In this document: positions 1 to 64,000 of the stretch, one piece after another
How the letters are laid out: the number at the start of each line of letters is the position of its first letter
Position numbering within the stretch: position 1 is the stretch's first letter
DNA from: a virus
IMG/VR virus record: IMGVR_UViG_3300042503_000983
Span: 1-64,000 of that record
Direction: 5' to 3' (one strand)
DNA: 64,000 nucleotides
The notes under the pieces: model-generated
Databases searched by the model: none
What the model saw: only the letters and a program-made list of their open reading frames with translations
What the model was told of the DNA's origin: nothing
Position numbers and translations under genes: made by a program

Positions 1-2
1 TT

Positions 3-2222
3 GCAAAAAAGAGATACGTTTTTGGACAAGGAGTTCAAGAGCAAGATAACATAGTTTCATCATCAAACGGAAATCTTTCTTATGTAGACTTCCCATTTTC
101 TGGCTACAGCTCTACAATAAGGTATCCTGATAGAACAAAGTGGGAAGATGGATTTTACAATAATATAGTTGCAAATTCAAAAGGAATATCTTTGCCTGAA
201 TATAGTCTTCCACAGGTTTTATTTACTAACACTGGAATTGGTTCAGAATATCAAAAGTCACTGGCTAGTATAAATTTCTATGAAGATAATTATGAACTTC
301 AAGATGAAAATTATCCTTTTATCTGCATGGCTCCAAGCTATGAATACTTATTTAATGAATCTTTTGGAACAGTATATTTTTCAAAGCTAAATCAGACAAA
401 CTATCAAACAAGATCGCTATATTCAGTTTTAAAAACATCAGAGGATGTTACAAGTAGACAGTCTATATTATATATATCAAATAATACTAGCTCAGATGTT
501 TTTGAAGTTTTCATTGATTCTGCAAGTGTTCAATATTCTTATAACGAAACTGTATTAAAATCAGAAACAATTTCTCAAAATTCTTTTTTTGCAGTGGGAA
601 TTGATTTTAATAAAATAGAACAGGCTTATAACTCTGTAGTTGGATCATTCTTTTCAAGACCAGATACCTTGTCTTTAAATTTTGCAGGAAAAGATGAAGA
701 TGTGTTTTTAGGAAAAATATTTTCTTTAACAATAAATAGCGACTTCTTTACAGATAAAGATGGGTCAGAAATGTTTGACTCTTACGGTTTTGCTATCAAA
801 AACTTTAATTCAAAATTTTATGACTATATTGGATCCTATACACTTCTTCCTAAAGCTACCAATACCTCAATGGTTTTAGACATAGGAGTATCTGGTTACT
901 GGGAAAATTCCATCCCCCTTTCCTACTTTGGAAGATATATAACTCAAAATAATGGAGATTTAAAGTATGACTTAGATATGCTACAGTTTAATATAGATAC
1001 ACCATCTTCAACATTTTCAAAACATAGTGAACTGTCTTCTTTGTATCAAGAATCATTATCTACAAAAGTTTTTGTAACCTTGCAGGATGTTTCTAAAATA
1101 GGAAAAACCACATATACACAGTTTGCTAATACAGAGATTATTGGAATTGATAAAATTTTAGATTTAGGAAAAATTACTTCTCCAAATAACACAAAGTATA
1201 AAATTAATGATAAAACAGTTATGTATGTTCCAAAAAATATTGCAGGATTTTCAAATTATTATGTCACAATTCATATTGAAATTTCCTCTAAAGGTATAAA
1301 AACAGAAAATGTTAATGTTAAAAATATGGGGATTGCAGGTCTATCGTTTGATGAAGGACAATTTTATTCAATAAATACTCCTACTGCAGGTAAGTTTTAT
1401 CCAATAGTTAAAAATGAAAATCAGTATGTTTACAAAAGAAATGTTCCAGTAGTGATTGACACAGAATCATCTCCATATTTGTATCTAGCAGGAGACTCTG
1501 GAATACAGGTATTGCCAGAAGTTGACGAAAATTTAATAAAAGGGTTGTCAATTCCAGTTAACCAAACTTTAAAGGTTAATCAAGAAATGGTAGGAATTCA
1601 AATGTTTTTAATGTATGATGAGGCAAGCTCTTTTACTGAAAGAAAAAAGATTGGAAAGATATTTAGCTCAAACAACTCTTACGACATAATTCTAATTCCT
1701 GAAGAAGATGGAAAAAGAGCATTCTTTTCAATAGTTGATTCTGTTACTGGAGATCAGTTTTTAGATGCAAAATCATTTTTAAATGGAAAGCTTGTAAATG
1801 ATATAGTAATTGAGCCACTTACCTGGAACTATATAGCAATAGCTTTGCAGGAAAACTCTATACCTTTAAATGGAATTCTTGCTCAGATTGAAATATATTC
1901 TGGAGTTAAAGTTGACAATGTTGCAAGCTTTATGGAACTAAATCCTATTAAACAAAACTTAATTGTTTTTGACGAATGGGATCTTGTTGACAATAGAACT
2001 TGGGAATACTGGTCTGGATCTGGGTCTACATCTTTCAATTGGCAACAGATATTAAATGAAGAATCTCTTGAAGTTACTGTTTTGTCTTTAGATGGAAAAG
2101 AAATTTTTAACACATATGCAGGTCTTTCTTCTGGAGTTGGAGACGATAATAGCGTAATTAGTGTCAGTTTTGATTCTGTTGTAATATTAAATGACATATC
2201 TTGGGACACCTATTTGGTTTAA
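3..2222 (+). CDS. Large virion structural protein (beta-rich, lectin/LamG-like), 5'-truncated by the window edge
   Basis: The frame of ORF 192..2222 is open back to position 3; composition is S/N/Y/F-rich; lies just upstream of the head module. Confidence 0.55.
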   Translation, partial: AKKRYVFGQGVQEQDNIVSSSNGNLSYVDFPFSGYSSTIRYPDRTKWEDGFYNNIVANSKGISLPEYSLPQVLFTNTGIGSEYQKSLASINFYEDNYELQDENYPFICMAPSYEYLFNESFGTVYFSKLNQTNYQTRSLYSVLKTSEDVTSRQSILYISNNTSSDVFEVFIDSASVQYSYNETVLKSETISQNSFFAVGIDFNKIEQAYNSVVGSFFSRPDTLSLNFAGKDEDVFLGKIFSLTINSDFFTDKDGSEMFDSYGFAIKNFNSKFYDYIGSYTLLPKATNTSMVLDIGVSGYWENSIPLSYFGRYITQNNGDLKYDLDMLQFNIDTPSSTFSKHSELSSLYQESLSTKVFVTLQDVSKIGKTTYTQFANTEIIGIDKILDLGKITSPNNTKYKINDKTVMYVPKNIAGFSNYYVTIHIEISSKGIKTENVNVKNMGIAGLSFDEGQFYSINTPTAGKFYPIVKNENQYVYKRNVPVVIDTESSPYLYLAGDSGIQVLPEVDENLIKGLSIPVNQTLKVNQEMVGIQMFLMYDEASSFTERKKIGKIFSSNNSYDIILIPEEDGKRAFFSIVDSVTGDQFLDAKSFLNGKLVNDIVIEPLTWNYIAIALQENSIPLNGILAQIEIYSGVKVDNVASFMELNPIKQNLIVFDEWDLVDNRTWEYWSGSGSTSFNWQQILNEESLEVTVLSLDGKEIFNTYAGLSSGVGDDNSVISVSFDSVVILNDISWDTYLV

Positions 2223-2248
2223 CCGTCAAATTATGGTACAATGATGTC

Positions 2249-2620
2249 ATGGAATATATTGATGGATTACAAAAACTGCCAAACAAGCCAAAAGTAAAGG
2301 TCGTAGAGAACAATGCTGACTACGGACTGTATGTTTGGAAACTAGAAACTGGAAAAATATTTGGTGATGACGATGGAAATTTTATGAACATCCCAGCCAG
2401 AAAATATGACTTAACTGCAATTAACAGGCTTACACAGGCTGCAGCACATTATGGTGCTGGAGAAGGTAAGGCAGTTTTTATGCCAGGAGTTACAAGAATT
2501 ACAGACGAAGAGCATTCTGTACAGATTGATAGAATGAAACAGGGATATATTCCTAGTGAATTTGATACTGATGCTTTTGCAGATGCAGCAAAGGGGCTTA
2601 ATAAGCATGGAGATGACTGA
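2249..2620 (+). CDS. Hypothetical protein upstream of portal, probably leaderless
   Basis: TG-G-TACAAT at 2234-2242 lies 6 nt before the in-frame ATG 2249; the end overlaps the portal start. Confidence 0.7.
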   Translation: MEYIDGLQKLPNKPKVKVVENNADYGLYVWKLETGKIFGDDDGNFMNIPARKYDLTAINRLTQAAAHYGAGEGKAVFMPGVTRITDEEHSVQIDRMKQGYIPSEFDTDAFADAAKGLNKHGDD

Positions 2621-4163
2621 AACAATTGCCAGACTGGACAATCTAGACAAAAATAAACCATCAGCAAACAAGTCTGATGATTTTATGAATGAGGCAGACG
2701 TAGTAAAAGCTTTTGATGGTATTGATGCAAATTTTAAAAGAAGAATAACTAGAATGAGCAAGGCTTACACTGGTCAAGATGGTGCAAAGTCAAAGCAGCT
2801 ATTTCCAGAACAAGATATCACTACAGCTTACGGTCTTTTTGATGTGGTTTTGCCACCATACAATCTTGATGAATTGGCTTTTTTCTTTGACAACTCTTTT
2901 GCAAACCACGCTGCAATTAATGCAAAGGTTGCTAATACCGTTGGTCTTGGTTACAACTTTATAATGTCTGATATTGTTAAGGCAAGAATTGAAGAAATTG
3001 AAGATGTTAATCAAAGAGTTAGAGCACAAAGAAAAGTTGAAAGAGCAAAGTCTGAATTAACTAATTGGCTTGAAGAACTAAATGATGAAGATACTTTTAC
3101 TCATGTTCTTGAAAAAGCAATGACAGACTATGAAGCAACTGGTAACGGATATATTGAAATTGGAAGAAAAAATACTGGAGAAATTGGCTACATTGGTCAC
3201 ATTCCTGCCACAACAGTTCGTGTAAGACGTATGCGTGATGGATATATTCAGATTGTAAATCAAAGAGTAGTATACTTTAGAAACTTTCAAGATAGTTCAA
3301 CAGCAAACCCTGTTACTTCAGATCAAAGACCTAATGAATTAATACATATTAAAAAGTATAGCCCAAAGAATACTTACTATGGTGTTCCAGATGTAGTTTC
3401 TGCTGCAACATCAGTTGTTGGAGATCAGCTTGCTGCAAGGTATAACATTGATTATTTTGAAAACAAAGCTGTTCCAAGATATATTGTTACACTAAAGGGT
3501 GCAAAACTTTCTGCAGATGCAGAAGACAAGTTGTTTAGATTCCTACAGTCTGGTCTTCGTGGACAAAATCATAGAACTCTTTATATCCCACTCCCTGGAG
3601 ATGCAGCAGATAATAAAGTTGAATTTAAAATGGAGCCAGTTGAAAATGGAATTCAAGAAGGATCTTTTGATAAGTACAGAACTTCCAACGTTCATGATAT
3701 TTTGATGGCACATCAAGTTCCTATTTCTAAAGTTGGGTCAGACCCTGGAAGTTCAATTGCCTCTGCTTTAGTTTCAGACAGAACTTTTAAAGAGCAGGTT
3801 GCTAGACCATCTCAAAAGAATTTAGAGAAAACAATAAACAAGCTTATTAAAGAAAAGACAGACATCCTTTTACTAAAGTTTAATGAACTAACTTTGACTG
3901 ATGAAAATACTCAAAGTCAAATTGATGAAAGATATCTAAGGGCACAAGTTGTTGTTCCAAATGATATCAGACCTAGACTTGGACTCCCAGTAGTTCCACA
4001 AGGAGATATTCCAGTAGTTATGACCCCTCAACAACGTGCAGAACAGAATGCTCAAATGTCTGGAACAAGGCAAAGAGATCAGCAAAGAACTGATCAGGCA
4101 TCTGACTCTACTTCAACTACAACAGGAAGAAATCCTGGTGGTGAAGGAAGATCTGTAGTATAA
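2607..4163 (+). CDS. Portal protein
   Basis: About 520 aa; portal-like segments (YEATGNGYIEI, NELIHIK, YYGVP, YFENKAVP); precedes protease and capsid; start is ATG 2607 or 2613. Confidence 0.9.
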   Translation: MEMTETIARLDNLDKNKPSANKSDDFMNEADVVKAFDGIDANFKRRITRMSKAYTGQDGAKSKQLFPEQDITTAYGLFDVVLPPYNLDELAFFFDNSFANHAAINAKVANTVGLGYNFIMSDIVKARIEEIEDVNQRVRAQRKVERAKSELTNWLEELNDEDTFTHVLEKAMTDYEATGNGYIEIGRKNTGEIGYIGHIPATTVRVRRMRDGYIQIVNQRVVYFRNFQDSSTANPVTSDQRPNELIHIKKYSPKNTYYGVPDVVSAATSVVGDQLAARYNIDYFENKAVPRYIVTLKGAKLSADAEDKLFRFLQSGLRGQNHRTLYIPLPGDAADNKVEFKMEPVENGIQEGSFDKYRTSNVHDILMAHQVPISKVGSDPGSSIASALVSDRTFKEQVARPSQKNLEKTINKLIKEKTDILLLKFNELTLTDENTQSQIDERYLRAQVVVPNDIRPRLGLPVVPQGDIPVVMTPQQRAEQNAQMSGTRQRDQQRTDQASDSTSTTTGRNPGGEGRSVV

Positions 4164-4213
4164 TATAACAATATTATAAATATATAAAAAATACATATAT
4201 AATAGGAAGTAAC

Positions 4214-5611
4214 ATGACTGCTTTAAACAAGGCTTACTGGACTTCGGATAACGATGATATAAAGTTATCTATGCCAATAGCCAAGATAGATGAAGAGCGT
4301 AGACTCGTCTCTGGATTTGCTACGCTTGATAATATTGATAAGCAGTCTGACATTGTTCCAACAAATGTAAGTATAAAAGCCTTTGAAACATTCCGTGGTA
4401 ATTTGAGAGAAATGCATCAGGCAATTGCAGTTGGAAAAGTAATTAATTTTAGACAAGAAAAGTTTTTTGACAAGTCTACAGAAAAACTATATAATGGTGT
4501 ATATGTAGATGCTTACATTTCTAAGGGTGCTCAAGATACTTGGGAAAAGGTTCTTGATGGTACTCTTTCAGGATTTTCAATTGGCGGAGTAATTAAAGAT
4601 GCAGAAAATTCTTGGGATGAAAACATTGATAAGACAGTAAGAATTGTAAAAGATTATGAACTTCATGAGCTATCCTTGGTAGACAATCCTGCAAATCAGT
4701 TTGCAAATGTTGTGTCTATTCAGAAGATTAATAAGGATGAACAAAATGATGGTATAATTGCAAAAGCAGATCTTGAAAATGTCTACTGGTGTGAGAATGA
4801 CGGTCTCGTCAGACTTTCAGAGGTTGAAGATTCAAGCTGTCCTTCATGTGAAGTTAGCATGAAAAATATTGGTTTTGTAGAGACGAAGGATGCAGAGAAA
4901 GCTATGACAGTTAAGTCACTCTTAAATAAGTTTATTGGTGTAACAGACCTAGTAAAATCTGATGAAGTTTCCGAAACCCCACAATCTTCAGGCGAAACGT
5001 CTGAAACAGCGATTGACAATAATGCGTCAATTGCGGAAAACAATATAAAGGAGGAGAACAACGTGTCAGAAGAAAATACAGTAGTAGAAGACACCGTTGA
5101 AGAAGTTGCAGCTGAAGAAGCTGTTGCTGAAGCTCCTGCCGAAGAAACCGTAGAAAAGTCAGTTGACGCAGTTGACGCTGTTGAGGAAACAGTAGCTAAG
5201 TCTGCTGATCCAGAAGAAGCATCTGCAGAAGAAGTTGCAGAAGAAGTTGCTTCTGATGACGTTGAAGTTGAAAAGTCTGTTATTGCAGAAGATACAACCG
5301 ATTCTGAGCTTGTAAAAGCTGTTGACGAAATTAAGGTTTCAGTAACAGAGGCAGTGAGTGAACTTGTTTCAACAATTAAATCACTAAACGAAGAAATTGC
5401 AGGTATCAAAAAGTCAGTTGATACAACCAATGAAGAAATTTCTGCGGTAAAAGGCAATCTTGAAGAGTTTGGAAAGCGTGTAGACGGTCTAGAAGACGAT
5501 ACAGCTGTCCGTAAGTCTGGCGATCTTGGCGGGGTCGTTCAGGGCAATACAATAAGAAAAGGGTCTATGTGGGGTGGACGTTTCCTAAATTCCGCTGACC
5601 TATATCATTAA
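4214..5611 (+). CDS. Prohead (maturation) protease fused to acidic scaffold
   Basis: HK97-type protease motifs (VSGFAT, REMH, GFSIGG, ELSLVDNPAN), a Cys pair, then an E/A/V-rich region and coiled coil. Confidence 0.9.
   Translation: MTALNKAYWTSDNDDIKLSMPIAKIDEERRLVSGFATLDNIDKQSDIVPTNVSIKAFETFRGNLREMHQAIAVGKVINFRQEKFFDKSTEKLYNGVYVDAYISKGAQDTWEKVLDGTLSGFSIGGVIKDAENSWDENIDKTVRIVKDYELHELSLVDNPANQFANVVSIQKINKDEQNDGIIAKADLENVYWCENDGLVRLSEVEDSSCPSCEVSMKNIGFVETKDAEKAMTVKSLLNKFIGVTDLVKSDEVSETPQSSGETSETAIDNNASIAENNIKEENNVSEENTVVEDTVEEVAAEEAVAEAPAEETVEKSVDAVDAVEETVAKSADPEEASAEEVAEEVASDDVEVEKSVIAEDTTDSELVKAVDEIKVSVTEAVSELVSTIKSLNEEIAGIKKSVDTTNEEISAVKGNLEEFGKRVDGLEDDTAVRKSGDLGGVVQGNTIRKGSMWGGRFLNSADLYH
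5063..5611 (+). CDS. Putative nested scaffold protein from an internal in-frame start
   Basis: AAGGAGG at 5048-5054, 8 nt before in-frame GTG 5063, at the start of the acidic region. Confidence 0.55.
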   Translation: MSEENTVVEDTVEEVAAEEAVAEAPAEETVEKSVDAVDAVEETVAKSADPEEASAEEVAEEVASDDVEVEKSVIAEDTTDSELVKAVDEIKVSVTEAVSELVSTIKSLNEEIAGIKKSVDTTNEEISAVKGNLEEFGKRVDGLEDDTAVRKSGDLGGVVQGNTIRKGSMWGGRFLNSADLYH

Positions 5612-5635
5612 GAGAAACTGGAGGTGAAATAAAAA

Positions 5636-6631
5636 ATGACAGAAAACAATGAAATTTTAGAAAAGTCGGCTGCAGCAGGTTCTATCGTATCTGGTGGAAT
5701 TGGTGGTGTAGATACACCAGTAGCTGGAATTCTTGACAATACGAACCCAGTTGGTGATCTAGTGTCTGATGGCGGTATTTTGCAGCCTGAACAGTCACGT
5801 CAGTTTATTGAGTATATCTTTGAACAGCAGGTACTAGCACAAGATGGTCGTAGAGTTACTATGAGAGCTAATACAACCGAACTTGAAAAGATGAATGTTG
5901 GAGAGCGTGTAATCCGTGCAGCAGCCCAGGCTGATGCAACCTACACAAATGCTGATGTTCAATTTACTAAGGTACAACTTACCACTAAGAAGATTCGTCT
6001 TGATTGGGAAGTTTCGACTGAAGCTCTTGAAGATAATATCGAAGGTTCAGGTCTTGAGGATCACTTGGTCCGTACAATGACCCGTGCATTCGCAAACGAT
6101 CTTGAAGATCTAGCAATCAATGGTACAGGAACTGGTACAAACAACTTCCTTAACATCCTTGAAGGCTTCGTATCAATCGAATCTGATGGTAATTCAGCAA
6201 CATATGGTACAACTATCGAAGACTTGCAGGGTCTAATCCTTGCAATGCCTCGTAAGTACCGTGGTTCACGTTCGAACATGAAGTTCTATGCAGACACCGA
6301 AACCGTTGCTTCAATTATCAACGGTCTTGGATCTTCTGGTAACTTGAATTCCGAGCGTATTATTGAACGTGTTATTGATGGCTCTGCTCCGCAGACCCTT
6401 GGTGCACCAATTCAGTATCGTGTTCTAGGTCTTCCATTAGTTGAAGTTCCTTTGATGCCAGCTGGTTATGTATCACTTACATTCCCAGAAAACCGCATTT
6501 GGGGCTTCCAGAGAGACGTAACAGTACACCGTGAATTCAAGCCGAAGAAGGACACTGTAGAATATACAGTATTCCTACGCTTTGGTATTGCTATCGAAGA
6601 AACCGATGCAGTAGCATTCATGCAAGACTAA
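5636..6631 (+). CDS. Major capsid protein (HK97 fold)
   Basis: RBS GGAGGTG; motifs GGILQPEQSRQFI, EALEDNIEG, LAINGTG; position after protease; followed by a hairpin. Confidence 0.93.
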   Translation: MTENNEILEKSAAAGSIVSGGIGGVDTPVAGILDNTNPVGDLVSDGGILQPEQSRQFIEYIFEQQVLAQDGRRVTMRANTTELEKMNVGERVIRAAAQADATYTNADVQFTKVQLTTKKIRLDWEVSTEALEDNIEGSGLEDHLVRTMTRAFANDLEDLAINGTGTGTNNFLNILEGFVSIESDGNSATYGTTIEDLQGLILAMPRKYRGSRSNMKFYADTETVASIINGLGSSGNLNSERIIERVIDGSAPQTLGAPIQYRVLGLPLVEVPLMPAGYVSLTFPENRIWGFQRDVTVHREFKPKKDTVEYTVFLRFGIAIEETDAVAFMQD

Positions 6632-6645
6632 TTATAGTCAAAATT

Positions 6646-6675
6646 GGAGGGGAGGCATTAACTTGTCTCCCCTTC
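6646..6675 (+). terminator. Hairpin after capsid gene, probable intrinsic terminator
   Basis: GGAGGGGAGGCA/TGTCTCCCCTTC 12-bp stem with G-U pairs; U-tract is weak. Confidence 0.65.
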
Positions 6676-6711
6676 ATCTATTTATAAATGATATAATAAG
6701 ATAGATATATT

Positions 6712-6903
6712 ATGGAAAAAGTTAAAGATGAACTAGTATGCTTATTTATTAAAGGTGCAGGTGCATACAATAAAGAGCTTGGCAGACTTAACAGAGGTTA
6801 TAATATAGTAAGCAAGAAAGATGCTGATGTATGGGTTAGCAAGTTCTCACAAATTAAGATAGCATCTCCAGAGGAGGTAGCCGAAGCATTCGGTGTTAAA
6901 TAA
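6712..6903 (+). CDS. Small hypothetical head-associated protein
   Basis: 63-aa ORF after TGATATAAT (6689-6697); TAATG overlap with the next gene. Confidence 0.65.
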   Translation: MEKVKDELVCLFIKGAGAYNKELGRLNRGYNIVSKKDADVWVSKFSQIKIASPEEVAEAFGVK

Positions 6904-7775
6904 TGGAAGCTTTAAGAATTAATGGTCAAAGACCATACATAACATTCTCTGGACTACTACCTAGTTCAGAATATACTTTAGTTTATACAGATTTAAATAC
7001 AGAGCAAGATTACACAGTTTTGCAAGAATCTGATGGTAATGGGTCAGTAACCTTTTTACTAAATGAATCATACATAGGATATGATGCAACACTAGAAGCA
7101 AACGTTTATGACTATCTAGAAGAAGTTGTTATTTCTACAAATATTGACGTTGTTAGACCATACACAGACATATCTAGTCTTGCCACTTATTTAAACAAGA
7201 CTTCTACTCAAGTAACAGAGATGGAAAGAATTGCAAGGTACATTATTGATTCAGAAGTTTCTGAAGGATTTGGATATACTAGAAAAGAAAAAGAGATTGT
7301 TGGAAATGGCTCTGACTACCTAGTGGTTAATGAAAAGATTAATAAGCTTTACAAGGTATATGAAAATGGAACTTTACTTTATGACTCAGAATCAGAAAAC
7401 AATGAAACAAATTTTGCAATTAGCAAAGATAAAACTTCAATAGTTCCAGTATATGGACAAGATAATAAAACAGAATATCCAGAAGTATGGAGAGATAGAT
7501 ATCTTTCTAGAGCATTCGCTGACGGATATGATTATGTAATTGATGCAGACTTTGGATATAAAGTAGTTCCACAAGATATTCAAGAGGCAACAAAACTTCT
7601 TTGCTCAGATATATCTAGTGACAATATGAAATACTTAAACAAGTACATTGAATCATTTGATAATGCTGATTTTAAAATTAAGTTTGCAAAGAACTTTAAT
7701 GCATCAACTGGAAATCTTGTAGTTGATAGAATCCTAACAAAGTACAAGAATAGCATCCGTGTTGGGGTGTTATAA
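6903..7775 (+). CDS. Head-tail adaptor with N-terminal beta domain
   Basis: C-terminal FGY..VPQDIQEATKLL resembles adaptor proteins; synteny. Confidence 0.7.
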   Translation: MEALRINGQRPYITFSGLLPSSEYTLVYTDLNTEQDYTVLQESDGNGSVTFLLNESYIGYDATLEANVYDYLEEVVISTNIDVVRPYTDISSLATYLNKTSTQVTEMERIARYIIDSEVSEGFGYTRKEKEIVGNGSDYLVVNEKINKLYKVYENGTLLYDSESENNETNFAISKDKTSIVPVYGQDNKTEYPEVWRDRYLSRAFADGYDYVIDADFGYKVVPQDIQEATKLLCSDISSDNMKYLNKYIESFDNADFKIKFAKNFNASTGNLVVDRILTKYKNSIRVGVL

Positions 7776-8252
7776 ATGCTTTTCAATTCAACACTTGATG
7801 ACATACTTTTTCCTATGACTGCAGATATTTATTATGCAGAAGAAATTCAATCATCTTATGGAAACATGGTCAGAAGATGGGCACTTGACAGAACTGTAAA
7901 ATGTTCTGCAATTAGTGAACTAGTTGATGCCATGATTGCTCCAGAATTAAAGGTAAGAAATAAATCTTTTGATTATAGCTCTGGAGTTGCATTTAGAACA
8001 CAAGAAGATGTAAGAAAATCCTCTTCTGGAAAGTATTTTCCAATAACTGCAATAGCTATTACAAACATAAAAGATCCATCAGGAGAACCAGTATGGATTA
8101 ATGGAGACAATCTTAAGTATGAACAAGGTGCTACAAAAACAAAATATGAAGTTAAGACAATAGTTCCAAGCTTTGATATGTTTCATAATGTTGGAATGTA
8201 TAGAATGTTTATTTCAAGATCTGCAAACCAAAAGTGGGAAGATGAGTTATGA
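7776..8252 (+). CDS. Putative head-closure (stopper) protein
   Basis: Synteny and size after the adaptor. Confidence 0.55.
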   Translation: MLFNSTLDDILFPMTADIYYAEEIQSSYGNMVRRWALDRTVKCSAISELVDAMIAPELKVRNKSFDYSSGVAFRTQEDVRKSSSGKYFPITAIAITNIKDPSGEPVWINGDNLKYEQGATKTKYEVKTIVPSFDMFHNVGMYRMFISRSANQKWEDEL

Positions 8253-8932
8253 TAAGATCGAGAATAAAAGCAGATGATTTAATTAAAAAGTTAAATAATA
8301 CAGTAAGATATTCTAATGGATTTGTTACTGAATTAAATAAAAACAAGTCTTTGTTAAATCAAAAAGTAGGTATGACATCTATTTCAGCATTTTATGACTA
8401 TCTAGATGGTCTGGCAAGATCTCATCCAGGAATGCTTCATCATGTGTATGAGTGGGGAAGCATTGGAGATCCAATGGAAAGATTGTATGACTTAAGTCTT
8501 GAAGTTAATAATACTTCAGCAGTAATTGATGCAGAATTTTTACAATCAAATATTCCTTCAGAAGATGGACAAGAGCCTTTTTACAATAAAGCCATTATTA
8601 TGGAAGAAGGAATCCCTGTAACTATTAATGAAAAAAATGCACAAGCCCTAGCCTTTACAATTGATGGACAGGAATACTTTAGAGTTGGTCCAATTACAAT
8701 TGCAAATCCTGGTGGAGAAGCAACTAGAGGATCTTTTGTAGAAGCGTTTAATGAATTTTATGGATCTTACTTTACAAATGTTTATCTACAAGCAATAAAG
8801 TTTTATGACTATTTTTCAAATGCTAAGGCATACGAGAATGGTTTTGCTTCAGGCGTAAATGGTGGGGGCTATCCTCTAGGAAAAGCAGCAGCACTTTCTT
8901 GGATTTCTAGAGCCCCAGGAGAAGTGATTTAA
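8249..8932 (+). CDS. Putative neck/tail-completion protein
   Basis: Synteny; ATGA overlap with the upstream gene. Confidence 0.5.
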   Translation: MIRSRIKADDLIKKLNNTVRYSNGFVTELNKNKSLLNQKVGMTSISAFYDYLDGLARSHPGMLHHVYEWGSIGDPMERLYDLSLEVNNTSAVIDAEFLQSNIPSEDGQEPFYNKAIIMEEGIPVTINEKNAQALAFTIDGQEYFRVGPITIANPGGEATRGSFVEAFNEFYGSYFTNVYLQAIKFYDYFSNAKAYENGFASGVNGGGYPLGKAAALSWISRAPGEVI

Positions 8933-9531
8933 TGGTAGTGTATAGACCAGAACAAATTATAAACCTTTATGTGTGGGAGCAGTTTAAAACTTATGCTCCA
9001 GAATTTCACAGAATGTATGCCCCTGTAGTTGGAAATCAAAATCTTGCAATAGTTCCTTTCTTTCCATCTCCTGCATCAAATCTTCCAACTCCAGTTCTTG
9101 AAAATGATTTGCCATATATTGTATTTGATAAGTTTAGTAGAGTCCGTGGAGGCTATAAATATTTCTACCCTATAAAGACTGACCAGATGAGGTATACGAT
9201 CCATGGTGGCTCTCTGTGGGGCATTAACAAGTTCGAACAGGACAGGTTTGAGACTACATACAATCTAACTTCTTTAATACAAAATATCTTAGATAGAGAA
9301 GACGATGCTGGAAGAGATATTAATGAATTTGCTAAGACTTTGCCAGGATATGCAGAGTCTAAAAATGGCAAAGACTTAAATCAATACTATTTTCATTGTG
9401 TAAATGTATATCAATCTGGATTTACAGATAATCAGCAAGATGTGGCTGACTTTATGGAATATAATCCCACAAGAGATCTAATTATTAAGTATGATTACCA
9501 TTCTCCACAATTTGGAGAAAGGTCAGTTTAA
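8932..9531 (+). CDS. Putative tail terminator
   Basis: Directly before the tail tube gene; PYIVF motif typical of terminators. Confidence 0.55.
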   Translation: MVVYRPEQIINLYVWEQFKTYAPEFHRMYAPVVGNQNLAIVPFFPSPASNLPTPVLENDLPYIVFDKFSRVRGGYKYFYPIKTDQMRYTIHGGSLWGINKFEQDRFETTYNLTSLIQNILDREDDAGRDINEFAKTLPGYAESKNGKDLNQYYFHCVNVYQSGFTDNQQDVADFMEYNPTRDLIIKYDYHSPQFGERSV

Positions 9532-9614
9532 TAACTTTCATAAACATAGTATATAATTAAGTTAGGAAACGCCAATGCCCTACAAATTTAAGACTAAAAT
9601 TGAGGTGAAAAAAT

Positions 9615-10295
9615 ATGGCTAATCGTGGAAATTCCAATCAAATTATCGTTGGTGCAGCACAGTTGTTCGTTTCAACACAAGGTCCTCTAGAATGGGACAG
9701 TGCTGAAGAATACTATGCATTTAACGGAAGTGCCTCAGCAGGTGTTCTTGACTTTGTTCCAGGACAGAAGTTTGCAGACACTCTTGAGTTGAATGACTCA
9801 GCAAGATGGAGAAACGTAGGCTACACCATGAACGGTCTGGAAGTACAATTCCAGCCAGATTTTGGTGAGGTACAGGTTGATCAGCTTCTTGACGTTGCTA
9901 AGCTTTACAAGCAAGGTATGCAGGTTAACATGGTAACAGCATTTGCTGAAGCTACTCTTGAAAACCTTGTTGTTGCAGTTGCAACTTCAGATGCTAACTA
10001 CAATGATGATGACGCAGACGAGCTAACTCTAAATCTATCTGCAGGTGATATCGGTGAGGTTCCTTTGGAACGTGCACTTATCGCTGTAGGTCCAGGTTCT
10101 GGTGATCCAAACGCAACTGGTGAAGATGCAGTAGAGCGTGTATACGTTGCTAACCGTGCTCTATCTATTGATAGCGTAACAGTTTCAGCAAAGCGTGATA
10201 CTCCTTCTATGTACGAAGTATCGTTCCGTTTGCTTCCAGCTGGTAATGGCTCATACGGCAAGATCGTTGATCGTGTTGTAGGAACTACAGTATAA
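9615..10295 (+). CDS. Major tail (tube) protein
   Basis: RBS GAGGTG; IIVGAAQLF, VGYTMNGL, VQVDQL motifs; position before chaperone and TMP. Confidence 0.88.
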   Translation: MANRGNSNQIIVGAAQLFVSTQGPLEWDSAEEYYAFNGSASAGVLDFVPGQKFADTLELNDSARWRNVGYTMNGLEVQFQPDFGEVQVDQLLDVAKLYKQGMQVNMVTAFAEATLENLVVAVATSDANYNDDDADELTLNLSAGDIGEVPLERALIAVGPGSGDPNATGEDAVERVYVANRALSIDSVTVSAKRDTPSMYEVSFRLLPAGNGSYGKIVDRVVGTTV

Positions 10296-10312
10296 TAACT
10301 GAATAATAGATC

Positions 10313-10352
10313 TTGCCCACTCTCATTAATTTGAGGGTGGGTAATTTCTTTT
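10313..10352 (+). terminator. Intrinsic terminator after tail tube gene
   Basis: TTGCCCACTCTCA/TGAGGGTGGGTAA stem followed by TTTCTTTT. Confidence 0.8.
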
Positions 10353-10399
10353 AACAAGGCTTCTATGATATAATTGAGTATATTCTATAGGAGGAATAA

Positions 10400-10735
10400 A
10401 TGGCAACTAGCGTATATGAAGTTGTAGAAGTAGAACTATTAGATGGTTCTGCTATTTCTATGAAACCCCTAAAAATCTCTTTACTTAGAGATTTTATGAA
10501 AGAGTTTCAAAAAATTAGTGATCCAAAAATTGCAGAAGACAATGTAAAGTCTATGGATCTTTTATTAAACTGTGCTGTAATTGCTATGAAGCAATACAAC
10601 CCAGAACTGGCAACCAAAGAGCAGCTAGAAGAGCTCATTGACTTGCCAACAGTGTACAAGGTTATTGAAGTGGCTGCAGGAATTAAGCTGAATGACCCAA
10701 ACGCACTGGCAGCGGCTCTAGTTGGGACGAACTAG
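10400..10735 (+). CDS. Tail assembly chaperone (G-like)
   Basis: RBS GGAGG; lies between tail tube and TMP; contains a slippery heptamer. Confidence 0.85.
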   Translation: MATSVYEVVEVELLDGSAISMKPLKISLLRDFMKEFQKISDPKIAEDNVKSMDLLLNCAVIAMKQYNPELATKEQLEELIDLPTVYKVIEVAAGIKLNDPNALAAALVGTN

Positions 10736-11067
10736 ATCTTGCTGAGATAGAATCAAGAGTATTTCTTCTGGGATTCTGGAAGAACTATTCTGAACTGGAG
10801 GACTCTATATCAATGCCCGAACTGGTAGCAATACTAGAAGCTAAAAATAGTCAAGAATATGAAAGTAGAAAATTCATGGCAGCTTTACAGGGCGTTGATT
10901 TAGATAGTTCAGATACGTCTAAGAATAAATGGGAAGAGATAAAGGCTAGAGCTTTTAGCAAAGGTGCTACATCGAATCCTAGAGACATTCTTGCCCTTCA
11001 AGGCAAAGCTGCACAACGTGCTGGCTTTGGAATTGGAAATGGCTTGGATTATGAGGTGGTTAATTAA
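10696..11067 (+). CDS. Tail assembly chaperone -1 frameshift extension (GT-like)
   Basis: C-CCA-AAC at 10696-10702 is in correct phase; the -1 frame opens right after TGA 10693-10695 and runs to 11067. Confidence 0.8.
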   Translation, partial: PKRTGSGSSWDELDLAEIESRVFLLGFWKNYSELEDSISMPELVAILEAKNSQEYESRKFMAALQGVDLDSSDTSKNKWEEIKARAFSKGATSNPRDILALQGKAAQRAGFGIGNGLDYEVVN

Positions 11068-14000
11068 TGGCTGGAGTAGCTAAAGGCATTATTGATATCC
11101 AGATAAACACTGGGTCTGCTGCTGCTGAGCTAAAAAAGCTCCAACTACAAATTAACTCCTTTAATTCAGCCCTTTCCAAGGGAAATCTAGCCCAAGCTAA
11201 ATTTGCTACTGACTATACAAGAGATCTTTCAAAAGCAATAAATTCAACTGGAGTTTTTACTTCAGAGTTTGTAAAGTTAAACTCCGCTGCTGCAAATCTT
11301 GACAACACTTTAAAAAGAGGAAGAGGAACTTTAGGTCAATTTTTTAGTTCTGCATTTAATAGAAATAGTGCAGCGTTTGCAGAAACAATGTCTCTTGCAG
11401 CTAGAAGAGCTTCTACCTTGCAAACACAATTTATTTCAACTGGTGCTTCTGCACAAGGTATGGGTGAAGCTCTTGCAATTAGACCTCTAGATGCCTATGC
11501 CTCTAAAGCAGCAATTGCAGCAGAAAGACAAGCCCTTCTAAATACAATGTTTAGACAGGGAACAACCCACATGATTAACTTTGGTAAAAATGTTCAGTGG
11601 GCTGGTCGTCAGCTTATGGTTGGCTTTACCGTACCTTTAACTGTTTTAGGAACAGTCGCAGGTAAAACCTTTATGGATATTGAAAAAGAATTAGTTAATC
11701 TTAAAAAGGTTTATGGAGATGCTTTTACAACTCCAGAAGAAGTAAATCAAAATATTGCACAAGTTAGACAACTTGCTGAAGAATATACAAAATATGGAAT
11801 TGCAGTAAAAGATACTATTGGAATGGCTGCAAATGCAGCAGCTTCTGGTGCAAGAAATGCAGACTTAATAGATGCAACAAGACAAGCAACAAGACTAGCA
11901 ACTCTTGGTCAGATGGAGCAGCAAGAAGCTTTAAAGACTACAATAGCCCTGCAATCTGCTTTTAGACTTTCTGGAGAAGACCTTGCAGATACAATTAACT
12001 TTTTAAATATGGTTGAAAATCAAACAGTAGTTTCTTTGCAAGACTTGTCTGCAGCAATTCCAAGAGTTGCCCCAGTTATTAAAGGTCTTGGTGGAGATGT
12101 ACGAGACATGTCAGTATTCCTTGCAGCAATGCAAGAAGGTGGTGTTAGTGCAGAACAGGGTGCTAACGCACTAAAGTCTGGTCTTGCATCTTTAATTAAT
12201 CCAACAAAAGCAGCAACAGAAACTTTGGGAAGTTTTGGAATTAATCTAGATAAGATAATTTCTACAAATCGTGGAGATTTGATGGGAACAGTATTTGCTT
12301 TTGGTGAGGCACTTAAAGGCTTGGATGATTTTTCAAAGCAACAGGCATTAGAAAAAGTTTTTGGAAAGTATCAGTATGCAAGACTTGGAGCTTTGTTTGA
12401 AAATATTGTTAGAGATGGATCTCAAGCAAGTCAAGTTTTACAATTAATGGAGTATGATGTTGCAGCATTAAAAACTACAGCAGAAAAAGAACTTAGTGCT
12501 GTAGAAAATGCTTTAGGAACACAGCTTATTGGAGCAGTAGAAAGATTAAAGCTATCTCTTGAACCAATTGGAGAGATATTTGTTAAACTTGCTATTCCTT
12601 TTGTAAATTTTCTTACAACTATTGTTGAAAAATTTAATGGGCTATCTGATGGTCAAAAGAAATTTGCAGCAATAGCAGCAGTCCTTGTTGGTGTCGTAAT
12701 TCCTGCTGGAACAATGTTTCTTGGTCTTTTAATTAACTTGCTTGGAACACTTGGAAAAATTAGTCATGGAATTGCAATTTTCGTAAAGTCACTTATTAAG
12801 GGTGGTCCAATAGCAGCAATAAGAACACTTACGCAATCTACCAAATATTTATCAATTGAAGAACTAGAAGCAGCAACTGCTGCAAAGCAATTGTCATCTG
12901 CTACACATATTGCTAAAGCAGCAATGCTAGAACAGGCTACTTCTACAGATATTGCAAGAATAGCTGTGGCAAAGCTTACTGCAGAGTACAGAACTCTTAT
13001 ATCAGCACAGGCACAGGCAGCAGCATTTAATCCAGCATTTAAAACTGCAGGTATGGCAGGAGCTGCAGCAGGTGCAGGTAAAACTGGTTCTGTTACAGTT
13101 AGAGCCCTTAGAAGAAATGCTGGTGGACCAATATTTGTATCTGGAGAAACACAGGTTCCAGGAGTTGGAAATACTGACACCGTTCCAGCAATGCTTACTC
13201 CAGGAGAGTTTGTTGTAAACAAAGAGGCAACTGCAAAAAATTATGCACTTCTTGATGCAATCAATAGTGGAAATAAATTTAATAAGGGCGGAATGATTCC
13301 TGGATACAATCTTGGATCAATGGTTTTAAGAAATAGTCAAGCAAGAAATCAGGCTATTAAGGAAAGATATCTTAGAATGTTTGGACCTGAAGCTCAGGCT
13401 AAAGGGATAAGTCTTGAAGAAAGATTTGGAAATCTTTCACTGCTATCAAGACAAGATCGTATTAAAAACCAAAGAGCTTTAAAACCAAAAAATGTGACAG
13501 CAAGACGAACATCGCCCAACCAACAAAGAGCTCAACAAGATGTACAGGAAGGACCTATTCGAAATGTTCAAAGCGTTGGTAACGCACCACAGAGTGTTAT
13601 AGATGAACTAACGGCAGACTTGGTAGCACTAGGAGCTCCAGCTAATGTTATGGGTGAAAAGGCAAGACTTATCACTCCAACACCAAGATATAAAAGAGAG
13701 GGTCCAGCACTTGAGGGTGATACCAGCTATGGAAAAGAGTTTGACTTTAATAATAGTCTGAGGCGTGGAGTGAGCAACCCTAATCTTGGCGTTGCTAGAA
13801 AAGAAATGGAAGATCTTTTTGCACTAAATCCTCAACTTCATGGAACCTCAACTCCAGTCTCTCCATTTAAACACATATTAGATGAAGCTAACCTTGATCC
13901 TGCTCATTATTCAAGAATTGACTCAGCACTAAGATCTAAGGCTATAGAAATTGTTAAAAGGTCTCCAGAATCTCATAAATTTTCAGATCCTGAATACGGA

Positions 14001-17000
14001 AGAATTATTGTTGACTCATTAAGGGCAGCAAATCTTTCAACTATTCTTCAAGAAAGATTGTTGTCTACAGCAAGAATAATGAATACAGAAATTGGTTCAA
14101 GATCAATGAAAAGGTTTGAACCATACATTAAGGATTCTATTAGATTTAGTGATACTGGTGGCATACATCCAAAGTTTGAACCTGTTCCAAATGCTCCTAG
14201 AGGTGGTACATACATATATACTGCAAGTGATGGAACACGAGTTGAAATAAATGCAGGACAGTCACGACCTATACCTGGAAGATTATCGTATTCAAATCAA
14301 AGATATAATGCAGGTCGCACATATAACAATGCACATGCAGAAGTTCAAGATTTTAATGCTGGTGGAGCTGTTGGAGGTATGCAATATTTTGGCAGAATGA
14401 TGCCAAATCGTGTTGTTGCAAAAAACCAATTTGAAAAGTTCTCTGGAACAAAGATTGCAGAGTCAGAAGGACATAGTAGTAGGTTTAGAAGCCTAGCTGG
14501 AGTTTATGAGGTTAATGGCAGAAAAATGTTTGTTAAGCCATTTCAAACTCTTCAAGAAGCTCAGGCAGAATTAATTGGAAATGCGGCAAGAAGAGCAATT
14601 GCAGGAACTGCAACCCCTGGATCAAGAATTGTAAGAATGGACGGTCCTGAAGGAGAAATATTTGCAACAACTGCTCCAATGATTCCAGGAATGAAATCAG
14701 GATCAACTCTTTCTACTAAAGAACTTGTCAAGCAAATTCCTGCCTCATCAATGCTTGGAGATATGGATGCAACAGCTGGAAATATTATTTCAACTCGTGG
14801 AGGAAGACTTGCAACAATTGATCCTGGTGCTGCAGGTGTTAAGCTAATTAGAAATTCAAAAGGTGTATTTAGAAGAGCTACTGGATCTGAAATTAGTTTT
14901 GGAAATGAAGCAACAAATACTGGAGCATATACAGCAAAAGCAATTACACAGGTTATTGAAAAAACAGGGGCATCAAAAGACTTTGTTAAAATGCTTGGAG
15001 ATTCTATTGCTCGTGAAAAATTAACTAAAGCACAATTTACAAAAATGTATGATGATGCTGTTGAGTCAGCTATTGCAAGAGTGTCTTCCTTTAAACTACC
15101 TTCTAGAATTGGAGATAGATCAAAATTAGATGAGTTAGCAAGAGCATCTGGATATAAAAATGCAGATGAAGCATACTCTGCAATTATGCTTAGAGACCTT
15201 ACTTCAATTAGAGGTTTAAGTGGAGAGATATATACAAGTGCTTCAAGATTCCAAGGAGTGCTAAAGGCAAATAGTGGAACTCTTGTTCCAGGTGTAGGAA
15301 ATACTGATACAGTTCCTGCAATGCTAACTCCTGGAGAGTTTGTAATTAATAAAGATGCTACTGCAAAAAATCTTCCTTTGCTACAGGCAATTAATAACGG
15401 AGAAACAAGAAGGTATGGTCTTGGAGACTATGTTAACCCTCTTGGTTCATTGACAAATGCTCAAAGAATAAAAGGAATTAGACCTTCAGCATCATACCAG
15501 CAATCAAGATCCGCCACTGGATACAATGTCTTTAGTGGAATGGGTTCTGCTGAAAAAATTGCACCAGTCCAGGCAGCATTAAAAACAGGTCCAAAATATA
15601 TATTAGACGCATATAAAGAATCTGGAAAAGCAATTTCAGATGCAGCCAAACCAATGTTAACTTCTTTTAAAGATACAAGTAAGTCTGTTGCAAATGGAGC
15701 AAATAATTTAAAAAATTCTATTAAAGATTATGGAAAATGGAATGTTGTTCCAAGAATGCAAGATGCAAAACAGGCTGTGGCAAACACAAGGGCAGCTATG
15801 GGAACTCCTGAAGCAAAGGCTCTTAGAGCAGAAAGAATGCAAAAAGCTGGTCAAGGAATGATGATGGCTTCAATGATTCCAATGATGGCTTCAGGTTTTG
15901 TAGAAGATCCAAAGCAACAGCAAATGATGATGGCTGCTGGAGGTGCTATGGCTATTCTTCCAATGCTTCAACAGTTTGGTCCAATTTTAGGAGGACTAAC
16001 CCTAGCAGTAGGAGCTGCTGCTGCAGGATTCTTAATGTTTAAAAAGGATATGGATAATACTGCTAAATCAGCTGCAGAATTTGGGTCAAACCTTGGTGGG
16101 GCAGCAAATAGAATGGAAACAATTAGTGCTGCAACTGGTTATGGATTTGCGTCAACAAGATCTTCAGTACAAGACTTTAGATTTACAGAAGAGCAGTCAC
16201 AAGGTGCTGCTGAAATGATGCCTTTCTTTGATACTGATGAGGGTAAAAAGCTTGTAGAAGACTTAAAGGGTGCTTCTTCTGAAGAAAGGTATGAGAAAGT
16301 TGCATCAATGCTAACATTTGCAATAGCAGATGGAATGGATCCTAAAAAAGCAGAGTCTTTTGGATCTGCAATAGCTTTTGCATTAGACGATTCATTATTA
16401 AAATCAAAAACAGTAGCTCTTATTAGATCTGGAAGGCTTCAAAGTGGATCTCAAGCAATGATTAGTGAAATTTCTAAAAGACAGGCAGCTGCAGACTCTT
16501 CAACGGTTTCAGATTTTGAAAAAGCAAAAGCTGAAGAGGCAAAAAGAAATAATACTGCTGGAACTAGTTCCAATGTAAAGTATGGAGGAATTGGGTTAGC
16601 TGCAGGTTTAGGTGCAGGAGTTGCAATCGCTGCATCAACTGCAAAGCTAGCAGCAATGGGTGGTGCAATAGGATCAGTAGTTCCAGTTGTTGGAACTGCT
16701 GTTGGTGCTGTAGCTGGTGCTGTAGTTGGATTAGTGGCTGGTATAGCAGTTTACAATCTAGCAATAAAAAATCAACAAAAACAGGTTGCAGAGTCATCCA
16801 AATCATTTGGAGCAACTATTCAAACATTAAAAGAATTAAACAATGCCGAATCTTTATTAAATGAAGAAAGGTCTAAAGGATTAATAACAGATACTCAGTT
16901 CGAATCTTCTTTAAAACAAATTAATGAAATGAGACAAGTTGAGTATGAAAGAGTTAAGAAGGCTATAGACATTGGAGCAAGTGCAGATGCACAGGCACAA

Positions 17001-20000
17001 GGAATTAAAGACCAGTTAGTGCTTTCTGGATTTAAGGGAGATACTGCTCAGGCAGTTGCATCTAATGTAACAACTGATAGTATTTCAAATAAGCTGTTCC
17101 AAAAAGATATGGACAAGCTAGATCAAGCTCAAAAAGATGTAGTAACTGGAATTATGGCAAGCACTTTGGATGGAATAACTGAAGAAAATGCTGGAGCAAA
17201 AATTGGAGACATAACAGACATCTATGCAAAAATAGCAGATGAACTAGTTACAGCAGCAGCAGATGGCTTAACCTCAGAAGAAATTAGGGCTGAAGCAGAA
17301 AAGGAACAAATTAGAAAGTTTGCTGAATCTGCAGCATCTAATCTTGTGAACCTAACTCCTGAACAACAGGCTGCAAGAGCAAATACTATGGCAAGCAATG
17401 TTAGTGCTGCACTTCCTAATGTAAATAAGATGGGTGTCACTACTTCTCAACTAGTAAGTGGAATTTCAGGGGTAAGTGCAGAAGATCAAGCAAAGATAAC
17501 AGAGTCAACTGCTAATGTTGAAAAATTTGCACAGCTTTTAAATAGTCTTCCAGAAGGATATGACCTATCTCTAGCAATGGAATATTTCTCTGGAGATAAT
17601 AAAGAACAAGATGTAGATGCATTCTATAAAACACAAAAAGATGCTATTGATAAAATTGCAGAACTTATGCCAAAGGGAGCAGATGCTCAGGCAATCTATA
17701 CCGCACTCAAAGGACCTGGAAAAGATCCAGTTAAAGAGTTAGAGGCTGCAAATAAAAAAGCTCAAGAAATGTTTGATTCTCTAGGTGGAGATGAAGCTAA
17801 AGTAAAGAGCGTTGTATTTGAAAGTACTGGGTACGACATGACACAGGCAGAAGTAGATGCCTTTGGTGCACTTCCTGCAAGTGAGCAAAAATCATATTTA
17901 GCATCATTTACCATTGCAACTATGTCAGTTGGAAATGCACCAACTATTCCTCAGTCAGGAGCTCCTGCAGAAATGTCAGCCTACTACAAGAGACTAGAGG
18001 TTTGGAAAAAAGCTGTAGCAGATCAACAAAAAGCTATCCAGTCAGTAATTCCTCAGACAGTTGTTAATACTGATGACAACGGTAGTAGCTCTGGCGGAAC
18101 AAAGCCTCCTAGCAAAAAGGCTCAAGCAAAAACTTTCTTAAAAGATGCTACTACGAATAACAAAGTTCTTAAAAATTACACAAACCTAGTTAAAGGTGCT
18201 GCAACAGCTAACAATATAGAAGCCCTTAGCATGATTCCTCAAGATGTATACATGAATCTTTCTACTGAAAATAGAAAGAAATTGATTAAAGAAATGCAAA
18301 AGCAAATTGCGTATCAACAAAGATTAAATGCAGTAACAGTTTTAGCAGAAACTCAAAAAGCTACAGCAGATATGAAAAAATATTCAAAAGCACTTAACTC
18401 TTTGGGTGTTGTAATAACTTCAGATATCGAAGGAATGATTGACCAGAAAGCATTCCTTGCTATGACTACTGAAGAAAGAAAGGCATACATTGCAGAGCTG
18501 AATAAACAATCAGTAGCACAAGCTAAGCTAGCAGCAACTATGGCACTTGCAGATGCCAAAAAACAAACTAGCGATATGCAAAAATATTCTGCTGCACTAG
18601 GTGGACTAGGTGTTGCAATAAGCTCAGACATTGAAGGAATGATTGATCAAAAAGCATTCCTTGCTATGAACACTGCTCAAAGAAAAGCATATATTGCAGA
18701 GCTAAATAAGCAGACTTTGGCACAGGCTAAGCTAGCAGCTGCAATGGAAATTACAGACATGCAACAACAAACTCAAGAAATGCAAAATTACTTTAATGCA
18801 ATTTCTCCAATCGCTGCTGCTGCTGGGGCAGAAGTTTTGGGAATGATAGATACAGAAAAGTATCTTGCAATGACTACTACACAAAGGGAGGAATATGTAA
18901 AACAGCTAACTTCTCAGCTAAATGTTCAAAGAGCACTTGATTATTTAACACAGACTTCTCAAGAAAGAACAATGGATGCAATAGATGCAGAATCTTCAGC
19001 AATAAATATTAAGAATTCTGCATTACAAAACTCCCTTTCTGGAATGGAAAGAGAAAATGAGTTAATACAACGTCAAATAAGTTTAAGAAACCATGCTCTT
19101 GATTTGTTAGCAAAAGAAGAAGAAAAGATTAATACAACTTATGATGATAGAGTAAAGGCTCTTGATAAGGTTGCTAATGCAAATGATAGAATTGCTCAAA
19201 AAGATCGTTCAAGATTAGACCTAGCTTCAGCACTTGCATCTGGAGATATTTCTGCTGCAGCAGGTGCAGCAAGTGCAATGCAACAAGAAGAGGCACAGTT
19301 TAGAATTGAGGACGCAAGGGCAGCACTTGAAGCAAAAAGACAAAAAGAACTTGAATCGTTAACAGTTTCTGTAAATGGTGTAATGATGACAAGAAAGCAA
19401 ATTACAGAACAAATATCTCAGTTTGGTGAGACTATTTACAAAAATGAACAAGACATGATTTTAATTCAAGACCAACTTTATGCTAACTCTCTTGCACAAA
19501 AAGTACTAGATGATCAAAGAATGAAGTTAGAACAGCAAGTTTTGTTAATAAAAATGAGACAAAATATTGAAGCCTTAAGAGCACAGGGGTTAACTGGTCA
19601 AGCTTTAATAGATTTTCAAAATTATATTGATGCCTATAATACCCTTCAGGCAGCAGCTGCAGCAGCTGACATTGGAAATCCTGGAGCTGCTGCAAATACA
19701 ACATTGGGTGCTGGTGGCGGAGGAGGAGCTGCTGCAGTAATTGCTGCTCCAACTCCTGTAGCTGCTGTAACTCCAGTAACTCCACCACCACCGCCTCCTC
19801 CACCACCGCCTCCTCCACCACCTCCACCGCCACCACCTCCACCGCCACCACCGCCACCACCACCTGTTTATAGCTATTATACAAAAGCTCAATTCAATGC
19901 TGGAATAAAAGACTCAAAAGTTTCTTATGGAAATGGAAGTGAGCAGCATTACATAGCCAGAAAGTTGGGCTATTCGAATCCAACTGCTAGAACAGTAAAA

Positions 20001-20474
20001 GCAGACGAGATGGACAATGTTTATTGGGCTCTTTCAGAAGCAAGAAGGCAAGAGATTACAGAGTTAGTAAAAGAAGCAAGAGCCTCTACATCAAAAGCAT
20101 TTTCTGGATATAACAGTGGAGGTCTTGTTGCAGGACCTGGAAATACTGACAGTATATCTGCAATGCTCACCCCTGGAGAATTTGTAGTAAGAAGATCTAT
20201 GGTGGATAAATATGGAATGTCACTGCTTGAAGCAATAAATATGGGTGCTTTTAAAATGCCAAACATGCAGGAGCCTAAGTTTAGCTTTAGTGATTCTGGA
20301 AGATATGATACTGGAATTAGTGATGCAAGAGTTACTGAAACAATGTATAATAATGTATATAACTTAAATGTTAATGTTGCTGGAACAGATGCCTCACCAG
20401 ACGATATTGCAAATGTAGTTATGGCAAAGCTTTCACAGCAAAATAGAGGAAATTTAAGGAGCAATAGATACTAA
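11067..20474 (+). CDS. Tape measure protein, 3135 aa, with internal cargo domains
   Basis: N-terminal TP901-like TMP region, hydrophobic segments, coiled coils, three TD(T/S)xxAMLTPGEFV motifs. Confidence 0.95.
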   Translation: MAGVAKGIIDIQINTGSAAAELKKLQLQINSFNSALSKGNLAQAKFATDYTRDLSKAINSTGVFTSEFVKLNSAAANLDNTLKRGRGTLGQFFSSAFNRNSAAFAETMSLAARRASTLQTQFISTGASAQGMGEALAIRPLDAYASKAAIAAERQALLNTMFRQGTTHMINFGKNVQWAGRQLMVGFTVPLTVLGTVAGKTFMDIEKELVNLKKVYGDAFTTPEEVNQNIAQVRQLAEEYTKYGIAVKDTIGMAANAAASGARNADLIDATRQATRLATLGQMEQQEALKTTIALQSAFRLSGEDLADTINFLNMVENQTVVSLQDLSAAIPRVAPVIKGLGGDVRDMSVFLAAMQEGGVSAEQGANALKSGLASLINPTKAATETLGSFGINLDKIISTNRGDLMGTVFAFGEALKGLDDFSKQQALEKVFGKYQYARLGALFENIVRDGSQASQVLQLMEYDVAALKTTAEKELSAVENALGTQLIGAVERLKLSLEPIGEIFVKLAIPFVNFLTTIVEKFNGLSDGQKKFAAIAAVLVGVVIPAGTMFLGLLINLLGTLGKISHGIAIFVKSLIKGGPIAAIRTLTQSTKYLSIEELEAATAAKQLSSATHIAKAAMLEQATSTDIARIAVAKLTAEYRTLISAQAQAAAFNPAFKTAGMAGAAAGAGKTGSVTVRALRRNAGGPIFVSGETQVPGVGNTDTVPAMLTPGEFVVNKEATAKNYALLDAINSGNKFNKGGMIPGYNLGSMVLRNSQARNQAIKERYLRMFGPEAQAKGISLEERFGNLSLLSRQDRIKNQRALKPKNVTARRTSPNQQRAQQDVQEGPIRNVQSVGNAPQSVIDELTADLVALGAPANVMGEKARLITPTPRYKREGPALEGDTSYGKEFDFNNSLRRGVSNPNLGVARKEMEDLFALNPQLHGTSTPVSPFKHILDEANLDPAHYSRIDSALRSKAIEIVKRSPESHKFSDPEYGRIIVDSLRAANLSTILQERLLSTARIMNTEIGSRSMKRFEPYIKDSIRFSDTGGIHPKFEPVPNAPRGGTYIYTASDGTRVEINAGQSRPIPGRLSYSNQRYNAGRTYNNAHAEVQDFNAGGAVGGMQYFGRMMPNRVVAKNQFEKFSGTKIAESEGHSSRFRSLAGVYEVNGRKMFVKPFQTLQEAQAELIGNAARRAIAGTATPGSRIVRMDGPEGEIFATTAPMIPGMKSGSTLSTKELVKQIPASSMLGDMDATAGNIISTRGGRLATIDPGAAGVKLIRNSKGVFRRATGSEISFGNEATNTGAYTAKAITQVIEKTGASKDFVKMLGDSIAREKLTKAQFTKMYDDAVESAIARVSSFKLPSRIGDRSKLDELARASGYKNADEAYSAIMLRDLTSIRGLSGEIYTSASRFQGVLKANSGTLVPGVGNTDTVPAMLTPGEFVINKDATAKNLPLLQAINNGETRRYGLGDYVNPLGSLTNAQRIKGIRPSASYQQSRSATGYNVFSGMGSAEKIAPVQAALKTGPKYILDAYKESGKAISDAAKPMLTSFKDTSKSVANGANNLKNSIKDYGKWNVVPRMQDAKQAVANTRAAMGTPEAKALRAERMQKAGQGMMMASMIPMMASGFVEDPKQQQMMMAAGGAMAILPMLQQFGPILGGLTLAVGAAAAGFLMFKKDMDNTAKSAAEFGSNLGGAANRMETISAATGYGFASTRSSVQDFRFTEEQSQGAAEMMPFFDTDEGKKLVEDLKGASSEERYEKVASMLTFAIADGMDPKKAESFGSAIAFALDDSLLKSKTVALIRSGRLQSGSQAMISEISKRQAAADSSTVSDFEKAKAEEAKRNNTAGTSSNVKYGGIGLAAGLGAGVAIAASTAKLAAMGGAIGSVVPVVGTAVGAVAGAVVGLVAGIAVYNLAIKNQQKQVAESSKSFGATIQTLKELNNAESLLNEERSKGLITDTQFESSLKQINEMRQVEYERVKKAIDIGASADAQAQGIKDQLVLSGFKGDTAQAVASNVTTDSISNKLFQKDMDKLDQAQKDVVTGIMASTLDGITEENAGAKIGDITDIYAKIADELVTAAADGLTSEEIRAEAEKEQIRKFAESAASNLVNLTPEQQAARANTMASNVSAALPNVNKMGVTTSQLVSGISGVSAEDQAKITESTANVEKFAQLLNSLPEGYDLSLAMEYFSGDNKEQDVDAFYKTQKDAIDKIAELMPKGADAQAIYTALKGPGKDPVKELEAANKKAQEMFDSLGGDEAKVKSVVFESTGYDMTQAEVDAFGALPASEQKSYLASFTIATMSVGNAPTIPQSGAPAEMSAYYKRLEVWKKAVADQQKAIQSVIPQTVVNTDDNGSSSGGTKPPSKKAQAKTFLKDATTNNKVLKNYTNLVKGAATANNIEALSMIPQDVYMNLSTENRKKLIKEMQKQIAYQQRLNAVTVLAETQKATADMKKYSKALNSLGVVITSDIEGMIDQKAFLAMTTEERKAYIAELNKQSVAQAKLAATMALADAKKQTSDMQKYSAALGGLGVAISSDIEGMIDQKAFLAMNTAQRKAYIAELNKQTLAQAKLAAAMEITDMQQQTQEMQNYFNAISPIAAAAGAEVLGMIDTEKYLAMTTTQREEYVKQLTSQLNVQRALDYLTQTSQERTMDAIDAESSAINIKNSALQNSLSGMERENELIQRQISLRNHALDLLAKEEEKINTTYDDRVKALDKVANANDRIAQKDRSRLDLASALASGDISAAAGAASAMQQEEAQFRIEDARAALEAKRQKELESLTVSVNGVMMTRKQITEQISQFGETIYKNEQDMILIQDQLYANSLAQKVLDDQRMKLEQQVLLIKMRQNIEALRAQGLTGQALIDFQNYIDAYNTLQAAAAAADIGNPGAAANTTLGAGGGGGAAAVIAAPTPVAAVTPVTPPPPPPPPPPPPPPPPPPPPPPPPPPPPVYSYYTKAQFNAGIKDSKVSYGNGSEQHYIARKLGYSNPTARTVKADEMDNVYWALSEARRQEITELVKEARASTSKAFSGYNSGGLVAGPGNTDSISAMLTPGEFVVRRSMVDKYGMSLLEAINMGAFKMPNMQEPKFSFSDSGRYDTGISDARVTETMYNNVYNLNVNVAGTDASPDDIANVVMAKLSQQNRGNLRSNRY
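19782..19865 (+). repeat. Poly-proline run (28 Pro) in TMP
   Basis: Uninterrupted CCA/CCG/CCT codons. Confidence 0.95.
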
Positions 20475-21112
20475 TGGTTAGTAGTGCATATTTAAATTCT
20501 AGAAAAAAGTGGGAAAGACCACAAGCAATTATTTTTTCAAATAACTCTGGAGGAATTTTAAATGGTGTTCCACAAATTTCTGGAGTTGAAGGACAAGACT
20601 TCTTAATACTTTCTGACCATAATAGAAGTGACATTTCTTTTAATGCTAATAGAATTGAAAGTAAAAAAAGAATGGTAAATGGTCATATGCGTTCTTATCA
20701 TATTGCAGATAAGATGGAGATATCTTTTTCTTATGACATGCTTCCTTCAAGATCTTACAGCAAAGATCCAGAGTTTGATGAAAATGGAATTCAAACATCA
20801 GACTCTTTGGTTCCAGATACTCCAAAAAATCCAAGACTATTTCCAGCAGAGCACACCTTGATAGAATATACAGCAGATGGCGGTGCTGGAGGATCAGAGC
20901 TATTAGAATGGTACAAAACAAATCCAGGATCATTTTATGCATTTTTATCTTACGACAAGCCTCAAAGTTTTACTGTTGGAAAATATACTAGTTTAAATAA
21001 GTATTCAGAAGTGTTAGAAGTATTTTTCTCAGACTTTAGTTACAACGTTGTCAAAAGAGGTGGGTCTAATCACGATCTATGGGACATATCTATTTCTATT
21101 GAGGAGGTATAA
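20474..21112 (+). CDS. Putative distal tail protein
   Basis: Immediately after TMP; RMVNG.MR and C-terminal WDISISIEEV pattern. Confidence 0.6.
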   Translation: MVSSAYLNSRKKWERPQAIIFSNNSGGILNGVPQISGVEGQDFLILSDHNRSDISFNANRIESKKRMVNGHMRSYHIADKMEISFSYDMLPSRSYSKDPEFDENGIQTSDSLVPDTPKNPRLFPAEHTLIEYTADGGAGGSELLEWYKTNPGSFYAFLSYDKPQSFTVGKYTSLNKYSEVLEVFFSDFSYNVVKRGGSNHDLWDISISIEEV

Positions 21113-24100
21113 TGTTTTCAGATAATGATTTAATTAACCATCTTAAAACAAAGAATAGTGTATCCATAGATTCCTTGGTTATTGCAGAGTGGAATCAAAA
21201 TGATTTTACTAACCTTGAAAACTATGGTAACTATAGGTTTAGACCAGATGGATCAGATGTAGTATATAGAAATATTTATCCAGAATATGATCCACAAGAT
21301 GTTGTAAATTCTTATACCAATGCCTTGGATTCAAACTACATTTCTGAATATAAAACAGAAGACCCAGATGAGCCAGTTACTTTTATTACAAAAGAAAGTG
21401 ATAGAGAATCTTACTACTCTTTAAAGGATTGCATTAAGCCTTTTAGACCTAGATCTGGAATCAACAAGATGTTGTATTTTGGAGAGTCTAATATTAATAA
21501 TACCAAGTTTGTTGACAGCTTTAGATCTGGAAGAAGACCAAGGTATTATTTTTCTTCAAGGTTTGACAACTTTAAATACTGGAACTCTTATAGAAAAGAA
21601 TCTGGTCAAGAGTTTGGAATATCTAGTCAGGTTGCTACATTTTTTACCACTGATAATCCTTCTTACAAAATAAAAGACTGTGCCCCATTTGTTACTTACA
21701 AAAACAAGGTAGCTACAAATAGAATAGTCGTAAAGATGCAAACTAATCTAGCTGATCCAGCAGCAGTTGGTGTTAATGGAGACTCTCTAGTTCCTGAAGA
21801 AATTAGAAGAAACAATTCTTTAATAGCAGATCCAATGAAAGATATATCAAAATCTTCTGTTCCAAAAAAATGGAAAATACAATACCTTGATGAAAACAAT
21901 AACTGGGCTGACGCAATACAGTTTGATGAAACGTCTACTAGAAGAGATGGGTCAAGAATTGTTCCTTGGGATGGATATGTAGAAGTATATTATGGAATAA
22001 AAATTCCAGAAAGATTTAGAACAAACTTTAACCTATATAGCTATTTAGATTCTTTTGATCAATTACCAGACACTAGTTTGTACAATTTTTCTAACAATAC
22101 AAGAGATGGAGATGCATATATAGTTGGAGCCTCATCAACTAATGCAGGAACTCTTTATGTTTGGAGCCAGGAAGATGAAGAGTGGGCAGACTATGATGTA
22201 GAATATGGATTTTCACTATTAGAAGATGACGATACAAAAAGGCTTGGACTAGTTAAAAAAATATTAAATCCAGAATACTTTAACATTGAAGGTACTGACA
22301 TCTATAGAGAATTTGCCTTTGTTAAGGGAATTAGGCTAGTTGTTGAAACTATGTATGCTCCAAATAAAACTTTTGATTTAATTGAAATATCTCCAAGACT
22401 AAAGGTTAACATAACTGATTATGTTTTAGATTATGAAATTACTAAAAACATTATGGCAACAGACTATGGTCTTCCCGTTGGAGGTCTTGTTGCTTCAACT
22501 GGAAACGTATCCTTGTCAAACCATGACGGATCTTTTACAGAGTTAAATGTTTTTGACGAAGAGGATAAAACTGGGAGCATTATTGCAAACAATCTTAAGC
22601 CACAAATTAAATTTGACTTTTATGAAGCAGTTCTTAATGTTAATGGATATGATAAATTTATTCCACTAAAAACATTTTACTCAGAAAATGCAGCTATTGC
22701 AACCAGTGGCATGGAAGATATATCTTTAGACTTAAGAGATGCATATTTTATTCTAGAATCAAATAAAGCTGCACCAATATTTTTACAAAATTGTACCCTA
22801 ACCATGGCAGCAGCACTTCTTCTTGATAACATAGGTTTTAGTAACTATGTCTTTAAAAATATAACCTCTGTAAACGATCCTGTAATACCTTTTTTCTTTG
22901 TTGAACCAGACACTTCAGTTTCAGAAATTTTACAAAGACTAGCACAGTCTACTCAAACTGCAATGTTTTTTGACGAGTACAATAACTTTGTTATCATGCC
23001 AAAAGAATATTTGATGCCAGACATCTCTATTAGAGATAATAATTTAGCAATATCAGAAAGACTCACAAACTTATATGGTCAAAAAACTGATAACTTTGTT
23101 CCAAATATTGAGGCTATTGCAGGATTTGAAACAAACATTTTAAACGATGGTCAAATTAACTACACTACTAGATATATTCAAAGAGAAGTTTCAAGACTAG
23201 AGCAAGCAAGTCTTAGCCTAAGTGAAAGAACCTATGGATATAAGAGCTCTATCCTTTGGGAGCTTGGAGATCAAAAAGAATTAAGAACTATAAATCAGCC
23301 AACCGCTAATACAGGGTATGCACTTGGAGCTGTAACTTTAAATACAAGCTTACCAGACTTTGCTCCGTATGTAAGAAATCATCAAATTGTAAACAACACA
23401 ATTGATGTTGGAGAAAGTGCGTTTTGGCTACCAAGGTTTCAAGGATACTTGTATGCAAATGGAGAAATTATAAGATATGATGCTCAACAGTATCACGTTG
23501 ATGCCCCGTCTGCTTCTGCTACAAATGGTCTTGTTTGGATAACAAGTAATAATGAGTATCAAAAGTATTTTTCAAACTTGGTATTTAATGGAAAAATGAC
23601 TCTTACAGGGCTGCTTAGAATCTATACAGAACCTTACTACGAGAATGCTTCTGGATCAAATTTTGAGAACCTTGAAGAAAATGTTAGATATAAAAACGGA
23701 GATGTTAGGTCTCATGGTAGAGGTCAGTTTGGTACTGGAATAGTAAATCACTTTGCAGGACTAAATCCTTACTGGGAAGATCCAGACAATAGAAGGTCTT
23801 TTAGAATGGACTCAGGAAATATTTATAGCACTATTCCTGCAAAATTTTTTCCCAACTTGGAACTTGAAGTGCCAATTACAACTATAATACCTTATGAATT
23901 TTATACAGACAGTGAGTTTGTTCAAGGTATTTTAAATCCTAGACTATCCTATGGAAGAGGAAGTGAGCAGCACTATATTGCCAAAGCAATGGGATACACT
24001 GATCCATTAGCATACAGCGTAAGGGCTGCAGAAATGGTAGGGGTATATAGAAATTTAAGCCCTTATAGAAAAAATGTAATTACTGGAATGATAATAAGGG

Positions 24101-25968
24101 CTAATTCTAGTACACAAAATGTTTTTGGATACATGTCAGGATTTAATATGACTCAAATTTCTGATGAGCCACCAAGGTACAACTACGCCATGCCACTTGG
24201 AGATGATCCAATTTCTAAAAGCCAATCCCTAGTTCATGGAAAAATTGCAAACTTTATGAAACAATCAACAAGAACAGAAGGATTTTCTAGCTATAGTCAG
24301 CAAGACACTGCTGGAATTCAGTCCTCAGCTTTAGTTTTTTCAGGACCATATCCAGTACCATCTTTAGCAAACCCAGTATTTAACAGAACAGAACTATCTG
24401 CTACTACTGAAACAGATTTAGTAAACTATGTTTATAAAAGTTTAGATACAGATTATACTCATGTTGGAACTAGAATGAGAATTATTGGAAAACAAAAAGA
24501 TGACGATACTCAGTCTGCTTTAAATTCTATAAAACTATTTGATATTGATCAAAATAGTTCCACAGGAGGATTAAATGTAAAAGAGCTTTCTGGTGGAGCT
24601 GGAGGAATTGGATACATGCTAGATCCAATAACAAACTCTGGATACTACCTTGAAATTGCATCCCTTTCTTCAGATGTTTTAAAAGAGTTTACTAATAGTG
24701 GCTCAGTATCTTCTGGCTCAGTATCTTCTGGCTCAGTATCTTCTGGCTCAGTATCATATGAACCAGTTATTGAAAACATAATTTTTTATAAAGTTGAAAA
24801 TAGACCATACCTTAGACAGAAAACTGGAAAAACAAATATTGCAGTTCCTAAAAAGCTTTGGGGGTCTCTTGCAAGAATTCTTGTAGATGAAGGAAAGTTT
24901 ATAGGATCTGACAGGGCAACTTCTCAAGAAATTCCAGTGTACGATCTATCTTTGGATGTACAAATTTCTAGAAATGGATCAAGAATATCAAGAATAGATT
25001 TTTCCATATACTTAAACAATGTATTAATTGGAATAGTAAGTGACGAAACTCCATTACAAATGCCAGTTGATGGATTAAAAACTGGACTATTTACTAGAGG
25101 TTCAAGCAGATGTATGTTTGAAAATATTTATGCCCTAAAGAATATAAAAGAAAACGACACCCCTTTGCTTGAAAAAATTGAAGGAGCATTTTCTGCAGAA
25201 TCTCTGAGAAAGTATTCCCTTCCAGCAGCAATTCAAAGAACATACATGTCTTCCATTGGAACAGAGACAAGACCAACTGTAGATTTTTATTTTGAAGAGT
25301 TTGGCACAATTTTAAGAGAATGTGCATATTTTAATATTAAGTATGACCAAGCTTATCCAGCATTAATTGCAAAAATAGTTCCCCCATTTACTGTTGAAAA
25401 ATCATATGAAATTTCTGGATTTTTGCCAGGATCATATGGAGCAGAGTTTTTATTATTCAATACAACAGACAAGGCAATAGACTTGAGTGAAAATTCTACC
25501 AATAGAATTATGATTCAAGGAATAACTTTTACTCAAAATATATCAAATGTCCTTACTGTAGACGATTACTTTAAGGAACTATCGAACTTCTCTGATCCAG
25601 TTATTACAGAAAATAATTTAATAATTTCTCCAGAAAGGTCAGAAAAAATTTATGATAACATTAAGAACAGTAGGGCTATTTATGGAAACAAATCATTTTC
25701 TTTAGATTCTGTTTATATTCAAAATGAAGACTCTGCAAAAGATGTTATGAAGTGGATTCTAGATAAAACTATTAAACCAAGAAAGGTTTTTGAAATAGAT
25801 ACTTTTGGAACTTCTCATATACAACTTGGAGATATCGTTAAGATAGATTTTGACTTACCAGAAGGAGTTAAGCTAGTGGATGAGAACAAGAAGTTTGTAG
25901 TAATATCTGCTACATACAACAGATCTTCTTCGGATGTTCAAAGTCAATTAAGGTTGATGGAGGTTTAA
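21112..25968 (+). CDS. Large tail-tip/baseplate hub protein, 1618 aa
   Basis: Synteny; hub-like segments AMFFDEYNNF and IQLGDIV. Confidence 0.75.
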   Translation: MFSDNDLINHLKTKNSVSIDSLVIAEWNQNDFTNLENYGNYRFRPDGSDVVYRNIYPEYDPQDVVNSYTNALDSNYISEYKTEDPDEPVTFITKESDRESYYSLKDCIKPFRPRSGINKMLYFGESNINNTKFVDSFRSGRRPRYYFSSRFDNFKYWNSYRKESGQEFGISSQVATFFTTDNPSYKIKDCAPFVTYKNKVATNRIVVKMQTNLADPAAVGVNGDSLVPEEIRRNNSLIADPMKDISKSSVPKKWKIQYLDENNNWADAIQFDETSTRRDGSRIVPWDGYVEVYYGIKIPERFRTNFNLYSYLDSFDQLPDTSLYNFSNNTRDGDAYIVGASSTNAGTLYVWSQEDEEWADYDVEYGFSLLEDDDTKRLGLVKKILNPEYFNIEGTDIYREFAFVKGIRLVVETMYAPNKTFDLIEISPRLKVNITDYVLDYEITKNIMATDYGLPVGGLVASTGNVSLSNHDGSFTELNVFDEEDKTGSIIANNLKPQIKFDFYEAVLNVNGYDKFIPLKTFYSENAAIATSGMEDISLDLRDAYFILESNKAAPIFLQNCTLTMAAALLLDNIGFSNYVFKNITSVNDPVIPFFFVEPDTSVSEILQRLAQSTQTAMFFDEYNNFVIMPKEYLMPDISIRDNNLAISERLTNLYGQKTDNFVPNIEAIAGFETNILNDGQINYTTRYIQREVSRLEQASLSLSERTYGYKSSILWELGDQKELRTINQPTANTGYALGAVTLNTSLPDFAPYVRNHQIVNNTIDVGESAFWLPRFQGYLYANGEIIRYDAQQYHVDAPSASATNGLVWITSNNEYQKYFSNLVFNGKMTLTGLLRIYTEPYYENASGSNFENLEENVRYKNGDVRSHGRGQFGTGIVNHFAGLNPYWEDPDNRRSFRMDSGNIYSTIPAKFFPNLELEVPITTIIPYEFYTDSEFVQGILNPRLSYGRGSEQHYIAKAMGYTDPLAYSVRAAEMVGVYRNLSPYRKNVITGMIIRANSSTQNVFGYMSGFNMTQISDEPPRYNYAMPLGDDPISKSQSLVHGKIANFMKQSTRTEGFSSYSQQDTAGIQSSALVFSGPYPVPSLANPVFNRTELSATTETDLVNYVYKSLDTDYTHVGTRMRIIGKQKDDDTQSALNSIKLFDIDQNSSTGGLNVKELSGGAGGIGYMLDPITNSGYYLEIASLSSDVLKEFTNSGSVSSGSVSSGSVSSGSVSYEPVIENIIFYKVENRPYLRQKTGKTNIAVPKKLWGSLARILVDEGKFIGSDRATSQEIPVYDLSLDVQISRNGSRISRIDFSIYLNNVLIGIVSDETPLQMPVDGLKTGLFTRGSSRCMFENIYALKNIKENDTPLLEKIEGAFSAESLRKYSLPAAIQRTYMSSIGTETRPTVDFYFEEFGTILRECAYFNIKYDQAYPALIAKIVPPFTVEKSYEISGFLPGSYGAEFLLFNTTDKAIDLSENSTNRIMIQGITFTQNISNVLTVDDYFKELSNFSDPVITENNLIISPERSEKIYDNIKNSRAIYGNKSFSLDSVYIQNEDSAKDVMKWILDKTIKPRKVFEIDTFGTSHIQLGDIVKIDFDLPEGVKLVDENKKFVVISATYNRSSSDVQSQLRLMEV
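24699..24755 (+). repeat. Perfect 15-bp tandem repeat x3.8 encoding (SGSVS)n
   Basis: TGGCTCAGTATCTTC repeated without mismatch. Confidence 0.95.
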
Positions 25969-25970
25969 AC

Positions 25971-26537
25971 ATGTCAACTTCTGTAAACTCTGCATCCCCT
26001 ATGTCAGCCAACCCTTCGCCAACAACTACAAGCTCAACATCTGGTCAAAATGCTGTAAAAACTCCAACTAGAAATATTACTGACATAGCTTCCTTAGTTC
26101 CACAATATGATGCAGAATATATACAACAAGTACTTTTTGAAAATCTTTCAGCTATAGAATTGTCAAGAGTTGAAAGACACGACACTATTGAAGGAATTAA
26201 TCAAAGATATTCAATTATTTCTAATCTATCTGAAATAAGAAAAAAGTACGAAGCAACAAAGCAGCTTACCATCATGGATAAGTTTCAGCCATTGACAGGA
26301 ATTTATACAATAAATATTCAAGATAAAATTCCTCAAGAAGATTATATAATTTTGCAAGATCTTAATGCAGAGTATCAATATTTAGACGAGAATAACCTAG
26401 TTGTTTCTCGTGAAAAAGGATACTATTACTTTGATAGGAATGGAGATCTTGTTATAGACCTTATAAATCTAGAAAAAAATCAACAGGTAGAAATTTTAAT
26501 AGACACAAATGGTACAATATATAGGGTGGAATCATGA
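25971..26537 (+). CDS. Minor tail protein
   Basis: Synteny; RBS GGAGG. Confidence 0.55.
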   Translation: MSTSVNSASPMSANPSPTTTSSTSGQNAVKTPTRNITDIASLVPQYDAEYIQQVLFENLSAIELSRVERHDTIEGINQRYSIISNLSEIRKKYEATKQLTIMDKFQPLTGIYTINIQDKIPQEDYIILQDLNAEYQYLDENNLVVSREKGYYYFDRNGDLVIDLINLEKNQQVEILIDTNGTIYRVES

Positions 26538-27700
26538 TTACAACAGATGGAAAAAATATTGTAGCTAAATATCTTTTAAACCAGGCTCCAGAATTTGCAA
26601 GTCACATTGCGATAGGAGTTGGTGGAAATGCTATTGCTACATCAGATACAGAGACTACTTTCTCTCCAACTGCAGAGTCTTTAGAATTTGAGGTTGCAAG
26701 AGTTCCAATTTTGTCAAAAGGTCTCTTAAGAGAAGATGGACAAGAAAAAATTGTTTTTAAAGCAGAGCTTCCTATTGAGCAAAGATATCAAATTACTGAA
26801 ATTGGATTATATCCAGCAGCTAAAAATGCTGTGGCAGGAAATTTTGACAGTAGAATTATTTCAACTTTTAACAACACTGAGCCATGGACATACTCTAATA
26901 GTGTTAATGACTCTGGAACTATTCTTTACATTGGACCAGTTCCCATTGATCCAGTAAATATTGGAGACATAAATGTTTCTAATGAGTCCTGGGATGACTT
27001 TGTTTTTATAAATAGCAACTCTTCAATATTTGAATACTCAGATAGAATTAATAGAGGAGAGCAGCCAAGATATCTGAATAGAAGTATGATGGTTTCTGGA
27101 GACACCTCTACTGTTACAGGAACTTCAGGATCAGCTTCTTTAATAAACGTTTCTAGCAGTACTTCTTATTATATTGAAAACAATTCCATTAACTTAAACT
27201 TGGGAAAAAATCTTCCTACTGATAAAATAAAATTAGCATTTTCAGTAGTAAGCATTGCAAGAGAAGAGGTAGAAGCTCTTCCTCCAAGCAATGTTAAAAT
27301 TAGATTAGAATTTTTAAATAACTTAGGACCTTCTATAGCAAAGTCTTATGTAAATATTGTGCTAACAGATGAAGATTTAAAAGCTCTTGATGAAGATAGA
27401 GAAATGAGATATCAAGTTGTTACAAAAAATCTTTCCGAATTTACTACTACTGAAAATTTCTCATGGTCATCAATAACTGGTATAAGAATATATACATGTA
27501 TTCATGATGATGAAAATATTGAAACTGGAGAACACTACGTTTTATATGACGGTATAAGATTTGAAAATACTTCTAGTTACAACCCCCTTTACTCCTTGGT
27601 AGCTGCTGAATATATCAAAACATTGGATCAAAATCCAGTTTTAAAGAAAGAAAACTCTATAAGTTATATAGAGTATAGGTTTGGCATAGGAGTTTCCTAG
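26534..27700 (+). CDS. Minor tail/baseplate protein
   Basis: MITTDGK..HIAIGVG..LEFEVAR..ITEIGLY resembles the N-termini of tail-fibre anchoring proteins. Confidence 0.65.
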   Translation: MITTDGKNIVAKYLLNQAPEFASHIAIGVGGNAIATSDTETTFSPTAESLEFEVARVPILSKGLLREDGQEKIVFKAELPIEQRYQITEIGLYPAAKNAVAGNFDSRIISTFNNTEPWTYSNSVNDSGTILYIGPVPIDPVNIGDINVSNESWDDFVFINSNSSIFEYSDRINRGEQPRYLNRSMMVSGDTSTVTGTSGSASLINVSSSTSYYIENNSINLNLGKNLPTDKIKLAFSVVSIAREEVEALPPSNVKIRLEFLNNLGPSIAKSYVNIVLTDEDLKALDEDREMRYQVVTKNLSEFTTTENFSWSSITGIRIYTCIHDDENIETGEHYVLYDGIRFENTSSYNPLYSLVAAEYIKTLDQNPVLKKENSISYIEYRFGIGVS

Positions 27701-28314
27701 TGGCAGAAATAAGAATTCCTGTAGAAAAATTGCCTCCTCCAGATAAGAATGGAGACCATGCAATTCAATTTAGAGTAATATCTGTAGATAAAAACCAGTG
27801 GTCAGCTTGGTCTCAACTTTATATTCTTAAAAGTATTGGGCAATATAGACCTTTAGAGTCAGATATTGTTGCAATTATTTCTGATGATGAAGTTACTTTA
27901 ACTTGGGATACTCCAACTATATATAATTACGATGGAACTTCAGATGCAGTTGTAATACAGGAAGACGAAAGCGTTCTTGTAAATTCTGCATCAGTTGTTG
28001 TTCACAATCATTCTCAAAACTATAAACAGCACGATACAGATGTTTTTGTTCAGTGGGGAGGATCAGCAATGGGTAATTTTCAATATCACGACAGAGTTTC
28101 TGCTGATACTACTAGCATTGTTATTCCAAACGAGTCTGCTTCTGTAAGAGTTTTTGGCGTAGTTGCTTTAAAAGATATACCTCAGCCATACACCTTTGAA
28201 GCATCTGCTAGTTATCAAGAAAGACTTGACGAGTATCTTGGAATATCTGGATCAACTCAAGGAGTCTATGATTTGTTTAAAGTTTTTGATACAGGAGTTC
28301 AGTCACTAAGCTGA
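27700..28314 (+). CDS. Minor tail protein, FN3/Ig-like
   Basis: FRVISVD...SAWS and VTLTWD motifs. Confidence 0.55.
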   Translation: MAEIRIPVEKLPPPDKNGDHAIQFRVISVDKNQWSAWSQLYILKSIGQYRPLESDIVAIISDDEVTLTWDTPTIYNYDGTSDAVVIQEDESVLVNSASVVVHNHSQNYKQHDTDVFVQWGGSAMGNFQYHDRVSADTTSIVIPNESASVRVFGVVALKDIPQPYTFEASASYQERLDEYLGISGSTQGVYDLFKVFDTGVQSLS

Positions 28315-28336
28315 TATAATTAAGTAGGAGAAAAAA

Positions 28337-28771
28337 ATGGCACAAATTGAAACACCAGATAGAGGTCAACCACTTGACATATCTTATCTATATAGAATAG
28401 TTAATGAAATAAACAATGTTTCTTCATTAATTGGCAGAACTATTTCAAAAATTAAGTACAGAGATACGGCTACTCCATCTCTCGTACCAACATCAAGCTT
28501 AACTTTTTATGCAGAAACACAAAAAATTATTGATGCTAACCTGTCTGTTCAGCCAAATGCTCCAGCCTCATTTGACTACTCTGGAATATTTAGAACCACT
28601 CCAATCGTTATTTGTTCAGTAACCTCTGTACTTGGTGTTTCCAATCTTTATGCAGTTTTGAGTGGAGTTACACAAAACTCTTGCCAGGTAAATGTTTTCT
28701 CATCTTCAACAAGTGGTGCTTTTTCTGCAGATGTTTCCATCTTGGTAATTGGTGAAAGAATTAGTTCTTAG
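28337..28771 (+). CDS. Minor tail/fibre protein
   Basis: C-terminal FRTTPIVICSV beta domain; TGATATAAT upstream; RBS AGGAG. Confidence 0.55.
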   Translation: MAQIETPDRGQPLDISYLYRIVNEINNVSSLIGRTISKIKYRDTATPSLVPTSSLTFYAETQKIIDANLSVQPNAPASFDYSGIFRTTPIVICSVTSVLGVSNLYAVLSGVTQNSCQVNVFSSSTSGAFSADVSILVIGERISS

Positions 28772-28780
28772 GCAGATAAA

Positions 28781-29293
28781 ATGTCACAGCCACAGGATAA
28801 AATAAATCCTTGTAAAAAAATATTCTTTTTAAATGGGGATCTAATAAAAGTATTTCATATTAATAAAAGTAGCAATATTGTAAACTTTTTTAATGTAACT
28901 CAGGATAAGGAACAAAGTATGCTATATTCTGATTTTAAGAAACATAGAAAAAGGGCTTACACGATAGCAAATACTGCAAGACTTTTAAATAGATCAAGAG
29001 TTCAGTTTCAAAGAATTATTGCTAATGGCTTGATTCCTGAACCTATAGGTGATAGTATTGGTGGAGAAAGAGGTTTTCAAATTAATGCTTATTATTCTGA
29101 AGACCATGTGTTTGAAATTAGAGAAATTATGACAACAGTTCATGGTGGTAGACCTAGAAAAGATGGTAGGATTACCCCTAGAAACGTACTAACAGAGCAA
29201 GACTTGCGTTCCAGAATGGGAGATGCTATAATGCTTTATACGAAGACATCGGATGGGCGTTTCATTCCGACTTGGCAAGAAGAGACATGGTAG
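28781..29293 (+). CDS. DNA-binding protein, MerR-like HTH
   Basis: YTIANTARLLNRSR...GLIP.P...YYSEDHV pattern. Confidence 0.65.
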   Translation: MSQPQDKINPCKKIFFLNGDLIKVFHINKSSNIVNFFNVTQDKEQSMLYSDFKKHRKRAYTIANTARLLNRSRVQFQRIIANGLIPEPIGDSIGGERGFQINAYYSEDHVFEIREIMTTVHGGRPRKDGRITPRNVLTEQDLRSRMGDAIMLYTKTSDGRFIPTWQEETW

Positions 29294-29302
29294 GAGACCA
29301 AA

Positions 29303-29506
29303 ATGTCAGAAACAACAAATGTTTCAGTAACACTAGGATATACACTTAATCTTGGAAATTTTCAAAGTCTAAGAATTGATATTGGAATTACAGATTTTGT
29401 TCGTAGTGGAGAAAATACAGATCAGGCTCTTGATAGAGTATATGAGTTTGTAGAAAATAAAGTAATTCAAAAGGTTGAAGAAGCTAAGAAAGAACTAGAG
29501 GACTAG
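29303..29506 (+). CDS. Hypothetical protein
   Basis: RBS AGGAG; coupled to the next gene. Confidence 0.7.
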   Translation: MSETTNVSVTLGYTLNLGNFQSLRIDIGITDFVRSGENTDQALDRVYEFVENKVIQKVEEAKKELED

Positions 29507-29814
29507 TGGCGGATAAGAAAGATCGCTTTGCACTAATATCTAGATATAAGAAATTACTTAAAGAAAAAAACTTAAACGAAGAAAACATCAACATTCACAT
29601 CCAGCAGTGGGCTGCAGACTCGTTGATCGAATCATACGGTATAGAGCAAAGTTATGATCTGATTGAATACTATGTCAGTGTGTCTGCATCCCCAACTTGG
29701 AAATGGTTAGTAAATAATGCTGATAAAGTTTATGATGCAAAAAGAATTAAAGAAGAGGATCTTGCAACAAGAAAGTTGTTAAGAGAACAAGCAAAGGAAT
29801 GGCTAAATAGGTAA
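29506..29814 (+). CDS. Hypothetical protein directly upstream of the helicase
   Basis: Stop/start overlaps on both sides. Confidence 0.65.
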   Translation: MADKKDRFALISRYKKLLKEKNLNEENINIHIQQWAADSLIESYGIEQSYDLIEYYVSVSASPTWKWLVNNADKVYDAKRIKEEDLATRKLLREQAKEWLNR

Positions 29815-31028
29815 TGTCTGATTTAGAAGCAAAGGTACTATCTGCAGTTTTAAATGATAAGCAAATTCATGTGCTGTTTCAGGCAAACCCAGATACTTTG
29901 TTTAGAACTCATAAAGACGTATGGGACTTTATAAAAAATTATTATGAGCAAAACTCTACAGTTCCAACACAGTCCCTTTTGGTAGAAAAGTTTAGAGACT
30001 TTCATCCTGTAGGAGAAATTGGCACAACAAAGCATCACCTAGAAGAGTTAAGAACTCAATTTTTAGAAGACCATTTAAGAAATGCACTAATGACCAGTGC
30101 AAAGCAATTGAATGAGCATCAGCCAATCGAAGCTCTTAATTCAATAATTTCAAAAACATCAGACCTTAAAAGAATCAGCTCTGATGTAAGAGATATTGAT
30201 GCAACAGATGTAGAAGATGCTTCTGCACACTTTATACACATTAAGGAGTTAAGTGAAAAAGGCATACATGGTGTTAGAACAAATCTTGCAGGTTTTGATA
30301 ACTACTTACCTGGTGGTATTGCTCCTGGTCAGTTTGGTATTCTCCTTGCTTATCCTGCCATTGGTAAGTCTTGGCTCGCTATTTTTATGGCTGTACAGGC
30401 GTGGAAGGCTGGGAAAAAGCCACTAATAGTTTCTCTTGAAATGACAGAAAAAGAAGTAAGAAATCGTGTCTATACAATTATGGCTGAAGGATATTTTTCA
30501 CACAGAAAATTAAGTGCAGGTATGATTGATATTGAAGGATTTGAAAATTGGGCTAAGCAAAATTTAAAAGACAAGCCACCATTCTATATTATTTCTAATG
30601 ATGGTCTTGCAGACGTTTCTCCCTCTGTTATTAGAGGAAAGATAGATCAGTATTCCCCAGATGTAGTATTTGTTGATTACATTCAGCTAATGAATTCAAA
30701 TCAAGGAAATGATAATGAGGTTGTAAAGATTAAGAATATCTCTAGAGAGTTAAAGGTTCTTGCAATTTCTTCTCAAGTTCCAATTGTTGCAATTGCCTCT
30801 GCTACACCTGACGATGCAACTGACATGAATAGCGTTCCCTCACTTGGTCAAGTTGCCTGGTCAAAGCAGTTAGCATATGATGCTGACTGGGTTTTGGCAC
30901 TTGGTCGTGCTACTGGAAGCACAATTCTAGAATGCATCTTTAGAAAAAATCGCCATGGATTCTGTGGAGAATTTATGGTAGATATTGACTTTGACTCAGG
31001 TCGCTTTATTTACAAGGATTTTGAATAA
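29814..31028 (+). CDS. dnaB: Replicative DnaB-like helicase
   Basis: Walker A AYPAIGKS; SLEM, VDYIQLM, SRELK, YDAD, KNRHG. Confidence 0.95.
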   Translation: MSDLEAKVLSAVLNDKQIHVLFQANPDTLFRTHKDVWDFIKNYYEQNSTVPTQSLLVEKFRDFHPVGEIGTTKHHLEELRTQFLEDHLRNALMTSAKQLNEHQPIEALNSIISKTSDLKRISSDVRDIDATDVEDASAHFIHIKELSEKGIHGVRTNLAGFDNYLPGGIAPGQFGILLAYPAIGKSWLAIFMAVQAWKAGKKPLIVSLEMTEKEVRNRVYTIMAEGYFSHRKLSAGMIDIEGFENWAKQNLKDKPPFYIISNDGLADVSPSVIRGKIDQYSPDVVFVDYIQLMNSNQGNDNEVVKIKNISRELKVLAISSQVPIVAIASATPDDATDMNSVPSLGQVAWSKQLAYDADWVLALGRATGSTILECIFRKNRHGFCGEFMVDIDFDSGRFIYKDFE

Positions 31029-31060
31029 AAGTAGTTAATTTCATTGATATAATTGATAGT

Positions 31061-31372
31061 ATGTACGCTCATAAGTCAATAAAAAGATTTAGCCTTGATG
31101 GTGAAATTTATGATGATTCCCATATTGTAAGGCTAAAAGAGCAGTACTACAACATGATTGTTGCTGGAATGAAATCTGATGGATATGTTCCAAGATATGA
31201 CATTGACACAGACTTTACAATTAGTTATAATGGTAAGACGTTTAATTTTGAGATATCAATATATGGCGTATATGTAGGAAAGAGAACAGCAGAGTGTATA
31301 TCAGGGATAGACAAAAACAAGCCAGTGATGGCTTCCTCTACTCAGAGGATCAAGTCAGAAGAAGTCTGCTAG
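31061..31372 (+). CDS. Hypothetical protein, leaderless
   Basis: TGATATAAT 31045-31053, 7 nt before ATG. Confidence 0.7.
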   Translation: MYAHKSIKRFSLDGEIYDDSHIVRLKEQYYNMIVAGMKSDGYVPRYDIDTDFTISYNGKTFNFEISIYGVYVGKRTAECISGIDKNKPVMASSTQRIKSEEVC

Positions 31373-32247
31373 CTGCAGGTATTGATGTAGTCTATGAAGT
31401 AGAATCTGACTTCATAATCTTTTGTCCCTATCATAATAATTATAGATCTCCTGCTGCAGAAATTTCAAAAGAAAGCGGATTGTTTTATTGCTTTGGATGT
31501 CAAGAATCTCATTCTTTAATTGAAGTAGTTATGCATGTAACTAAAAGATCATATTTTGAATCTGCAAGAATGATTGATTCTAAATCAGAAAATGTTAATT
31601 TTATTGAAAGCATAGAAGCAAAGCTTAATAAGAAACCAGACTTTGTTGAATTTGATATTGAATTAGTTAAGAGGCTAAACACATCTGCACTTAATTCACA
31701 AAGAGCTGCAAGCTACTATCTTGGTAGGGGAATTACGAAAGATAGTGTTGAAAAGTATCTGCTTGGATACTCTGAGTCTCAGGATATGGTTACTATTCCA
31801 GTACACTCTCCAGATGGAATGTGTCTGGGATTTGTTGGCAGGTCTATAGAAGGAAAAGAGTTTAAGAATACTCCAGGACTTCCAAAAGCTAAAACAATGT
31901 TTAATTTATTTAGAGCAAAAAGATTTGATAAGGTTTTTGTTGTAGAGTCATCCTTTGATGCAATACGCCTAGAACAGGCAGGAGCACACGCTGTAGCCAC
32001 TTTGGGAGCTTCTGTGTCAGGTAAACAGAGGGAACTTTTAAAGCAGTATTTTAATAATGTAATTATTTTAGGAGATAACGATGATGCTGGAAGAGAGATG
32101 GCTAAAAAACTATCAAACATTTTGGGATCAAGTGCAATTAATGCAAGTCTTCCAGAGTCAGTAAAAGATGTATCAGATTTATCAGATGAAGATCTAAAAA
32201 AGTTTGTGTCACAATTTGACGATCTAGTAGCAAATGTGTTACAATAG
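31294..32247 (+). CDS. dnaG: DNA primase (CHC2 zinc finger plus TOPRIM)
   Basis: CPYH...YCFGC; VVESSFDA; DNDDAG; start is uncertain. Confidence 0.93.
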   Translation: MYIRDRQKQASDGFLYSEDQVRRSLLAAGIDVVYEVESDFIIFCPYHNNYRSPAAEISKESGLFYCFGCQESHSLIEVVMHVTKRSYFESARMIDSKSENVNFIESIEAKLNKKPDFVEFDIELVKRLNTSALNSQRAASYYLGRGITKDSVEKYLLGYSESQDMVTIPVHSPDGMCLGFVGRSIEGKEFKNTPGLPKAKTMFNLFRAKRFDKVFVVESSFDAIRLEQAGAHAVATLGASVSGKQRELLKQYFNNVIILGDNDDAGREMAKKLSNILGSSAINASLPESVKDVSDLSDEDLKKFVSQFDDLVANVLQ

Positions 32248-32289
32248 TAAAACTGTCCATGTATAGGACAAAATATTAGGAGAAATAGT

Positions 32290-32940
32290 ATGGCAATTGT
32301 AAAAGGGCTAAAGAATATCGAAGCAATGCTAGATAAGCCAAAATTTGAAAATAACGGTCCACGAGTAACGTGGCTAAAACTAGAAGATAATCAGAGTGTA
32401 TCCGTTCGTTTTGTTAACGAACTTGATGCAGACTCCCCAAGCTATGACGAAAAGAATGGTCTTGCCATTGTCGTTTCTGAGCACACAAATCCAAAGGACT
32501 ATAAGCGTAAGGCAGCTTGTTCTGCTGAAAGTGAAGGTCGTTGCTTTGGTTGCGAAATGCACAGAAAAGACATGAAGGCTGGCTGGAGAGCACGTCTACG
32601 ATTCTACATTAATGTTTTAGTTGATGATGGAGTTAACGATCCTTACATCGCTGTATGGAGCATGGGTGTGGCAAAGTCTGCAACTTTTGATACAATTCGT
32701 GAATACGTTCAAGACTCGCAAAGTCTTTCAAGCATGACATGGAAGCTAAAGCGAAATGGTAAGGGAACTGAAACAACCTATATTCTAATTCCAATTAAGC
32801 AGGATGAAGAAAAGTTTGATTGGTCTAAGCAAGAAATCCCAGACCTTGAGGCAGTAGTAAGAGAAGTTCCTTACGCTGAGCAAGAGTCTTTCTATCTTGG
32901 CTTTGACAATCCATCCGTATCTACTTCTGTAGATTGGTAA
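32290..32940 (+). CDS. Phage ssDNA-binding protein (gp32-like)
   Basis: Between primase and polymerase; His/Cys cluster; RNGKGTETTY; ends STSVDW. Confidence 0.7.
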   Translation: MAIVKGLKNIEAMLDKPKFENNGPRVTWLKLEDNQSVSVRFVNELDADSPSYDEKNGLAIVVSEHTNPKDYKRKAACSAESEGRCFGCEMHRKDMKAGWRARLRFYINVLVDDGVNDPYIAVWSMGVAKSATFDTIREYVQDSQSLSSMTWKLKRNGKGTETTYILIPIKQDEEKFDWSKQEIPDLEAVVREVPYAEQESFYLGFDNPSVSTSVDW

Positions 32941-32944
32941 TTGT

Positions 32945-32973
32945 GGTGGGGGAGAAGTACTCCCCCACCCTTT
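32945..32973 (+). terminator. Hairpin between SSB and dnaE
   Basis: GGTGGGGGAG/CTCCCCCACC 10-bp stem followed by CTTT. Confidence 0.7.
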
Positions 32974-32990
32974 ATAACTGAAAGGTTAAA

Positions 32991-35900
32991 ATGACTTACG
33001 TTCCACTACACGTTCACACACACTACTCTCTAATGGATGGTGTTGCAACTCCAGAAGAGTATGCAAAACGTGCTTCTGAAATTGGGCTATCAGCAATAGC
33101 AATAACTGACCATGGCGTTCTGTCTGGTCATAGACCTATGTACAGGGCTGCAAAAGCAAATGGCATTAAACCAATTTTAGGAATTGAAGGATACATAACT
33201 GCAGACAGATTTGATAACAGAGATAAGTCTGAAAGAACAGATCCCCTAGACATGGTATATAACCATATTGTTCTTCTTGCAAAAAATGACAAGGGTTTAG
33301 AAAATTTAAATAAACTTAATGAACTTGCTTGGACTGAAGGATATTATAGAAAGCCAAGAATTGACTTTGAAATCCTATCAAAGTATAAAGAGGGAATTAT
33401 AGTTTTATCAGCATGTATGAGTGGACTTCTTGCAAAAGCAATTGAGCATAAAGAATATGCTGCTGCTAAAAAACACATGACCTGGTTTAAAGAAACTTTT
33501 GGTGAAGATTTTTATGTAGAAGTTATGCCACATAACTCTGCAGAATTAAATAAAGAACTTCTTGAAATGGCTGATATCTATGATGTAAAGCCAGTAGTAA
33601 CTCCTGACTGCCACCACTCTGATAAAAGCCAAAAGGTCATTCAAGAAATGATGCTACTTTTAAATACACACGCAAAGATTAATAAAGAATCTACTTTTGA
33701 TAAGGCTTCAAAGATTGAAGACCCAATGAAAAGACTTGACTATTTGTACGGTGAAGATAGAATAATGTCTTTTAGAAGTTTTGACATTCACTTACTTTCT
33801 TATGAAGAGATTAAATCAGCAATGCAACAACAAGGTATTAAGCGTGAAGACATTTATGAAAATACTGTTGAGATTTCAAATAAGGTAGAAGAGTATACTA
33901 TTAAGAGTGGCTTAGACCTGCTTCCAATAAACGTTGAAGATCCAGATAACGAGCTGCTCGCACTTGCATCTAGAGGACTAGTCTTAAAAGGTTTGTCTGA
34001 AAACAAGGAGTACTTAGATAGATTAAATCTAGAACTTGATGTTATCAAGAGTAAAAACTTTTCACCATACTTTTTAGTTGTTCATAATATGCTTAACTGG
34101 GCAAAAGATCAGGGTATCATGGTGGGTCCAGGTCGTGGTTCAGCAGCAGGTTCTTTGGTTTGTTATGCGTTGGGAATTACAGAAATTGATCCAATTGAAT
34201 ACGGTCTTTTGTTTTTCCGTTTTATTAATCCAGATAGAGATGACTTCCCTGATATTGATTCTGATATTGCAGATGATAGAAGAGATGAAGTAAAAGCATA
34301 TCTTGAACGTGAATATAAAAACGTTGCATCCATTGCTACATTCCTTGCATTTAAAGATAAAGGTGTTGTTAGAGATGTTGCTAGAGCTTTCAACATTCCC
34401 CTTAATGATGTTAACAAGGTTCTTAAGGGTGTAGACAGTTGGGATGATTTTACAAGGTCAACCAATGCTCAATGGTTTAGAATGAAGTATCCTGAAATTG
34501 TTAAGTATGGAGAGCAACTGCGTGGAAGAATTCGTGGAACTGGAATTCATGCTGCAGGTGTGGTTACTGCAAAAGATTCAATCTTTAAATATGCCCCACT
34601 TGAAACAAGAATTGCACCAGGAAGCAAGGAAAGAATCCCTGTTGTTGCAGTTGATATGGAAGAGGCTGCAGAGATTGGACTAATTAAGCTTGATGTTTTG
34701 GGTCTCAAAACCCTAACTGTAATTGACCAAACTATTAAAACAATTAAAGAACGTCACGGAATTGATATTGACTTAAAGAAAATACCCCTGAATGACAAGA
34801 AAGTCTTTGAGATGCTCTCTGAGGGTCGTACAAAGGGTGTCTTTCAATGTGAAGCAACTCCTTACACAAATCTATTAGTTAAAATGAGAGTTAATAATTT
34901 TGACGAACTAGTTGCATCAAATGCACTGGTTAGACCAGGTGCTATGAATACAATTGGAAAATCATATATTGCTCGTAAGCATGGCAGAGAGATGGTTGAA
35001 TACATTCATCCCTCTATGAATGATTATCTAAAAGATACTTATGGATGTGTTTTGTATCAAGAGCAAGTTATGCAAGCCTGTGTAGTTCTTGGTGAAATGA
35101 CAATGGTTGAAGCTGACAAAGTTAGAAAAATTATTGGTAAGAAAAAAGATGCTAAAGAGTTTGACATATTTAAAGATAAGTTTGTTAAGAATGCAGAAAA
35201 GCATATTGGAATTAGAGCAAGTGATCTTTGGCACGACTTTGAAGCACACGCTGGGTATTCTTTTAATAAGTCTCACGCTGTTGCCTATTCCACACTTTCT
35301 TATTGGACTGCTTGGCTGAAGTATCATTACCCTATTGAGTTTATGTTTTCATTGTTAAAGAGTGAAAAAGATAGTGACACCCGTACTGAATATTTAATTG
35401 AATCTAAACGCATGGGGCTATCTTTAAAACTTCCTCACATTAATGAGTCTGACTCAGATTTTAAAATTGAAGGTAAGGGTATTAGATTTGGACTTGCTGC
35501 AATTAAGTGGCTTTCTGAAGGAGTAGCAACTAAGATTATTTCAGGCAGACCCTTTGAATCTAAAGAGCAGTTTAAAAAATTTGCAATGCAAAAAGGTAGT
35601 GGAATTAATTCAAGAGCAGTAGAGGCACTAGATCTTATTGGTGCTTTAACATTTGAAGATAACCCTAGAAATGAAGTTAAGGTAAGAGAAAATCTTTATG
35701 AATATCTAAATCTTCCAGAACTAAATACAAGTGTTCCACAACATTATTATGCATACATAGATCTTGTAGAAGACTTTGATGAGCAAGGTGTTTTTGTTTT
35801 GCTTGGTATTGCAAAGAACATTAAGCGTGGCAAGGGTTGGTCAAGAGTAGAGATCATGGACTCTACTGGTGTAATTGGAATATTTGATGATGAAGAGACT

Positions 35901-36260
35901 AAGATTGAGCCAGGAAGAACTTATCTAATCCTTGCAGGTGCAAATAGAATTTCTGAAGCTATTCCAATTGATGAATTAAAAGACCATAAGGAAAGTCCTC
36001 TTATAAAGTTTTTAAACTATAAGCAGATTCCATTTGCAAACGATGAGCACTTTGTGCTATCATTTACTCCTAGAGTTACTAAGGCTGGAAAAAGAATGGC
36101 TAACATGATTGTTGCTGACAGTTCAAGAGAGATGACTGCTGCAATGGTGTTCCCAACAATGTTCTCTACTGGATATATGAAGTGTCAGCCTGGAAAAGTA
36201 GCAAAGATTAATTTTGGTGAAACAAAAGAAGGAACTATTACATTGAAGGAAGTATTATAA
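32991..36260 (+). CDS. dnaE: DNA polymerase III alpha subunit
   Basis: PHP domain HVHTHYSLMDG and ITDHG; GRGSAAGS; PDIDSD; KLDVLGL; FNKSH; no intein-sized insert. Confidence 0.97.
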   Translation: MTYVPLHVHTHYSLMDGVATPEEYAKRASEIGLSAIAITDHGVLSGHRPMYRAAKANGIKPILGIEGYITADRFDNRDKSERTDPLDMVYNHIVLLAKNDKGLENLNKLNELAWTEGYYRKPRIDFEILSKYKEGIIVLSACMSGLLAKAIEHKEYAAAKKHMTWFKETFGEDFYVEVMPHNSAELNKELLEMADIYDVKPVVTPDCHHSDKSQKVIQEMMLLLNTHAKINKESTFDKASKIEDPMKRLDYLYGEDRIMSFRSFDIHLLSYEEIKSAMQQQGIKREDIYENTVEISNKVEEYTIKSGLDLLPINVEDPDNELLALASRGLVLKGLSENKEYLDRLNLELDVIKSKNFSPYFLVVHNMLNWAKDQGIMVGPGRGSAAGSLVCYALGITEIDPIEYGLLFFRFINPDRDDFPDIDSDIADDRRDEVKAYLEREYKNVASIATFLAFKDKGVVRDVARAFNIPLNDVNKVLKGVDSWDDFTRSTNAQWFRMKYPEIVKYGEQLRGRIRGTGIHAAGVVTAKDSIFKYAPLETRIAPGSKERIPVVAVDMEEAAEIGLIKLDVLGLKTLTVIDQTIKTIKERHGIDIDLKKIPLNDKKVFEMLSEGRTKGVFQCEATPYTNLLVKMRVNNFDELVASNALVRPGAMNTIGKSYIARKHGREMVEYIHPSMNDYLKDTYGCVLYQEQVMQACVVLGEMTMVEADKVRKIIGKKKDAKEFDIFKDKFVKNAEKHIGIRASDLWHDFEAHAGYSFNKSHAVAYSTLSYWTAWLKYHYPIEFMFSLLKSEKDSDTRTEYLIESKRMGLSLKLPHINESDSDFKIEGKGIRFGLAAIKWLSEGVATKIISGRPFESKEQFKKFAMQKGSGINSRAVEALDLIGALTFEDNPRNEVKVRENLYEYLNLPELNTSVPQHYYAYIDLVEDFDEQGVFVLLGIAKNIKRGKGWSRVEIMDSTGVIGIFDDEETKIEPGRTYLILAGANRISEAIPIDELKDHKESPLIKFLNYKQIPFANDEHFVLSFTPRVTKAGKRMANMIVADSSREMTAAMVFPTMFSTGYMKCQPGKVAKINFGETKEGTITLKEVL

Positions 36261-36587
36261 ATGGCTATCGTAATTGATGAATTTGCAGCAGTACTACATG
36301 CAAATGCAAGGGACAAGGGTTTTTGGGATGATAACAATGGAACTATATTTTATCTAAAGCAACTTGCAATGGTGCACTCAGAAGTGTCTGAGGTGCTTGA
36401 GGCAATACGCAAGGAGAAGGGTGATGATCAAGTGGTAGAAGAACTAGCTGACATCATTATTAGAGTCTTAGACTTGTATGCTGGTTTAGTTAGAGACGGA
36501 TATACAGAATTGTCTCTCGAAGAGTCTTTAAAGAATAAGGCTAAAATAAATACAGAACGCCCAAAGATGCACGGTGTGCTAGCATGA
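36261..36587 (+). CDS. MazG-like nucleotide pyrophosphohydrolase
   Basis: SEVSEVLEA...EELADIIIR. Confidence 0.85.
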   Translation: MAIVIDEFAAVLHANARDKGFWDDNNGTIFYLKQLAMVHSEVSEVLEAIRKEKGDDQVVEELADIIIRVLDLYAGLVRDGYTELSLEESLKNKAKINTERPKMHGVLA

Positions 36588-37597
36588 GTAAAATAGACCT
36601 AGATGATTTCTTATCTCAATTAGATCCAAAGTTGCGTAAAAAAATTACAAGTGGTAACACCATTGAAATAACTAAACAAAAGACCCCCAGTATTAGTTTA
36701 AACAATGCCCTTAAAGGTGGCTTTGGATATGGTCGTCAGGTTCTTATTTGGGGAAATAAGTCTGCAGGTAAATCTTCGTTCTGTTTGCAAATGATTGCTG
36801 ATGCACAAAAGGATGGAAAGGTATGTGCCTGGATTGATGCAGAAGCATCCTTTGATCCAGAGTGGGCAAGAAAACTTGGAGTAGATGTTGACCAACTTAT
36901 TTATTCAAATGCTAGAAGTATGAATGAAATGGTAGATGTTGGAGTCCAGTTAATGAAAGCTGGGGTAGACATTTTAATTGTTGATTCTATTTCTGCACTT
37001 CTTCCTGCTATATATTTTGAAAAAGATTCAGAAGAATTGAAACAGTTAGAAAACACTAAGCAAATTGGTGCAGAGGCAAGAGACATGACGAATGCAGTAA
37101 AGATGCTAAACTATGCTAATAACAATGATAAGCCCACTCTTCTTGTTTTAATTTCTCAACAAAGAAATAACATTGGTGCAATGTTTGCATCACACCAGCC
37201 AACTGGAGGTCATGCCGTTAAATTCTTTAGTAGCACAATTGTTAAATTGTGGTCAAGTGAGTCTGACAATCAAGCGATCAAGGGAAAGATAGTTTCAGGA
37301 GATAAGGTTATCGAATCTAAGATTGGTCGTGTAGTTAACTGGCATGTTGATTTTAACAAAACTGGTCCAGCATTTGTTGCAGGTTCTTATGACTTCTATT
37401 TTGATGGAGAAGGTTCTATGGGGGTTGATAAGGTTGCAGACCTTGTTGATACTGCAGAGCTTGTGGGTGCAATTCAAAAGGGTGGTGCTTGGTATACTGT
37501 TGGAGAAGAAAGACTTCAGGGTAGGGCAAAAGTTATTGAATGGCTAAAAGAAGATCCCCAAAGAGTTTTAGACTTAGAAGCAAAACTAAATGTATAA
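36584..37597 (+). CDS. recA: RecA/UvsX-like recombinase
   Basis: GNKSAGKS, WIDAE, IVDSISAL, TGGHAVKFFSS, GAWY. Confidence 0.95.
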   Translation: MSKIDLDDFLSQLDPKLRKKITSGNTIEITKQKTPSISLNNALKGGFGYGRQVLIWGNKSAGKSSFCLQMIADAQKDGKVCAWIDAEASFDPEWARKLGVDVDQLIYSNARSMNEMVDVGVQLMKAGVDILIVDSISALLPAIYFEKDSEELKQLENTKQIGAEARDMTNAVKMLNYANNNDKPTLLVLISQQRNNIGAMFASHQPTGGHAVKFFSSTIVKLWSSESDNQAIKGKIVSGDKVIESKIGRVVNWHVDFNKTGPAFVAGSYDFYFDGEGSMGVDKVADLVDTAELVGAIQKGGAWYTVGEERLQGRAKVIEWLKEDPQRVLDLEAKLNV

Positions 37598-37745
37598 AAA
37601 CTTTTCTGAATACAGGGGAAAATTCTCTTGCCACTCATGCAAACAATTAGTGCTGATTGCAAGATTTTATAGCGAAGATATGAAGCTAACTTGGCTTTGT
37701 TCAAATAGACACATGTCTGAAGTTATTTTAACAAGGGGGGCATAG
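37590..37745 (+). CDS. Small zinc-binding protein (51 aa, not in ORF track)
   Basis: MYKNFSEYRGKFSCHSCKQ...WLCSNRH; overlaps both neighbours. Confidence 0.65.
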   Translation: MYKNFSEYRGKFSCHSCKQLVLIARFYSEDMKLTWLCSNRHMSEVILTRGA

Positions 37746-38044
37746 TGAGTGAACGTGCTGAGCTTAAAAGAGCAGGGCTAAAAGCTCACAAGAATTCTGG
37801 TAGAGGTGCTGTCAAAGCTGACGGTAGTGATGATGAATTTGTTGTAGATGTAAAAGAGTATAGTAAATCATTTTCTATTAGCCAAGATAACTGGGCTAAG
37901 ATTGTTACTGATACTTTAAAAGTAGATAGATCAAAAAATCCAGCACTAATGTTAGTAATTGGTGAAGGTAATAAAAAAGTTAGACTTGCTGTTATTGAAT
38001 GGGAAGTGTTTGAAGAATTGAGGAATAATGGAAACAACAGTTGA
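37745..38044 (+). CDS. Putative Holliday-junction resolvase, PD-(D/E)xK (Hjc-like)
   Basis: NSGRG..KADG...VVDVKE. Confidence 0.7.
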   Translation: MSERAELKRAGLKAHKNSGRGAVKADGSDDEFVVDVKEYSKSFSISQDNWAKIVTDTLKVDRSKNPALMLVIGEGNKKVRLAVIEWEVFEELRNNGNNS

Positions 38045-38345
38045 ATTATTAAATCAGGTAAATGGATTTAATGAAATATCTGAGCATATGCAAGATGAGG
38101 AATTAACTCAGACTCTTGCTCTTGTTGCAAAGCTTATTTCCAAGCCAGATGTTCCAGCATCAATTGGAGTAGAACTAATTGTAAAACTGCAAGCATACTC
38201 TGCTAAATTTGCAATGCTCGCTTCCTGGTATACTAATGTTAAGAAAGATGAAAGAGCAAAAAAGAATATATACTATTCAGCTAAAGAAGCAACGGATAGA
38301 CTAGTGGATGCATTAAAATATGCAGTTAGGATTAACAATGGCTAA
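38028..38345 (+). CDS. Hypothetical helical protein
   Basis: RBS GAGG; coupled within the recombination cluster. Confidence 0.65.
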   Translation: METTVELLNQVNGFNEISEHMQDEELTQTLALVAKLISKPDVPASIGVELIVKLQAYSAKFAMLASWYTNVKKDERAKKNIYYSAKEATDRLVDALKYAVRINNG

Positions 38346-39117
38346 AAGCCTTATTAACAAGTTGGTTGAAAAACCAAAGAAGAGTGAAGAGAATTTAATT
38401 GATAGTCAAGCAATTGTTGACAAGATTAAAGAAGGATATGCTTTACAAAGAAAGTCATCTTTTAAAAAGAGAGATAGCTTTACCCCATCAACGCTTACTT
38501 ATGGTGCAGGTAAGTGTCCTAGATTTTGGTATTTATGGTTTGAAGGAAATGAATCTGATGTAAAGACAGACTGGTACTCAGTTGCAAACATGGACAGTGG
38601 TACGGATCGTCATGGTCGTATTGAAAAAGCCATGGAGTCTGCAGGTATCTTGGTAACAAATGAAGAGCGTTTGACTTATCAAGATCCTCCAATTTCTGGT
38701 AGAACAGATGCAATTATTAAGTGGAATGACATGGACATTCTTACTGAAATTAAAACACTTAACGAAGATTCTTTTCATTATCTAAATGTAAAGGGGGAGG
38801 CAAGAAAGTATCACGTTGAACAGCTTCTTATCTATATGAAGATTTTAAAGAAGAGCTTTGCTTTCCTTGTTTATGAATCAAAGAATAGCCATGAGCTTTC
38901 CATGTTCCCTGTTAAACTAAGTGAGCATTACAAAAACTTTATAAACTACTTCTTTGATTGGATGAGAGAAGTTAAGAAAGCTTCTGACGATGGTCTTCTT
39001 CCTGAAAATCCTTATCGTTCTAACTCCAAGGTGTGCAAGGGTTGTGATTTTGAAACAGTTTGTCGCACAAAGCCAAAGGGTGATATTAAGATAGCTCCAA
39101 GGAAAGACCTTGAATAA
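38338..39117 (+). CDS. Cas4/RecB-like PD-(D/E)xK exonuclease
   Basis: CPR; GTDRH; GRTD; EIKT; QLLIY; C-terminal CxxC..C. Confidence 0.85.
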   Translation: MAKSLINKLVEKPKKSEENLIDSQAIVDKIKEGYALQRKSSFKKRDSFTPSTLTYGAGKCPRFWYLWFEGNESDVKTDWYSVANMDSGTDRHGRIEKAMESAGILVTNEERLTYQDPPISGRTDAIIKWNDMDILTEIKTLNEDSFHYLNVKGEARKYHVEQLLIYMKILKKSFAFLVYESKNSHELSMFPVKLSEHYKNFINYFFDWMREVKKASDDGLLPENPYRSNSKVCKGCDFETVCRTKPKGDIKIAPRKDLE

Positions 39118-39403
39118 ATTTTGTAAACTATGCGATAAACAATTTGAAACAAATAATAAGAATCAAATATATTGCTGCTCTGATTGTAGATCTAATGCTA
39201 CTAAGGAAAAAATTTTACAAAGGTATAAGGTTTCTAAAGTAAAGTCTCGTGCAAACAAATCAAGGAAATGTGCTGGTGGATGCGGTATTGATATTAGCAT
39301 TTACAATGATGTTGGTTTTTGCAACATCTGCATGATGAGTAAGAAAAAACTTGATCAAGCTTTAAAAGATATAAAAGGACTTTTTGATTATGAGCAAAAG
39401 TAG
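39110..39403 (+). CDS. Cys-rich zinc-finger protein
   Basis: CKLC..YCCSDC..CAGGC..CNIC; TTG start. Confidence 0.7.
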   Translation: MNKFCKLCDKQFETNNKNQIYCCSDCRSNATKEKILQRYKVSKVKSRANKSRKCAGGCGIDISIYNDVGFCNICMMSKKKLDQALKDIKGLFDYEQK

Positions 39404-39977
39404 TTGGAAAGATATTGGTAAGCCAAAAAGATTTATGTCAATAGACGCTTCCTCTACTTCTGCTGCCTTTGCAATATTTGAAAACAGTGAATTGGTAAAG
39501 TTTGGAAAGATTAATTTTACTGGAAACGATCATTATAAAAAAGCTGGAGATGCTTGTAAAAAGCTAACTCCATTGTTTAAAACATTTGATGTTGAGGCAG
39601 TTGTAATAGAAAATACTATTTTTGCAAACTCTCCAAAGACATCTATGCAATTAGCACTTGCACAGGGTGCTATTGTTAGTGCAGCATACATTAATGGGGT
39701 GAAGGAAATATATCCATGCGTACCAGTTGCTTGGCAAAACTGGATTGGAAACAAGGTTCTAACAAAAGAAGAAAAGTTTGAACTAAGAAAGAAGACTCCT
39801 GGAAAATCAGAATCTTGGTACAAAGGCAAGGAAAGAGAGTTCAGAAAGAATAGGACTATTAGACTTGTTAATATAGAATTTATGACTGATGTAGATGACA
39901 ACGATGTTGCTGATGCAATTGCAATTGGATGGTACTCTACAAACAACTGGAATAAAATAACTAAACTTGACTCATAA
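39390..39977 (+). CDS. RuvC-like resolvase/nuclease
   Basis: SIDASST, VVIE, DNDVADAIAIG acidic residues. Confidence 0.8.
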   Translation: MSKSSWKDIGKPKRFMSIDASSTSAAFAIFENSELVKFGKINFTGNDHYKKAGDACKKLTPLFKTFDVEAVVIENTIFANSPKTSMQLALAQGAIVSAAYINGVKEIYPCVPVAWQNWIGNKVLTKEEKFELRKKTPGKSESWYKGKEREFRKNRTIRLVNIEFMTDVDDNDVADAIAIGWYSTNNWNKITKLDS

Positions 39978-39993
39978 AGGATATAATGATATT

Positions 39994-40146
39994 ATGAAAA
40001 TGTACACTAATGAAAATTGGCTTAGAAAAAGATTCTTAATGGATAAAAAAACTCCAGAAGAGATTGCAAAAGAATGTGGAGTTTCACTTGAAACTATATA
40101 TGTTTATCTTGGTAAGTTTGGATTGAGAAAGAGTAGAAGGAAGTAA
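39994..40146 (+). CDS. Small HTH protein (50 aa, not in ORF track)
   Basis: KTPEEIAKECGVSLETIYVYL; upstream TTGACT-17-TATTAT. Confidence 0.75.
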   Translation: MKMYTNENWLRKRFLMDKKTPEEIAKECGVSLETIYVYLGKFGLRKSRRK

Positions 40147-40481
40147 TGGCTGAATACCCATCAGAAGCATTCTTTGTAAATAAGAATGAAGAAAAGATTA
40201 AAAAGATTTTTGAACTTTCTAAAACTGCACCAGCTGGATACAGTATCCTTGCTGCCTGTTTAGATATTACAGAAATGTTGCTAGAAAAGAATGTAGCATA
40301 CGGAAACTCTGCTCTTAATCCTATTCGCATCTTTAGCAACGCAGACGATATGGAGCAGTTAAATGTTCGTATTGATGATAAGTTAAATAGAATTAAAAAT
40401 AAAAAGCTGTATGCAGGTGACAATGACGAAGATGATTTAATTGGATACCTATTGCTAAAGAAGGCTAAAAAGCGTGGCTAA
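40146..40481 (+). CDS. Nucleotide-modification-associated domain protein (DUF1599-like)
   Basis: KNVAYGNS...RIDDKLNRI...DLIGY. Confidence 0.7.
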   Translation: MAEYPSEAFFVNKNEEKIKKIFELSKTAPAGYSILAACLDITEMLLEKNVAYGNSALNPIRIFSNADDMEQLNVRIDDKLNRIKNKKLYAGDNDEDDLIGYLLLKKAKKRG

Positions 40482-40761
40482 AAGAAAAATTACTTACATA
40501 GATCGTTTTGAAAGAAAGTTTTCTATGGTAACTGAAACTGGTCACGAAGTAAACAAGGGTGACTTAATAAAGATTGTTGGGGAACATGGAGCTACTTTTA
40601 AGTTTCAATGCCTAGTCAAAAATCCTGAAAATGGTGTAGAATGGATAGACTGCTTTCAAATGCTAAAGGATATGTCTGGACCAACTAGGTCTTTTTATCC
40701 TGACAGAGTTAAGGCAGTAAAGAAGAGAGGTAAACGTGTCAAGCGAAGCAGCACTAGTTGA
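40474..40761 (+). CDS. Hypothetical protein, SH3-like
   Basis: KGDLIKI...EWIDC...RSFYPDRV. Confidence 0.6.
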   Translation: MAKRKITYIDRFERKFSMVTETGHEVNKGDLIKIVGEHGATFKFQCLVKNPENGVEWIDCFQMLKDMSGPTRSFYPDRVKAVKKRGKRVKRSSTS

Positions 40762-41260
40762 TCATTTAGATCTTGTTAATAAGGTTGCATCAGAATACCT
40801 AAAAGGTTCAGATGCTTCAGAGATTGCAAAAACTTTAAGTCTTCCAAGAGCAAAGGTAACAGAGTTACTTACTGACTGGAGAGTAATGGCTGCAAACAAT
40901 CAAGCTATTCATGCTCGTGCAAAAGAGGCTCTTGCAGGTGCAGACCAGCACTACTCTTCGCTAATTAAAAAGGCTTATGAAGTTATTGACTCTGCAGATC
41001 AAACTGCAAATCTAACAGCCAAAACAACATCTATTAAACTTATTGCTGACATTGAAAGCAAAAGGCTTGAGATGCTACAAAAGGCAGGTCTGTTAGATAA
41101 CCAAGAGTTGGCAGATGAACTTTTAGAAACAGAAAGAAAGCAAGAAATTCTTATATCTATTCTAAAAGAAGTAACATCTTCTTGCGAAACCTGTAGACCA
41201 AAGGTTCTTAAAAAGCTTTCTCAGGTTAATGAGGGTGGAGTTGTTATAATTGACAATTGA
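40736..41260 (+). CDS. Putative terminase small subunit
   Basis: N-terminal HTH (ASEIAKTLSL) plus coiled coil; overlaps the large subunit. Confidence 0.65.
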   Translation: MSSEAALVDHLDLVNKVASEYLKGSDASEIAKTLSLPRAKVTELLTDWRVMAANNQAIHARAKEALAGADQHYSSLIKKAYEVIDSADQTANLTAKTTSIKLIADIESKRLEMLQKAGLLDNQELADELLETERKQEILISILKEVTSSCETCRPKVLKKLSQVNEGGVVIIDN

Positions 41261-43034
41261 TATTAGTGACTTTATGGAGGCTCTTGATGAGTCACCTTTT
41301 GCAGAAACTCCTGTTGATGTTGTAACTTTTGTTACTGGAGAAAAGTTTTTAAATCAGCCAGACCTATCTGAGTATCAATACACCCTTGTTGAATGTATGA
41401 GTCAAATTTTTGAAGAAAAAGATTTGATTAGATTTATGGGAGAAGAGGCTGGTAAAGAACATTATAAAAAATATACCAAGAGCGAGATTATCATGCAGCT
41501 TGGAAAAGGTAGCGGAAAAGACTACACCTCTACAGTAGGATGTTCTTATTTAGTTTATAAGCTACTATGCTTAAAAGATCCATCAAGATATTTTGGCAAA
41601 CCATCTAATGATGCTATTGATATTATGAATGTTGCTATCAATGCTCAACAGGCTAAGAATGTTTTCTTCAAAGGATTTAGAAGTAAGATAGAAGGATCTC
41701 CGTGGTTTGCGGGAAAGTTTTCTGCTCCAAAAATTGATAGTATTGAGTTTGACAAAGCAATTACCGTTTACTCTGGTCACTCTGAAAGAGAGTCTGCTGA
41801 AGGTTTGAACTTAATGCTTGCAATCCTTGATGAGATTTCTGGCTTTGCAATGGAGTCTGCAAGTGGAAACGATCATGCTAAGACGGCTGATAATATTTAT
41901 AAAGCATTTCGTGGATCTGTTGACTCACGTTTTCCAGACTTTGGAAAAGTTGTTCTATTGTCATTCCCTCGTTTTAAAGGTGACTTTATTTCAACAAGGT
42001 ATGAAGATGTTATTGCAGAAAAAGAAACTGTGGTTAGGTCACATGAATTTATTTTAAACCCTGCCCTATCAGAAGATGATCCTCAAAATAAGTTTACTGT
42101 AGAGTGGGACGAGGATCATATCAACTCATACAAGCTCCCTGGAGTTTTTGCACTTAAGAGACCAACTTGGGAAATTAATCCAACAAGAAAAATTGAAGAT
42201 TTTAAGTTAGCATTTTTTACAGATATGGCTGATGCACTAATGCGTTTTGCCTGTATGCCAACTACATCATCTGATGCATTTTTTAAGAACAGGGAAAAGC
42301 TAGGGATGGCTTTTAAAAAGAATAATCCAATTGATAGTGCAAAAAGAATAGAAGAATCTTTTGTTCCAGATGCAGAGACAACATACTATGTTCATGCTGA
42401 CCTTGCTCAAAAACATGATAAGTGTGCTGTAGCAATATCCCATGTTGACAAGTGGGTAAGCGTACAGTCTTTTAATGGATATGAACAAGTAGTTCCATTC
42501 GTTGTTGTTGATGCGATAGTTTATTGGGAGCCAAGGAAAGAAGGTCCAGTAGATTTATCAGAAGTAAAAAACTGGATCATTAATCTTAGAAGACTTGGAT
42601 TTAATTTAGGAATGGTTACTTTTGACCGTTGGAATTCTTTTGACATTCAAAGAGACTTGACAAGTGTTGGAATTAAAACAGAAACTCTTTCGGTAGCTAA
42701 AAAGCACTACGAAGATCTTTCTATGCTGGTTTATGAAGAAAGAGTTGTTCTTCCTCAAATAGATTTATTACTTGAAGAAATGCAGGAACTTAGAATTATG
42801 AATAATAATAGAGTAGATCACCCTAGAAAGAAGTCTAAGGACCTTGCAGATGCTATGTGTGGCTCAGTATATAATGCAATTAGTCATACAAGAAGAGAAA
42901 AAATTCAGGAAGTAGAAGTTCATACTTATAAGTCTCGTCCAAAGGTTGACAAGGACGATGAAAAAATGGTACAATCGAAACCTGAAATGACAGAAGATAT
43001 TAAAGAATATCTTATGAACTTTAATTTAATTTAG
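41250..43034 (+). CDS. terL: Terminase large subunit
   Basis: GKGSGKD, ILDE, LLSFP; nuclease HADLA...FDRW...KDLADA. Confidence 0.93.
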   Translation: MTIDISDFMEALDESPFAETPVDVVTFVTGEKFLNQPDLSEYQYTLVECMSQIFEEKDLIRFMGEEAGKEHYKKYTKSEIIMQLGKGSGKDYTSTVGCSYLVYKLLCLKDPSRYFGKPSNDAIDIMNVAINAQQAKNVFFKGFRSKIEGSPWFAGKFSAPKIDSIEFDKAITVYSGHSERESAEGLNLMLAILDEISGFAMESASGNDHAKTADNIYKAFRGSVDSRFPDFGKVVLLSFPRFKGDFISTRYEDVIAEKETVVRSHEFILNPALSEDDPQNKFTVEWDEDHINSYKLPGVFALKRPTWEINPTRKIEDFKLAFFTDMADALMRFACMPTTSSDAFFKNREKLGMAFKKNNPIDSAKRIEESFVPDAETTYYVHADLAQKHDKCAVAISHVDKWVSVQSFNGYEQVVPFVVVDAIVYWEPRKEGPVDLSEVKNWIINLRRLGFNLGMVTFDRWNSFDIQRDLTSVGIKTETLSVAKKHYEDLSMLVYEERVVLPQIDLLLEEMQELRIMNNNRVDHPRKKSKDLADAMCGSVYNAISHTRREKIQEVEVHTYKSRPKVDKDDEKMVQSKPEMTEDIKEYLMNFNLI

Positions 43035-43049
43035 TAGAAATGGAAAATA

Positions 43050-44063
43050 ATGAGTAAGAGAGTTCTTTTAACTGGTGCTAGTGGTTTTGTTGGAAGCCAT
43101 GTATTGAGACACCTATTGGTTAACACAGATTGGTTTATTGTTTGTCCAACTACATTTACACACAAAGGTTTGACAGATAGAATTAACGTTGCTTGTGACG
43201 ATTTTCCAGATGCTTACAAACGTATCAAGGTAATTAAGACAGACTTAACAGCTCCAATTTCTCCAGTAACTTATCATGCATTTGGAGAAATTGATTATGT
43301 TATAAATGTTGCTAGTGAAAGTCATGTTGATAGAAGTATTGAAGAGCCTACTCCTTTTATCTTAAACAATGTTTCTTTAATATGTAATCTGCTTGATTGG
43401 GCAAGAGTTTCAAAACCAGAAAAGTTTTTGCATATATCAACTGATGAAGTTTATGGTCCAGCTCCAAAGGGACACGCTCACAAAGAATGGGTAGATCAAT
43501 ACTTCCCAAGCAATCCATACTCTGCTTCTAAAGCAGCACAAGAAAGCATTGCGTTTTCATACTGGAGAACATACGGTGTTCCAGTTGCAATTACAAACAC
43601 AATGAATATTATTGGAGAAACTCAGGATACCGAAAAGTTTATGCCAATGGTAATTAAAAAGGTTCTTAATGGCGATACAATGAAGATACATGCATCTCCA
43701 GAGGGAGAAGTTGGAAGTCGCTTTTATCTACATGCTAGAAATCAAGCAGATGGTCTTTTGCACGTTCTTAAGCAGCACTTCCCAGCCTACGGAGAATCTG
43801 ATGTTCCAGCAAAGTTTCACATTGTTGGTGAAAGAGAAGTTGACAATTTAGAAATGGCTCAGTTAATTGCTTCAGCAGTAGGAAAGCCTTTACGCTATGA
43901 GTTAGAAGACTTTCATTCATCACGTCCAGGACACGATCTAAGGTACGCCTTGGATGGAAAAAAGATAGCTGACACAGGATGGGTATCACCAATGCCACTA
44001 GAAGAATCTATTAGAAAGACAGTTGAGTGGACTCTTAAGCATCCAGAATGGCTTAATTTGTGA
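43050..44063 (+). CDS. rmlB: dTDP-glucose 4,6-dehydratase-like NDP-sugar enzyme
   Basis: TGASGFVG, ESHVDRSI, STDEVYG, YSASK, RPGHDLRY; upstream TTGACA-18-TACAAT. Confidence 0.9.
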   Translation: MSKRVLLTGASGFVGSHVLRHLLVNTDWFIVCPTTFTHKGLTDRINVACDDFPDAYKRIKVIKTDLTAPISPVTYHAFGEIDYVINVASESHVDRSIEEPTPFILNNVSLICNLLDWARVSKPEKFLHISTDEVYGPAPKGHAHKEWVDQYFPSNPYSASKAAQESIAFSYWRTYGVPVAITNTMNIIGETQDTEKFMPMVIKKVLNGDTMKIHASPEGEVGSRFYLHARNQADGLLHVLKQHFPAYGESDVPAKFHIVGEREVDNLEMAQLIASAVGKPLRYELEDFHSSRPGHDLRYALDGKKIADTGWVSPMPLEESIRKTVEWTLKHPEWLNL

Positions 44064-45091
44064 AAGAGTACTTAGTTAACAACGACATTTGTTTTGATGA
44101 TATCTTAATGGTTCCACAGTACTCAGAGGTAATAAGTAGATCTTTGGTGGACTTAAAAATGCATACTGGTGGATACACATGGTTAGACCTACCAGTAATT
44201 GCTTCTCCTATGGATACTGTTTGTGAAAAAGATATGGCAATTGCAATTGCTGAATCTGGTGGTATTGGAATTATTCATAGATTTATGTCAGTAAAAAATC
44301 AGATAAAAATGGTTGAACAGGTTTTTAGCCATAAGAATCTTGGACTTCCTGTTGGTGCAGCTTTGTCAACTAACTTTATTGAAGAGCATGTTGATAAGTT
44401 AATTAAAGCAGGAGCTTCAATGCTTTTAATTGATACTGCTAATGGTCATAGTAAAGTAGCAATTGATGCAGTTGCTAGGCTTAAAAACCTTGTTGAAGAT
44501 TCTGTTCATATTATGGCTGGAAATGTTGCTACCGTTGAAGGTTATATTGCATTAGATTCTGCAGGTGCTGATTCTATTAGAGTTGGCATTGGTGGAGGTA
44601 GCATGTGCACAACAAGGATTGTATCTGGTCATGGTATTCCAACACTATCTTCAATTATAAACGTGCGAGAGGCAAAAGATAAGTTTGGCTTAAATGCTGC
44701 TATTGTAGCAGATGGTGGCATTAGAAATACTGGAGACATGGTTAAAGCATTTGCAGCAGGAGCAGACTCCGTGATGCTTGGCTCAATGTTGGCTGGTACT
44801 GATGAATCTCCAGGATCTTTACATTTTAAAGGTGATAAAAAATTTAAAGTATTTAGGGGAATGGCTAGTAAAGAAGCTAATAAAGATAAAGACATTGCAG
44901 TTGCAGAAGGAATCTCTACAATGATTCCATACAAAGGATCTGTAAAAGATATTTTTAAAGATATTAAGGGTGGCATTGGAAGTGGATGCTCCTATAGTGG
45001 AGTAGACTATCTTTGCAATTTATATCAAGAATCTATGTATGTTAGGGTATCGCCACTAACTGTAAAGGAGTCAATGCCACATGGAAAATAA
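44060..45091 (+). CDS. guaB: IMP dehydrogenase/GMP reductase family, no CBS domain
   Basis: [35 protein letters not shown]. Confidence 0.9.
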
Positions 45092-45440
45092 TGAAGAAAT
45101 AAATGAGCAAGAACTTTCAGAAATGATTGAGTACCTTATTGAACTAGGTGCTATGGAAATTATGGGGTACGACTCTGTATCAGATAATTTTACATACAGA
45201 ATTACTTCAAAGTGTAAAGAGATATATCCAGAACTATATTACTCACACTATGAGGCTGTTGGAGAGCTAGCACAAAGCCTTTGGATGCAAGATATTATTG
45301 ACATAGTATTTACTGAGGGTGAAACAATTGTTGGCGTTACTCAAGAACAGATAGATTTTATAAAAGAAACCATGCACACTTTTACTGATGATGAAAGATT
45401 TTTTCTTGAAACAATTTTATCCCACTACGATCAAAAATAA
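45081..45440 (+). CDS. Acidic hypothetical protein
   Basis: RBS AAGGAG; overlaps the guaB stop. Confidence 0.65.
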   Translation: MENNEEINEQELSEMIEYLIELGAMEIMGYDSVSDNFTYRITSKCKEIYPELYYSHYEAVGELAQSLWMQDIIDIVFTEGETIVGVTQEQIDFIKETMHTFTDDERFFLETILSHYDQK

Positions 45441-45454
45441 GATATAATGTAGTT

Positions 45455-46660
45455 ATGAGTATTATCAAGGCTGATGAGTGGGAGGGTGAACCCCTTTACA
45501 ATATGCTTTCAGAAGATGAAAAGGCTTTTGCAGACTCATTACTAAAATTAACAGAAGACGTTGGACCACTAGATCAATCAGAGGGTATCTGGATTGGATA
45601 TGAAGATGGTGCTAATAATGAAAATCTTTCAATTGGTGTTAAGTGTGGAAACTGTGCTCTTCACAAATCTGCTATTGCTTGTGCAATAATTTCACAACAG
45701 ATTGAAGAAAATGGTATTTGTAGACTTGCAGTAATTCCAGACGGATATGTAAATTCTGATATGAAAAATTCTGGAGAAGAGTTTGAAGAAATGAATCCTG
45801 AAATGTATAAGTCTGATAATGAAGATGAAGATAAGTGGGACAACCTAGAAAAGAAATGCTGGGTTGGATACAGACAAGATGGAATGAAAGAAAAGAATGG
45901 AAGAATGGTTCCAAACTGTGTACCAGTTAAAAAATCAGAAGATGGCGTTCTTGGAAATGATGACACTCCAAATAAAAATCCTCACAGCATGGAAGATTGT
46001 ACAGATAAAAATTGTCCAGAGCATCATATGGGAAAGAAAGATTACTCTGATAAAGAAAGACAGATGCTAGCTCGTAGAGACATGGCTTTACCTGATGGAT
46101 CTTTTCCAATTGTTACGGTGGCAGATTTAAGTAATGCAATTCAAGCAGTTGGACGTGCCTCAAATTACTCAAGGGCTCGTAATCATATCATTAGAAGAGC
46201 CAAAGCCCTTAACAGAGAAGACTTACTTCCAGAAGATTGGAAGCCAAAGTCTGCAAGAAAGTCTTTTGAAATTGAAAAAAGAGATGTATCAGATATTGAT
46301 TTAAAGCCAACTGAAACAATGGCTAACAATGCAAAAAGAGGTCTTGAGCTTAGAGCTAAGTTTGGTAGAGGTGGAACTGCAGTTGGAGTTGCTCGTGCTC
46401 GTGATCTAAGTAACCGTACAAATCTAAGCCCAGAAACTGTTGCAAGAATGTATTCTTTTTTCTCAAGACATGAGGTAGATAAAAAGGGTAAAGATTGGGA
46501 CAATGCAGAGCGTCCATCAAATGGTAAGATAGCCTGGCTACTCTGGGGTGGAGATGCTGGATATGCTTGGTCAACACAAAAATGGAAAGCTATTCAAAAT
46601 GCAAGAGCATCTAAATCAGATGACACTTGGAAAGACTCACCATTTTCTTTTTATAAATAA
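45455..46660 (+). CDS. Multi-domain protein (HiPIP-like Cys4, CWxGY..VPNC, LPDGSFPI and WLLWGG modules), possibly a capsid-internal polyprotein
   Basis: Leaderless start; modules separated by xxK[SAKR] linkers. Confidence 0.7.
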   Translation: MSIIKADEWEGEPLYNMLSEDEKAFADSLLKLTEDVGPLDQSEGIWIGYEDGANNENLSIGVKCGNCALHKSAIACAIISQQIEENGICRLAVIPDGYVNSDMKNSGEEFEEMNPEMYKSDNEDEDKWDNLEKKCWVGYRQDGMKEKNGRMVPNCVPVKKSEDGVLGNDDTPNKNPHSMEDCTDKNCPEHHMGKKDYSDKERQMLARRDMALPDGSFPIVTVADLSNAIQAVGRASNYSRARNHIIRRAKALNREDLLPEDWKPKSARKSFEIEKRDVSDIDLKPTETMANNAKRGLELRAKFGRGGTAVGVARARDLSNRTNLSPETVARMYSFFSRHEVDKKGKDWDNAERPSNGKIAWLLWGGDAGYAWSTQKWKAIQNARASKSDDTWKDSPFSFYK

Positions 46661-46672
46661 TTGGAGGCAGTT

Positions 46673-47035
46673 ATGAAAAAAATATCCCCCTTTAGAACTT
46701 TTTCAGGATGCCTAGTTGCCATAAACTTTTTTGCAGTAAATGTATTTGTTCTAATAGAATCTTTTTATAGAAAAGATGAGTTAGAAATATTCTTCACCAA
46801 ATCCTTGCCAAACTCTACAAAGAGCCAGCTAGACAAGGTTCTAGATGAAGAGACTGTAAGGGTAGCCATTCAAGATAATAGTGCCTATTGGGTGGTAGAC
46901 AACATACTTTACAAGTGTGACATAAATGAAGAAGGAAGAATTGATAATGAAAATGCTGAAAAGGTTGACGTTTTTAACTTATCAGAAAAAGAAATAAGTA
47001 ATTTAATTTCTATAATAGATAGCATAAATAGCTAA
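46673..47035 (+). CDS. Hypothetical protein with N-terminal hydrophobic segment
   Basis: RBS GGAGG before ATG 46673. Confidence 0.65.
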   Translation: MKKISPFRTFSGCLVAINFFAVNVFVLIESFYRKDELEIFFTKSLPNSTKSQLDKVLDEETVRVAIQDNSAYWVVDNILYKCDINEEGRIDNENAEKVDVFNLSEKEISNLISIIDSINS

Positions 47036-47041
47036 ATAAAG

Positions 47042-47070
47042 TTGACAAAGGTCAAATAAAAATGTATAAT
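47042..47070 (+). promoter_or_regulatory. Consensus sigma70-type promoter
   Basis: TTGACA-17-TATAAT; the -35 is part of the palindrome TTGAC-AAAG-GTCAA. Confidence 0.85.
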
Positions 47071-47096
47071 AGTGTTTTAAGAGAAAAGGTATAGCC

Positions 47097-47447
47097 ATGG
47101 TTATTGTAGTTGAGGGAACAAAAGCGTTCTCTGATTATGAAATATTTATGAGAGCAATGACAGTAGCTTTGTCAACTCCAAATGATAACAATCAAATTCA
47201 GGTATGGAGTCTTGGACCTCATAAGATTAATAATTTTACTGCATCTTTTTGTAACTCTTCAGAAAATTATTTAAAGCAAAAAGGTTTTAAGGTTTCTTTT
47301 TCCAAGGTTGCTGAACAATGGGTTAGACAAAATATTGAGCATATAACATATTATGCATATTTTAGTTTGCCAAAAGAACCGTTGTCAAAATTTGCAACAC
47401 ACATGGAACATCAAGAAGATATTGAGATGGGAATATTTAGATACTAA
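47097..47447 (+). CDS. SLOG/YspA-like protein (divergent)
   Basis: IVVEGTKAFSDYE N-terminus. Confidence 0.5.
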   Translation: MVIVVEGTKAFSDYEIFMRAMTVALSTPNDNNQIQVWSLGPHKINNFTASFCNSSENYLKQKGFKVSFSKVAEQWVRQNIEHITYYAYFSLPKEPLSKFATHMEHQEDIEMGIFRY

Positions 47448-47710
47448 TGAGTCTTTCAACCTGGTCACTAATAGTTTTTACAGCACACTGTTTATTTTAT
47501 TCTTCAATGTTTATTGCAGTTACATTTAAAGCAAGTGTAACTAAAATATCTTTGATGATTATTTTTTGGATTATAAATCAAGTAGTAATTCTTTGGTATG
47601 GCATTGCAACAAATCAAATAGGGTTCATTTTAATATTTATATTGCAATTTATTGTCACCCTATTAACATTAATCATTACTACAGAAAGATCTATTAGTGA
47701 AAATATCTGA
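47447..47710 (+). CDS. Small three-helix membrane protein
   Basis: Three hydrophobic segments; LWYGIATNQIGF. Confidence 0.65.
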   Translation: MSLSTWSLIVFTAHCLFYSSMFIAVTFKASVTKISLMIIFWIINQVVILWYGIATNQIGFILIFILQFIVTLLTLIITTERSISENI

Positions 47711-47924
47711 TCTAAATAAAATGGAATCAATAGTAGGTAACAACCCTTCTTTAAAATGGGAAGGTTGGAGCGTAGTATTTATTGAAGAGGATGGAGATGC
47801 TAACTTGAAAAAGAATGCAGCCTTCATTGACTCTAAGTGGCACAAGAAGATTGTGTTTGAAAATATTGATGGGGTATGGGATATTCCAGACTCTATATTA
47901 AGGAAGGGCGATGTACAAGTTTGA
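47697..47924 (+). CDS. Hypothetical protein
   Basis: Overlapping operon gene; WEGW...GVWDIP. Confidence 0.65.
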   Translation: MKISDLNKMESIVGNNPSLKWEGWSVVFIEEDGDANLKKNAAFIDSKWHKKIVFENIDGVWDIPDSILRKGDVQV

Positions 47925-48192
47925 TGAAAAAGCTTTATGCCTTAATATGGATACAAATCTTTTCTTTGATCAATATGAAGAAAATCCAGAAGTTTCAAAA
48001 AAAGTAGATCTTTTATGTATAAAATGTCCAGCACAAAGACAGTGCCTAGCTTATGGAGTCAGTAATTCTGAGTGGGGTGTTTGGGGCGGTGTTTACCTAG
48101 AAGGTGGAAAGATATCTAAAGAGTTTAACAGTCATAAAGAAAAGACTGACTGGTTTAATGTTTGGTCTGGAATAACTTTGGAAAATAGCTAA
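47911..48192 (+). CDS. whiB: WhiB-family Fe-S transcription factor
   Basis: C...LFF...CxxCP...C...GVWGG. Confidence 0.92.
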   Translation: MYKFDEKALCLNMDTNLFFDQYEENPEVSKKVDLLCIKCPAQRQCLAYGVSNSEWGVWGGVYLEGGKISKEFNSHKEKTDWFNVWSGITLENS

Positions 48193-48440
48193 TGTACACA
48201 GCACAAATGAAAAAGGCTGTACACTCAGTAAAGCCTCCAAATGATTTTCACATGGACATAGTTGACTACAAACACTTCCTTGCTATACAATTTTATGAGA
48301 GTCATTGGAGACATATGAACGACTCAGAAAGACTTCGTTGTATAAAGTATATGACGAAAATAAAAACAATGCTGGAGAGTCTTGGAGCACAGGTAGCCCT
48401 GGATCCAATTCTTGACATAACACACCCAGGTAAGGGTTAA
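48192..48440 (+). CDS. Hypothetical protein
   Basis: TAATG-coupled to whiB. Confidence 0.65.
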   Translation: MYTAQMKKAVHSVKPPNDFHMDIVDYKHFLAIQFYESHWRHMNDSERLRCIKYMTKIKTMLESLGAQVALDPILDITHPGKG

Positions 48441-48450
48441 GGAGAAAAAA

Positions 48451-48861
48451 ATGGCTACACTAATTACAGTAGTTGGAAATCTAGTAAAAGATCCAGAAAT
48501 TAAGGATCTTGGCTCTGGAAAAGTTCTTGCAAAGCTTAGAGTTGCAAGTACTGAAAGGTTTCAAGATTCTGATGGATCTTGGAAAGATGGGGACACAGCA
48601 TTCTATGATGTTGTATGTTGGAGAACGTTAGCAGAAAATGTCTCATCAAATCTTTCAAAGGGCAATAAGGTAATTGTTCATGGTAAATTAAAGTATCGTG
48701 AATTTGATCGCAAAGATGGAACAAGAGGAAATGCTTTTGAAATTGATGCCACAGATGTTGGTGCATCTTTATCAATCAAGTCTGGAACATTTAATAAAAC
48801 TAGTAATGTTTCAAACTCAACAGTTTCAGTTGGAGCAGAAGAGCCTGATCCCTGGGCTTAG
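48451..48861 (+). CDS. ssb: Bacterial-type ssDNA-binding protein
   Basis: VGNLVKDPE, VVCWRTLAENV, KGNKVIVHG; acidic tail EEPDPWA. Confidence 0.92.
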   Translation: MATLITVVGNLVKDPEIKDLGSGKVLAKLRVASTERFQDSDGSWKDGDTAFYDVVCWRTLAENVSSNLSKGNKVIVHGKLKYREFDRKDGTRGNAFEIDATDVGASLSIKSGTFNKTSNVSNSTVSVGAEEPDPWA

Positions 48862-48870
48862 TTTAATTGG

Positions 48871-48906
48871 TACTCCCTCATTATAAACATGGGGGAGTAT
48901 CTTTTA
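48871..48906 (+). terminator. Hairpin/terminator after ssb
   Basis: TACTCCCTCAT/ATGGGGGAGTA followed by TCTTTT. Confidence 0.7.
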
Positions 48907-48924
48907 TAAAAGAATGAGAGTATT

Positions 48925-49434
48925 GTGAATAAAGTTTGTTATAAATGTAAAGAAGAAAAGTCTATAGATCTTTTTTATAAGAAAAGCTCTACTAAAGATG
49001 GACTTACGTCTCATTGTAAAAAATGTATAAATTTATATAACTCTGAAAAGAAAGAACAAAAAAGAGAGTATGACTATTACTATCGTATAAGAAATAGAAA
49101 ACGAATTAAAAAAGTTAAAGACCTTTATTATTTAAATAATCATGAGTTGTATAGAGATAAAGCTCATGGTCGCAGAGCTAAAGTAAATCAAAATGGAGTT
49201 TTTAAAATACTTAGAAAAGAACTAAAAAGGTTGTATAGCTCACCATGTTTTTATTGTGGATCATTAAATAAAATTACTATAGATCATGTTATTCCAATCA
49301 GCCGTGGTGGAACTCATGGAATAGGAAATTTGGTTGCAGCCTGTGCTTTTTGCAACAGAAGTAAAAATAAAAAGTTTTTAATTGAATGGAAGAGAGATTT
49401 GACATTTTTAAAGAATTCTGGTAAAGTAGATTAA
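48925..49434 (+). CDS. Free-standing HNH endonuclease with N-terminal zinc finger
   Basis: CYKC..CKKC; CFYCG..DHVIP..GG...NLV..C..CN..K. Confidence 0.9.
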   Translation: MNKVCYKCKEEKSIDLFYKKSSTKDGLTSHCKKCINLYNSEKKEQKREYDYYYRIRNRKRIKKVKDLYYLNNHELYRDKAHGRRAKVNQNGVFKILRKELKRLYSSPCFYCGSLNKITIDHVIPISRGGTHGIGNLVAACAFCNRSKNKKFLIEWKRDLTFLKNSGKVD

Positions 49435-49607
49435 TGCCAGTATATTTATATGCATGTGAAAAATGCGAGGATAACAAAGAGTTGGTAAAGGGTATGAATG
49501 ACCCTGATCCAATAATTTGTCCAGATTGTAGTAGTAACATTAAAAGAATTTTTGGTGTAGGTGGAATTCAATTTAAAGGAAAAGGCTTTTATAGCACAGG
49601 AGGATAG
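49434..49607 (+). CDS. FmdB-family zinc-ribbon protein (57 aa, not in ORF track)
   Basis: MPVYLYACEKC...CPDC...FKGKGFYST. Confidence 0.88.
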   Translation: MPVYLYACEKCEDNKELVKGMNDPDPIICPDCSSNIKRIFGVGGIQFKGKGFYSTGG

Positions 49608-49608
49608 T

Positions 49609-49767
49609 ATGTTAAAGAATAGAGGATTTCAATACGACTTCTTTGCAGAAGAGTGGTCATTTGATTGTAGTGCATGTGGAGAAAAACTTTATGCTCCAAC
49701 CAAAAAACACATGGAAGGTAATTTCTGGATTCATACTCACTCAGATGATTGTTTAGGTGGATGGTAA
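49609..49767 (+). CDS. Small zinc-binding protein
   Basis: RBS GGAGG; CSAC...HTH...C. Confidence 0.65.
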   Translation: MLKNRGFQYDFFAEEWSFDCSACGEKLYAPTKKHMEGNFWIHTHSDDCLGGW

Positions 49768-50033
49768 TGAATAAAGAAGAACTTGAAGAAGCACTTTCAT
49801 ATATAGATGAAGAAGTTATGGTAATGGATGGTTTTGAAGAAGCATTTATAGGACTATCCTTAAGATGTGGTCAGCCAACTCTTGCAACATACTCGTGGCA
49901 AAAAATGGTAGATGTTTTAATGGACAGAGATGACATGGAATATGAAGAGGCAGTAGAATACATTTCTTACAACTGCCTTGGTGCTTGGATGGGAGAACTT
50001 ACCCCAGTTGTAGTTCTACCTTTGGAGTTTTAA
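49767..50033 (+). CDS. Phage hypothetical protein
   Basis: DGFEEAFIG...EEAVEYISYN..GAWMGE.TP. Confidence 0.75.
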   Translation: MNKEELEEALSYIDEEVMVMDGFEEAFIGLSLRCGQPTLATYSWQKMVDVLMDRDDMEYEEAVEYISYNCLGAWMGELTPVVVLPLEF

Positions 50034-50152
50034 TGTCTGATAAAAAAGAAGTATTTAATCAATGCTATATGTGTGAAGAAATGTTTATAGACATACTAGA
50101 TTTAATCAATCACATTAAGACAGTACACAAAAATGAAACAGGAGTTTTTTAA
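50033..50152 (+). CDS. 39-aa classical C2H2 zinc-finger protein (not in ORF track)
   Basis: CYMCEEMFIDILDLINHIKTVH fits C-x2-C-x3-F-x5-L-x2-H-x4-H; TAATG-coupled at both ends. Confidence 0.75.
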   Translation: MSDKKEVFNQCYMCEEMFIDILDLINHIKTVHKNETGVF

Positions 50153-50331
50153 TGTCATTAGTTGCAAAAATTAAACAAATGTTGAAAGAGTACCAAGAAG
50201 AAAATGGAACTCTTGATGATAAAGAATATGAAAAGTTATTTGTGCATTTTTATTTACAGCATGAAGATGAGTACTTAAAGAAAAGAATTAGCTCTATTAG
50301 ATCAGATGGAAAAAGTAGGAACTTTAGATGA
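50152..50331 (+). CDS. Hypothetical protein (59 aa)
   Basis: Coupled overlaps on both sides. Confidence 0.6.
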   Translation: MSLVAKIKQMLKEYQEENGTLDDKEYEKLFVHFYLQHEDEYLKKRISSIRSDGKSRNFR

Positions 50332-50609
50332 AAGTTAGAATAAGCAAGAGAGAGTATTCAGACTATATCGAAAACGATACAGACATTGCCCTTGCAGCAG
50401 AGATGGCTGTTATAGTTGCAAAGTCAAACCCGATGGTTATTGGAGAGCCTGTTGCTGAAATTAGTCCAGGATGTCCTATGGGATATGCCAGACCAAAAGT
50501 AATTCTGAACTATGATATTATTAACCCTAGTGCCTTTGATAAATTAAAAATGATTTTAACAGGAAAATCTTTAAATGATATTGTCAAAGAAATCAAGGGA
50601 GAAGTTTAA
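50328..50609 (+). CDS. Hypothetical protein
   Basis: ATGA overlap. Confidence 0.6.
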   Translation: MKVRISKREYSDYIENDTDIALAAEMAVIVAKSNPMVIGEPVAEISPGCPMGYARPKVILNYDIINPSAFDKLKMILTGKSLNDIVKEIKGEV

Positions 50610-50852
50610 ATGGATTTTGAATTACATCATGAAAAAGATGCTGGACCAATAGTTCGTTGGTTTGCAAATAAAATGTTAATCCTGTTGCATAAGGTTGAAA
50701 AGCCTTTGTATGACTATGCAGATATGTATACAGCAGTATGGGATGACTATGAAGAAGATGTGGATCTTTATACTCCTCATAATCAAATGGCATTCTTTGA
50801 TAACCTTGAACCACTGCCTCAGTTTGAGCACTTAACAGATGACCTACTATAA
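50610..50852 (+). CDS. Hypothetical protein
   Basis: RBS GGGAG; tightly packed. Confidence 0.6.
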   Translation: MDFELHHEKDAGPIVRWFANKMLILLHKVEKPLYDYADMYTAVWDDYEEDVDLYTPHNQMAFFDNLEPLPQFEHLTDDLL

Positions 50853-51049
50853 TGTGCGATGAAGTTTATTATTATAAAGATCAGGTAAGAGAGCTTCAAG
50901 CTATTAATGGTTTTGTTAAAAGAAACACCTTGCTTTCTGTGCAAAGTAGAATAGAATATGTTAGAGACGAACGAGTCAAATTAGGATTACCAGTTCATGG
51001 TGTCGCTATGGCTCTTGAAATAGTTAGGACAATGTTGAATGAAAAATAA
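50852..51049 (+). CDS. Hypothetical protein
   Basis: TAATG coupling. Confidence 0.6.
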   Translation: MCDEVYYYKDQVRELQAINGFVKRNTLLSVQSRIEYVRDERVKLGLPVHGVAMALEIVRTMLNEK

Positions 51050-51260
51050 AAAAGAAGTAAAAGATGCAAGAACAATAATTTATGAAAACAATTTATACAC
51101 AGTAGATGAGTTTGTTAATAAATATTCTCAAGCTTTAAAGTCATATTTACTTACAAGACAACTTGGAGATAAGAGCAAGAAGTCTCACATAGTTGATCTT
51201 GCGGTAGAAAATGCATCCTTTGCAGAATCTCTTTATATTTCAGTGGATAGTTTTAGATAA
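51039..51260 (+). CDS. Hypothetical protein
   Basis: Overlapping operon gene. Confidence 0.55.
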   Translation: MKNKKEVKDARTIIYENNLYTVDEFVNKYSQALKSYLLTRQLGDKSKKSHIVDLAVENASFAESLYISVDSFR

Positions 51261-51403
51261 TGTTTCTTACAAAGATGATTAGGTTTGCAGAAAAAATTGG
51301 CATGGACGTAGACGAACTTATGGAAATGACAGTCCTTGATGCCATAATGAAAATAGAAGATACAAGAACAATGTGGGCAGAATTAAAAAAGGATATTGGT
51401 TAA
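51260..51403 (+). CDS. Hypothetical protein (47 aa)
   Basis: TAATG coupling; fills the gap before the ftsZ promoter. Confidence 0.55.
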   Translation: MFLTKMIRFAEKIGMDVDELMEMTVLDAIMKIEDTRTMWAELKKDIG

Positions 51404-51417
51404 GGTATAATACTTAT

Positions 51418-52356
51418 ATGAATAAAATAATTGACATAAAGGTAATAGGATGCGGTGGCGGTGGAGTAAATGCCGTTAATAGCATGATCACTTCTGGTCT
51501 GTCTGGAGTAGAGTTTATTGGAATAAATACAGATGCTCAAGCACTTCTACCAAGCTTAGCAGATGTAAAAATTGATATTGGAAAAGATAGAACTCGTGGT
51601 CTTGGTGCAGGTGCAGATCCAAACATTGGTAGGCTTTCTGCAAAAGACAGTGTAAATGAAATATCCGAAGTTGTTCATGGTGCAGACGTTGTTTTTGTAA
51701 CTGCTGGAATGGGTGGTGGAACTGGAACTGGTTCTGCTCCAATAGTTGCTAACTGTGCTAAAAAGGCTGGTGCATTAACTGTAGGCGTTGTAACTACCCC
51801 ATTTGCATTTGAGGGAAAGAAAAGAATGAACAATGCCTTAGAAGGAATTAATAGTTTTAGTAAGGAAGTTGACACCCTTATAGTTATTCCAAATGAAAAT
51901 TTAATTCAGATGCTTGATCCAAATATTTCTATGGAAGATGCATTTAAAGAGGCTGATGACGTTCTTCTTAAAGCAGTAGCAGGTATTTCAGATCTAATTA
52001 CTACACCTGGTCAAATTAATATTGACTTTGCAGATATAAAAAGGGTAATGAAAGATGCTGGTTCTGCTTTTATGGGAATTGGATACGCAGAGGGAGAGGA
52101 TCGTGCTGAAGTTGCAGGTAATAAAGCAATTACTAGCCCTATTCTTAATGTTGATTTGCATGGTGCTACTGGTGTCCTAATTTCAATCGCATCCTCTGGT
52201 CAAATAAAGATGCAAGAAGTAAATAAAATTGCATCCCTTGTAGGAGATAAGGCACACGAAGATGCTGATATTATTTTTGGAACAGTTTTAGATGAAGATT
52301 TAGAAGACGGAATTTTAGTAACGGTAGTAGCTACAGGATTTGTTGGCAGTGAATAA
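51418..52356 (+). CDS. ftsZ: FtsZ homologue lacking the C-terminal linker and peptide
   Basis: GGGGVNAV, NTDAQAL, GLGAGA, AGMGGGTGTG, PFAFEG, NIDFAD, VVATG then stop; TATAAT 6 nt before ATG 51418. Confidence 0.95.
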   Translation: MNKIIDIKVIGCGGGGVNAVNSMITSGLSGVEFIGINTDAQALLPSLADVKIDIGKDRTRGLGAGADPNIGRLSAKDSVNEISEVVHGADVVFVTAGMGGGTGTGSAPIVANCAKKAGALTVGVVTTPFAFEGKKRMNNALEGINSFSKEVDTLIVIPNENLIQMLDPNISMEDAFKEADDVLLKAVAGISDLITTPGQINIDFADIKRVMKDAGSAFMGIGYAEGEDRAEVAGNKAITSPILNVDLHGATGVLISIASSGQIKMQEVNKIASLVGDKAHEDADIIFGTVLDEDLEDGILVTVVATGFVGSE

Positions 52357-53086
52357 TTTAGTAGAAAAAAATACTCAATACGGATACATGTCTTATTTTA
52401 AAAATGATATGGCATTTGCAGATAGCCTAAATGCTGGACAAGTTTATGAACAAGACTTTGTAATGGAATTTTTGCAGGACGTAGTTAAGTCTAGTAAAAC
52501 TATTTTAGATATAGGATCCCACGCTGGATCTCATACAGTATTATATAAGCATATAAATCCAGATTGTAAAATATACTGCTTTGAACCTCAGTCAGAAATG
52601 TTCAAACTACTTGAGCATAATATTTCTAAAAACTCTTTTAAAGATGTTATTGCTCATAACAAAGGGGTAGCCAATGTAGCAATTAAATCAAGCATGAGCA
52701 AGTCCGTTCTTGATGGTGATAATGTTGGAAAAGCTATTGAGTATGGGACTGGTAAAAGATTTAATTTAGGTGGGCTACAGGTAGGAAATGGTGGAGAAGA
52801 AATTGAAACCCTTACTGTTGATAGTTTAAATCTTACTGAGTGTGACTATATTAAAATTGACGTTGAAGGCTTTGAACCACTTGTTTTGATGGGGGCAGAA
52901 CAAACAATAAAAAAGTTTAAGCCAACTATATTGTTTGAGTCTAATCACAAGGTTATTTCAAAAGAAATGGCTGAAAGTTTTGGACTTTCTTATCCAGTAG
53001 CAAGTTCATTTGACATCTTAAAATCGTATGGGTATAAAGACATAGTTTTAATTGACGGTCTTTGGAATTATTTAGCTAGGTATTAG
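52349..53086 (+). CDS. FkbM-family methyltransferase
   Basis: LDIGSHAG, CFEP, IKIDVEGFE..VL.GA; overlaps the ftsZ stop. Confidence 0.9.
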   Translation: MNNLVEKNTQYGYMSYFKNDMAFADSLNAGQVYEQDFVMEFLQDVVKSSKTILDIGSHAGSHTVLYKHINPDCKIYCFEPQSEMFKLLEHNISKNSFKDVIAHNKGVANVAIKSSMSKSVLDGDNVGKAIEYGTGKRFNLGGLQVGNGGEEIETLTVDSLNLTECDYIKIDVEGFEPLVLMGAEQTIKKFKPTILFESNHKVISKEMAESFGLSYPVASSFDILKSYGYKDIVLIDGLWNYLARY

Positions 53087-53094
53087 GTTAATAT

Positions 53095-53997
53095 ATGCTA
53101 TTTGATAATACAGGAAAAAATGTTGTAAACAATTTAAATGAAAACTATATTAGAAAAACCCTTGTTCCGTTAAAACACCACTTTAATTTTTCTGAAACCA
53201 AACTATTGTACGATGAAAAAGATTTATATTTTAACATGAGCTTAATCTCTTTTGAAAATGAACTTCACTATGCTGTTAGAGGAGGTCACAAACATATTGG
53301 AAAAATGTATTTACATCCAGAGTTTACTAGCACTGTTCATGTTGGAGTAGTTGACGAAGCTATAAAAAATAGAAGGCAGATAAATGTTACATTCCCTAAA
53401 GTAAAAAATGGAACACTTGGAATGGAAGACCCTAGAATATTTGAATGGAAAAACAAACTATTCTTTTCTGGAGACATTCCTTTTAACTTAAGAGGCAGAA
53501 GTCAAAAAAATGCTTTTGTAAATATTGAAACTAATGAGTGTGAAGTTTTTGTAGACCCACTCAATAGAAAGATGAGTAAAAATTGGATGCCATATGTAAA
53601 TGAAGATAATCTTTATTTTGTTATTGATGTTTTACCAACAAGAATTTTAGACACAAAAACAAGGAAGGCTCAGGCTTATAATGATAAGGTTGTTACAAAC
53701 ACACCAGTCTATGGTGGTCCAAGAATTATAAACATAGATGGGATTAAAACTTCAATCGTTCATGGAAGAGCTAACAATGCTTACTGGCACTCTATAGCTC
53801 AGTGGGATGATAATTGGAATTTAAAAATTTCTGATCCTTTTTATTTTACCAAGCCTGGAGTTGAATTTTGCACAGGATACGAAGTTCATAATGGAAAACT
53901 ATATTTTACATATTCAGAGTATGATGATGGAGTTGTGTTGTGCAGCATAGATCTTGATTCATTTTTAAATAGTGCTATTTGGAGCAGAAATGTTTAA
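53095..53997 (+). CDS. Beta-propeller glycoside hydrolase/phosphorylase-like protein (GH130/GH43-like)
   Basis: GMEDPRIF, KNWMPY, VEFCTG. Confidence 0.65.
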   Translation: MLFDNTGKNVVNNLNENYIRKTLVPLKHHFNFSETKLLYDEKDLYFNMSLISFENELHYAVRGGHKHIGKMYLHPEFTSTVHVGVVDEAIKNRRQINVTFPKVKNGTLGMEDPRIFEWKNKLFFSGDIPFNLRGRSQKNAFVNIETNECEVFVDPLNRKMSKNWMPYVNEDNLYFVIDVLPTRILDTKTRKAQAYNDKVVTNTPVYGGPRIINIDGIKTSIVHGRANNAYWHSIAQWDDNWNLKISDPFYFTKPGVEFCTGYEVHNGKLYFTYSEYDDGVVLCSIDLDSFLNSAIWSRNV

Positions 53998-54754
53998 AGA
54001 AATAGATTATAACAAGCACTTTGTTATTGGTACACCGCTCGTTGGATGGAAAGTTGACAGAAAAGAACACCTTGCCTGGATTCAAGATAGTAAAGAAATA
54101 TTGGAAAGGTTTCCAAATGCAAAATTTTTTGCTGCTCTTGAGTTAGACTCTAGAGGAGAACAAGTTTTTTATGAAATTATAGATAGACTAAAAGATATAG
54201 ATGGAGAGTATTGGACGTACTCAATAAATGATAAGGAAAGTATAGTTACCTCTTATAATAGATGGATAAGAATTGAAACTGGTAGAAATCTTATTAGAGA
54301 GTTTGCACAAAGACATAGAAAAATGTCAGGACATCATTGGGGAGAAAATTCTTCAAAAGAAAATAAGGGTGCAATAAACTATGATGCAATTTTATATGTT
54401 GATTCAGATACAATAGTTAATGTAGAAATTATTGAAAAAATGATGGAAATAGATCATCCAGTTGTAAGCGTAAACGTACCAGCTTATGGTTTAAAAGGTA
54501 AAGTTATAAATGAAAATCCAAGAATAGAAGAGCATTGGAATACTGCTGGAATGTTATTAGTAAATTCTCCAGCTTTTTATGACCTTTCTTGGGGGTATAA
54601 TGCTATAGAAAATTTGAGTGACGATCCAACTTTTCAAAACCATGCAGAAAGACTTGGATATGGGCAAACTTGGGTTAGGAAAGACATCAATGCAAAGCAT
54701 ATTGGAAAATTACTTCCAGTAGAAAATAGAAGAATTCCTCCTAGAGATCTATAG
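53990..54754 (+). CDS. GT-A fold glycosyltransferase-like protein
   Basis: GRNLIR, ILYVDSD (DxD), TAGMLL, SDD, late His. Confidence 0.7.
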   Translation: MFKEIDYNKHFVIGTPLVGWKVDRKEHLAWIQDSKEILERFPNAKFFAALELDSRGEQVFYEIIDRLKDIDGEYWTYSINDKESIVTSYNRWIRIETGRNLIREFAQRHRKMSGHHWGENSSKENKGAINYDAILYVDSDTIVNVEIIEKMMEIDHPVVSVNVPAYGLKGKVINENPRIEEHWNTAGMLLVNSPAFYDLSWGYNAIENLSDDPTFQNHAERLGYGQTWVRKDINAKHIGKLLPVENRRIPPRDL

Positions 54755-54772
54755 ATTTCCTTAGGATGGGAA

Positions 54773-54801
54773 ACGACCTAGACAAGTCGTAAAACTGTCT
54801 A
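54773..54801 (+). ncRNA. Compact H-type pseudoknot, copy 1
   Basis: ACGAC-C-TAGACA-A-GTCGT-AAAAC-TGTCTA. Confidence 0.6.
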
Positions 54802-54827
54802 ATTTTTATTTATGATAAACTAGATAG

Positions 54828-55337
54828 ATGCACAAAAAGTTTTTAGCCTTTATATTTTCAATAGTCTTAGTTTTTTCTTATATTCCACCAGCAAATGCTT
54901 CTTCAGATTCTATAAGATACAAGACGGAAAGTAATCAAACAATTAAAAAGGGTAAGTGGACAACTTTAAGATTTGATGGTGGAAAAACAGCAATTCAGGG
55001 TAATGGAAAAAGATCTTTGTTTTGTTATCAAGCTGGTATTGATACAAAGGGAAAGAAAAAGCCTTCATATATTAAGTTAAGAATAACTAGAATAGTTCCA
55101 GGACCAAATGATCCTAGTGCAACAAATACATACTTCTTTACAGATAAGCCAGGAAGTAAGTTTGTTGCATCTAATTGTTGGAACATTGTAACTAAGCATC
55201 CAGTAGTTGTTCAAATAAGAATTGTTGGCGGAAGTAAAACATATAACTCTGACATAAGACAATTTAAAATGTGGACACCTAATGCAGAATATCCATCAGA
55301 CTTTTCTGACTTTATGCCTGAAACAACCATTAATTAG
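54828..55337 (+). CDS. Secreted beta-rich protein
   Basis: Signal peptide MHKKFLAF...PANA; leaderless start. Confidence 0.7.
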   Translation: MHKKFLAFIFSIVLVFSYIPPANASSDSIRYKTESNQTIKKGKWTTLRFDGGKTAIQGNGKRSLFCYQAGIDTKGKKKPSYIKLRITRIVPGPNDPSATNTYFFTDKPGSKFVASNCWNIVTKHPVVVQIRIVGGSKTYNSDIRQFKMWTPNAEYPSDFSDFMPETTIN

Positions 55338-55398
55338 TTTATTAGTAATGATATAATAGATTTGTTAGATACGTCTAACGAGGAGTCTATGCAATAAA

Positions 55399-56961
55399 TT
55401 GAAGAAAATCTTTTCCTACCTACTATTAATTCCAATGATTTTAATTGGTACGATGTTTTTAGCATCTCCAATTACACAAGCAAATACTCCTCTTACTTGT
55501 AATATGTCTACTATTACTGGTGATGACGATGGATCATTTGAAATGCTATTGCCTTTTTCTTTAAAGCTTGGACCAACAGAATATAATAGAATTTATTACA
55601 GTACTAATGCAACTGTAACCTTTGGTCAGCCAGATGGAACTTTTCACGACTACCCTCAGACCCCTTCTGTTTCTGTAGCAGGTAGAGACTGGGTATCTTT
55701 TGGAGAAGGTGCATATACTTCATACGGATATAATCAAAACTCTTTTTGTATAGAATGGTCAGTTCGCCCATTTCCACAATCAAGTGGTCCACTAACTCAA
55801 ATTAGATTGGTTGTAAATAAATTTACTAATGGTAACTGGCATGGTGAAATTACTACAATGACAGACCTTCCAGGAGATGCAAGAAGAGGAATTAGGTACG
55901 AGTATGGTCAGCCAGTTGTAACTATGGAAGCAGCCTTTGACGTTGGCAACGGAGGAATTCCAGTTGAAGTTGAACCTGCACCAACCCCATCAAGTTTTAC
56001 AGAACCACCTGCAATTCCAACTCAATGTTGGGATGGTAGTACGGTTTATTCTCCTACCACTTGCCCTACAGAACCAGCCCCTACTGAATGTTGGGACGGG
56101 TCTTCTGTTACTTGGAGAGATACTTGCCCTCCTACACCACCAGATGTAGTTTGCTGGAACGATGAGGTGGTTCCTTGGAATCAATCCTGTCCACAAGTTC
56201 CACCATTAGTTGAGTGTTGGAATGGAACATCTGTAAACTGGAACGAACAATGTCCAGTTCAGCCAACACCTACGCCCAGCCCTGAGCCACAGCAGTCAGA
56301 ATCACCAGAGCCAACAGTAGAACCGTCACCCCAGCCATCAGAGCCAAGCCCAGAGCCGTCAGAACCTGTTGTGCAACCTTCAGAAACTTCTTCACCTACT
56401 CCAACTCCTTCTTTAAGTCCCTCAGAATCTCCGTTGCAGCCTGTAGCACCTGTTGTAACTCCATCCCCAACTCCTGAGCCAGAGACTTCATCTCCAGAAC
56501 CATCAGTTCCAGACTCAGATGAGAGTCCATCTCCTGATCCAAGTCCTTCATCCACTGATCTTCCATCTAATAATAATATCATAGATGGTCTAACAGCAGA
56601 GGAATCAGCTGCTTTAAATGAACTACTTACAGAGTATGGTCCAATGGATGCAATATCTTTTGAAGACTTTGAAGCATCAGGTCTTGACTATGAAGATTTG
56701 CCACCAGATCAGCCAGTTATGTTAGATAACGGAGTTATTCTTACAGCAGAAGTTGCGGATGCAATTGAGATGTTTGAAAATCCCTCTGAATTACTACTAA
56801 CAGTTTTAACTGATCCAGGTAAGGCATTAAAAGCTTTTGCTAATGTTGGTGCAGACATGACACCAGAACAACGCAAAGAATCGCAAGCTGTAGTTGTTGC
56901 TTCTGTAATTGTTGGACAATTAATAGCATCAACTAATTTAATAACAGGGAGGATAAGATAA
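55399..56961 (+). CDS. Exported surface protein: NIDO-like domain, four Cys repeats, Pro/Ser/Glu/Thr stalk, C-terminal hydrophobic segment
   Basis: Signal peptide; DDGSF...LPF...YYSTN; (CWxG..V....CP) x4. Confidence 0.75.
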   Translation: MKKIFSYLLLIPMILIGTMFLASPITQANTPLTCNMSTITGDDDGSFEMLLPFSLKLGPTEYNRIYYSTNATVTFGQPDGTFHDYPQTPSVSVAGRDWVSFGEGAYTSYGYNQNSFCIEWSVRPFPQSSGPLTQIRLVVNKFTNGNWHGEITTMTDLPGDARRGIRYEYGQPVVTMEAAFDVGNGGIPVEVEPAPTPSSFTEPPAIPTQCWDGSTVYSPTTCPTEPAPTECWDGSSVTWRDTCPPTPPDVVCWNDEVVPWNQSCPQVPPLVECWNGTSVNWNEQCPVQPTPTPSPEPQQSESPEPTVEPSPQPSEPSPEPSEPVVQPSETSSPTPTPSLSPSESPLQPVAPVVTPSPTPEPETSSPEPSVPDSDESPSPDPSPSSTDLPSNNNIIDGLTAEESAALNELLTEYGPMDAISFEDFEASGLDYEDLPPDQPVMLDNGVILTAEVADAIEMFENPSELLLTVLTDPGKALKAFANVGADMTPEQRKESQAVVVASVIVGQLIASTNLITGRIR

Positions 56962-57158
56962 TGAAGAAATGGTTAAAAGATAAGTTTCGTGAAACACTAA
57001 ACCAAACATTTACCCTTCTTGGTATGTTCGTAGCATGGGCAGTCCTTGATGGGTCTGCTAAAACAGTAGTAGGATGGGCAATTGTAGTATGCGTAATCAT
57101 ATGGTTATTTTCAATGAAATTCAGAGAACAAGAGGAGGAAAAAAATGACAAAGAATAA
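56961..57158 (+). CDS. Small two-TM membrane protein
   Basis: Two hydrophobic helices; coupled to the upstream gene. Confidence 0.7.
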   Translation: MKKWLKDKFRETLNQTFTLLGMFVAWAVLDGSAKTVVGWAIVVCVIIWLFSMKFREQEEEKNDKE

Positions 57159-57423
57159 AGAAGAAGTTATTGGATCAACATCAGTAACAAATGTCTGGAA
57201 CATATTTTTTAGAATAGTTGCAGTATTTGCTGCATCTGGACTTTCAATCATTGGTGCAGGTTCTTTAGTTGGAATTGATACACTAACAGCCGTAATTATG
57301 GCTGGAACTCTTGGAGTTGCAACGGTAGTAGAAAAACTTGCTAGAGCTTTTCTAGATGATGGCAAGTTAAGTGCTAAAGAAATTAATTCAGCATTTAGTT
57401 CAGTAGACAAGAAAGCAGAATAG
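57145..57423 (+). CDS. Holin-like membrane protein
   Basis: Two TM segments plus charged tail; directly before the M23 peptidase. Confidence 0.6.
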   Translation: MTKNKEEVIGSTSVTNVWNIFFRIVAVFAASGLSIIGAGSLVGIDTLTAVIMAGTLGVATVVEKLARAFLDDGKLSAKEINSAFSSVDKKAE

Positions 57424-57486
57424 TAAGTAGGCTATAATAGAGTAGGGGAGTCCTCCAAAGGGCTCCCTTATTTTATAAAAAAGGAA

Positions 57487-57885
57487 ATGATTCAAATGGG
57501 TTCACCAATTGTTGGAGGTAAGGTTACAACACCTTACAAGAAGCTTGGAAAAATGTGGAGCAAAGGCTATCACACAGGCGTAGACTATGCTTGCAAAGTT
57601 GGAACAGACATTGTTGCTGTTGCTGATGGCAAGATTGAAAATGCTACCTGGGGAGCCAGCTATGGCACTCAGTTAGTCCAGAAAGTTGAGGGTGGATGGG
57701 TAATCTATGCACACCTTTCAAAGGCTCTAGTTAAGGCTGGAGACACAGTAAAGAAGGGGCAGCATATTGCTGAGTCTGGTAATACAGGCAACTCTTCAGG
57801 TCCTCATCTTCACTTTGAAATGAGAGATAATATTAGATGGAGTGCAGGTAAAGACATTGATCCTGCTAAGATTCTTGCATCTTAA
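57487..57885 (+). CDS. M23 peptidase (putative endolysin)
   Basis: HTGVD, YAHL, SGNTGNSSGPHLHFE. Confidence 0.92.
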   Translation: MIQMGSPIVGGKVTTPYKKLGKMWSKGYHTGVDYACKVGTDIVAVADGKIENATWGASYGTQLVQKVEGGWVIYAHLSKALVKAGDTVKKGQHIAESGNTGNSSGPHLHFEMRDNIRWSAGKDIDPAKILAS

Positions 57886-57903
57886 TATATCAAATTAACA
57901 ATT

Positions 57904-57925
57904 GCCCCTAGAAATAGGGGCTTTT
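57904..57925 (+). terminator. Intrinsic terminator
   Basis: GCCCCTA-GAAA-TAGGGGC-TTTT. Confidence 0.85.
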
Positions 57926-58001
57926 GTATTTAATAAAACTATTTATCATTTTGTTATAATAAAAACTTGATTTTATTAAGTATTAGTGGTATTCTAGAAT
58001 A

Positions 58002-58541
58002 ATGCGTATCAGAACCTTGGTTCCGATTGCCCTTGTTGCGGTTCTTGCAATTGCATCCCTACCAACAAGCCACAGTCAGACCAGTGCTAATGCACCGCAA
58101 AATGTAGCAAGTATAATAAATCAAGATAGAAGTATCAGGATTGCTGAACTTGCAACATATGATAAAGAAAAGAAGAAAGAAAAAACTAGAGGTAATGAAA
58201 AAGCTTCTAGATCCAAGAGAGCTAACTCTCTTGCTGCTAAAGCTAATCAAGCTTTTGCAAAGTCCTATATGGAGTCTAAATACTCTTGGGGCGAAGACCA
58301 GCACTCTTGCCTTGTGAATCTATGGAATCGTGAAAGTGGGTGGAGGCATACTGCTGACAACCCAACTTCAAGTGCCTATGGAATTCCACAAGCCTTGCCT
58401 GGAAAGAAAATGGCAAGTGCAGGGGCAGATTGGAGAACAAATCCAGAAACACAAATCAAATGGGGTCTAAAGTATATTAAGCATAGATACGAGACCCCCT
58501 GTGGAGCATGGGGTGCATTCAAGAAAAAGGGCTGGTATTAA
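58002..58541 (+). CDS. Secreted lytic transglycosylase-like protein
   Basis: Signal peptide; LWNRESGW, SSAYGIPQ, TQIKWGLKYI..RY..PC.AW. Confidence 0.88.
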   Translation: MRIRTLVPIALVAVLAIASLPTSHSQTSANAPQNVASIINQDRSIRIAELATYDKEKKKEKTRGNEKASRSKRANSLAAKANQAFAKSYMESKYSWGEDQHSCLVNLWNRESGWRHTADNPTSSAYGIPQALPGKKMASAGADWRTNPETQIKWGLKYIKHRYETPCGAWGAFKKKGWY

Positions 58542-58558
58542 TTTACTAGTTTAATTAG

Positions 58559-58588
58559 ATGTCCTGAGCAAAGACATTAAACTGCTCA
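58559..58588 (+). ncRNA. Compact H-type pseudoknot, copy 2
   Basis: ATGTC-C-TGAGCA-AA-GACAT-TAAAC-TGCTCA. Confidence 0.6.
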
Positions 58589-58595
58589 TTTAAAC

Positions 58596-58624
58596 TTGAC
58601 AAAGCAAAGGATATGGTGTAAAAT
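58596..58624 (+). promoter_or_regulatory. Sigma70-type promoter
   Basis: TTGACA-17-TAAAAT, with ATG 6 nt downstream. Confidence 0.8.
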
Positions 58625-58630
58625 CTAGGT

Positions 58631-58804
58631 ATGGATAAATTAAAAATTATTATTGAAGAACCAAGTGGGTCAAGACGATCATTTTTTTATAACGTAAAAG
58701 ATGAGGCAGAAGCAAAAGATATTGTAAAAGGTATTAAAAAAGACCTTAAGCCAAACTTTAGCCTAGCCTCTTGGAGCTATAAAGAAGACAAGGATAAGAA
58801 GTGA
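58631..58804 (+). CDS. Hypothetical protein (57 aa, leaderless)
   Basis: GTGA overlap with thioredoxin. Confidence 0.6.
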   Translation: MDKLKIIIEEPSGSRRSFFYNVKDEAEAKDIVKGIKKDLKPNFSLASWSYKEDKDKK

Positions 58805-59067
58805 AGACGGAAGTAATTGACTTTTGGGCTACATGGTGTGGTCCTTGTAAACTTATGAATCCAATTCTTGACGAGGTAGAAAAAGAATATTCTGATTTAA
58901 CCATTACAAGAGTTGATATTGATTCTGACAAAGATATGGTTGAGCAGTATAAAATTCAGTCAGTTCCTACATATGTTATTCTAAAAGATGGCAAAGAAGT
59001 AGATCGTATTATTGGTGCAAAGCCTAAGTTTGCTTTCTTAAAGAGGGTGTTCCCAGAAAATGGCTGA
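58801..59067 (+). CDS. trxA: Thioredoxin
   Basis: DFWATWCGPCK, IQSVPT. Confidence 0.95.
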   Translation: MKTEVIDFWATWCGPCKLMNPILDEVEKEYSDLTITRVDIDSDKDMVEQYKIQSVPTYVILKDGKEVDRIIGAKPKFAFLKRVFPENG

Positions 59068-59191
59068 GATTATTTTATTAGCAATATTGGTAACAAATAT
59101 ATTTATTCTTAATGAGATTAAGGAATATGTATTAGATCAAAAGTCTAAAGAAAAAGAAAAAGATTCTATCCTTAGAAAGGGATTAATGTAA
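59060..59191 (+). CDS. Small membrane-anchored protein
   Basis: MAEIILLAILVTNIFIL; overlaps both neighbours. Confidence 0.5.
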   Translation: MAEIILLAILVTNIFILNEIKEYVLDQKSKEKEKDSILRKGLM

Positions 59192-59388
59192 TGTCAAATA
59201 CACTAGAGATGTTGGTTCAAGAATTGCAAAATCGTATTGGTCAAATTACAAGCCAGTATGAAACCCAGTTAGCACTGCTAAAGGTACAGGCAAATGAAGC
59301 CCTTCAATCAAAAGATGCTGAAATTACTCAACTAAAGCAGTTAAATGAAAGTAAACTTCACGTTGAATCATCAAAGAAAGAAAAGTAA
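59191..59388 (+). CDS. Coiled-coil hypothetical protein
   Basis: TAATG coupling. Confidence 0.65.
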   Translation: MSNTLEMLVQELQNRIGQITSQYETQLALLKVQANEALQSKDAEITQLKQLNESKLHVESSKKEK

Positions 59389-59517
59389 ATGGGAAAACAT
59401 CACGATAAAGTTGCAAAAGCTTTAGAGATTCGTATTAAGAATGTTCCTAATAGAGGTGGGTATAATACTCCTGGATCTATGAACAAGAAAAAAACTGGTT
59501 ACGCCAAGAATCGTTAA
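59389..59517 (+). CDS. Small basic protein (42 aa)
   Basis: MGKHHDKVAKALEIR...GGYNTPGSMNKKK. Confidence 0.55.
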   Translation: MGKHHDKVAKALEIRIKNVPNRGGYNTPGSMNKKKTGYAKNR

Positions 59518-59527
59518 TCCAGTCCAA

Positions 59528-59600
59528 TCCCCAATAGCTCAATCGGCAGAGCGTCAAACTGTTAATTTGAATGTTCCTAGTTCAAGTCTAGGTTGGGGAG
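59528..59600 (+). tRNA. tRNA-Asn(GTT)
   Basis: Acceptor TCCCCAA/TTGGGGA; anticodon arm TCAAA-CTGTTAA-TTTGA; T loop TTCAAGT; no encoded CCA. Confidence 0.93.
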
Positions 59601-59604
59601 CAGC

Positions 59605-59661
59605 AGTATATGTTTGTCAGTTGCATATACTCCCACATGTTAGATGGCATGGCAAACTGAC
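59605..59661 (+). ncRNA. Pseudoknot-like element between two tRNAs
   Basis: AGTATATG/CATATACT stem; loop GTCAGTT can pair with AACTGAC at 59655-59661. Confidence 0.5.
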
Positions 59662-59664
59662 TTC

Positions 59665-59737
59665 CCCCGATTAGCTCAGTGGATAGAGCGATAGGTTTCT
59701 ACCCTACAGGTCAGGAGTTCGAATCTCTTATCGGGGA
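59665..59737 (+). tRNA. tRNA-Arg(TCT)
   Basis: Acceptor CCCCGAT/ATCGGGG; anticodon loop TTTCTAC; GTTCGAATC; no encoded CCA. Confidence 0.92.
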
Positions 59738-59766
59738 CTCAAAAATAGATATATAATAGAATTACT

Positions 59767-60165
59767 ATGTATGAATATCGTGTTAAAAAAGTATTAAAAA
59801 TAGTTGATGGTGATACCATTGATGTTGATATTGATCTTGGTTTTAGTGTATCTTTTACTCAAAGAGTAAGGCTTGCTGGTATTGATACCCCTGAATCTAG
59901 AACAACTGATCTTAAAGAAAAGGCACTTGGTTTAGAAGTAAAAGAATATCTAAAGAATCTATTAGATGGTGCTGAAGACATTGTTATTCAAACAGAGAAG
60001 CCAGATAGTTCTGAAAAATATGGTCGTATTTTAGGATGGCTATTTATTAATGATGAAGATATTTCTCTTAATGAAAAGATGATTTCTGAAGGCTATGCCT
60101 GGGAATATGATGGGGGAACAAAGAAGAAAGACTTTGATTCCCTACTTGCTAAAAGATCCAAATAA
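59767..60165 (+). CDS. Thermonuclease (SNase-like)
   Basis: VDGDTI, VRLAGIDTPE, KYGRILG. Confidence 0.92.
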   Translation: MYEYRVKKVLKIVDGDTIDVDIDLGFSVSFTQRVRLAGIDTPESRTTDLKEKALGLEVKEYLKNLLDGAEDIVIQTEKPDSSEKYGRILGWLFINDEDISLNEKMISEGYAWEYDGGTKKKDFDSLLAKRSK

Positions 60166-60215
60166 TGCTATACTAATTATTCGGAGGCAGACGCTCGTTT
60201 ATAAGAAAGAATACA

Positions 60216-60374
60216 ATGTTTGAAAAACTAATAGAATATAAAGAAATGCGAGAAGCGATCCATCGTGTTCGTGAGTTAGCAAAGAAGTTTGAAAGCGAAT
60301 CAGCAGAAGAAAAGGTTTCCTATAATTTAATTGCTGATCGTATCTATACAGCATTAGGACAGGGAAATAAATGA
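60216..60374 (+). CDS. Hypothetical protein (52 aa)
   Basis: Downstream of TG-C-TATACT; ATGA overlap with the next ORF. Confidence 0.55.
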   Translation: MFEKLIEYKEMREAIHRVRELAKKFESESAEEKVSYNLIADRIYTALGQGNK

Positions 60375-60526
60375 AACTATATAATAAACTAAACAATGCA
60401 TACTACTATGGCTTGGTCCATGCATATAAGCTAATGTCTAAATTTAAGCATACCTGCTCGTTCAGAGTAGGGGATGGCATTGATGGAAAGTGCAAATGTG
60501 GAATATCATTCAGGGAATCAGTTTGA
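60371..60526 (+). CDS. Hypothetical protein (51 aa, HxC...CxC)
   Basis: Coupled to the previous ORF. Confidence 0.45.
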   Translation: MKLYNKLNNAYYYGLVHAYKLMSKFKHTCSFRVGDGIDGKCKCGISFRESV

Positions 60527-60748
60527 AATTCTCACACTCAATAGCTGAAATGCTAATCCTATTCTTTGTGGCATTAAATTGCTATGTAAATGTAAAGAGA
60601 TATTCCTGGGATAAGAAGAAAAAAATTTCCTATATAAATTCTATTGGCAGCGATTACGATAAATAAAACTAATAGATAAGATATAATATAACTAATGCTC
60701 ATTATAATAATGGGTAAATTCAATTAATTAAAATGAGGTATAACAAGT

Positions 60749-61483
60749 ATGAGCAATAAAAGAGTAGATAGGCTAGAGGTTGGTGTAGAATTACCAAAAG
60801 CACCAAACAATGAAGTAGTTTGGATTGATACAGAAGAGAATACAATTAATAGATACAATGAGTCAAATGATTCTTGGGTGTCTGTAGGTGGCTCAGGTGG
60901 GGCAGCAGACACTGGAGATATTACATTTGATGGTGTTAAAATTGTTGGTGCTGGTACAGCATCAGGCGATGGTGCTAACTTGGGAACTATTGAGCTTGTT
61001 CCAGACGGAAGCCTTACCTCAGACCAGTATCTAATTATTGACCCTACTGCACCCAACCACATTCACATTCGTGCTGGTGGAGAACAGGATGCTTCAACTG
61101 CAGATTTAATTATTGGTGCAGAAAACACCAATGTTCTTGTTTCTGACACTGGAGATTATGTAGATATTAGAACTACTTCAGATGATTTAAATACATACAT
61201 ATGGCGTTTTACTTCAGATGGATATCTAAGTGGACCTGCAATGGGTGGACTATTTGTTTCAGGTATCCTAAATGGAGATAATGATCTTTGGCTATCATCA
61301 GGTTCTAATGTTGTTATCAGCAGTGGTGAGGGTATGGGGGTATTCTTAGAAAATCAAGATGTTCCAGATAATCAAATTGCAACTATTGGAGACCTTCCAA
61401 CTGGGGCTACAGGATCATTTACAACTGCTTCACACACAGTGACTGTAACTAATGGAATCATTACAGATATTACAGCACTATAA
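60749..61483 (+). CDS. Fibre/virion-like beta-rich protein outside the structural module
   Basis: WIDT...WVSVGG, DPTAPNHIHIRAGG, C-terminal TVTVTNGIIT. Confidence 0.6.
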   Translation: MSNKRVDRLEVGVELPKAPNNEVVWIDTEENTINRYNESNDSWVSVGGSGGAADTGDITFDGVKIVGAGTASGDGANLGTIELVPDGSLTSDQYLIIDPTAPNHIHIRAGGEQDASTADLIIGAENTNVLVSDTGDYVDIRTTSDDLNTYIWRFTSDGYLSGPAMGGLFVSGILNGDNDLWLSSGSNVVISSGEGMGVFLENQDVPDNQIATIGDLPTGATGSFTTASHTVTVTNGIITDITAL

Positions 61484-61573
61484 AAATCGCAAAAAATAAG
61501 TCGAAAAAATCGGCGGAAATTAGTATACATATGCTCAACATGAGCAACTATATGATATAATAAATAAGTCTTG

Positions 61574-61617
61574 TTCTCCCCCTCTGTGTACGATCTACAC
61601 AAGGGGAGAATTTCTTT
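61574..61617 (+). terminator. Terminator-like hairpin in the leader of the PnuC-like gene
   Basis: TTCTCCCC...GGGGAGAA plus TTTCTTT, 12 nt after TGATATAAT. Confidence 0.65.
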
Positions 61618-61631
61618 GTAAAGGAATAATT

Positions 61632-61847
61632 ATGGAATATTGGTCTTGGATATTGGCTGTCATTGGGGTAGCTGGAATCTATTTTGTTGGTAGAAAAACT
61701 ATCTGGGGATGGTTTGTATTGCTATTTAATGAAACTATTTGGATTGCTTATGCTATTGCAACACAGCAATATGGATTCATTGTTTCAGCTATTGCCTATG
61801 GAGCAGTCTATATAAGATCCTATTTGCATTGGAAAGCAGACGTTTAA
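61632..61847 (+). CDS. PnuC-like three-helix membrane protein
   Basis: GRKTIWGW...WIAYAI..QQYG...Y..WK. Confidence 0.65.
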   Translation: MEYWSWILAVIGVAGIYFVGRKTIWGWFVLLFNETIWIAYAIATQQYGFIVSAIAYGAVYIRSYLHWKADV

Positions 61848-62290
61848 TTTTTGCGGGGGAAGTAAATGATATACCCTTATTACCTATATAACAATAACTA
61901 TATATACAACTAATAGACTATATAAACATAATAAATGATGCTTCGCATATGATTATATAAACCAGAAGAAAGTCTCTTAGAATGGCTTATAGAGCCTTTA
62001 AATAGCATAATATAACTATGTCTGGCTAATCTATATGATATATATTGGATTAAAATGGATAGAAATGGAGTATAGTGGAGATATATGGGTGAGGGGGCAT
62101 ACCACATCTTAATCGTAATGTCAAATTTGTATATATGGTGTGTTTATATTCTGGCAAATTCTATATACATTTTAAAAGATAATCATATATTTTGGGCATT
62201 TTTTAAGCCCTTTCGTAATCTTTTTTAAAGATTCTTATATATAGTTATATAGGTAATATTGATGCCAGGAATATTTATCCCCCGCAAAAA
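61848..62290. repeat. AT-rich non-coding block bounded by a 13-bp perfect inverted repeat
   Basis: TTTTTGCGGGGGA (61848-61860) / TCCCCCGCAAAAA (62278-62290). Confidence 0.8.
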
Positions 62291-62319
62291 CTGGGGGCAT
62301 ATTTAGGGGGTTCGTAATC
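62095..62319. repeat. Three bipartite GGGCAT...TCGTAAT motifs at about 100-bp period
   Basis: GGGCAT at 62095, 62194, 62295; TCGTAAT at 62113, 62213, 62312. Confidence 0.8.
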
Positions 62320-62323
62320 CTTT

Positions 62324-62851
62324 TTAAGAATGTAAAATATCTATTGGATAATCACATTGAGGAGAATTCTTTATAGCACTATCTAAAGCTGTCTTTATTT
62401 TCTTTATAGGATCTTTCCAGGTATATGAAGTATCTAATGATCCTATTGCAAAACTATTACCAGATCCAATAGCTGTATATTTATCATATTCATTTACTTG
62501 CCAGTCATTAGTAGATATATTAAATAATCTTCCATGAATTCCCACCAAAAAATCTGCAGCAGCTTTGTCATCATCTGATATATCAATACCATATGGATCT
62601 ATAGCTTTTTTCAGGGTAAGAATAAAATCTGTTCTCATATATTTATCTACATCCTTTTTAACTACATTAGGAAAATCAATATAATGAGCTACTTGTCCAG
62701 ATCCCCTTGAAGAAGCATAACCAATTAAGAATTGTCCATTCTTTTTTATTTTCGGGGTAATAGGAGAAGATATAGAATATTCATCAGACATACCTCTATC
62801 TGATCCCATATAGACAATACCATTATCTATGAGTCCAATTACTATAGTCAT
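62324..62851 (-). CDS. Ntn-hydrolase, HslV/proteasome-beta-like
   Basis: M-T start, GSD, PKI, AIGSG; leaderless (TATAAT 6 nt upstream). Confidence 0.8.
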   Translation of the reverse strand: MTIVIGLIDNGIVYMGSDRGMSDEYSISSPITPKIKKNGQFLIGYASSRGSGQVAHYIDFPNVVKKDVDKYMRTDFILTLKKAIDPYGIDISDDDKAAADFLVGIHGRLFNISTNDWQVNEYDKYTAIGSGNSFAIGSLDTSYTWKDPIKKIKTALDSAIKNSPQCDYPIDILHS

Positions 62852-62959
62852 AATACTATTATACTCTCTCTTCCTTGATTTTAAAAATATTGAAAAATGG
62901 GCGATTTAAAAGGTCGTTCTTAATCTTATTTGACAAAATTAAATTTGTGTGCGCCCACT

Positions 62960-63036
62960 TGGTGGGGTGGGTCAGGCTCGAACTGACGACTACTGAATTA
63001 TGAGTTCAGGGCTCTAACCAACTGAGCTACCACCCC
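62960..63036 (-). tRNA. tRNA with CAT anticodon, probably Ile2 (lysidine) rather than Met
   Basis: GGGGTGG/CCACCCC-A-CCA; CTGAA-CTCATAA-TTCAG; lacks initiator features. Confidence 0.88.
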
Positions 63037-63042
63037 AACAAT

Positions 63043-63150
63043 TTAAAAAATTGCTGATATCAAAATAAAGAATAATAAGATAGACATAAATCCACCAATT
63101 ATTCCAGTTCCAACATTTGTGTATGGTTCTCTGCTATCCCATTTACTCAT
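63043..63150 (-). CDS. Small single-TM protein (35 aa)
   Basis: MSKWDSREPYTNVGTGIIGGFMSILLFFILISAIF; overlaps the upstream stop. Confidence 0.45.
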   Translation of the reverse strand: MSKWDSREPYTNVGTGIIGGFMSILLFFILISAIF

Positions 63151-63439
63151 CTTCTAAGTCTGCTTGATCTTCAAAAGGAACAGCCATTTCAATTAGTTCA
63201 TCAAGGTCTTGGTAGTCATAGTTTGGGTCAGCATTATTTAGAACCGAACAAAGTTCCAACCAGGTCTCATCAATTACTTGTAGACCCTTGTCTGTTAGAA
63301 TAACTAATTCATTTACAATCATTACTGACATTGGTACGCCTAAATCATTGTATGAAAAGAAATCTTCAAAGGCTTCATCACTTCTATACCCATTGATAAA
63401 CTCAAAAATGATTTCTGCTTTTTCTCTTGTGTCTAACAT
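63143..63439 (-). CDS. Acidic hypothetical protein
   Basis: FFSYNDLGVP; TAATG coupling. Confidence 0.7.
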   Translation of the reverse strand: MLDTREKAEIIFEFINGYRSDEAFEDFFSYNDLGVPMSVMIVNELVILTDKGLQVIDETWLELCSVLNNADPNYDYQDLDELIEMAVPFEDQADLEDE

Positions 63440-63654
63440 TATTTTCCTAACTGTTCTTTGCTTAGCCCGATTTCATTGTCAGCAAGTTGTTCATTTATTC
63501 CGTCTGCCAGATTTTTAGCATTTGCAATAACGTGATAGTTTTGCTGTGTGATGTAAAATGGAATGTAGTGTTGCCAATCTACGATTCCGATTCTACTGTC
63601 TGAAAATAGGGCAATCAACTTATCTGCTATTTTCTCGTTTGGTGTTTTTCCCAT
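63439..63654 (-). CDS. Hypothetical protein
   Basis: Upstream TG-A-TAGAAT on the - strand. Confidence 0.65.
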   Translation of the reverse strand: MGKTPNEKIADKLIALFSDSRIGIVDWQHYIPFYITQQNYHVIANAKNLADGINEQLADNEIGLSKEQLGK

Positions 63655-63684
63655 AGTGTTCCCATTCTATCATTGAGGTCTGAC

Positions 63685-63712
63685 AAAAAGGGGCAAGGAC
63701 CTTCCCTGCCCC
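63685..63712 (-). terminator. Intrinsic terminator
   Basis: GGGGCA...TGCCCC stem followed by TTTTT on the - strand. Confidence 0.7.
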
Positions 63713-63725
63713 CTTCCAGCCAGCC

Positions 63726-63887
63726 TTAACGGGACTTTACTACCTTGTTACGGCGTAGTGATGTTAGATTGACGTTGTGGATAAAATGTCCTAGACCGTC
63801 ACGAATTACTACACGTTCTGTGTCTCCCCACTTTTCAAGTGATGTGAAACGTTGCTTCTTCAGAGTACGCATTTGCTCTCTTGTCAT
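63726..63887 (-). CDS. Small basic protein (53 aa, not in ORF track)
   Basis: RBS AAGGAG; MTREQMRTLKKQRF...VVIRDGLGHF; own promoter and terminator. Confidence 0.75.
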   Translation of the reverse strand: MTREQMRTLKKQRFTSLEKWGDTERVVIRDGLGHFIHNVNLTSLRRNKVVKSR

Positions 63888-63917
63888 TGTTCTCTCCTTA
63901 AGAGTTACCTTGTATTT

Positions 63918-63947
63918 ATCTTACCATTTTTTGACAGGGTTGTCAAA
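63918..63947 (-). promoter_or_regulatory. Sigma70-type promoter with overlapping palindrome
   Basis: TTGACA-17-TAAGAT with extended TG; TTTGACA-ACCC-TGTCAAA. Confidence 0.8.
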
Positions 63948-64000
63948 TCTATTCTTCTAATAAGGCTATTACTTCACCGTCTGGAACAAATAAATCTATT

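Follow-up and report, generated by a model that had tools for sequence, protein, structure and literature searches.

An uncultured siphophage whose giant tape measure protein is modular, with an optional, putatively host-delivered kinase-like module

The window (the whole stretch of viral DNA analysed, 64,000 nucleotides) encodes a tape measure protein (TMP) that we read, with a probability of about 60%, as the giant modular TMP of an uncultured siphophage, in which GEFV units join the modules and an optional kinase-like module is delivered to the host. The phage may accordingly carry a kinase-like enzyme into the host within its tail ruler at infection. The identity of the protein is supported by its PF10145 domain, which scores 97.4 bits against a curated cut-off of 33.2, and by matches of TMP PHROGs to the 3135-aa product (best 5.4e-96). 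The gene lies in a tail module, with head and tail-tube genes before it and tail-tip genes after it: portal and capsid genes are located upstream, an Ig-domain protein (likely the tube protein) and two small ORFs stand just before it, and a minor tail protein (phrog_10359) and a tail protein (phrog_9983) follow downstream.

The features of the gene are listed in Table 1. The N-terminal module is approximately 80–100% identical to that of the relatives L001–L004 up to aa 600 and 56–74% identical over aa 601–700, and it shares 41–70% identity with 80 further IMG/VR loci. The contigs of the relatives fall in MAG bins of discordant taxa. The hydrophobic clusters that follow the second basic linker are probably membrane-inserting. 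The C-terminal tail is presumed to be the hub-binding end by analogy with the Douge TMP and lambda gpH, of which, in the available descriptions, the baseplate hub holds residues 1658–1699 and 818–849, respectively (PMC13033339, PMC12617516).

Table 1. Features of the tape measure gene, with their positions in the window.
Feature	Residues (aa)	Position (nt)	Strand	Basis or character
Tape measure protein (TMP) gene		11067..20474	+	single open frame, 3135 aa (ORF list, translation)
Conserved N-terminal TMP module	1-696	11067..13154	+	PF10145 at aa 235-433; hydrophobic segments at aa 501-573
GEFV copy 1	697-743	13155..13295	+	closes the N-terminal module; homology breakpoint of the family
Variable basic linker	744-832	13296..13562	+	K+R 19%, D+E 8%
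Variable segment	833-1094	13563..14348	+	common only to L001
Kinase-module lead-in, FNAGG..QYFGRMMPNRVV	1096-1118	14352..14420	+	kept in relatives
Atypical protein-kinase-like domain (predicted)	1121-1394	14427..15248	+	AF2 model, structure matches, residue invariance
GEFV copy 2	1407-1453	15285..15425	+	12 aa past the kinase domain
Second variable basic linker	1455-1600	15429..15866	+	K+R 15%, D+E 6%
Hydrophobic clusters	1640-1658 and 1841-1895	15984..16751	+	Kyte-Doolittle scan
Long ruler region, Ala/Glu/Lys/Gln-rich		16752..19781	+	composition
GEFV copy 3	3021-3067	20127..20267	+	115 aa from the C-terminus; canonical motif position in TMPs
C-terminal tail	3070-3135	20274..20471	+	analogy with the Douge TMP and lambda gpH

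The GEFV motif spans approximately 47 aa and begins at aa 697, 1407 and 3021 (nt 13155, 15285 and 20127), exactly where the sequence-only reading of this DNA had placed two near-identical copies and a third variant. The consensus of the junction unit is GG..VPG.GN.D.VPAMLTPGEFV..K.A...N..LL.AIN.G, often followed by FNxGG. Copies 1 and 2 are identical at 34 of 47 residues and 99 of 141 nucleotides. Different codons are used at 14 of the 34 identical residues, so the two copies represent an old duplication kept by protein-level selection and not a recent conversion. Copy 3 is more distant, sharing 20 of the 47 residues with copy 1 and 18 with copy 2. The TMP contains 27 repeated 8-mers (none in 200 residue shuffles), and a motif HMM searched against the window's six-frame ORFs of 50 aa or longer, 336 in all, found no match outside the TMP ORF.

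The motif is not confined to this cassette; it is a widespread, unnamed TMP element. Its Asp, Gly and Glu residues are invariant in 48 of 48 instances, and the copy number ranges from 1 to 6 among relatives. Nearly all family members carry one copy at approximately aa 670–740 and another approximately 80–150 aa short of the C-terminus; across 123 database TMPs, the median distance from the end of the last motif to the protein end is 145 aa. The motif is also present in the TMPs of Gordonia phage Mcklovin and mycobacteriophage Douge. In the Mcklovin protein, an SLT domain (aa 1933–2023) is directly followed by a GEFV motif (aa 2025–2065), with further copies at aa 1000–1039 and 2361–2409, and an SLT domain adjoins a motif copy in P0057 as well.

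Comparison of related TMPs locates the homology breakpoint at motif 1. Of 185 related pairs, which share ancestry and are not phylogenetically independent, 141 have a collinear N-terminal match that stops between −10 and +30 aa of the point where motif 1 ends (median offset 0). Within the window's clade, the end of motif 1 brings an immediate decrease in nucleotide identity from 85–95% to approximately 40%, as does the end of motif 2, and mosaic sub-blocks are seen; BLAST clustering of the 400 aa that follow motif 1 in 70 TMPs gives 15 clusters. The kinase module is present in 20 of the 81 motif-bearing ORFs that have the common N-terminal module and absent from the other 61. On a tree of 74 N-modules, built with FastTree only, its distribution requires at least 9 gains or losses, compared with 17.5 on average and never fewer than 13 in label shuffles. 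Because homology ends at motif 1 and the kinase is optional, the motif behaves as a module junction, in agreement with the earlier proposal that it marks a recombination boundary. The alignment of TMPs, proposed as a check for whole-domain swaps, revealed breaks at the motif and presence or absence of the kinase.

Flanking of the kinase by motifs is less regular than the earlier term "cassette" implied. A motif lies upstream of the kinase in 20 of 20 locus ORFs, at a distance of 11–29 aa in 9 and of 258–351 aa in 11, whereas in P0006 and P0007 the kinase lacks any upstream motif. Downstream, 17 kinase ORFs could be assessed, and only 9 of them have a motif within 17–69 aa; seven have no motif between the kinase and the C-terminal copy, and in one the motif is 201 aa away. 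Motif 2 is thus not a constant feature. The swappable cassette survives in part, in that the kinase is optional and the segment before it is variable; the enzyme, in contrast, is 85–91% identical among close relatives (69% in the more distant P0003).

The approximately 710 aa between copies 1 and 2 had been described as basic and unlike the Ala-rich flanks, and the composition bears this out: over aa 744–1405, Ala accounts for 8–12% of residues, compared with 15–17% in the flanks, and K+R for 13–19%, compared with 8–11% for D+E. This stretch consists of two parts, a hypervariable segment (aa 744–1094) and a conserved kinase-like domain. By sequence comparison, the segment is hypervariable and recombinationally mosaic. 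Its basic linker shows nucleotide identities of approximately 36–53% to all relatives, whereas L001 and L004 have this block in common with each other, and the similarity to L001 is 47% over the whole pre-kinase segment (BLASTP) and 52% in alignment A2. Neither Pfam nor PHROG searches returned a match for aa 833–1094. The short [FY]xxG[GS] motifs had been proposed to divide the stretch into domains. This holds only in part: FNAGG (aa 1096) is kept in all relatives and opens the kinase lead-in, whereas FNKGG (aa 738) belongs to the end of motif 1 and YNLGS is not conserved. The lead-in (FNxGG..QYFG..MPNRVV) recurs as a second linker copy after motif 1 in L001 and L004.

Structure prediction was informative for one of the two parts. 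The AF2 model of the variable segment (pLDDT 35.2) is unusable, but that of aa 1121–1394 is kinase-like with middling confidence (pLDDT 60.5, pTM 0.62); its blocks are mostly at pLDDT 60–89, and a disordered loop (model residues 158–206) falls below 50. All nine Foldseek matches in the PDB at E<=0.001 are kinases, including LepB (1.9e-4) and CtkA (7.9e-4), although the TM-scores of these nine are low (0.24–0.30). VIA-align against 48,161 chains returned CtkA (Z 11.9; 4.3 Å over 209 aa), PI4KIIalpha (Z 10.2), MavQ (Z 10.0) and CotH (Z 9.8), with kinase-fold proteins making up 49 of 50 among the matches listed. In BFVD, the best match (E 3.4e-7) is to a protein with a PI3K/PI4K catalytic domain from a haloarchaeal tailed virus. 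On the basis of this model, the domain is assigned to an atypical two-lobed protein-kinase-like (PKL) fold.

The predicted active site is fully conserved. Lys1157, Glu1168, Gln1223, Asp1232, Asp1234, Asn1239, Asp1252 and Gly1254 are invariant in 37 of 37 homologues, which span only 21–91% identity to the window, giving the pattern Lys, Glu, DxDxxxxN and DxG. The catalytic set is thus complete in all 37 (a strand-3 Lys, a helix-C Glu, a catalytic-loop Asp with an Asn five residues on, and a metal-binding Asp-x-Gly), with roles assigned by residue order, spacing and the secondary structure of the model and not by residue-level superposition. From these features, we infer that the domain is probably enzymatically active. 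Pfam at E<=10 found no kinase family in the domain, only a chance-level hit to DUF7863 (0.056), and a profile of the domain retrieved no kinase from the PDB sequences. The family profiles of PI3K/PI4K (PF00454), HipA, CotH (PF08757) and Pkinase gave no match. Since no named kinase family matches at the sequence level, the domain is placed in a sequence family of its own within the kinase fold and in none of these.

In this architecture, the conserved N-terminal module (aa 1–696) is closed by unit 1; the optional cargo, composed of the recombining basic segment and the conserved kinase-like domain, by unit 2; a basic linker, the probably membrane-inserting segments and the long helical ruler come next, followed by unit 3 and the short, presumably hub-binding tail. 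The GEFV unit may act as a structural joint of the TMP, whose conserved DNA and protein sequence would let related phages swap what follows. The kinase would be active, exit the tail together with the TMP at infection and reach the cytoplasmic face of the membrane, where it may act on a host protein or lipid by phosphorylation ahead of all phage gene expression. The ATP that a kinase needs implies action in the cytoplasm, and this placement is suggested, from hydrophobicity and charge only, by the position of the kinase between two hydrophobic clusters with strongly basic linkers on either side. A point against this reading is that the tail-tube lumen should be too narrow for three to six copies of a domain of approximately 30 kDa in the folded state.

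A different interpretation, possible though tentative, regards the TMP as a polyprotein in which every GEFV unit would direct a cut during maturation, in the way that lambda gpH yields gpH* and gpHC. The products would be an N-terminal TMP piece, a free segment-plus-kinase protein of approximately 78 kDa, a channel/ruler piece and a hub plug of approximately 115 aa. Residues 751–785 of lambda gpH (853 aa), outside the PF09718 match at 654–701, fit the motif profile with 8.4 bits compared with a maximum of 4.3 in 500 shuffles, although the match is weak and short, and weaker still in a further search. This stretch directly follows the Gly/Ala-rich region where gpH is cut; as far as the available account describes it, a C-terminal peptide of approximately 14 kDa is removed from the glycine-rich region, the exact site and the protease being unknown (PMC12617516). 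By analogy, the motif may thus be linked to cleavage in lambda gpH. The C-terminal piece of the window TMP, like that of the 123 database TMPs, would be similar in size to gpHC and to T5 pb2C, given there as 92 residues (PMC12617516). A Gly/Ala-rich run (AGMAGAAAGAGKTGS) directly N-terminal of motif 1 and the invariant motif residues are also consistent with cleavage, but no such run is present upstream of copies 2 and 3, and the Douge structure, in the available description, traces only the hub-held residues of its TMP and not its two internal motif copies. An extended version, in which the GEFV unit is a maturation-cleavage determinant from lambda gpH to giant TMPs, appears doubtful; the ruler, a free kinase effector, the channel and the hub plug would then be released from one polyprotein, the kinase would precede the DNA and disable a defence or remodel the entry site, and effectors would be reshuffled by recombination at the unit.

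The kinase could also serve the phage's own machinery, either by phosphorylating the TMP or tail proteins or through ATP use in channel formation or DNA entry, and its confinement to long TMP-like proteins would suit such a role: 22 of 124 stored matches carry the domain, and a profile search of the 119–482-aa class found only three short proteins, on contigs of 0.9–2.1 kb. In 35 of 37 sequences, a conserved GxS immediately precedes the glycine-rich strand and could serve for autophosphorylation. This role is unlikely, since 61 of 81 related TMP ORFs do without the module, which therefore cannot be central to ejection. Quite unlikely is the view that the repeats arose as a side effect of internal duplications that lengthened the ruler, with spacer between them and the kinase-like fold as a structural pseudo-enzyme. 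TMPs do grow in this way, as indicated by a 204-nt tandem repeat in the ruler region (18405–18787; Tandem Repeats Finder), where L001–L003 lack approximately 42 aa, and the varying number of motif copies agrees with it. However, the inter-motif segments are not similar to one another, the catalytic set is invariant down to 21% identity, which is unexpected for a spacer or dead enzyme, and the synonymous differences between copies 1 and 2 reflect long-term selection on the peptide. The likeness to polymorphic toxins suggested by the sequence-only reading, with a constant delivery scaffold and alternative toxic enzyme tips exchanged between phages, is very improbable. The many clusters after motif 1, the occurrence of kinase and SLT domains as alternative occupants of different TMPs and the TMP-like effectors of contractile injection systems discussed below point in this direction; in the window's clade, however, the enzyme is conserved and the non-enzymatic segment varies, which is not the polymorphic-toxin pattern. 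Moreover, the cargo is internal and not a C-terminal tip, and the kinase is the only enzyme family recognised in this TMP family, Pfam having detected nothing further in two giant relatives. The variation lies in whether a TMP has the kinase and in the non-enzymatic segment; it does not consist of a set of toxin tips.

Our preferred reading, a modular TMP with a host-delivered kinase-like module, can be compared with several known systems. The domain resembles CtkA (3akj), PI4KIIalpha (4hnd), MavQ (7m7a) and CotH (5jda) over 209–219 residues (Z 9.8–11.9) and has in common with these atypical kinases the Lys, the Glu, the catalytic D..N loop and the metal-binding Asp, but the identity is 10–12% with no sequence-level match, and the structural matches fit a protein or a lipid substrate alike. 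Piuri and Hatfull reportedly described in 2006 peptidoglycan-hydrolase motifs inside actinophage TMPs. As in these proteins (the Mcklovin SLT domain, for example), a small globular enzyme is embedded in the TMP; the hydrolases have the cell wall, outside the membrane, as their target, whereas a cytoplasmic site is implied for the kinase. Lambda gpH has a diverged, weakly matching motif-like copy approximately 100 aa from its C-terminus, just past the Gly-rich cleavage region, but, unlike the window TMP, it has a single copy and lacks an embedded enzyme. The Sle1-type TMP-related effectors of actinobacterial contractile injection systems similarly bear functional domains on a TMP-like coiled-coil scaffold, and these domains differ and are experimentally exchangeable; the available text on them mentions neither a kinase nor a junction motif (PMC13277306). 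As described there, they are cargo of bacterial injection machines with a C-terminal variable domain, whereas the cargo in the window is internal. A precedent for an enzyme carried within a TMP, in the available account, is gp96 of Thermus phage P23-45, a 5,002-aa TMP fused to a virion RNA polymerase that is proposed to act at the pore which the TMP makes at infection (PMC10770324). Both are giant TMPs with an enzyme in the same polypeptide; as described, the polymerase occupies the N-terminal portion of gp96, whereas the kinase-like domain of the window TMP is internal, optional and placed between junction motifs.

The window TMP is a chain of modules, in which a motif of about 47 aa is the joint where the homology of relatives breaks. 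A kinase module is optional in this chain, and its catalytic residues are strongly constrained. The whole feature lies in a single open frame, whose 3135-aa product is identified as a tape measure protein (TMP) by its sequence matches: PF10145 matches at 97.4 bits against a Pfam cut-off of 33.2, and TMP PHROGs cover aa 1-690, the best at 5.4e-96. The gene neighbours encode portal, capsid and minor tail proteins, and the virus record containing the window comprises 72,942 bases, with an estimated completeness of 68%.

Coordinates of features in the window TMP, and identity of four relatives (L001-L004) to the window
Feature	Amino acids	Nucleotides	Detail
TMP open frame		11067..20474 (+)	3135 aa
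PF10145 match	235-433		
DNA-level GenBank phage match		11563-11636	gene nt 497-570
Motif copy 1	from 697	from 13155	
Variable segment	744-1094		
Lead-in linker	1096-1118		FNxGG..QYFG..MPNRVV
Predicted kinase-like domain	1121-1394		
Motif copy 2	from 1407	from 15285	
Motif copy 3	from 3021	from 20127	starts 115 aa before C-terminus
Hydrophobic cluster, N-terminal side	501-573		
Hydrophobic clusters, C-terminal side	1640-1658, 1841-1895		
Tandem repeat		18405-18787	204 nt (68 aa), 1.9 copies, 79% matches
Proline run		19782-19865	28 prolines, 88 aa upstream of motif 3
Identity block	1-600		about 80-100%
Identity block	601-700		56-74%
Identity block	750-1100		2-26%; L001, 16-56%
Identity block	1101-1450		66-96%, mostly 80-96%
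Identity block	1450-1600		14-50%

The motif (VPGVGNTDTVPAMLTPGEFV...) occurs three times in the one TMP frame, where the sequence-only reading had placed it. Between copies 1 and 2, a composition scan shows a basic sequence with less Ala than the Ala-rich flanks, also as described there. Copies 1 and 2 are identical at 34/47 residues and 99/141 bases; 14 of these 34 residues are encoded by different codons, indicating that the repeat is old and has been maintained at the protein level. Copy 3 is identical to copy 1 at 20/47 residues and to copy 2 at 18/47. Repeated 8-mers number 27 in the TMP, and none of 200 shuffles gave any. The motif profile had no match in the other ORFs of the window (336 six-frame ORFs). 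Complex prediction of the motif unit as a trimer returned a score of 0.02 ('no answer'), which weighs neither way. Elsewhere in the protein, the helical ruler region contains the tandem repeat, and L001-L003 lack about 42 aa at this site, which suggests tail-length variation between relatives. The proline run lies between this repeat and motif copy 3.

No close relative of the window was found among GenBank phages by megablast, which returned only matches of 56-68 nt to Streptomyces phage TMPs. These matches, at 84-91% identity to the TMP genes of 12 Streptomyces phage records, all fall in one block, which codes for the invariant NxGKNxQWAGRQLxVG of the N-module (aa 1-696). A sequence search of genome contigs with the N-module gave zero matches. 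A profile search gave 16 loci (L092-L107), all of them in metagenome-assembled genome (MAG) bins whose taxonomic labels conflict (Methylococcus, Flavobacterium, Aquiluna, Acidimicrobiaceae, Bacteroidia, a cyanobacterium and others), probably because phage contigs were put in the wrong bins.

The second half of the bracketed stretch is predicted to be a kinase-like domain, whose fold is known but whose sequence family is new. An AF2 model built from eight sequences (pLDDT 60.5) has its secondary-structure elements in kinase order; most domain blocks score 60-89, and values fall below 50 in a disordered loop (model residues 158-206). Foldseek against the PDB gave nine matches at E<=0.001, all of them kinases, including LepB, HPK1, CtkA and B-RAF. 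VIA-align against 48,161 chains ranked CtkA highest (Z 11.9; 4.3 A over 209 aa), followed by PI4KIIalpha (10.2), MavQ (10.0) and CotH (9.8), and kinase-fold proteins make up 49 of the 50 matches listed. Among viral structure models, a haloarchaeal tailed virus supplies the best match, a protein with a PI3K/PI4K catalytic domain (E 3.4e-7), and several large actinophage proteins matched as well. Eight residues (K1157, E1168, Q1223, D1232, D1234, N1239, D1252 and G1254) are constant across 37 homologues whose identity to the window spans 21-91%. As in protein kinases, an Asn stands five residues past Asp1234 and is followed by Asp-x-Gly. The fold matches do not discriminate between a protein and a lipid substrate, and sequence methods (Pfam; profile against PDB sequences) tied no named family to the domain. 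Members of the family are few: a phmmer search of 1.84 billion representatives returned six proteins, and a profile search 290 at E<=0.001. Within a set of 124 (the window's own protein, the six from phmmer and 120 listed of the 290, three overlapping), 22 carry the kinase and the others match via the motif. A profile search of the 119-482-aa class for stand-alone kinases (8000 candidates scored) yielded only three short proteins, on short contigs.

The first half behaves differently. L001-L004 (IMG/VR relatives) encode TMPs of 3058-3244 aa that are collinear with the window and retain all three motif copies. Their nucleotide identity to the window is 85-95% in the flanks vs about 40% in the variable parts, with abrupt transitions and mosaic blocks: L001 shares aa 833-1090 with the window at 50-80% nucleotide identity but not aa 746-830, and L001 and L004 have aa 746-820 in common but not the remainder. 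On the sequence comparison, this abrupt, mosaic pattern is best read as the product of recombination. The idea of a swappable cassette is partly right: relatives differ in the variable segment and in having the kinase or not, the kinase half itself being conserved in L001-L004. AF2 gave no usable model of the variable segment (aa 821-1100, two-sequence alignment, pLDDT 35.2). The interior of the segment has no Pfam or PHROG match, and an ESM Atlas look-up was uninformative (best scores 0.75-0.76).

Exchange of the segment has to be weighed against rapid divergence of a common domain. In hhalign comparisons of the pre-kinase segment types, the only link is between type B (L002 and the database protein P0002) and type C (L004 and P0003), at 94.8% probability over 92 columns. 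These two types are not relatable by BLAST, and the profile block indicates that the variable segment consists, at least in part, of a fast-diverging common domain. Type A, that of the window, matches other types at linkers only, so that for this type a swap and extreme divergence are indistinguishable. L001 and L004 have two copies of the lead-in (FNxGG..QYF..MPNR), one after motif 1 and one before the kinase, and the variable segment looks like an insertion into this linker.

The same joints recur across the family. With the database protein P0005 as query, 80 further IMG/VR loci were recovered, giving 85 loci and 81 motif-bearing ORFs of at least 600 aa. Nearly all 81 carry one motif copy at about aa 670-740 and another about 80-110 aa before the end, with 0-4 further copies between the two. 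The kinase is present in 20 of the 81. The upstream motif precedes it by 11-29 aa in 9 ORFs and by 258-351 aa in 11; downstream, the next motif comes after 17-69 aa in 9 ORFs and after 201 aa in 1, and 7 have none before the far C-terminal copy, the remaining three being 3'-open. In a FastTree phylogeny of 74 N-terminal modules, kinase presence requires 9 changes; label shuffles needed 17.5 on average and never fewer than 13. ORFs without a WAGRQ/WSGRQ anchor at least 150 aa past the ORF start, N-module pieces below 600 aa and 3'-open ORFs with less than 750 aa downstream were excluded. Kinase presence differs between very close N-modules (L016 vs L048; L012 vs L029). In 185 non-independent pairs whose N-termini match at 60% identity or more, the match stops -10 to +30 aa from where motif 1 ends in 141 cases (median offset 0); in 12 it stops 11-60 aa earlier, in 9 it stops 31-100 aa later, and in 23 it continues for more than 100 aa. 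The 400 aa past motif 1 fall into 15 BLAST clusters in 70 TMPs.

Several individual loci vary this arrangement. L063 has a full motif ahead of the kinase lead-in, and its close relatives L058 and L069 retain the lead-in alone. The TMP ORF of L063 (9848-22357; at least 4170 aa, 3'-open) contains six motif copies and that of L069 (6499-20235; 4579 aa) four; Pfam found PF10145 and no other domain in both. The database proteins P0006 and P0007 carry the kinase with zero upstream motif. P0006 (2221 aa) is TMP-like and lacks the N-terminal TMP module; its first ~200 residues contain, by eye, an HxxH-type signature that we take to be reminiscent of nucleotidyltransferases. In L072 (ORFs from 9869 and 13850) and L091 (6135 and 9999), the TMP occupies two consecutive ORFs, the N-module with motif 1 and then a second long ORF ending with the C-terminal motif, which could reflect a genuine split, a frameshift or misassembly.

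The view of the motif as a recombination boundary agrees with where the pairwise matches end, but the motif is not peculiar to the cassette: it is also present in PHROG, Gordonia, Douge and Mcklovin TMPs. In PHROG TMP families it lies near the C-terminal ends (e.g. 687-746 of 810 and 784-841 of 900). Of 50,697 phage records searched by tblastn with the region, 107 gave matches, none at 80% query coverage or more. The matches listed span 7-21% of the query and sit, in almost every case, at one end or both, the places of the motif copies, and nearly all annotated ones are TMP-annotated genes (81 Gordonia, 9 Nodularia and other phage records). The TMP of Gordonia phage Mcklovin has copies at 1000-1039, 2025-2065 and 2361-2409, and its SLT domain (aa 1933-2023) stops just ahead of the second; a metagenomic TMP, P0057, has the same order (SLT 1389-1458, motif 1487-1526). 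The only PDB sequence match, the TMP of mycobacteriophage Douge (8zdo; 1699 aa), has internal copies at 970-1027 and 1420-1472. According to the accessible part of its description, the structure traces residues 1658-1699 only (PMC13033339) and is thus uninformative on the motif. Across 48 motif instances, D.VPAxLxPGE keeps its D, G and E without exception, and no Pfam family covers the motif.

Proteolytic processing at the motif was the other proposal, and it appears unlikely, resting on analogy with phage lambda. A putative diverged motif at aa 751-785 of the 853-aa lambda gpH scores 8.4 bits vs 4.3 for the best of 500 shuffles, a short and weak match that is weaker still with a narrower profile, and starts directly after the glycine-rich region. 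As described in the accessible part of PMC12617516, a C-terminal peptide of ~14 kDa is removed from gpH by a cut in this region, with site and catalyst unmapped. This adjacency and the C-terminal position of motif 3 make the idea worth testing. The kinase, for its part, would be active and would exit the tail together with the TMP. It sits between the N-terminal and C-terminal hydrophobic clusters, and its flanking linkers are rich in K+R (15-19%, vs 6-8% D+E). These clusters and basic linkers suggest a cytoplasmic loop, in which the kinase region would have ATP at hand.

TMPs are commonly viewed as passive rulers and channel formers, and wall hydrolases embedded in them are known. A literature search, mostly without full texts, found no publication on a TMP kinase-fold module or on a repeated junction motif that organises modules. 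If the kinase in the ruler is active, some phages would supply their host with an enzyme for signalling or modification at the moment of infection, ahead of any transcription, which would be a new route of host takeover or counter-defence. The junction motif offers a concrete rule for the assembly and exchange of giant TMPs and a testable candidate for the element at the unmapped cleavage site of lambda gpH, and it could guide the design of cargo-carrying TMPs. Enzyme carriage by a TMP has a precedent in P23-45, whose virion RNA polymerase is fused to the TMP, according to the accessible text of PMC10770324. Exchangeable functional domains on TMP-like scaffolds are likewise described, in the accessible part of PMC13277306, for Sle1-type injection-system effectors.

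Follow-up and report, generated by a model that had tools for sequence, protein, structure and literature searches.

The window, a 64,000-nt stretch of viral DNA, encodes a tape measure protein (TMP) of 3135 aa, and residues 1110-1400 of this protein would, with a probability that we put at about 0.5, form a very divergent, active atypical kinase carried as TMP cargo. In the best reading of the alignments, the module appears nearest to the LepB_N / HipA_2 / PI3-PI4-kinase group of the protein-kinase-like superfamily. Judged from the related TMPs, the cassette to which it belongs is optional: the kinase-like module and the 365-aa module A together occupy a slot that has a copy of a repeated TMP linker motif on each side.

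The Tape Measure Protein and Its Cassette

The TMP gene contains the following elements around the kinase-like module:

11067..20474, + strand: TMP ORF of 3135 aa, a single open frame
11769..12365, + strand: PF10145 PhageMin_Tail core, aa 235-433 (E=1.3e-27, 97.4 bits)
12657..12752, + strand: TM-like segment 1, hydrophobic, aa 531-562 (Kyte-Doolittle 19-aa window mean up to 2.41)
13140..13271, + strand: linker repeat copy 1 (PGVGNTDTVPAMLTPGEFV...), left bracket of the cassette (direct repeats D3 and D4; motif at aa 704)
13299..14393, + strand: module A, aa 745-1109, first half of the cassette (no Pfam match at E<=1)
14394..15266, + strand: kinase-like module, aa 1110-1400 (alignments; hhalign to LepB_N and HipA_2; omega 0.16-0.17)
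15270..15401, + strand: linker repeat copy 2, right bracket of the cassette (D3 and D4; motif at aa 1414)
15978..16040, + strand: TM-like segment 2, aa 1638-1658 (hydrophobicity)
16647..16769, + strand: TM-like segment 3, aa 1861-1901 (hydrophobicity; weak DUF1269 and Pam17 matches, membrane-type)
20112..20186, + strand: linker repeat copy 3, near the TMP C-terminus (D3, 77%; motif at aa 3028)

The PF10145 score lies well above the cut-off of 33.2 bits and places the protein in the TMP family, and phrog_10030 was matched at E=5.4e-96 in the PHROG search. Both PF10145 and 10 TMP PHROGs align within the N-terminal 690 aa. The genes upstream encode portal, protease, capsid and Ig-type tail proteins, a gene order that fits a TMP. 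The initial annotation had placed a kinase-fold domain inside the TMP, and this location is confirmed: the module lies in frame within the 3135-aa ORF that carries PF10145, between hydrophobic TMP segments, and no second ORF of at least 80 aa overlaps 14430-15250 on either strand.

On either side of the cassette, a 2130-nt segment, a TMP linker motif recurs as a direct repeat of 124 nt; the motif is the same as that found at the TMP end. Copies 1 and 2 share D3 (75 nt) and D4 (124 nt, 77% identical) at a spacing of 2130 nt. All 84 loci have the kinase-like module fused in frame inside a TMP, yet it is missing in 55 of the 59 complete (closed) TMP ORFs whose N-cores are 56-73% identical, and because it is TMP-embedded but absent from most related TMPs, it is an accessory cassette. 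The slot fillers differ among related phages, other TMPs holding unrelated sequence at this position; the slot contents fall into 10 clusters by single linkage, a rough count affected by chaining through shared sub-segments. Four alternative fillers from related TMPs had no PDB sequence match. Module A (365 aa) occurs in one of the 84 kinase-module TMPs, and 31-33% identity to it was seen in three of four close relatives. Further domains in kinase-module TMPs include a HAD acid phosphatase, M23 (P0019) and OmpA (L054). An ADP-ribosyltransferase-like R-S-E pattern noticed by eye in the homologue P0019 was dropped, Pfam being silent at E<=1.

Motifs and Conservation of the Kinase-Like Module

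The residues of interest fall within a conserved core:

14469-14828, + strand: conserved core of the kinase-like module, aa 1135-1254 (family alignments)
14535..14537, + strand: Lys1157 (VFVKP, beta3-type Lys), 70/70; paired with the Lys of the LepB_N and HipA_2 consensus
14568..14570, + strand: Glu1168 (AxAE, helix-C-type Glu), 70/70; paired with Glu in LepB_N and HipA_2
14760..14783, + strand: catalytic-loop-type motif D1232-M-D1234-A-T-A-G-N1239, both Asp and the Asn 70/70
14820..14828, + strand: D1252-P-G1254 (DFG-type metal-binding motif), D and G 70/70; pairs with IDfGAA of LepB_N

Every motif string that the initial annotation had quoted in kinase order was recovered in the translation of 14430-15251. 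It contains GVYEVNGRKMFVKP with Lys1157 at nt 14535, AQAEL with Glu1168 at nt 14568, LGDMDATAGNII with Asp1232, Asp1234 and Asn1239 at nt 14760, 14766 and 14781, and LATIDPG with Asp1252 at nt 14820. The catalytic-loop-type motif has the form Asp-x4-Asn and pairs with gD~dvHsgN of LepB_N and with GDRHxxN of one PI3_PI4 kinase; Asn1239 is followed by Asp1252 after 13 residues (Asn-x12-Asp). The module thus presents the Lys, Glu, Asp...Asn and DxG Asp of the protein-kinase-like superfamily in order, with the expected spacing and conserved.

Taken alone, the motif string is improbable to a moderate degree only. When the 291-aa module was shuffled 20000 times, the strict pattern K..E..DxDx4N..DxG turned up in 4 shuffles and a looser one, lacking the DxD requirement, in 279; among the 83 window ORFs of at least 100 aa, the strict form was found once. 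What lifts the motif above chance is its conservation: none of the residues K, E, D, D, N, D and G changes in any of the 70 distinct family sequences, and outside the window's own subfamily the members share just 21-28% identity with the window copy. A further invariant residue of the family is the Gln at Q1223. Omega was 0.16-0.17 for the kinase core versus 0.16-0.20 for the TMP N-core, indicating equally strong purifying selection on both.

The kinase fold could nevertheless serve as a non-catalytic TMP module with a nucleotide-binding, structural or scaffolding role, an option already raised in the initial annotation, which had spoken of a kinase or pseudokinase. The His at position +2 of the catalytic loop in HipA, PI3K and LepB_N is indeed missing from the module. 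This position, Thr in the window, varies in relatives (S, K, G, R, Q), but in some members it is occupied by Lys (DLKxGN, DVKTGN), the residue that Ser/Thr protein kinases have there. Some catalytic residues are usually lost in pseudokinases, whereas here the whole set (Lys, Glu, the two Asp, Asn and the Asp of DxG) is invariant (70/70) at about 25% identity; moreover, 55 of 59 related TMPs do without the module, which is thus not a needed structural part. A non-catalytic role appears distinctly unlikely. A kinase-like domain is supported at the profile level, and the invariance of all five catalytic-type residues argues against a pseudokinase. Because Lys1157, Glu1168, Asp1232/Asp1234, Asn1239 and Asp1252-x-Gly are kept, the module is most likely an active ATP-dependent phosphotransferase.

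Profile-Profile Comparisons

Kinship with kinases was examined with hhalign. The family alignment A3 matched a 20-sequence LepB_N alignment at Prob 76.6% (P=2.1e-5) over 108 columns, which span the Gly loop, the Lys, the Glu and the catalytic loop. Another comparison of A3 with LepB_N gave 70.5% (P=3.9e-5), and leaving out the window's subfamily gave P=6.8e-5, while this subfamily alone reached P=1.2e-4 over the catalytic loop, IDxGAA and the C-lobe. Against HipA_2, with one mis-framed row (L145) left out of the set for the final comparison, A3 scored Prob 49.7% (P=1.7e-4) in the N-lobe only. Among the other kinase families, A3 gave P=0.09 for Pkinase, 0.24 for HipA_C, 0.48 for APH and 0.82 for CotH.

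Reversed alignments yielded P values of 0.38-0.87, the TMP N-core against LepB_N P=0.22, and column shuffles P of at least 0.056 in 28 of 30 cases; the remaining two returned a score of about 130 from just 5-9 columns at the ends, which is impossible, and were put down to a software artefact caused by end columns rich in gaps. As a benchmark in the same set-up, the accepted pair HipA_2/HipA_C reached P=1.9e-4 only, and APH/Pkinase P=5.4e-3. The window module also aligned with one LepB_N-family ORF in BLASTP (33.1 bits, E=9e-6 for the pair), and when A3 was searched against 134 collected kinase sequences with hmmsearch, the two LepB_N sequences took ranks 1 and 2. Two family members that are about 25% identical to each other have the Atlas neighbours HipA_2, LepB_N and PI3_PI4 in common, HipA_2 being the commonest named neighbour (18/30). 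The hhalign probabilities of 50-77% are suggestive of kinase kinship, not proof of it.

The module had originally been described as a HipA/PI3K-PI4K-like kinase domain. The comparisons with LepB_N (76.6%) and HipA_2 (49.7%) sustain this description in part; HipA_C and the curated thresholds do not. For HipA itself the likeness fell away: E. coli HipA gave Prob 0.07 and an alignment of 43 HipA_C sequences P=0.24, and the module is not classed as a HipA.

A conserved TMP domain of another fold, with a motif order resembling that of kinases by chance, would be compatible with a best hhalign probability below 80% and with the lack of significant matches in curated libraries or PDB sequences. Against it, the matches to two kinase families cover the elements expected of a kinase, in the order expected, the reversed, shuffled and unrelated controls fail, both Atlas queries agree, and the strict motif is rare among shuffles (4/20000). 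We give a non-kinase fold little chance.

Curated Libraries and Distribution

The kinase-like family defined here goes unrecognised by the curated libraries searched: the module reached no curated threshold in Pfam, NCBIfam, PHROGs or PADLOC. In Pfam, neither the window piece (E<=1) nor 10 family members (E<=10) matched PF18640, and the piece and the 10 members had no match to PF00454 either; the HipA_2 model (cut-off 27 bits) gave a sub-threshold hit in one of 10 members (E=0.15) and no match in the phage record. The best NCBIfam hit was a weak one to RisK1 PI3K on the catalytic loop (E=0.12), PADLOC gave 0 of 5, and no match was returned in PHROGs for 36 family members. Phmmer and profile searches of PDB sequences retrieved no kinase with the module.

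A tblastn search of 50,697 deposited phage records gave no match to the module. Proteins of 138-510 aa gave 0 matches, so the module was not found as a free gene, and those of 511-2000 aa gave four, each a fragment or a TMP. Two peptide patterns searched in 185,579 species genomes yielded 55 candidates, none of which was confirmed. In IMG/VR, a relative is encoded in 244 of 356 candidate stretches; 80 of these 244 loci were kept for comparison, and conservation was counted over 70 distinct sequences.

Proposed Mechanism and Significance

Delivery of the cassette into the host is something that we can only infer. At infection, the tail would release the TMP into the host envelope, the cassette travelling with it as cargo. 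The cassette would refold after ejection; its kinase, once on the side of the inner membrane that contains ATP, could phosphorylate either a protein or a membrane lipid of the host, before or during DNA entry. Injection with action ahead of phage gene expression, as the initial annotation had pictured it, would be part of this scenario. Three folded 290-aa domains are too big for the lumen of a siphophage tail tube by our own estimate, and unfolded storage therefore has to be assumed. The T5 TMP is described as being expelled on receptor binding, with its C-terminal enzyme released, possibly after refolding (PMC10038345), and phage-injected polyvalent proteins are reported to include kinase domains (PMC5512222).

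The kinase could instead work late in the producing cell, or cleavage at the linker motifs could free it while the tail matures; the TMP would then act only as an expression vehicle, with nothing delivered to the next host. The motif that brackets the cassette, being that of the TMP end, could mark processing sites, and a folded domain too big for the tube lumen, by our estimate, would also speak for this reading. TMP processing is described as common, T5 pb2 giving rise to pb2* and pb2C (PMC10038345). A late cytoplasmic enzyme would have no need of fusion, yet all 84 copies are in-frame TMP fusions, and no free gene was found among proteins of 138-510 aa (0 matches); a late or cut-off enzyme therefore seems unlikely.

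If the module is a delivered kinase, as we prefer, its substrate could be a membrane lipid or envelope precursor, the kinase helping the TMP to build or hold open an inner-membrane channel. LepB_N, the closest profile family, is a phosphoinositide 4-kinase (PMC7025538, PMC9758233), the weak RisK1 PI3K match (E=0.12) covers the catalytic loop, and the module sits between hydrophobic segments. The N-lobe, however, resembles HipA_2, whose classical relatives are Ser/Thr protein kinases (PMC8262856), and some members have the protein-kinase-type Lys in the loop. This lipid-directed variant has a modest chance at best.

On a wider scale, we tentatively propose that in a large clade of uncultured siphophages the TMPs may be modular injection vehicles. 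The slot, bracketed by repeated linker motifs conserved at the DNA level, would provide recombination handles, and perhaps processing sites, for interchangeable enzymes (this kinase family, HAD phosphatases and others) that would be threaded unfolded and refold in the host before phage gene expression. TMP enzymes known so far act on the cell wall; if the proposed reading is true, the kinase cassette would be the first ATP-dependent effector known in a TMP. It would mean that some of the TMP gets through to the cytoplasmic side, where it acts chemically on the host ahead of transcription of the phage genome. A slot-and-linker architecture for the swapping of TMP cargo might also be of use in engineering the phages of laboratory strains.

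Comparison with Known Systems

LepB_N (PF18640) corresponds to the N-terminal part of the Legionella effector LepB, a PtdIns(3)P 4-kinase domain (PDB 4JW1, residues 9-322 of which were matched by a family member). It shares with the TMP module the element G-x-Y...F-[IV]-K-x-P with a Glu about 11 residues on, and a helix followed by G-D-x-D-x-x-x-G-N and then I-D-x-G-A-A; both are also parts of multi-domain proteins carried by a delivery machine. They differ in the catalytic-loop His (gD-x-d-V-H-s-G-N), invariant in the 20 LepB_N sequences but variable in the TMP family, in the hinge region, which is much shorter in the TMP module, and in the Ser that LepB itself has where the TMP family has its invariant second Asp. 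The TMP module would also meet a bacterial host, and phosphoinositides are not general lipids in bacteria.

The minimal HipA-like kinases of HipA_2 (PF20613), of about 240 aa, are similar in size to the TMP module (about 260 aa) and share with its N-lobe G-x-S/T-x-P, the beta3 Lys, the Glu and GLP-x-P. Their catalytic loop differs (N-x-D-R...N-x-N / IDH), and the TMP module has no toxin-antitoxin context and is embedded in a virion protein. With PI3_PI4_kinase (PF00454), the window sequence MLGDMDATAGNIISTRGGRLATIDPG pairs gap-free with a bacterial member at 38% identity over 26 columns, with an equal Asn-to-Asp spacing of 13. The earlier alignment to DxHxxN, with His replaced by Thr, holds to the extent that the stretch from the loop to IDPG pairs with GDRHxxN...IDFG, but at P=0.05 only against this one sequence; the DRH Arg-His is Ala-Thr in the module, and A3 against PI3_PI4_kinase gave P=0.56 (hhalign). 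The PI3_PI4 sequence compared and E. coli HipA both have the catalytic-loop His where the window has Thr.

T7 gp0.7 and E. coli HipA are described as kinases of phage-host conflict that hit translation factors (PMC5512222, PMC8262856). With T7 gp0.7 hhalign found no detectable similarity (Prob 0.2), and the antitoxin gene that characterises HipA (PMC8262856) is absent beside the module, which is internal to the TMP ORF and has tail genes as neighbours. An enzyme fused to a TMP is known from T5, where the C-terminal peptidoglycan hydrolase of pb2 is described as expelled and possibly refolded (PMC10038345), much as proposed for the module. The pb2 hydrolase, M23 and OmpA differ in that they concern the cell wall, outside the cytoplasm and free of ATP, whereas a kinase needs ATP and therefore access to the cytoplasm.

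The kinases of polyvalent proteins described by Iyer et al. 2017 (PMC5512222) have lost the C-terminal subdomain and show a Glu before strand 2, a Gln in the last N-lobe strand and an insert between the catalytic His and Asp. Their source is MuF-type proteins in (pro)phages of Verrucomicrobia, Chlamydia and Bacteroidetes, and they carry the His...Asp insert and stand nearer to Ser/Thr/Tyr kinases (PMC5512222); the TMP family may be identical with them. The term "tape measure" has 0 occurrences in the text of that source (PMC5512222), which quotes the T7 kinase as a precedent for injected-protein kinases. Like the TMP module, the polyvalent-protein kinase is a trimmed kinase within a very large protein of many domains that presumably enters the host with the DNA (PMC5512222), and if the TMP cassette is delivered as proposed, the idea of the polyvalent injected protein would extend to the central protein of the tail.

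The tape measure ORF and its kinase-like module

The left part of the window, itself part of a source record of 72,942 bases (about 68% complete by estimate), is a siphophage-type structural module with the following features:

2556-4163: portal
4214-5611: head protease
5636-6631: major capsid protein (PHROG match; 39.6% identity to Streptomyces phage capsid genes)
9615-10295: Ig-domain tail protein of the structural module
10400-10735: small ORF between the Ig-domain tail gene and the tape measure gene
10813-11067: second small ORF before the tape measure gene
11067-20474 (+): tape measure protein (TMP), 3135 aa, single open frame
13299-14393: module A (TMP aa 745-1109), no Pfam match at E<=1
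14394-15266: kinase-like module (TMP aa 1110-1400)

The TMP is identified by PF10145 at aa 235-433 (97.4 bits against a cut-off of 33.2) and by PHROG matches, 10 of 12 being TMP families (best E=5.4e-96), all within the first ~690 aa. No other ORF of at least 80 aa overlaps the kinase-like region on either strand. Towards the TMP C-terminus, a CCn-rich 15-nt periodic repeat encodes ~34 prolines in a row (19767-19873), and the helical body carries a 204-nt tandem duplication, 75% identical (18405-18812), within a three-fold ~68-aa protein repeat (…MIDQKAFLAM…RKAYIAELNKQ…). Downstream of the TMP, a 1618-aa ORF has a minor-tail PHROG match. The large ORFs at 192-2222, 21112-25968, 41250-43034, 45455-46660 and 55399-56961 gave no Pfam match at E<=0.001. 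Three tRNA genes (Asn-GTT, Arg-TCT, Met-CAT) lie at 59528-59738 (+) and 62960-63036 (-), and the GC skew changes sign within the final 2 kb of the window.

All motif strings quoted in the initial annotation are present at their positions in the translation of 14430-15251, and the Thr that it described in place of the catalytic-loop His is present:

TMP aa 1157: Lys1157, in VFVKP
TMP aa 1168: Glu1168, in AQAEL
TMP aa 1232-1239: Asp1232, Asp1234 and Asn1239, in LGDMDATAGNII
TMP aa 1252-1254: Asp1252-Pro-Gly1254, in LATIDPG

Asp1234 and Asn1239 are spaced as D-x4-N. The 13 residues from Asn1239 to Asp1252, a distance equal in the PI3_PI4 sequence aligned to the window's catalytic loop, are the spacing of classical protein kinases. 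Taken alone, the motif pattern is moderately rare at most: its strict form arose in 4 of 20,000 shuffles of the module and occurs once among the 83 window ORFs of at least 100 aa, while the loose form (first Asp dropped) arose in 279 of 20,000 shuffles.

Conservation and selection

Using aa 1085-1400 as query, an exhaustive HMMER run over 1.84 billion representatives yielded 12 proteins at E<=0.001; two of them (P0010 and P0012) were repeat noise. A region search of proteins of 1724-5487 aa found eight; six contain PF10145, and four are named TP901-family TMPs by their sources. In IMG/VR, a scan based on five distant members (A2) picked out 356 stretches, 244 of which encode a relative; 80 of these loci were kept and joined by four close relatives (n=84). 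The module and the TMP N-terminal core share one ORF in 83 of the 84 loci, and in the remaining one a frame change splits the module from the upstream ORF bearing the N-core.

Outside its subfamily, identity to the window copy is only 21-28%. Twelve residues are invariant across 70 distinct sequences: G1135, G1145, K1157, E1168, P1184, P1194, Q1223, D1232, D1234, N1239, D1252 and G1254. Against four relatives of 86-87% identity, dN/dS is 0.16-0.17 for the kinase-like core (aa 1140-1290) and 0.16-0.20 for the TMP N-core. The kinase-like catalytic set is conserved and under selection inside a TMP.

Relationship to kinase families

The family is not recognised by curated libraries. Pfam gave no match for the window piece and a single sub-threshold HipA_2 match (E=0.15) for 10 family members; the sole NCBIfam match (E=0.12) was to the Rickettsia PI3-kinase effector RisK1, over the catalytic loop. 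PHROGs matched none of 36 members, PADLOC none of five, and sequence and profile searches of the PDB found no kinase. We therefore built family alignments and compared profiles with hhalign. The alignments, made from natural genes found in genomes and from related loci, are small (1-43 sequences); their rows are mechanically trimmed pieces of six-frame translations, one mis-framed row having been discarded.

Table. hhalign comparisons of the 36-sequence module-family alignment (A3)
LepB_N (20 sequences, extended upstream): Prob 76.6%, P=2.1e-5, 108 columns
LepB_N (same set, separate run): Prob 70.5%, P=3.9e-5
HipA_2 (15 sequences): Prob 49.7%, P=1.7e-4, N-lobe
Pkinase: P=0.09, catalytic loop to DFG
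HipA_C: P=0.24
APH: P=0.48
PI3_PI4 (one sequence): P=0.56
CotH: P=0.82

The match to LepB_N begins at G-x-Y...F-V-K-P, continues past the Glu and ends at S-x-L-x-G-D-x-D-x-x-x-G-N. It persists without the window subfamily (P=6.8e-5), and the subfamily alone (3 sequences) gives P=1.2e-4 over 143 columns covering the catalytic loop, I-D-x-G-A-A and the helical C-part. The alignment of the window loop to the PI3/PI4-type catalytic loop proposed initially was reproduced exactly, MLGDMDATAGNIISTRGGRLATIDPG aligning to the PI3_PI4 kinase without gaps (P=0.05).

Reversed alignments gave P values of 0.38-0.87, and the TMP N-core alignment gave P=0.22 against LepB_N. Column shuffles of HipA_2 stayed at P>=0.056 in 28 of 30 cases, the other two scoring artefactually on 5-9 end columns. 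The method has low sensitivity: two accepted relatives, HipA_2 and HipA_C, get no further than P=1.9e-4, and APH against Pkinase no further than P=5.4e-3. By BLASTP, the window module matches one LepB_N-family ORF (33.1 bits, pairwise E=9e-6), and in an hmmsearch against all 134 collected kinase sequences the two LepB_N sequences took ranks 1 and 2, if with E values of only 0.025 and 0.057. We put the probability that the module is homologous to kinase-like proteins at roughly 80%; that it is also catalytically active as a kinase is somewhat less certain, if still probable.

The nearest named neighbours of the window's module in the ESM Atlas, useful as leads only, are HipA_2, LepB_N and PI3_PI4_kinase clusters (0.91-0.92), and a ~25%-identical member draws the same ones. 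The top three neighbours of window 14394-15266 (0.96) are unnamed clusters, bacterial (304 and 321 aa; commonest phylum Spirochaetota) and viral (220 aa). These could be free-standing relatives or fragments, overlooked by word-based search.

The module as an accessory cassette

A linker motif (…PGxGNTD[TS][VI][PS]AMLTPGEFV…), carrying GNTDTVPAMLTPGEFV, occurs three times in the TMP, at aa 704, 1414 and 3028 (window 13140-13271, 15270-15401 and 20112-20186). In DNA, copies 1 and 2 form a 124-nt direct repeat (13148-13271 and 15278-15401, 77% identical) at a distance of exactly 2130 nt, with a 75-nt core common to copy 3; overall, the repeats span 75-124 nt at 77-79% identity. The region's sole DNA matches in deposited phages, which are unrelated ones, cover 55-75 nt of linker at 77-89% identity; one of the four records is a Synechococcus phage. 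The linker may mark a site of processing or serve as a handle for recombination.

Between copies 1 and 2 lies a 710-aa segment, the cassette, consisting of module A and then the kinase-like module. Module A occurs in one of the 84 kinase-module TMPs and is replaced in three of the four close relatives; identity over aa 740-1100, just upstream of the core, is 31-33% in three of these four. The 80 nearest N-core relatives (56-95% identical) have aa 1 to ~750 and the linker in common, followed by differing, non-homologous fillers of roughly 350-1000 aa up to the following linker. Fifty-nine of their TMP ORFs are 3'-complete (2022-3455 aa); four of these, the >93% relatives, contain the module and 55 lack it. 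Three linker copies were present in 55 of 78 TMPs with a detected linker (81 scanned).

In the main family, the module follows the N-core after a gap varying from ~100 to ~800 aa, and 154 of 805 module pairs at least 60% identical differ by more than 150 aa in position; module identity correlates with N-core identity (r=0.69). Kinase-module TMPs also carry other domains: HAD IIIB acid phosphatase in P0009 (39.9 bits) and P0011 (28.7 bits), an M23 peptidase near the C-terminus of P0019 (aa 2540-2626), an OmpA peptidoglycan-binding domain near that of L054:2155-12738 (aa 2714-2807), and a borderline cytidylyltransferase-like domain in P0006 (21.1 bits against a cut-off of 21). A HAD-phosphatase-like module follows the kinase-like one in 10 of the 84 ORFs. 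In sum, the kinase-like module is accessory, a cassette that occupies a cargo slot, and does not belong to the tail-length ruler. In P0009 (aa 1030-1154) and P0011 (aa 436-562) the HAD subfamily IIIB domain (PF03767) closely follows the kinase-like module, a pairing of kinase-like domain and phosphatase seen in some TMPs.

Proposed mode of action

In phage T5 the TMP is metastable in the tail tube and expelled upon receptor binding (PMC10038345), and phage-injected polyvalent proteins contain cut-down kinase domains, believed to act on host proteins as the T7 kinase does (PMC5512222). Hydrophobic segments flank the cassette (aa 531-562, 1638-1658 and 1861-1901). Tentatively, the module may be a delivered effector: the cassette would be unfolded in the tail lumen, exit with the TMP and then refold, the flanking segments being seated in the inner membrane. 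It could then, with ATP, phosphorylate some host target ahead of phage gene expression; the target would be a protein if its logic is HipA-like, and a lipid or envelope precursor if it is LepB-like.

Comparison with known systems

No kinase domain in a tape measure protein was found in full-text searches of the literature; the external alignment files of Iyer et al. may bear on whether the clade is catalogued in them. The claim of a HipA/PI3K-PI4K-like kinase is upheld in part: the profile likeness is to LepB_N and the HipA_2 N-lobe, whereas hhalign found no similarity to classical HipA or T7 gp0.7. By the criteria of the families themselves, the module does not belong to LepB_N, HipA, HipA_2 or PI3_PI4, scores lying below every family-model threshold.

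The primary paper on the LepB kinase is reportedly that of Dong et al. 2016. One LepB_N family member matches residues 9-322 of PDB 4JW1 (LepB; E=3.8e-58), and a solved structure is therefore available as a comparison. LepB is described as an atypical kinase-like protein with PtdIns(3)P 4-kinase activity (PMC7025538, PMC9758233, bioRxiv 10.1101/2022.06.17.496549). Every sequence of the LepB_N alignment has the catalytic-loop His, as do the single PI3_PI4 sequence and E. coli HipA, whereas this position is variable in the module family (Thr in the window; Ser, Lys, Gly, Arg or Gln in others). An antitoxin context, which the module lacks, is demanded of Hip kinases by Gerdes et al. (PMC8262856). 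With Ser/Thr kinases, some members share the loop form D-L-K-x-G-N or D-V-K-T-G-N. The module family is best regarded as a putative branch of the protein-kinase-like superfamily, new and very divergent, that lies near the LepB_N/HipA_2 group.

What the first reader, a model, noticed from the sequence alone, without database searches (positions are those of the whole stretch)
19869..20090. A 74-aa module duplicated between the TMP C-terminus and the tail-tip protein
Seen: TMP YSYYTKAQFNAGIKDSKVSYGNGSEQHYIARKLGYSNPTARTVKADEMDNVYWALSEARRQEITELVKEARAST aligns without gaps to tail protein YEFYTDSEFVQGILNPRLSYGRGSEQHYIAKAMGYTDPLAYSVRAAEMVGVYRNLSPYRKNVITGMIIRANSST (23893-24114), with 35/74 identities by hand count and a shared core SYGxGSEQHYIA. 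In the TMP it sits directly after a 28-Pro spacer. I do not recognise the family. Inference: a mobile binding module, for example for cell wall or receptor, displayed twice on the tail apparatus.
Basis: seen in the sequence. Interest (0 to 1): 0.72.

Follow-up and report, generated by a model that had tools for sequence, protein, structure and literature searches.

The report
Small helical module traded between phage tail proteins
An 83-residue helical domain of no known family sits near the end of a phage's tail tape measure protein and was also copied into its large tail-tip protein, where related phages swap it as a discrete cassette; what it binds is unknown.

Summary
In detail: tape measure protein (TMP) residues 2935-3008 and tail-protein residues 928-1001 share 35 of 74 identities without gaps (E 4e-25), and the similarity runs to about 83 aa.

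The module is predicted all-helical. Pfam, PHROGs, NCBIfam, PDB sequences, two fold libraries and the ESM Atlas gave no significant match.

- **Rarity:** an exhaustive HMMER scan of 1.84 billion representatives found 7 hits. Five are TMPs of related uncultured siphophages; two are repeat proteins of doubtful relevance.
- **In TMPs:** the module fills a variable slot, after a hypervariable low-complexity spacer and before the last GNTD..PGEFV motif. 7 of 120 listed TMP relatives carry it.
- **In the tail protein:** it is a clean insertion of about 106 aa in a variable linker. Only four orthologues in hand carry it (the window's P0004, P0005, P0007, L001).
- **Mobility:** carriers are not monophyletic (AU p 2.3e-5). 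A 268-nt block matching the module is 98.5% identical between two phages whose tail genes are otherwise 80% identical.

So "mobile and displayed twice" is supported. "Binding" is inference only. The likeliest role is a dispensable, non-catalytic envelope-binding head. It is a new variant of a known theme, of moderate interest.

The parts
11067..20474 (+). Tape measure protein gene, 3135 aa
   Evidence: PF10145 PhageMin_Tail E 1.3e-27; phrog_10030 tail length tape measure protein E 5.4e-96; ORF list
19782..19865 (+). 28-proline spacer (TMP residues 2906-2933), encoded by mixed CCA/CCG/CCT codons
   Evidence: relatives have other low-complexity spacers at this place
19869..20117 (+).
   Evidence: model of five helices, mean pLDDT 73.8
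20139..20186 (+). Third GNTDxxxAMLTPGEFV motif of the TMP, just after the module (earlier copies start at 13167 and 15297)
   Evidence: phrog_35029 matched in 3 stretches
20337..20471 (+). Conserved extreme C-terminus of the TMP (last 45 aa), kept in all TMP relatives aligned
   Evidence: alignment of 16 TMP C-ends
20474..21112 (+). 212-aa gene between the TMP and the large tail protein (a small minor tail protein by position)
   Evidence: same gene order in Streptomyces phage LilMartin; only phrog_1194 of unknown function
21112..25968 (+). Large minor tail protein gene, 1618 aa
   Evidence: phrog_10359 minor tail protein E 2.6e-59; about 25% identity to annotated minor tail proteins of Streptomyces and Rhodococcus phages; 650 relatives at E<=1e-3
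23863..24192 (+). Insertion relative to orthologues (about residues 918-1027), lying in a variable linker
   Evidence: alignment with 10 module-less orthologues; P0012 is 89.5% identical on the flanks, is 106 aa shorter and lacks it
23893..24138 (+).
23892..24159 (+). Recently exchanged DNA cassette: 4 mismatches in 268 nt against locus L001, whose tail gene is otherwise 80% identical

Best explanation
The module is a real, self-folding, all-helical domain of about 83 residues from a family not yet described. Its home is a variable slot in the C-terminal region of the tape measure proteins of a small clade of uncultured, low-GC, very long-tailed siphophages. There it sits behind a long low-complexity spacer and about 125 residues before the conserved TMP end. 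An old copy was inserted into a variable linker of the large minor tail protein encoded two genes downstream. Since then, related phages have gained, lost and swapped it as a discrete cassette. These points are shown. The function is inferred: it is an accessory, non-catalytic binding head for a component of the host envelope. The tail protein would present it at the tip, and the leading end of the TMP would present it when that protein is expelled. It would help attachment or penetration but is not needed to build a tail. The confidence given is for the whole statement; the evolutionary part alone I hold at about 0.9 and the functional part at about 0.35.
For: - The similarity is real: E 4e-25.
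- No known family matched: Pfam, PHROGs, NCBIfam, PDB sequences, Foldseek PDB and BFVD with no hit at E<=0.001, VIA-align best Z 4.8, ESM Atlas no usable hit.
- The model has five helices, mean pLDDT 73.8, pTM 0.71.
- It is rare: 7 hits at E<=0.001 among 1.84 billion representatives, 5 of them TMPs.
- It is optional in TMPs: 7 of 120 listed TMP relatives carry it, and 1 of 52 IMG/VR loci that hold the TMP C-end. The same slot holds a different module of about 80 aa in 5 TMPs, or nothing.
- The spacer before it is always long but of different kinds: 28 Pro, Ala-Pro repeats, Thr-Pro-Val repeats, or an Ala/Lys/Glu-rich stretch.
- It is a clean insertion in the tail protein, in a linker where locus L070 carries an unrelated insertion.
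- TMP-plus/tail-minus was seen directly on one contig, L074. Both phages whose TMP and tail gene are both in hand and whose tail carries the module also carry it in the TMP (window, L001).
- Rooted on the two most distant TMP copies, the tail copies are one clade (support 97) inside the TMP diversity, which fits transfer from TMP to tail.
- Carriers are not monophyletic on the backbone tree: AU p 2.3e-5.
- Window vs L001: backbone 81.8%, module 96.3%. L001 vs P0007: backbone 97.7%, module 82.9%.
- DNA block 23892-24159: 4/268 mismatches against 912/4568 outside it; third codon positions 1/90 against 522/1522.
- All ten invariant residues are kept in the tail copies.
- From the literature: the TMP C-end fills the Dit-Tal cavity, and Tal proteins often carry cell-wall-active domains (PMC5099701, passages read). 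Small dispensable motifs in mycobacteriophage TMPs aid infection (PMC1796659, abstract read).
Against: - No binding has been shown or computed, and the host and ligand are unknown.
- The sequence tests for the two peptidoglycan-binding families considered were negative. The only structural hint is weak: three GH108-type muramidase entries at Z 3.3-3.8, within the noise range the tool itself describes.
- The module model rests on a 4-sequence alignment. In the 1200-residue tail-protein model the region is of low confidence (mean pLDDT 44.1), so exposure of the insertion site is inferred from its variability, not seen.
- All sequences come from metagenome assemblies. The cassette evidence rests on three tail-gene lineages.
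- The clade for the AU test was named after a first tree had been seen.
- The 50%-identity representative library hides module-bearing members behind module-less representatives, so the rarity figures are lower bounds.
Confidence: 0.45

Rival explanations
1. Homotypic latch. The tail-protein copy pairs with the TMP copy, or takes its place in a shared docking site inside the tip. This would couple the TMP end to the tip protein and so tune when the TMP is released.
For: Both phages whose TMP and tail gene are both in hand and whose tail carries the module also carry it in the TMP (window and L001). No tail-plus/TMP-minus case was seen. The TMP C-end is reported to lie in the Dit-Tal cavity (PMC5099701 passages). 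Both proteins are expected to be trimers (general knowledge of siphophage tails, not tested here).
Against: The TMP copy works without any tail copy in L074, and probably in the phages of P0134 and P0137, judged only from equal contig lengths. The two copies in one phage are only 48% identical, and the tail allele is swapped independently of the TMP allele. Two co-occurrences are too few to mean much.
Confidence: 0.15
2. Passenger domain. It is a compact, stable fold tolerated in permissive linkers of tail proteins and spread by the ordinary mosaic recombination of phages, with no specific ligand. At most it acts as a spacer.
For: Most orthologues of both proteins lack it. Both sites are variable and accept other inserts. 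No functional family matched.
Against: Ten residues, including the polar pair E25-Q26, are invariant across copies as little as 26-37% identical overall. A 268-nt allele has recently replaced another allele at exactly the module's borders, which is easier to explain by selection on the module. The module-bearing tail protein forms two 90% clusters of 8 members each; the eight members listed for the window's cluster sit on several different contigs.
Confidence: 0.15
3. Arms-race determinant. The slot in the TMP end and the linker in the tail protein carry interchangeable modules that change how the entering tail proteins are seen by host or prophage exclusion and defence systems. On this reading the module is one allele of an escape cassette.
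For: There are alternative modules, or none, at the same TMP slot, and very variable spacers. Module alleles move independently of the backbone. From memory, not from a call: some superinfection-exclusion proteins act on TMPs.
Against: No defence or exclusion partner is known for these uncultured phages. Nothing in the sequence points to an anti-defence activity. The same patterns are expected for any host-interaction module.
Confidence: 0.1
4. Small cell-wall hydrolase. Like the lytic motifs in some TMPs and tail-associated lysins, with the invariant Glu as the catalytic residue.
For: The location matches that of known lytic motifs in TMPs and Tal proteins (PMC1796659 abstract; PMC5099701 passages). 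Glu25 is invariant. There are weak fold hits to GH108-type muramidase entries at Z 3.3-3.8.
Against: No hydrolase family matched by sequence or fold. About 83 residues of five short helices is small for a muramidase. Elsewhere the phage has separate M23 peptidase and SLT genes (57487-57885, 58002-58541).
Confidence: 0.05

Closest known systems
Small accessory motifs embedded in mycobacteriophage tape measure proteins (motifs 1-3; Piuri and Hatfull 2006, PMC1796659, abstract read)
   Same: A short extra module inside a very long TMP. It is present in some relatives only and is not needed for viability there. By comparison it is dispensable here too. It is thought to act on the envelope during DNA injection.
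   Different: Those motifs resemble host proteins and motif 3 hydrolyses peptidoglycan. This module has no cellular relative among 1.84 billion representatives and no hydrolase signature. It also occurs in a second tail protein of the same phage.
Modular extensions of tail-associated lysins (Tal) and other tip proteins of siphophages (PMC5099701, passages read)
   Same: The gene lies just downstream of the TMP. It encodes a large protein that accepts extra domains, and the TMP C-end and the tip protein meet in the tip complex.
   Different: No lytic domain was found in this tail protein. Its fold could not be modelled, so whether it is a true Tal or hub protein is untested. The inserted module is helical and of unknown family.
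Peptidoglycan-binding helical bundles (Pfam PG_binding_1 PF01471, PG_binding_3 PF09374)
   Same: A small all-helical domain of 60-80 residues on a linker, in proteins that meet the cell wall. There are weak fold hits to proteins that I recall as GH108 plus PG_binding_3 (the domain make-up of those entries is recalled, not checked).
   Different: No HMM match for any of 14 copies, nor in a six-frame scan of the record. It cannot be filed as a member.
Mosaic exchange of host-recognition modules among phage tail genes (general knowledge)
   Same: The history of the module disagrees with the history of the gene around it, and there is a sharp block of near-identity.
   Different: The unit exchanged here is a single domain of 268 nt in the middle of a 4.9-kb gene, and the same domain family also sits inside the tape measure protein.

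Membership tests
Phage tail tape measure protein (PF10145, TP901 type): the protein that hosts copy 1 | Match to the family HMM above its cut-off; the longest gene of the tail module | tested here: met
   PF10145 97.4 bits against a cut-off of 33.2; phrog_10030 E 5.4e-96; 3135 aa
Minor tail protein phrog_10359: the protein that hosts copy 2 | Match to the family profile; position downstream of the TMP | tested here: met
   E 2.6e-59; same gene order (TMP, small gene, large gene) in Streptomyces phage LilMartin, whose gene is annotated minor tail protein
Tal / hub (gp27-like) tail-tip protein | N-terminal hub fold shared with solved siphophage tip proteins | tested here: inconclusive
   The model of residues 1-1200 has mean pLDDT 44.1. 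Foldseek on it found no match at E<=0.001. A profile of 44 orthologues found no PDB sequence at E<=1.
PG_binding_1 (PF01471) | Match to the Pfam HMM (cut-off 23 bits) | tested here: not met
   None of 14 module copies matched at E<=10. A six-frame scan of the record found no match at E<=10, while the control rang in 11 of 14 genomes.
PG_binding_3 / GH108-type muramidases (PF09374) | Match to the Pfam HMM | tested here: inconclusive
   No match among 14 copies or in the record, but the control rang in no genome.
PG_binding_3 / GH108-type muramidases (PF09374) | Shared fold with solved members | tested here: inconclusive
   2ikb_A Z 3.8 (rmsd 3.5, 68 aligned), 6v3z_A Z 3.6 (3.9, 76) and 7dnp_A Z 3.3 (4.2, 72), among 577 chains with Z>=2 and none with Z>=5.
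Mycobacteriophage TMP motifs 1-3 | Sequence similarity to host cell-wall proteins | tested here: not met
   The exhaustive scan found only phage TMPs plus two repeat proteins whose single repeats score weakly.
Mycobacteriophage TMP motifs 1-3 | Peptidoglycan hydrolase activity | not testable with these tools
   Needs a zymogram or turbidity assay on host sacculi; the host is unknown.

The most novel reading that the evidence does not exclude
One small domain serves as a shared key on both sides of the tail's exit. On the tip protein it engages a host-envelope component from outside. On the leading end of the tape measure protein, held out on a rigid spacer, it engages the same component, or the tip copy itself, as the protein is expelled. 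Swapping the 268-nt cassette would then retune both steps at once. That would be a new class of entry determinant that couples receptor binding to tape-measure release, and a new domain family.
Probability: 0.15. Interest if true: 0.7.

Novelty: new variant of a known kind. Interest (0 to 1): 0.42.

Why it matters
Tape measure proteins are mostly treated as rulers. Only a few embedded functional motifs are known, and those are enzymes with host relatives. Here a domain of no known family occupies a swappable slot at the working end of a 3135-residue TMP, and it recurs in the neighbouring tip protein. There is unusually sharp evidence that the domain alone moves between phages. If it binds an envelope component, it marks a short piece of sequence that could set host range or entry efficiency in an abundant group of uncultured phages (650 tail-protein relatives at E<=1e-3). 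It would also add a compact binding domain to the toolbox. If it does nothing specific, it is still a clean example of single-domain mosaicism inside essential tail genes.

Tried and rejected
- **Phage GenBank records:** megablast of 19500-24500 and tblastn of the module found nothing.
- **JGI metagenome contigs:** two scans with module patterns found no relative.
- **Fold searches with the module model:** Foldseek PDB and BFVD gave no hit at E<=0.001. VIA-align over 48,161 chains gave a best Z of 4.8.
- **ESM Atlas:** no usable hit.
- **Tail-protein model:** residues 1-1200 with 44 orthologues came out at mean pLDDT 44.1, so it says nothing about where the insertion sits. The Foldseek search with it is meaningless.
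- **Complex prediction:** TMP copy against tail copy, each as a 2-row alignment, gave no verdict (score 0.00, mark 0.32, controls not run). This is no evidence either way.
- **Alternative TMP-slot module:** hhalign of the module against it (5 sequences) gave 49.9% probability over 23 columns. That is too weak to call them related.
- **P0131 and P0133:** these passed the whole-protein threshold only by summing six weak repeats each (best single repeat i-E-value 8e-4 in a 251-protein search). They also hit many unrelated Pfam families in the same way. I treat them as not established.
- **Insertion flanks:** no convincing direct or inverted repeats flank the tail insertion, only 9-12-nt matches.
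- **Earlier findings of this scan:** nothing for this genome or sequence.
- **Print searches:** the motif GSEQHYIA occurs in no paper of the library. Two word searches for a domain shared by TMP and tail proteins gave nothing relevant in the 15 titles and abstract openings listed (12 of 376 papers, 3 of 4). Supplementary files were not consulted.

Full report
**Observation.**
They align without gaps at 35/74 identities, E 4e-25.
- They lie in a 3135-aa ORF (11067-20474) and a 1618-aa ORF (21112-25968).
- Between the whole proteins this is the only significant similarity. It extends to 40/84 identities, up to a shared F(S)GYxSG.
- The proline run before the TMP copy is exactly 28 residues (19782-19865).
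- The whole 72,942-base virus record, estimated 68% complete, holds these two copies only.
- At DNA level the copies are 54.5% identical, so the duplication is old.

**The two host proteins.**
- The first is a tape measure protein: PF10145 at 97.4 bits and phrog_10030 at E 5.4e-96.
- The second matches phrog_10359, 'minor tail protein'. It is about 25% identical over residues 394-861 to annotated minor tail proteins of 127 Streptomyces and 5 Rhodococcus phage records.
- In Streptomyces phage LilMartin the gene order is the same: TMP, a small minor tail gene, then the large one.
- Calling it a tip protein therefore rests on gene order. My 1200-residue model failed (mean pLDDT 44.1) and neither Foldseek nor a PDB profile search helped.
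- The window is a phage genome with all long genes on one strand and about 35% GC. It has portal, protease, capsid, Pol III alpha, DnaB, primase, RecA, FtsZ, an M23 peptidase and an SLT domain protein.

**What the module is.**
- Alone, it matches nothing significant in Pfam, PHROGs, NCBIfam or PDB sequences, whether as single sequences or as a 14-copy profile.
- AlphaFold2 on a 4-sequence alignment gives five helices (7-14, 24-32, 39-42, 45-54, 57-72), mean pLDDT 73.8 and pTM 0.71.
- Foldseek against PDB and BFVD finds nothing at E<=0.001.
- VIA-align over 48,161 chains peaks at Z 4.8. Three entries at Z 3.3-3.8 (2ikb, 6v3z, 7dnp) I recall to be GH108-type muramidases, but this is within the noise range the tool describes.
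- PG_binding_1 finds nothing in the record even at E<=10, while ringing in 11 of 14 control genomes. PG_binding_3 finds nothing either, but its control rang nowhere.
- Across 14 copies the invariant residues are F9, G23, E25, Q26, I29, A30, G34, M48, Y52 and A70. H27-Y28 are kept in 11 of 14 copies: one has YH and two have AQ.

**Distribution.**
- A word-indexed search of proteins of 131-2000 aa found 5 carriers.
- An exhaustive HMMER scan of 1.84 billion 50%-identity representatives found 7 proteins at E<=0.001. Five are TMPs or TMP fragments (P0008, P0006, P0009, P0130, P0132). Two are repeat proteins that pass only by adding weak repeats.
- No free-standing small protein and no cellular protein turned up.
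- IMG/VR holds two further contigs with the module, L001 and L074. Two scans of JGI metagenome contigs found none.
- Representatives at 50% identity can hide carriers, so these counts are lower bounds.

**The TMP site is a slot.**
- Of the 120 listed relatives of the TMP C-terminal region (498 hits at E<=1e-3), 7 carry the module (P0008, P0130, P0134, P0135, P0136, P0137, and weakly P0213).
- Of 68 IMG/VR loci with a related tail gene, 52 hold at least 400 aa of the upstream TMP end. Only one of these has the module.
- In an alignment of 16 TMP C-ends the module lies between a Gly-rich low-complexity stretch and the last GNTD..PGEFV motif. Five TMPs hold a different module of about 80 aa there, and others hold nothing.
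- The spacer in front is always long but of different make: 28 Pro (window), Ala-Pro repeats (L001/P0008), Thr-Pro-Val repeats (L074), Ala/Ser/Thr-Pro repeats (P0135), or some 90 residues rich in Ala, Lys and Glu (P0006, P0130, P0134, P0136).
- These look like the rigid spacer types known from other proteins. That reading is mine, from general knowledge.

**The tail copy is an insertion in a permissive linker.**
- The tail protein family is large: 650 hits at E<=1e-3, 120 listed, nearly all 1480-1532 aa.
- Only the window's protein and its 90% cluster (P0005, 8 members listed on several contigs), P0007 (8 members) and L001 carry the module.
- Against 10 module-less orthologues the insertion is clean, between FFPNLE and PLGDD, where the others have about 20 variable residues. 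P0012 is 89.5% identical on the flanks, is 106 aa shorter and lacks the module.
- Locus L070 has an unrelated insertion at the same place.

**Direction and mobility.**
- In a tree of the 14 copies, rooted on the two most distant TMP copies, the three tail copies form one clade (support 97) on a long branch. It is sister (support 69) to the nearer TMP copies and is not nested with the resident TMP copy.
- The wider spread in TMPs, together with TMP-plus/tail-minus seen directly on L074 (tail protein 78.9% identical to the window's, no module), points to transfer from a TMP into the tail gene.
- On a backbone tree of 21 tail proteins with the insert columns removed, the window pairs with module-less P0012 (SH-aLRT 100). 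L001 and P0007 sit among module-less P0029, P0018 and P0037.
- Forcing the three carriers together costs 342 log-likelihood units, AU p 2.3e-5. The group was named after I had seen a FastTree tree.
- Identities disagree in both directions. Window vs L001: backbone 81.8%, module 96.3%. L001 vs P0007: backbone 97.7%, module 82.9%.
- In DNA, window and L001 differ at 912 of 4568 aligned tail-gene positions outside 23892-24159, but at 4 of 268 inside it. At third codon positions the figures are 522/1522 outside and 1/90 inside (binomial 1e-20 and 2e-15).
- The block's edges coincide with the module's edges. So the domain alone was recently replaced or transferred between phages.
- I found no flanking repeats that would suggest a mechanism.

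**How it probably works.**
- Shown: it is a conserved, self-contained, dispensable and mobile domain at two places in the distal tail machinery.
- From the literature: the TMP C-end fills the Dit-Tal cavity and is proposed to interact with Dit and Tal, and Tal proteins often carry cell-wall-active domains (PMC5099701, passages read). Small optional motifs in mycobacteriophage TMPs help infection of stationary cells (PMC1796659, abstract read).
- Inferred: the module is a non-catalytic binding head for an envelope component, presented by the tip protein and by the leading end of the expelled TMP.
- I hold this at about 0.35. It stands ahead of a TMP-tip latch (0.15), a passenger domain (0.15), an escape cassette (0.1) and a hydrolase (0.05).

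**Comparison and novelty.**
- The nearest known things are the embedded TMP motifs of mycobacteriophages and the modular extensions of tip proteins.
- This case differs in four ways: the domain family has no known relatives, it has no host homologue, it sits in both proteins of one phage, and it moves as a single-domain cassette.
- I rate it a new variant of a known kind, of moderate interest.

**Limits.** Everything rests on metagenome assemblies and a handful of carriers. The module model is of middling confidence. No test of binding was possible.

Noticed in passing
window 51373-52353: A phage-encoded FtsZ: Tubulin/FtsZ GTPase domain E 2.3e-46 plus FtsZ_C E 3.7e-29.
   Followed up: no
window 43050-45091: Two metabolic genes side by side: an NAD-dependent epimerase/dehydratase (E 6.7e-41) and an IMPDH/GMP-reductase family protein (E 1e-99).
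   Followed up: no
window 13167, 15297, 20139 (starts): The TMP carries three copies of a 16-residue motif GNTDxxxAMLTPGEFV, matched by phrog_35029 of unknown function. Relatives keep the motif, and the last copy always follows the variable slot.
   Followed up: partly
proteins P0139, P0140, P0141, P0142, P0144 (TMP relatives): At the same TMP slot these hold a different module of about 80 aa (D.LFNxMI..YEKLS...). It matches no Pfam family and has only a weak 23-column likeness to the module's fourth and fifth helices.
   Followed up: partly
locus L070, tail ORF starting at 951: An unrelated insertion of roughly 60-90 aa at the same linker of the tail protein, after window residue 911-914. Other orthologues have inserts after residues 124, 586, 797, 1199 and 1233.
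   Followed up: partly
window about 18200-19000 (TMP residues about 2380-2650): Tandem units of roughly 55-60 aa (..MIDQKAFLAMT..R.AYIAELNKQ..) repeat about four times in this TMP and more often in P0130. This may be how tail length varies (read, not measured).
   Followed up: no
window 57487-57885 and 58002-58541: A 132-aa M23 peptidase (E 7.4e-29) and a 179-aa protein with a weak SLT domain (E 5e-05). These are likely lysis or cell-wall enzymes, separate from the tail genes.
   Followed up: no
window 59528-59601, 59665-59738, 62960-63036: Three tRNA genes: Asn-GTT and Arg-TCT on the + strand, Met-CAT on the - strand.
   Followed up: no
protein P0131 (618 aa, one metagenome contig of 3356 b): Six repeats of about 97 aa that each weakly resemble module positions 27-79, followed by a weak match to the C-terminal part of the uracil-DNA glycosylase (UDG) profile (PF03167, E 0.0076, 16.8 bits, under the 24.3-bit cut-off). 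Probably a composition effect, but not resolved.
   Followed up: partly

Follow-up and report, generated by a model that had tools for sequence, protein, structure and literature searches.

One clade of lake-water phages encodes a genuine FtsZ that ends at the GTPase core, and the gene is cut at the same point and strongly conserved across this widespread clade. What is otherwise known from phages is small inhibitors that target FtsZ, or tubulin relatives that are very distant. No true FtsZ family was found among the PHROGs, and a full-text search of the literature outside supplements and subscription journals found no account of a phage-encoded genuine FtsZ. The explanation that we prefer, and to which we give about as much credence as doubt, is that the anchor-less protein co-assembles with the host FtsZ and disables the Z-ring.

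A complete FtsZ core that stops before the tail

The window, by which we mean the whole stretch of DNA analysed, covers bases 1-64,000 of one 72,942-base contig and has a G+C content of about 35%. The record is classified as linear, with a completeness of about 68%. The features at and around the gene are as follows.

49434..51260 (+), block of small early-type ORFs, found together with ftsZ in related phages and missing from the sister clade that has no ftsZ
51260..51403 (+), 47-aa ORF that belongs to no known family and is found in synteny with ftsZ in 36 of the ~39 loci with room for it
51418..52356 (+), ftsZ-like gene for a 312-aa FtsZ core (ORF translation; Pfam, NCBIfam and PDB matches)
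52354..52356 (+), TAA stop codon; translation ends here, at the end of the core
52388..53086, or from TTG 52340 (+), FkbM-family methyltransferase, first gene of a variable cassette

The reading frame is open throughout and gives 312 aa without an internal stop. The ORF list had placed the start at GTG 51373; this was set aside for ATG 51418, which is the start used by the homologues, and their start codon lies mostly one codon past an in-frame stop. Pfam Tubulin (PF00091) matches residues 7-166, the GTPase domain (E 2.1e-46), and FtsZ_C (PF12327) matches residues 215-308 (E 3.3e-29). FtsZ chains in the PDB match residues 4-308 with E values down to 8e-113, the best of them being M. tuberculosis-type chains. 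The first-pass annotation had called the protein a true FtsZ rather than one of the PhuZ/TubZ type, and the profile scores agree. The NCBIfam ftsZ model TIGR00065 gives 390.6 bits against an equivalog cut-off of 295.2 (profile positions 18-324 of 353), which is more than ten times the score of the only PHROG match, that to PhuZ (phrog_4733, E 8e-7, 29.4 bits). None of the 54 PDB sequences matched at E <=0.001 is a PhuZ or TubZ chain. These proteins are also phage-encoded GTPases of the tubulin/FtsZ superfamily, and they are described as acting in jumbo phages or partition systems (PMC7824862).

The GGGTGTG signature and the T7 loop NIDFAD, from which a complete GTPase core had been proposed, are both in place. 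Within the T7 pattern N-x-D-x-x-D, residues N201, D203 and D206 are invariant across phage and cellular rows, and the G-box, T3, T4, T5 and T7 motifs are likewise invariant in the phage/cellular alignment. In 84 cellular FtsZs, 131 positions show at least 95% conservation; the phage consensus matches 116 of these, and the changes at the other 15 are mostly conservative. The protein, which is small and looks soluble, is thus predicted from its sequence to keep all that is needed for GTP binding and hydrolysis and for head-to-tail stacking. It ends as had been claimed, VVATG-FVGSE, which is four residues past ATGF, and has neither a linker nor a C-terminal peptide.

The contig is a metagenome assembly, only 68% complete, which leaves room for an artefact: the assembly may have fused host DNA to phage DNA, the gene may be a pseudogene, or a frameshift may mask a normal tail. 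We consider this very improbable. Contigs from runs X4 and X6, neither of which was flagged as a possible source, span 52014-53100 with 0 differences and 0 gaps, the stop codon is crossed unchanged by independent contigs of runs X4, X5 and X6, and no indels are listed in the contigs of 4 independent public runs. With the stop and the junction both bridged by independent contigs, the concern that an assembly chimera or a hidden frameshift had produced the short protein falls away and the truncation is real. The FkbM gene overlaps the ftsZ stop or begins right past it, depending on which start is taken, so there is no frame in which a tail could be encoded; the frames downstream encode the methyltransferase instead. 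Base composition is flat across the ftsZ region, which also argues against joined host DNA.

Conservation and distribution of the gene among phages

The rest of the contig is that of a phage. PHROG matches identify structural genes (portal, head maturation protease, capsid and a tail protein) and replication genes (a DnaB-like helicase, primase, SSB, a UvsX/RecA-like recombinase and a Cas4-type exonuclease). Features outside the ftsZ region include the following.

2556-4163, portal (PHROG match)
4214-5611, head maturation protease (PHROG match)
5636-6631, capsid protein (PHROG match)
11067-20474, 3,135-aa ORF in the tail module, taken as a giant tape measure
32991-36260, DnaE-like polymerase (PHROG match)
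47902-48189 (+), WhiB-like transcription factor (Pfam Whib, 45.1 bits against a cut-off of 23.6)
59528-59738 (+) and 62960-63036 (-), three tRNA genes (Asn-GTT, Arg-TCT, Met-CAT)

The description of the gene as phage-encoded is upheld by the capsid, portal, protease, DnaE and WhiB genes on the same contig. The closest cultured phages are Streptomyces phages of ~126-135 kb, with 39.6% identity in the capsid and 51% in DnaE, and WhiB, according to PMC10202952, is confined to Actinobacteriota and serves to recognize actinophages. DNA of the phage is present in lake-water and freshwater metagenome runs from several studies. Judging from habitat and GC content, our guess at the host is a low-GC freshwater actinobacterium such as a member of the Nanopelagicales; the FtsZs of that order (57-62% identity) are no closer to the phage FtsZ than those of other Actinomycetes. 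In lake metagenomes the contig depth peaks at 51692-51775, the region encoding GGGTGTG, with loose contig ends on both sides. The peak, and loose ends at 51691/51731 and near 52293-52307, are probably due to ftsZ genes of other organisms that share conserved stretches.

Truncation at this point is general among the homologues. Among the protein clusters listed as matches, all 120 of 120 are 307-314 aa long and 83-99% identical. In IMG/VR there are 40 homologous loci with 78-93% identity, on contigs of up to 101,664 bases, and the truncation is conserved in every one of them: all 40 stop 2-4 residues past ATGF (one is cut at its 5′ end). Cellular FtsZs with a complete 3′ end, by contrast, all have a tail, of 36-202 aa, ending in acidic-hydrophobic peptides that resemble D-[IV]-P-x-F-[LM]-[KR]; in this count L042, L044, L113 and L120 are incomplete at the 3′ end and seven minus-strand loci were skipped. 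The presence of the same gene in the same synteny on 40 viral contigs is a further argument against an artefact.

Selection on the gene was estimated from 24 distinct coding sequences, a set that leaves out L004-L007, L011, L015 and L017, in which the anchor pattern failed, and L040, which is cut at its 5′ end. The median dN is 0.067, the median dS 0.63 and the median dN/dS 0.097, with a range in dN/dS of 0.03-0.21 over 269 usable pairs out of 276. This ratio points to a selected protein and not a decaying fragment, and it too speaks against the gene being an artefact. Among the 25 phage rows, 192 of the 312 positions are invariant.

The gene lies at the boundary between a conserved block and a variable one. 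The whiB gene is 3.2 kb upstream of ftsZ in the same conserved block, and the order from whiB through the small ORFs to ftsZ is conserved in related phages; a profile search found no known families for the small ORFs. The two genes past ftsZ, FkbM and that for a 300-aa protein with a weak GH130-like match (together 52340-53997, +), occur in 1 of 40 loci. Other relatives have a different, usually longer cassette in this position, so the gene is conserved while the adjoining island is variable.

A search with a conserved gene farther downstream (53972-54754) as the query found 43 loci, and these separate bearers from non-bearers. The ftsZ gene is present in 24 of the 43, with a marker identity of 66.8-76%, and is truncated in 24 of these 24. 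Ten marker loci, each with 6.9 kb or more of DNA on the upstream side, carry no ftsZ and have a marker identity of 58-65%; most of these have whiB without any of the small-ORF block. The sister clade (L157, at 3500-9900; L158-L162, L169 and L171) has whiB and the conserved downstream gene and no ftsZ, and in place of the ftsZ block it carries an SSB-like gene and sugar/nucleotide-modifying enzymes. All 24 clade members with room for the gene have it. The ftsZ gene is a stable trait of one phage clade that is absent from its sister clade, and the clade that bears it consists of lake-water siphophages of ~70-100 kb.

A phage genome collection yielded 27 records with an FtsZ-like stretch (41.5-60.5% identity), none of which belongs to the phage FtsZ family. 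These records (H1-H27) are labelled as Listeria, Staphylococcus, Enterococcus or fecal 'Bacteriophage sp.', and many are short and unannotated; such short records may be host DNA under phage names.

Descent from the Actinomycetes and changes at the surface

The search for a donor covered 1.84 billion representative proteins, 600 stretches from species genomes (the best 80 of which are considered) and 201 genomes of the Planktophila order. Among the matches listed in these three sets there is no cellular FtsZ with more than 62% identity. The closest of the 1.84 billion representatives have 60-61% identity and actinobacterial tails. The best species-genome matches (best 80 of 597 confirmed) are from Actinomycetota at 59-62%, and lower matches among those listed include a Planktophila genome (57%), Rhodoluna (56%) and Bacillota (55-57%). 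In the Planktophila order, 198 of the 201 genomes have a match, with an identity of <=62% and, among the matches listed, frames of 368-418 aa. The top score among the representatives belongs to P0122, an 840-aa database protein with two FtsZ-like stretches that may represent either two FtsZs fused in tandem or an error of gene calling.

A quick tree of 109 rows united the 25 phage rows with a support of 100 and placed them outside the Actinomycetes, beside long outgroup branches. This placement was rejected as long-branch attraction, as both the constrained and the reduced trees disagree with it. When the phage rows were constrained to group with 56 Actinomycetes, the log-likelihood was 11.2 higher (p-AU 0.66). 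In a careful tree of 54 rows, from which the longest branches had been removed, the phage clade has a support of 100/100 and the split that joins it with the class Actinomycetes 98/99. This split excludes Acidimicrobiia, Thermoleophilia, Rubrobacteria, Bacillota and Chloroflexota, and it places the phage clade at the level of the class only. The stem of the phage clade in this tree is about 3.5 changes per column. For the trees, identical phage cores were collapsed and L113 and L120 (incomplete), L123 (the same gene as L104) and the minus-strand loci L121, L122, L124, L126, L128, L132 and L134 were omitted.

These sequence comparisons indicate that the phage ftsZ is a capture from a lineage of the class Actinomycetes, made long ago or followed by much later change. 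An identity of at most 62% among the matches listed together with the very long stem points to an old capture. The first-pass annotation had described a captured host gene; this holds for its descent, given the 98/99 split, and does not hold if a recent capture is meant, given the same identities and stem.

Compared with the FtsZ of cellular Actinomycetes (for example that of M. tuberculosis, PDB 1RLU/6YM9), the phage protein has the same two-domain core over residues 4-308, with ~60-62% identity, and shares all nucleotide-binding loops and the T7 loop. It differs in lacking both the linker and the C-terminal peptide that the cellular proteins have, and whereas cellular ftsZ stands in the division/cell-wall gene cluster, the neighbors here are phage genes. 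Some alphaproteobacterial FtsZs (A. tumefaciens FtsZ1 and those of Rhizobium meliloti and Magnetospirillum) are likewise truncated right past the GTPase core. They coexist with a full-length FtsZ, on which FtsZ1 of A. tumefaciens is reported to depend for its localization (10.1101/412759). However, they are chromosomal, dispensable and from another phylum, while the gene described here is viral and of Actinomycetes descent. Since the phage clade groups with the FtsZ of Actinomycetes, the two truncations are most likely independent (the trees contain none of these short alphaproteobacterial proteins).

Measured against the Actinomycetes consensus, the phage FtsZ has a different residue at 116 of 303 positions, and 34 of 225 positions that are conserved in Actinomycetes are fixed to another residue in the phage. 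Lateral contacts have been defined for the M. tuberculosis protein (PMC6050046), and we checked the numbering against residues named in that paper and against the PDB alignment. R229 of this protein is R in 54 of 56 Actinomycetes, and in the phage rows it is replaced by D (12), E (5), T (4) or S (3), these four commonest residues, none of them basic, making up 24 of 25. The residue at E87 is conserved in 53 of 56 Actinomycetes; the phage rows mostly have S (15), N (4), A (3) or G (1) there, and these four commonest residues account for 23 of 25. Two well-conserved lateral residues, R229 and E87, are thus lost. The position of E80 has K in 24 of 25 phage rows, and D301 is retained. This lateral set is post hoc, with three changes at four well-conserved positions picked from one paper. 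The alignment suggests that the lateral surfaces have been reshaped, with the nucleotide-binding and longitudinal motifs kept as they were.

Possible effects on the host cell

In the explanation that we prefer, the phage FtsZ would be made during infection from a strong leaderless promoter and would enter the filaments of the host FtsZ. Such mixed filaments, short of membrane tethers because core-only subunits dilute them and short of lateral contacts because of the altered residues, would not make a functional Z-ring. This would stop or delay septation, and the small host cell would keep growing and making phage. Phage WhiB can inhibit septation, according to work on mycobacteriophage TM4 cited in PMC10202952, and for this reason the phage may affect division through two genes: the WhiB of the same gene block may act on septation alongside FtsZ. 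The tether in question is SepF, which is described as attaching FtsZ to the membrane in Actinobacteria and as the only actinobacterial division protein known to bind the C-terminal peptide of FtsZ directly (10.1101/732925). No SepF gene was found in the record searched, which is a fragment about 68% complete.

A block of host cytokinesis is also the outcome of small FtsZ inhibitors that have been described from other phages, such as Kil of lambda, Gp0.4 of T7 and Hdi of T5. Those are short, unrelated peptides that bind FtsZ, whereas here the proposed agent is a modified copy of FtsZ itself. If the protein does co-assemble with the host FtsZ, it would be a new viral way to stop division, by supplying a defective subunit, and a natural experiment on the tail and on lateral contacts.

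C-terminal deletions of Caulobacter FtsZ are dominant. It had been stated at the outset, as a general rule, that tail-less FtsZ poisons division. In A. tumefaciens this is reported for deletion of the linker, which is dominant negative, and not for FtsZ that lacks the C-terminal peptide, which has no dominant effect; the naturally tail-less FtsZ1 co-polymerizes with full-length FtsZ and does so harmlessly (10.1101/412759). The rule is therefore not general, and a missing tail is not enough to predict poisoning. With 116 differences in 303 positions and so long a stem, compatibility with host filaments is not assured, and a function of its own would fit the divergence equally well. A complex prediction for the phage FtsZ with the FtsZ core of a Nanopelagicales-order bacterium scored 0.03 against a mark of 0.32, which speaks neither for nor against co-assembly. 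It counts against interference with division that the sister clade manages without ftsZ.

The divergence bears on the idea that the phage FtsZ polymerizes with itself into anchor-free filaments that position phage DNA, replication or assembly. Intact GTPase and T7 motifs make self-assembly plausible, the divergence and the fixed changes at lateral and other surfaces could insulate it from host filaments, such a role needs no membrane anchor, and phage tubulins offer a precedent (PMC3678025; PMC7824862). However, the known phage tubulins belong to jumbo phages or partition systems, while these phages are of ~70-100 kb and probably infect small cells. The neighborhood of ftsZ showed no recognizable partner, adaptor or centromere-like element, and FtsZ1 of A. 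tumefaciens, the closest architectural analogue, is reported to be unable to polymerize alone (10.1101/412759). We think such a viral cytoskeleton unlikely. If the protein does self-polymerize, it would be a second, independent origin of a viral cytoskeleton of the tubulin family. We are similarly doubtful of the broader proposal that viruses have domesticated FtsZ in bacteria that rank among the smallest and most numerous in fresh water, either for filaments of their own or for a phage-controlled Z-ring, so that the protein is no simple poison and the cytoskeleton is independent of PhuZ/TubZ. Whether by co-assembly or by self-assembly, the outcome bears on how phages handle very small hosts and on the mechanics of the actinobacterial Z-ring.

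The phage FtsZ might instead leave division running, at least in part, while it joins host filaments or binds factors that recognize the core of FtsZ. In that role it could adjust the synthesis of the septal wall, titrate a host regulator or protease, or hide the phage from defense sensing that is linked to FtsZ. Natural tail-less paralogues that co-assemble and are tolerated (10.1101/412759) agree with this, as does the ftsZ-less sister clade, which is what would be expected of an accessory function. A defense system has been described that senses a phage protein in complex with FtsZ (PMC13423816), so FtsZ is a contested target. On the other hand, strong selection and the presence of the gene in 24 of 24 clade members suggest more than a marginal role, and no candidate binding partner was identified. 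A modulator or decoy of this kind has, in our judgment, a rather small chance of being the answer.

For poisoning of the Z-ring, as in the preferred explanation, dose is probably decisive, and expression of the phage gene may be high. The upstream signal is the following.

51404..51411 (+), GGTATAAT, conserved -10-like box 6 nt upstream of the ATG, which is the leaderless distance

Within the box, TATAAT at 51406-51411 lies 6 nt ahead of ATG 51418. Each of the 21 distinct upstream sequences has GGTATAAT, 5-7 nt and then ATG or GTG, without variation in the box; among them are L029, L032, L038 and L039, whose farther upstream DNA is unrelated. The loci left out are the same eight as for dN/dS. 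A consensus promoter scan gave 15 sites against 12.3 expected in AT-rich DNA, which is not above chance, and the window contains 5 copies of GGTATAAT where 2.1 are expected, a weak excess that 7 of 100 shuffles reached. Since the consensus scan by itself is uninformative, the case for a promoter rests on conservation. Leaderless transcription is common in Actinobacteria and the conserved box at ftsZ fits it; the leaderless promoter noticed in the first-pass annotation is thus supported as a signal in the DNA. The same layout of TATAAT, six nucleotides and ATG is found at other starts, at 45443-45457 (+), 39982-39996 (+) and 62849-62868 (-), with box/ATG pairs at 45443/45455 (+) and 62863/62851 (-). 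As TATAAT stands exactly 6 nt before ATG at these further gene starts, the layout suggests that leaderless transcripts are a general feature of the phage. A separate GGTATAAT box is located at 59459, about 60 nt upstream of the first tRNA gene.
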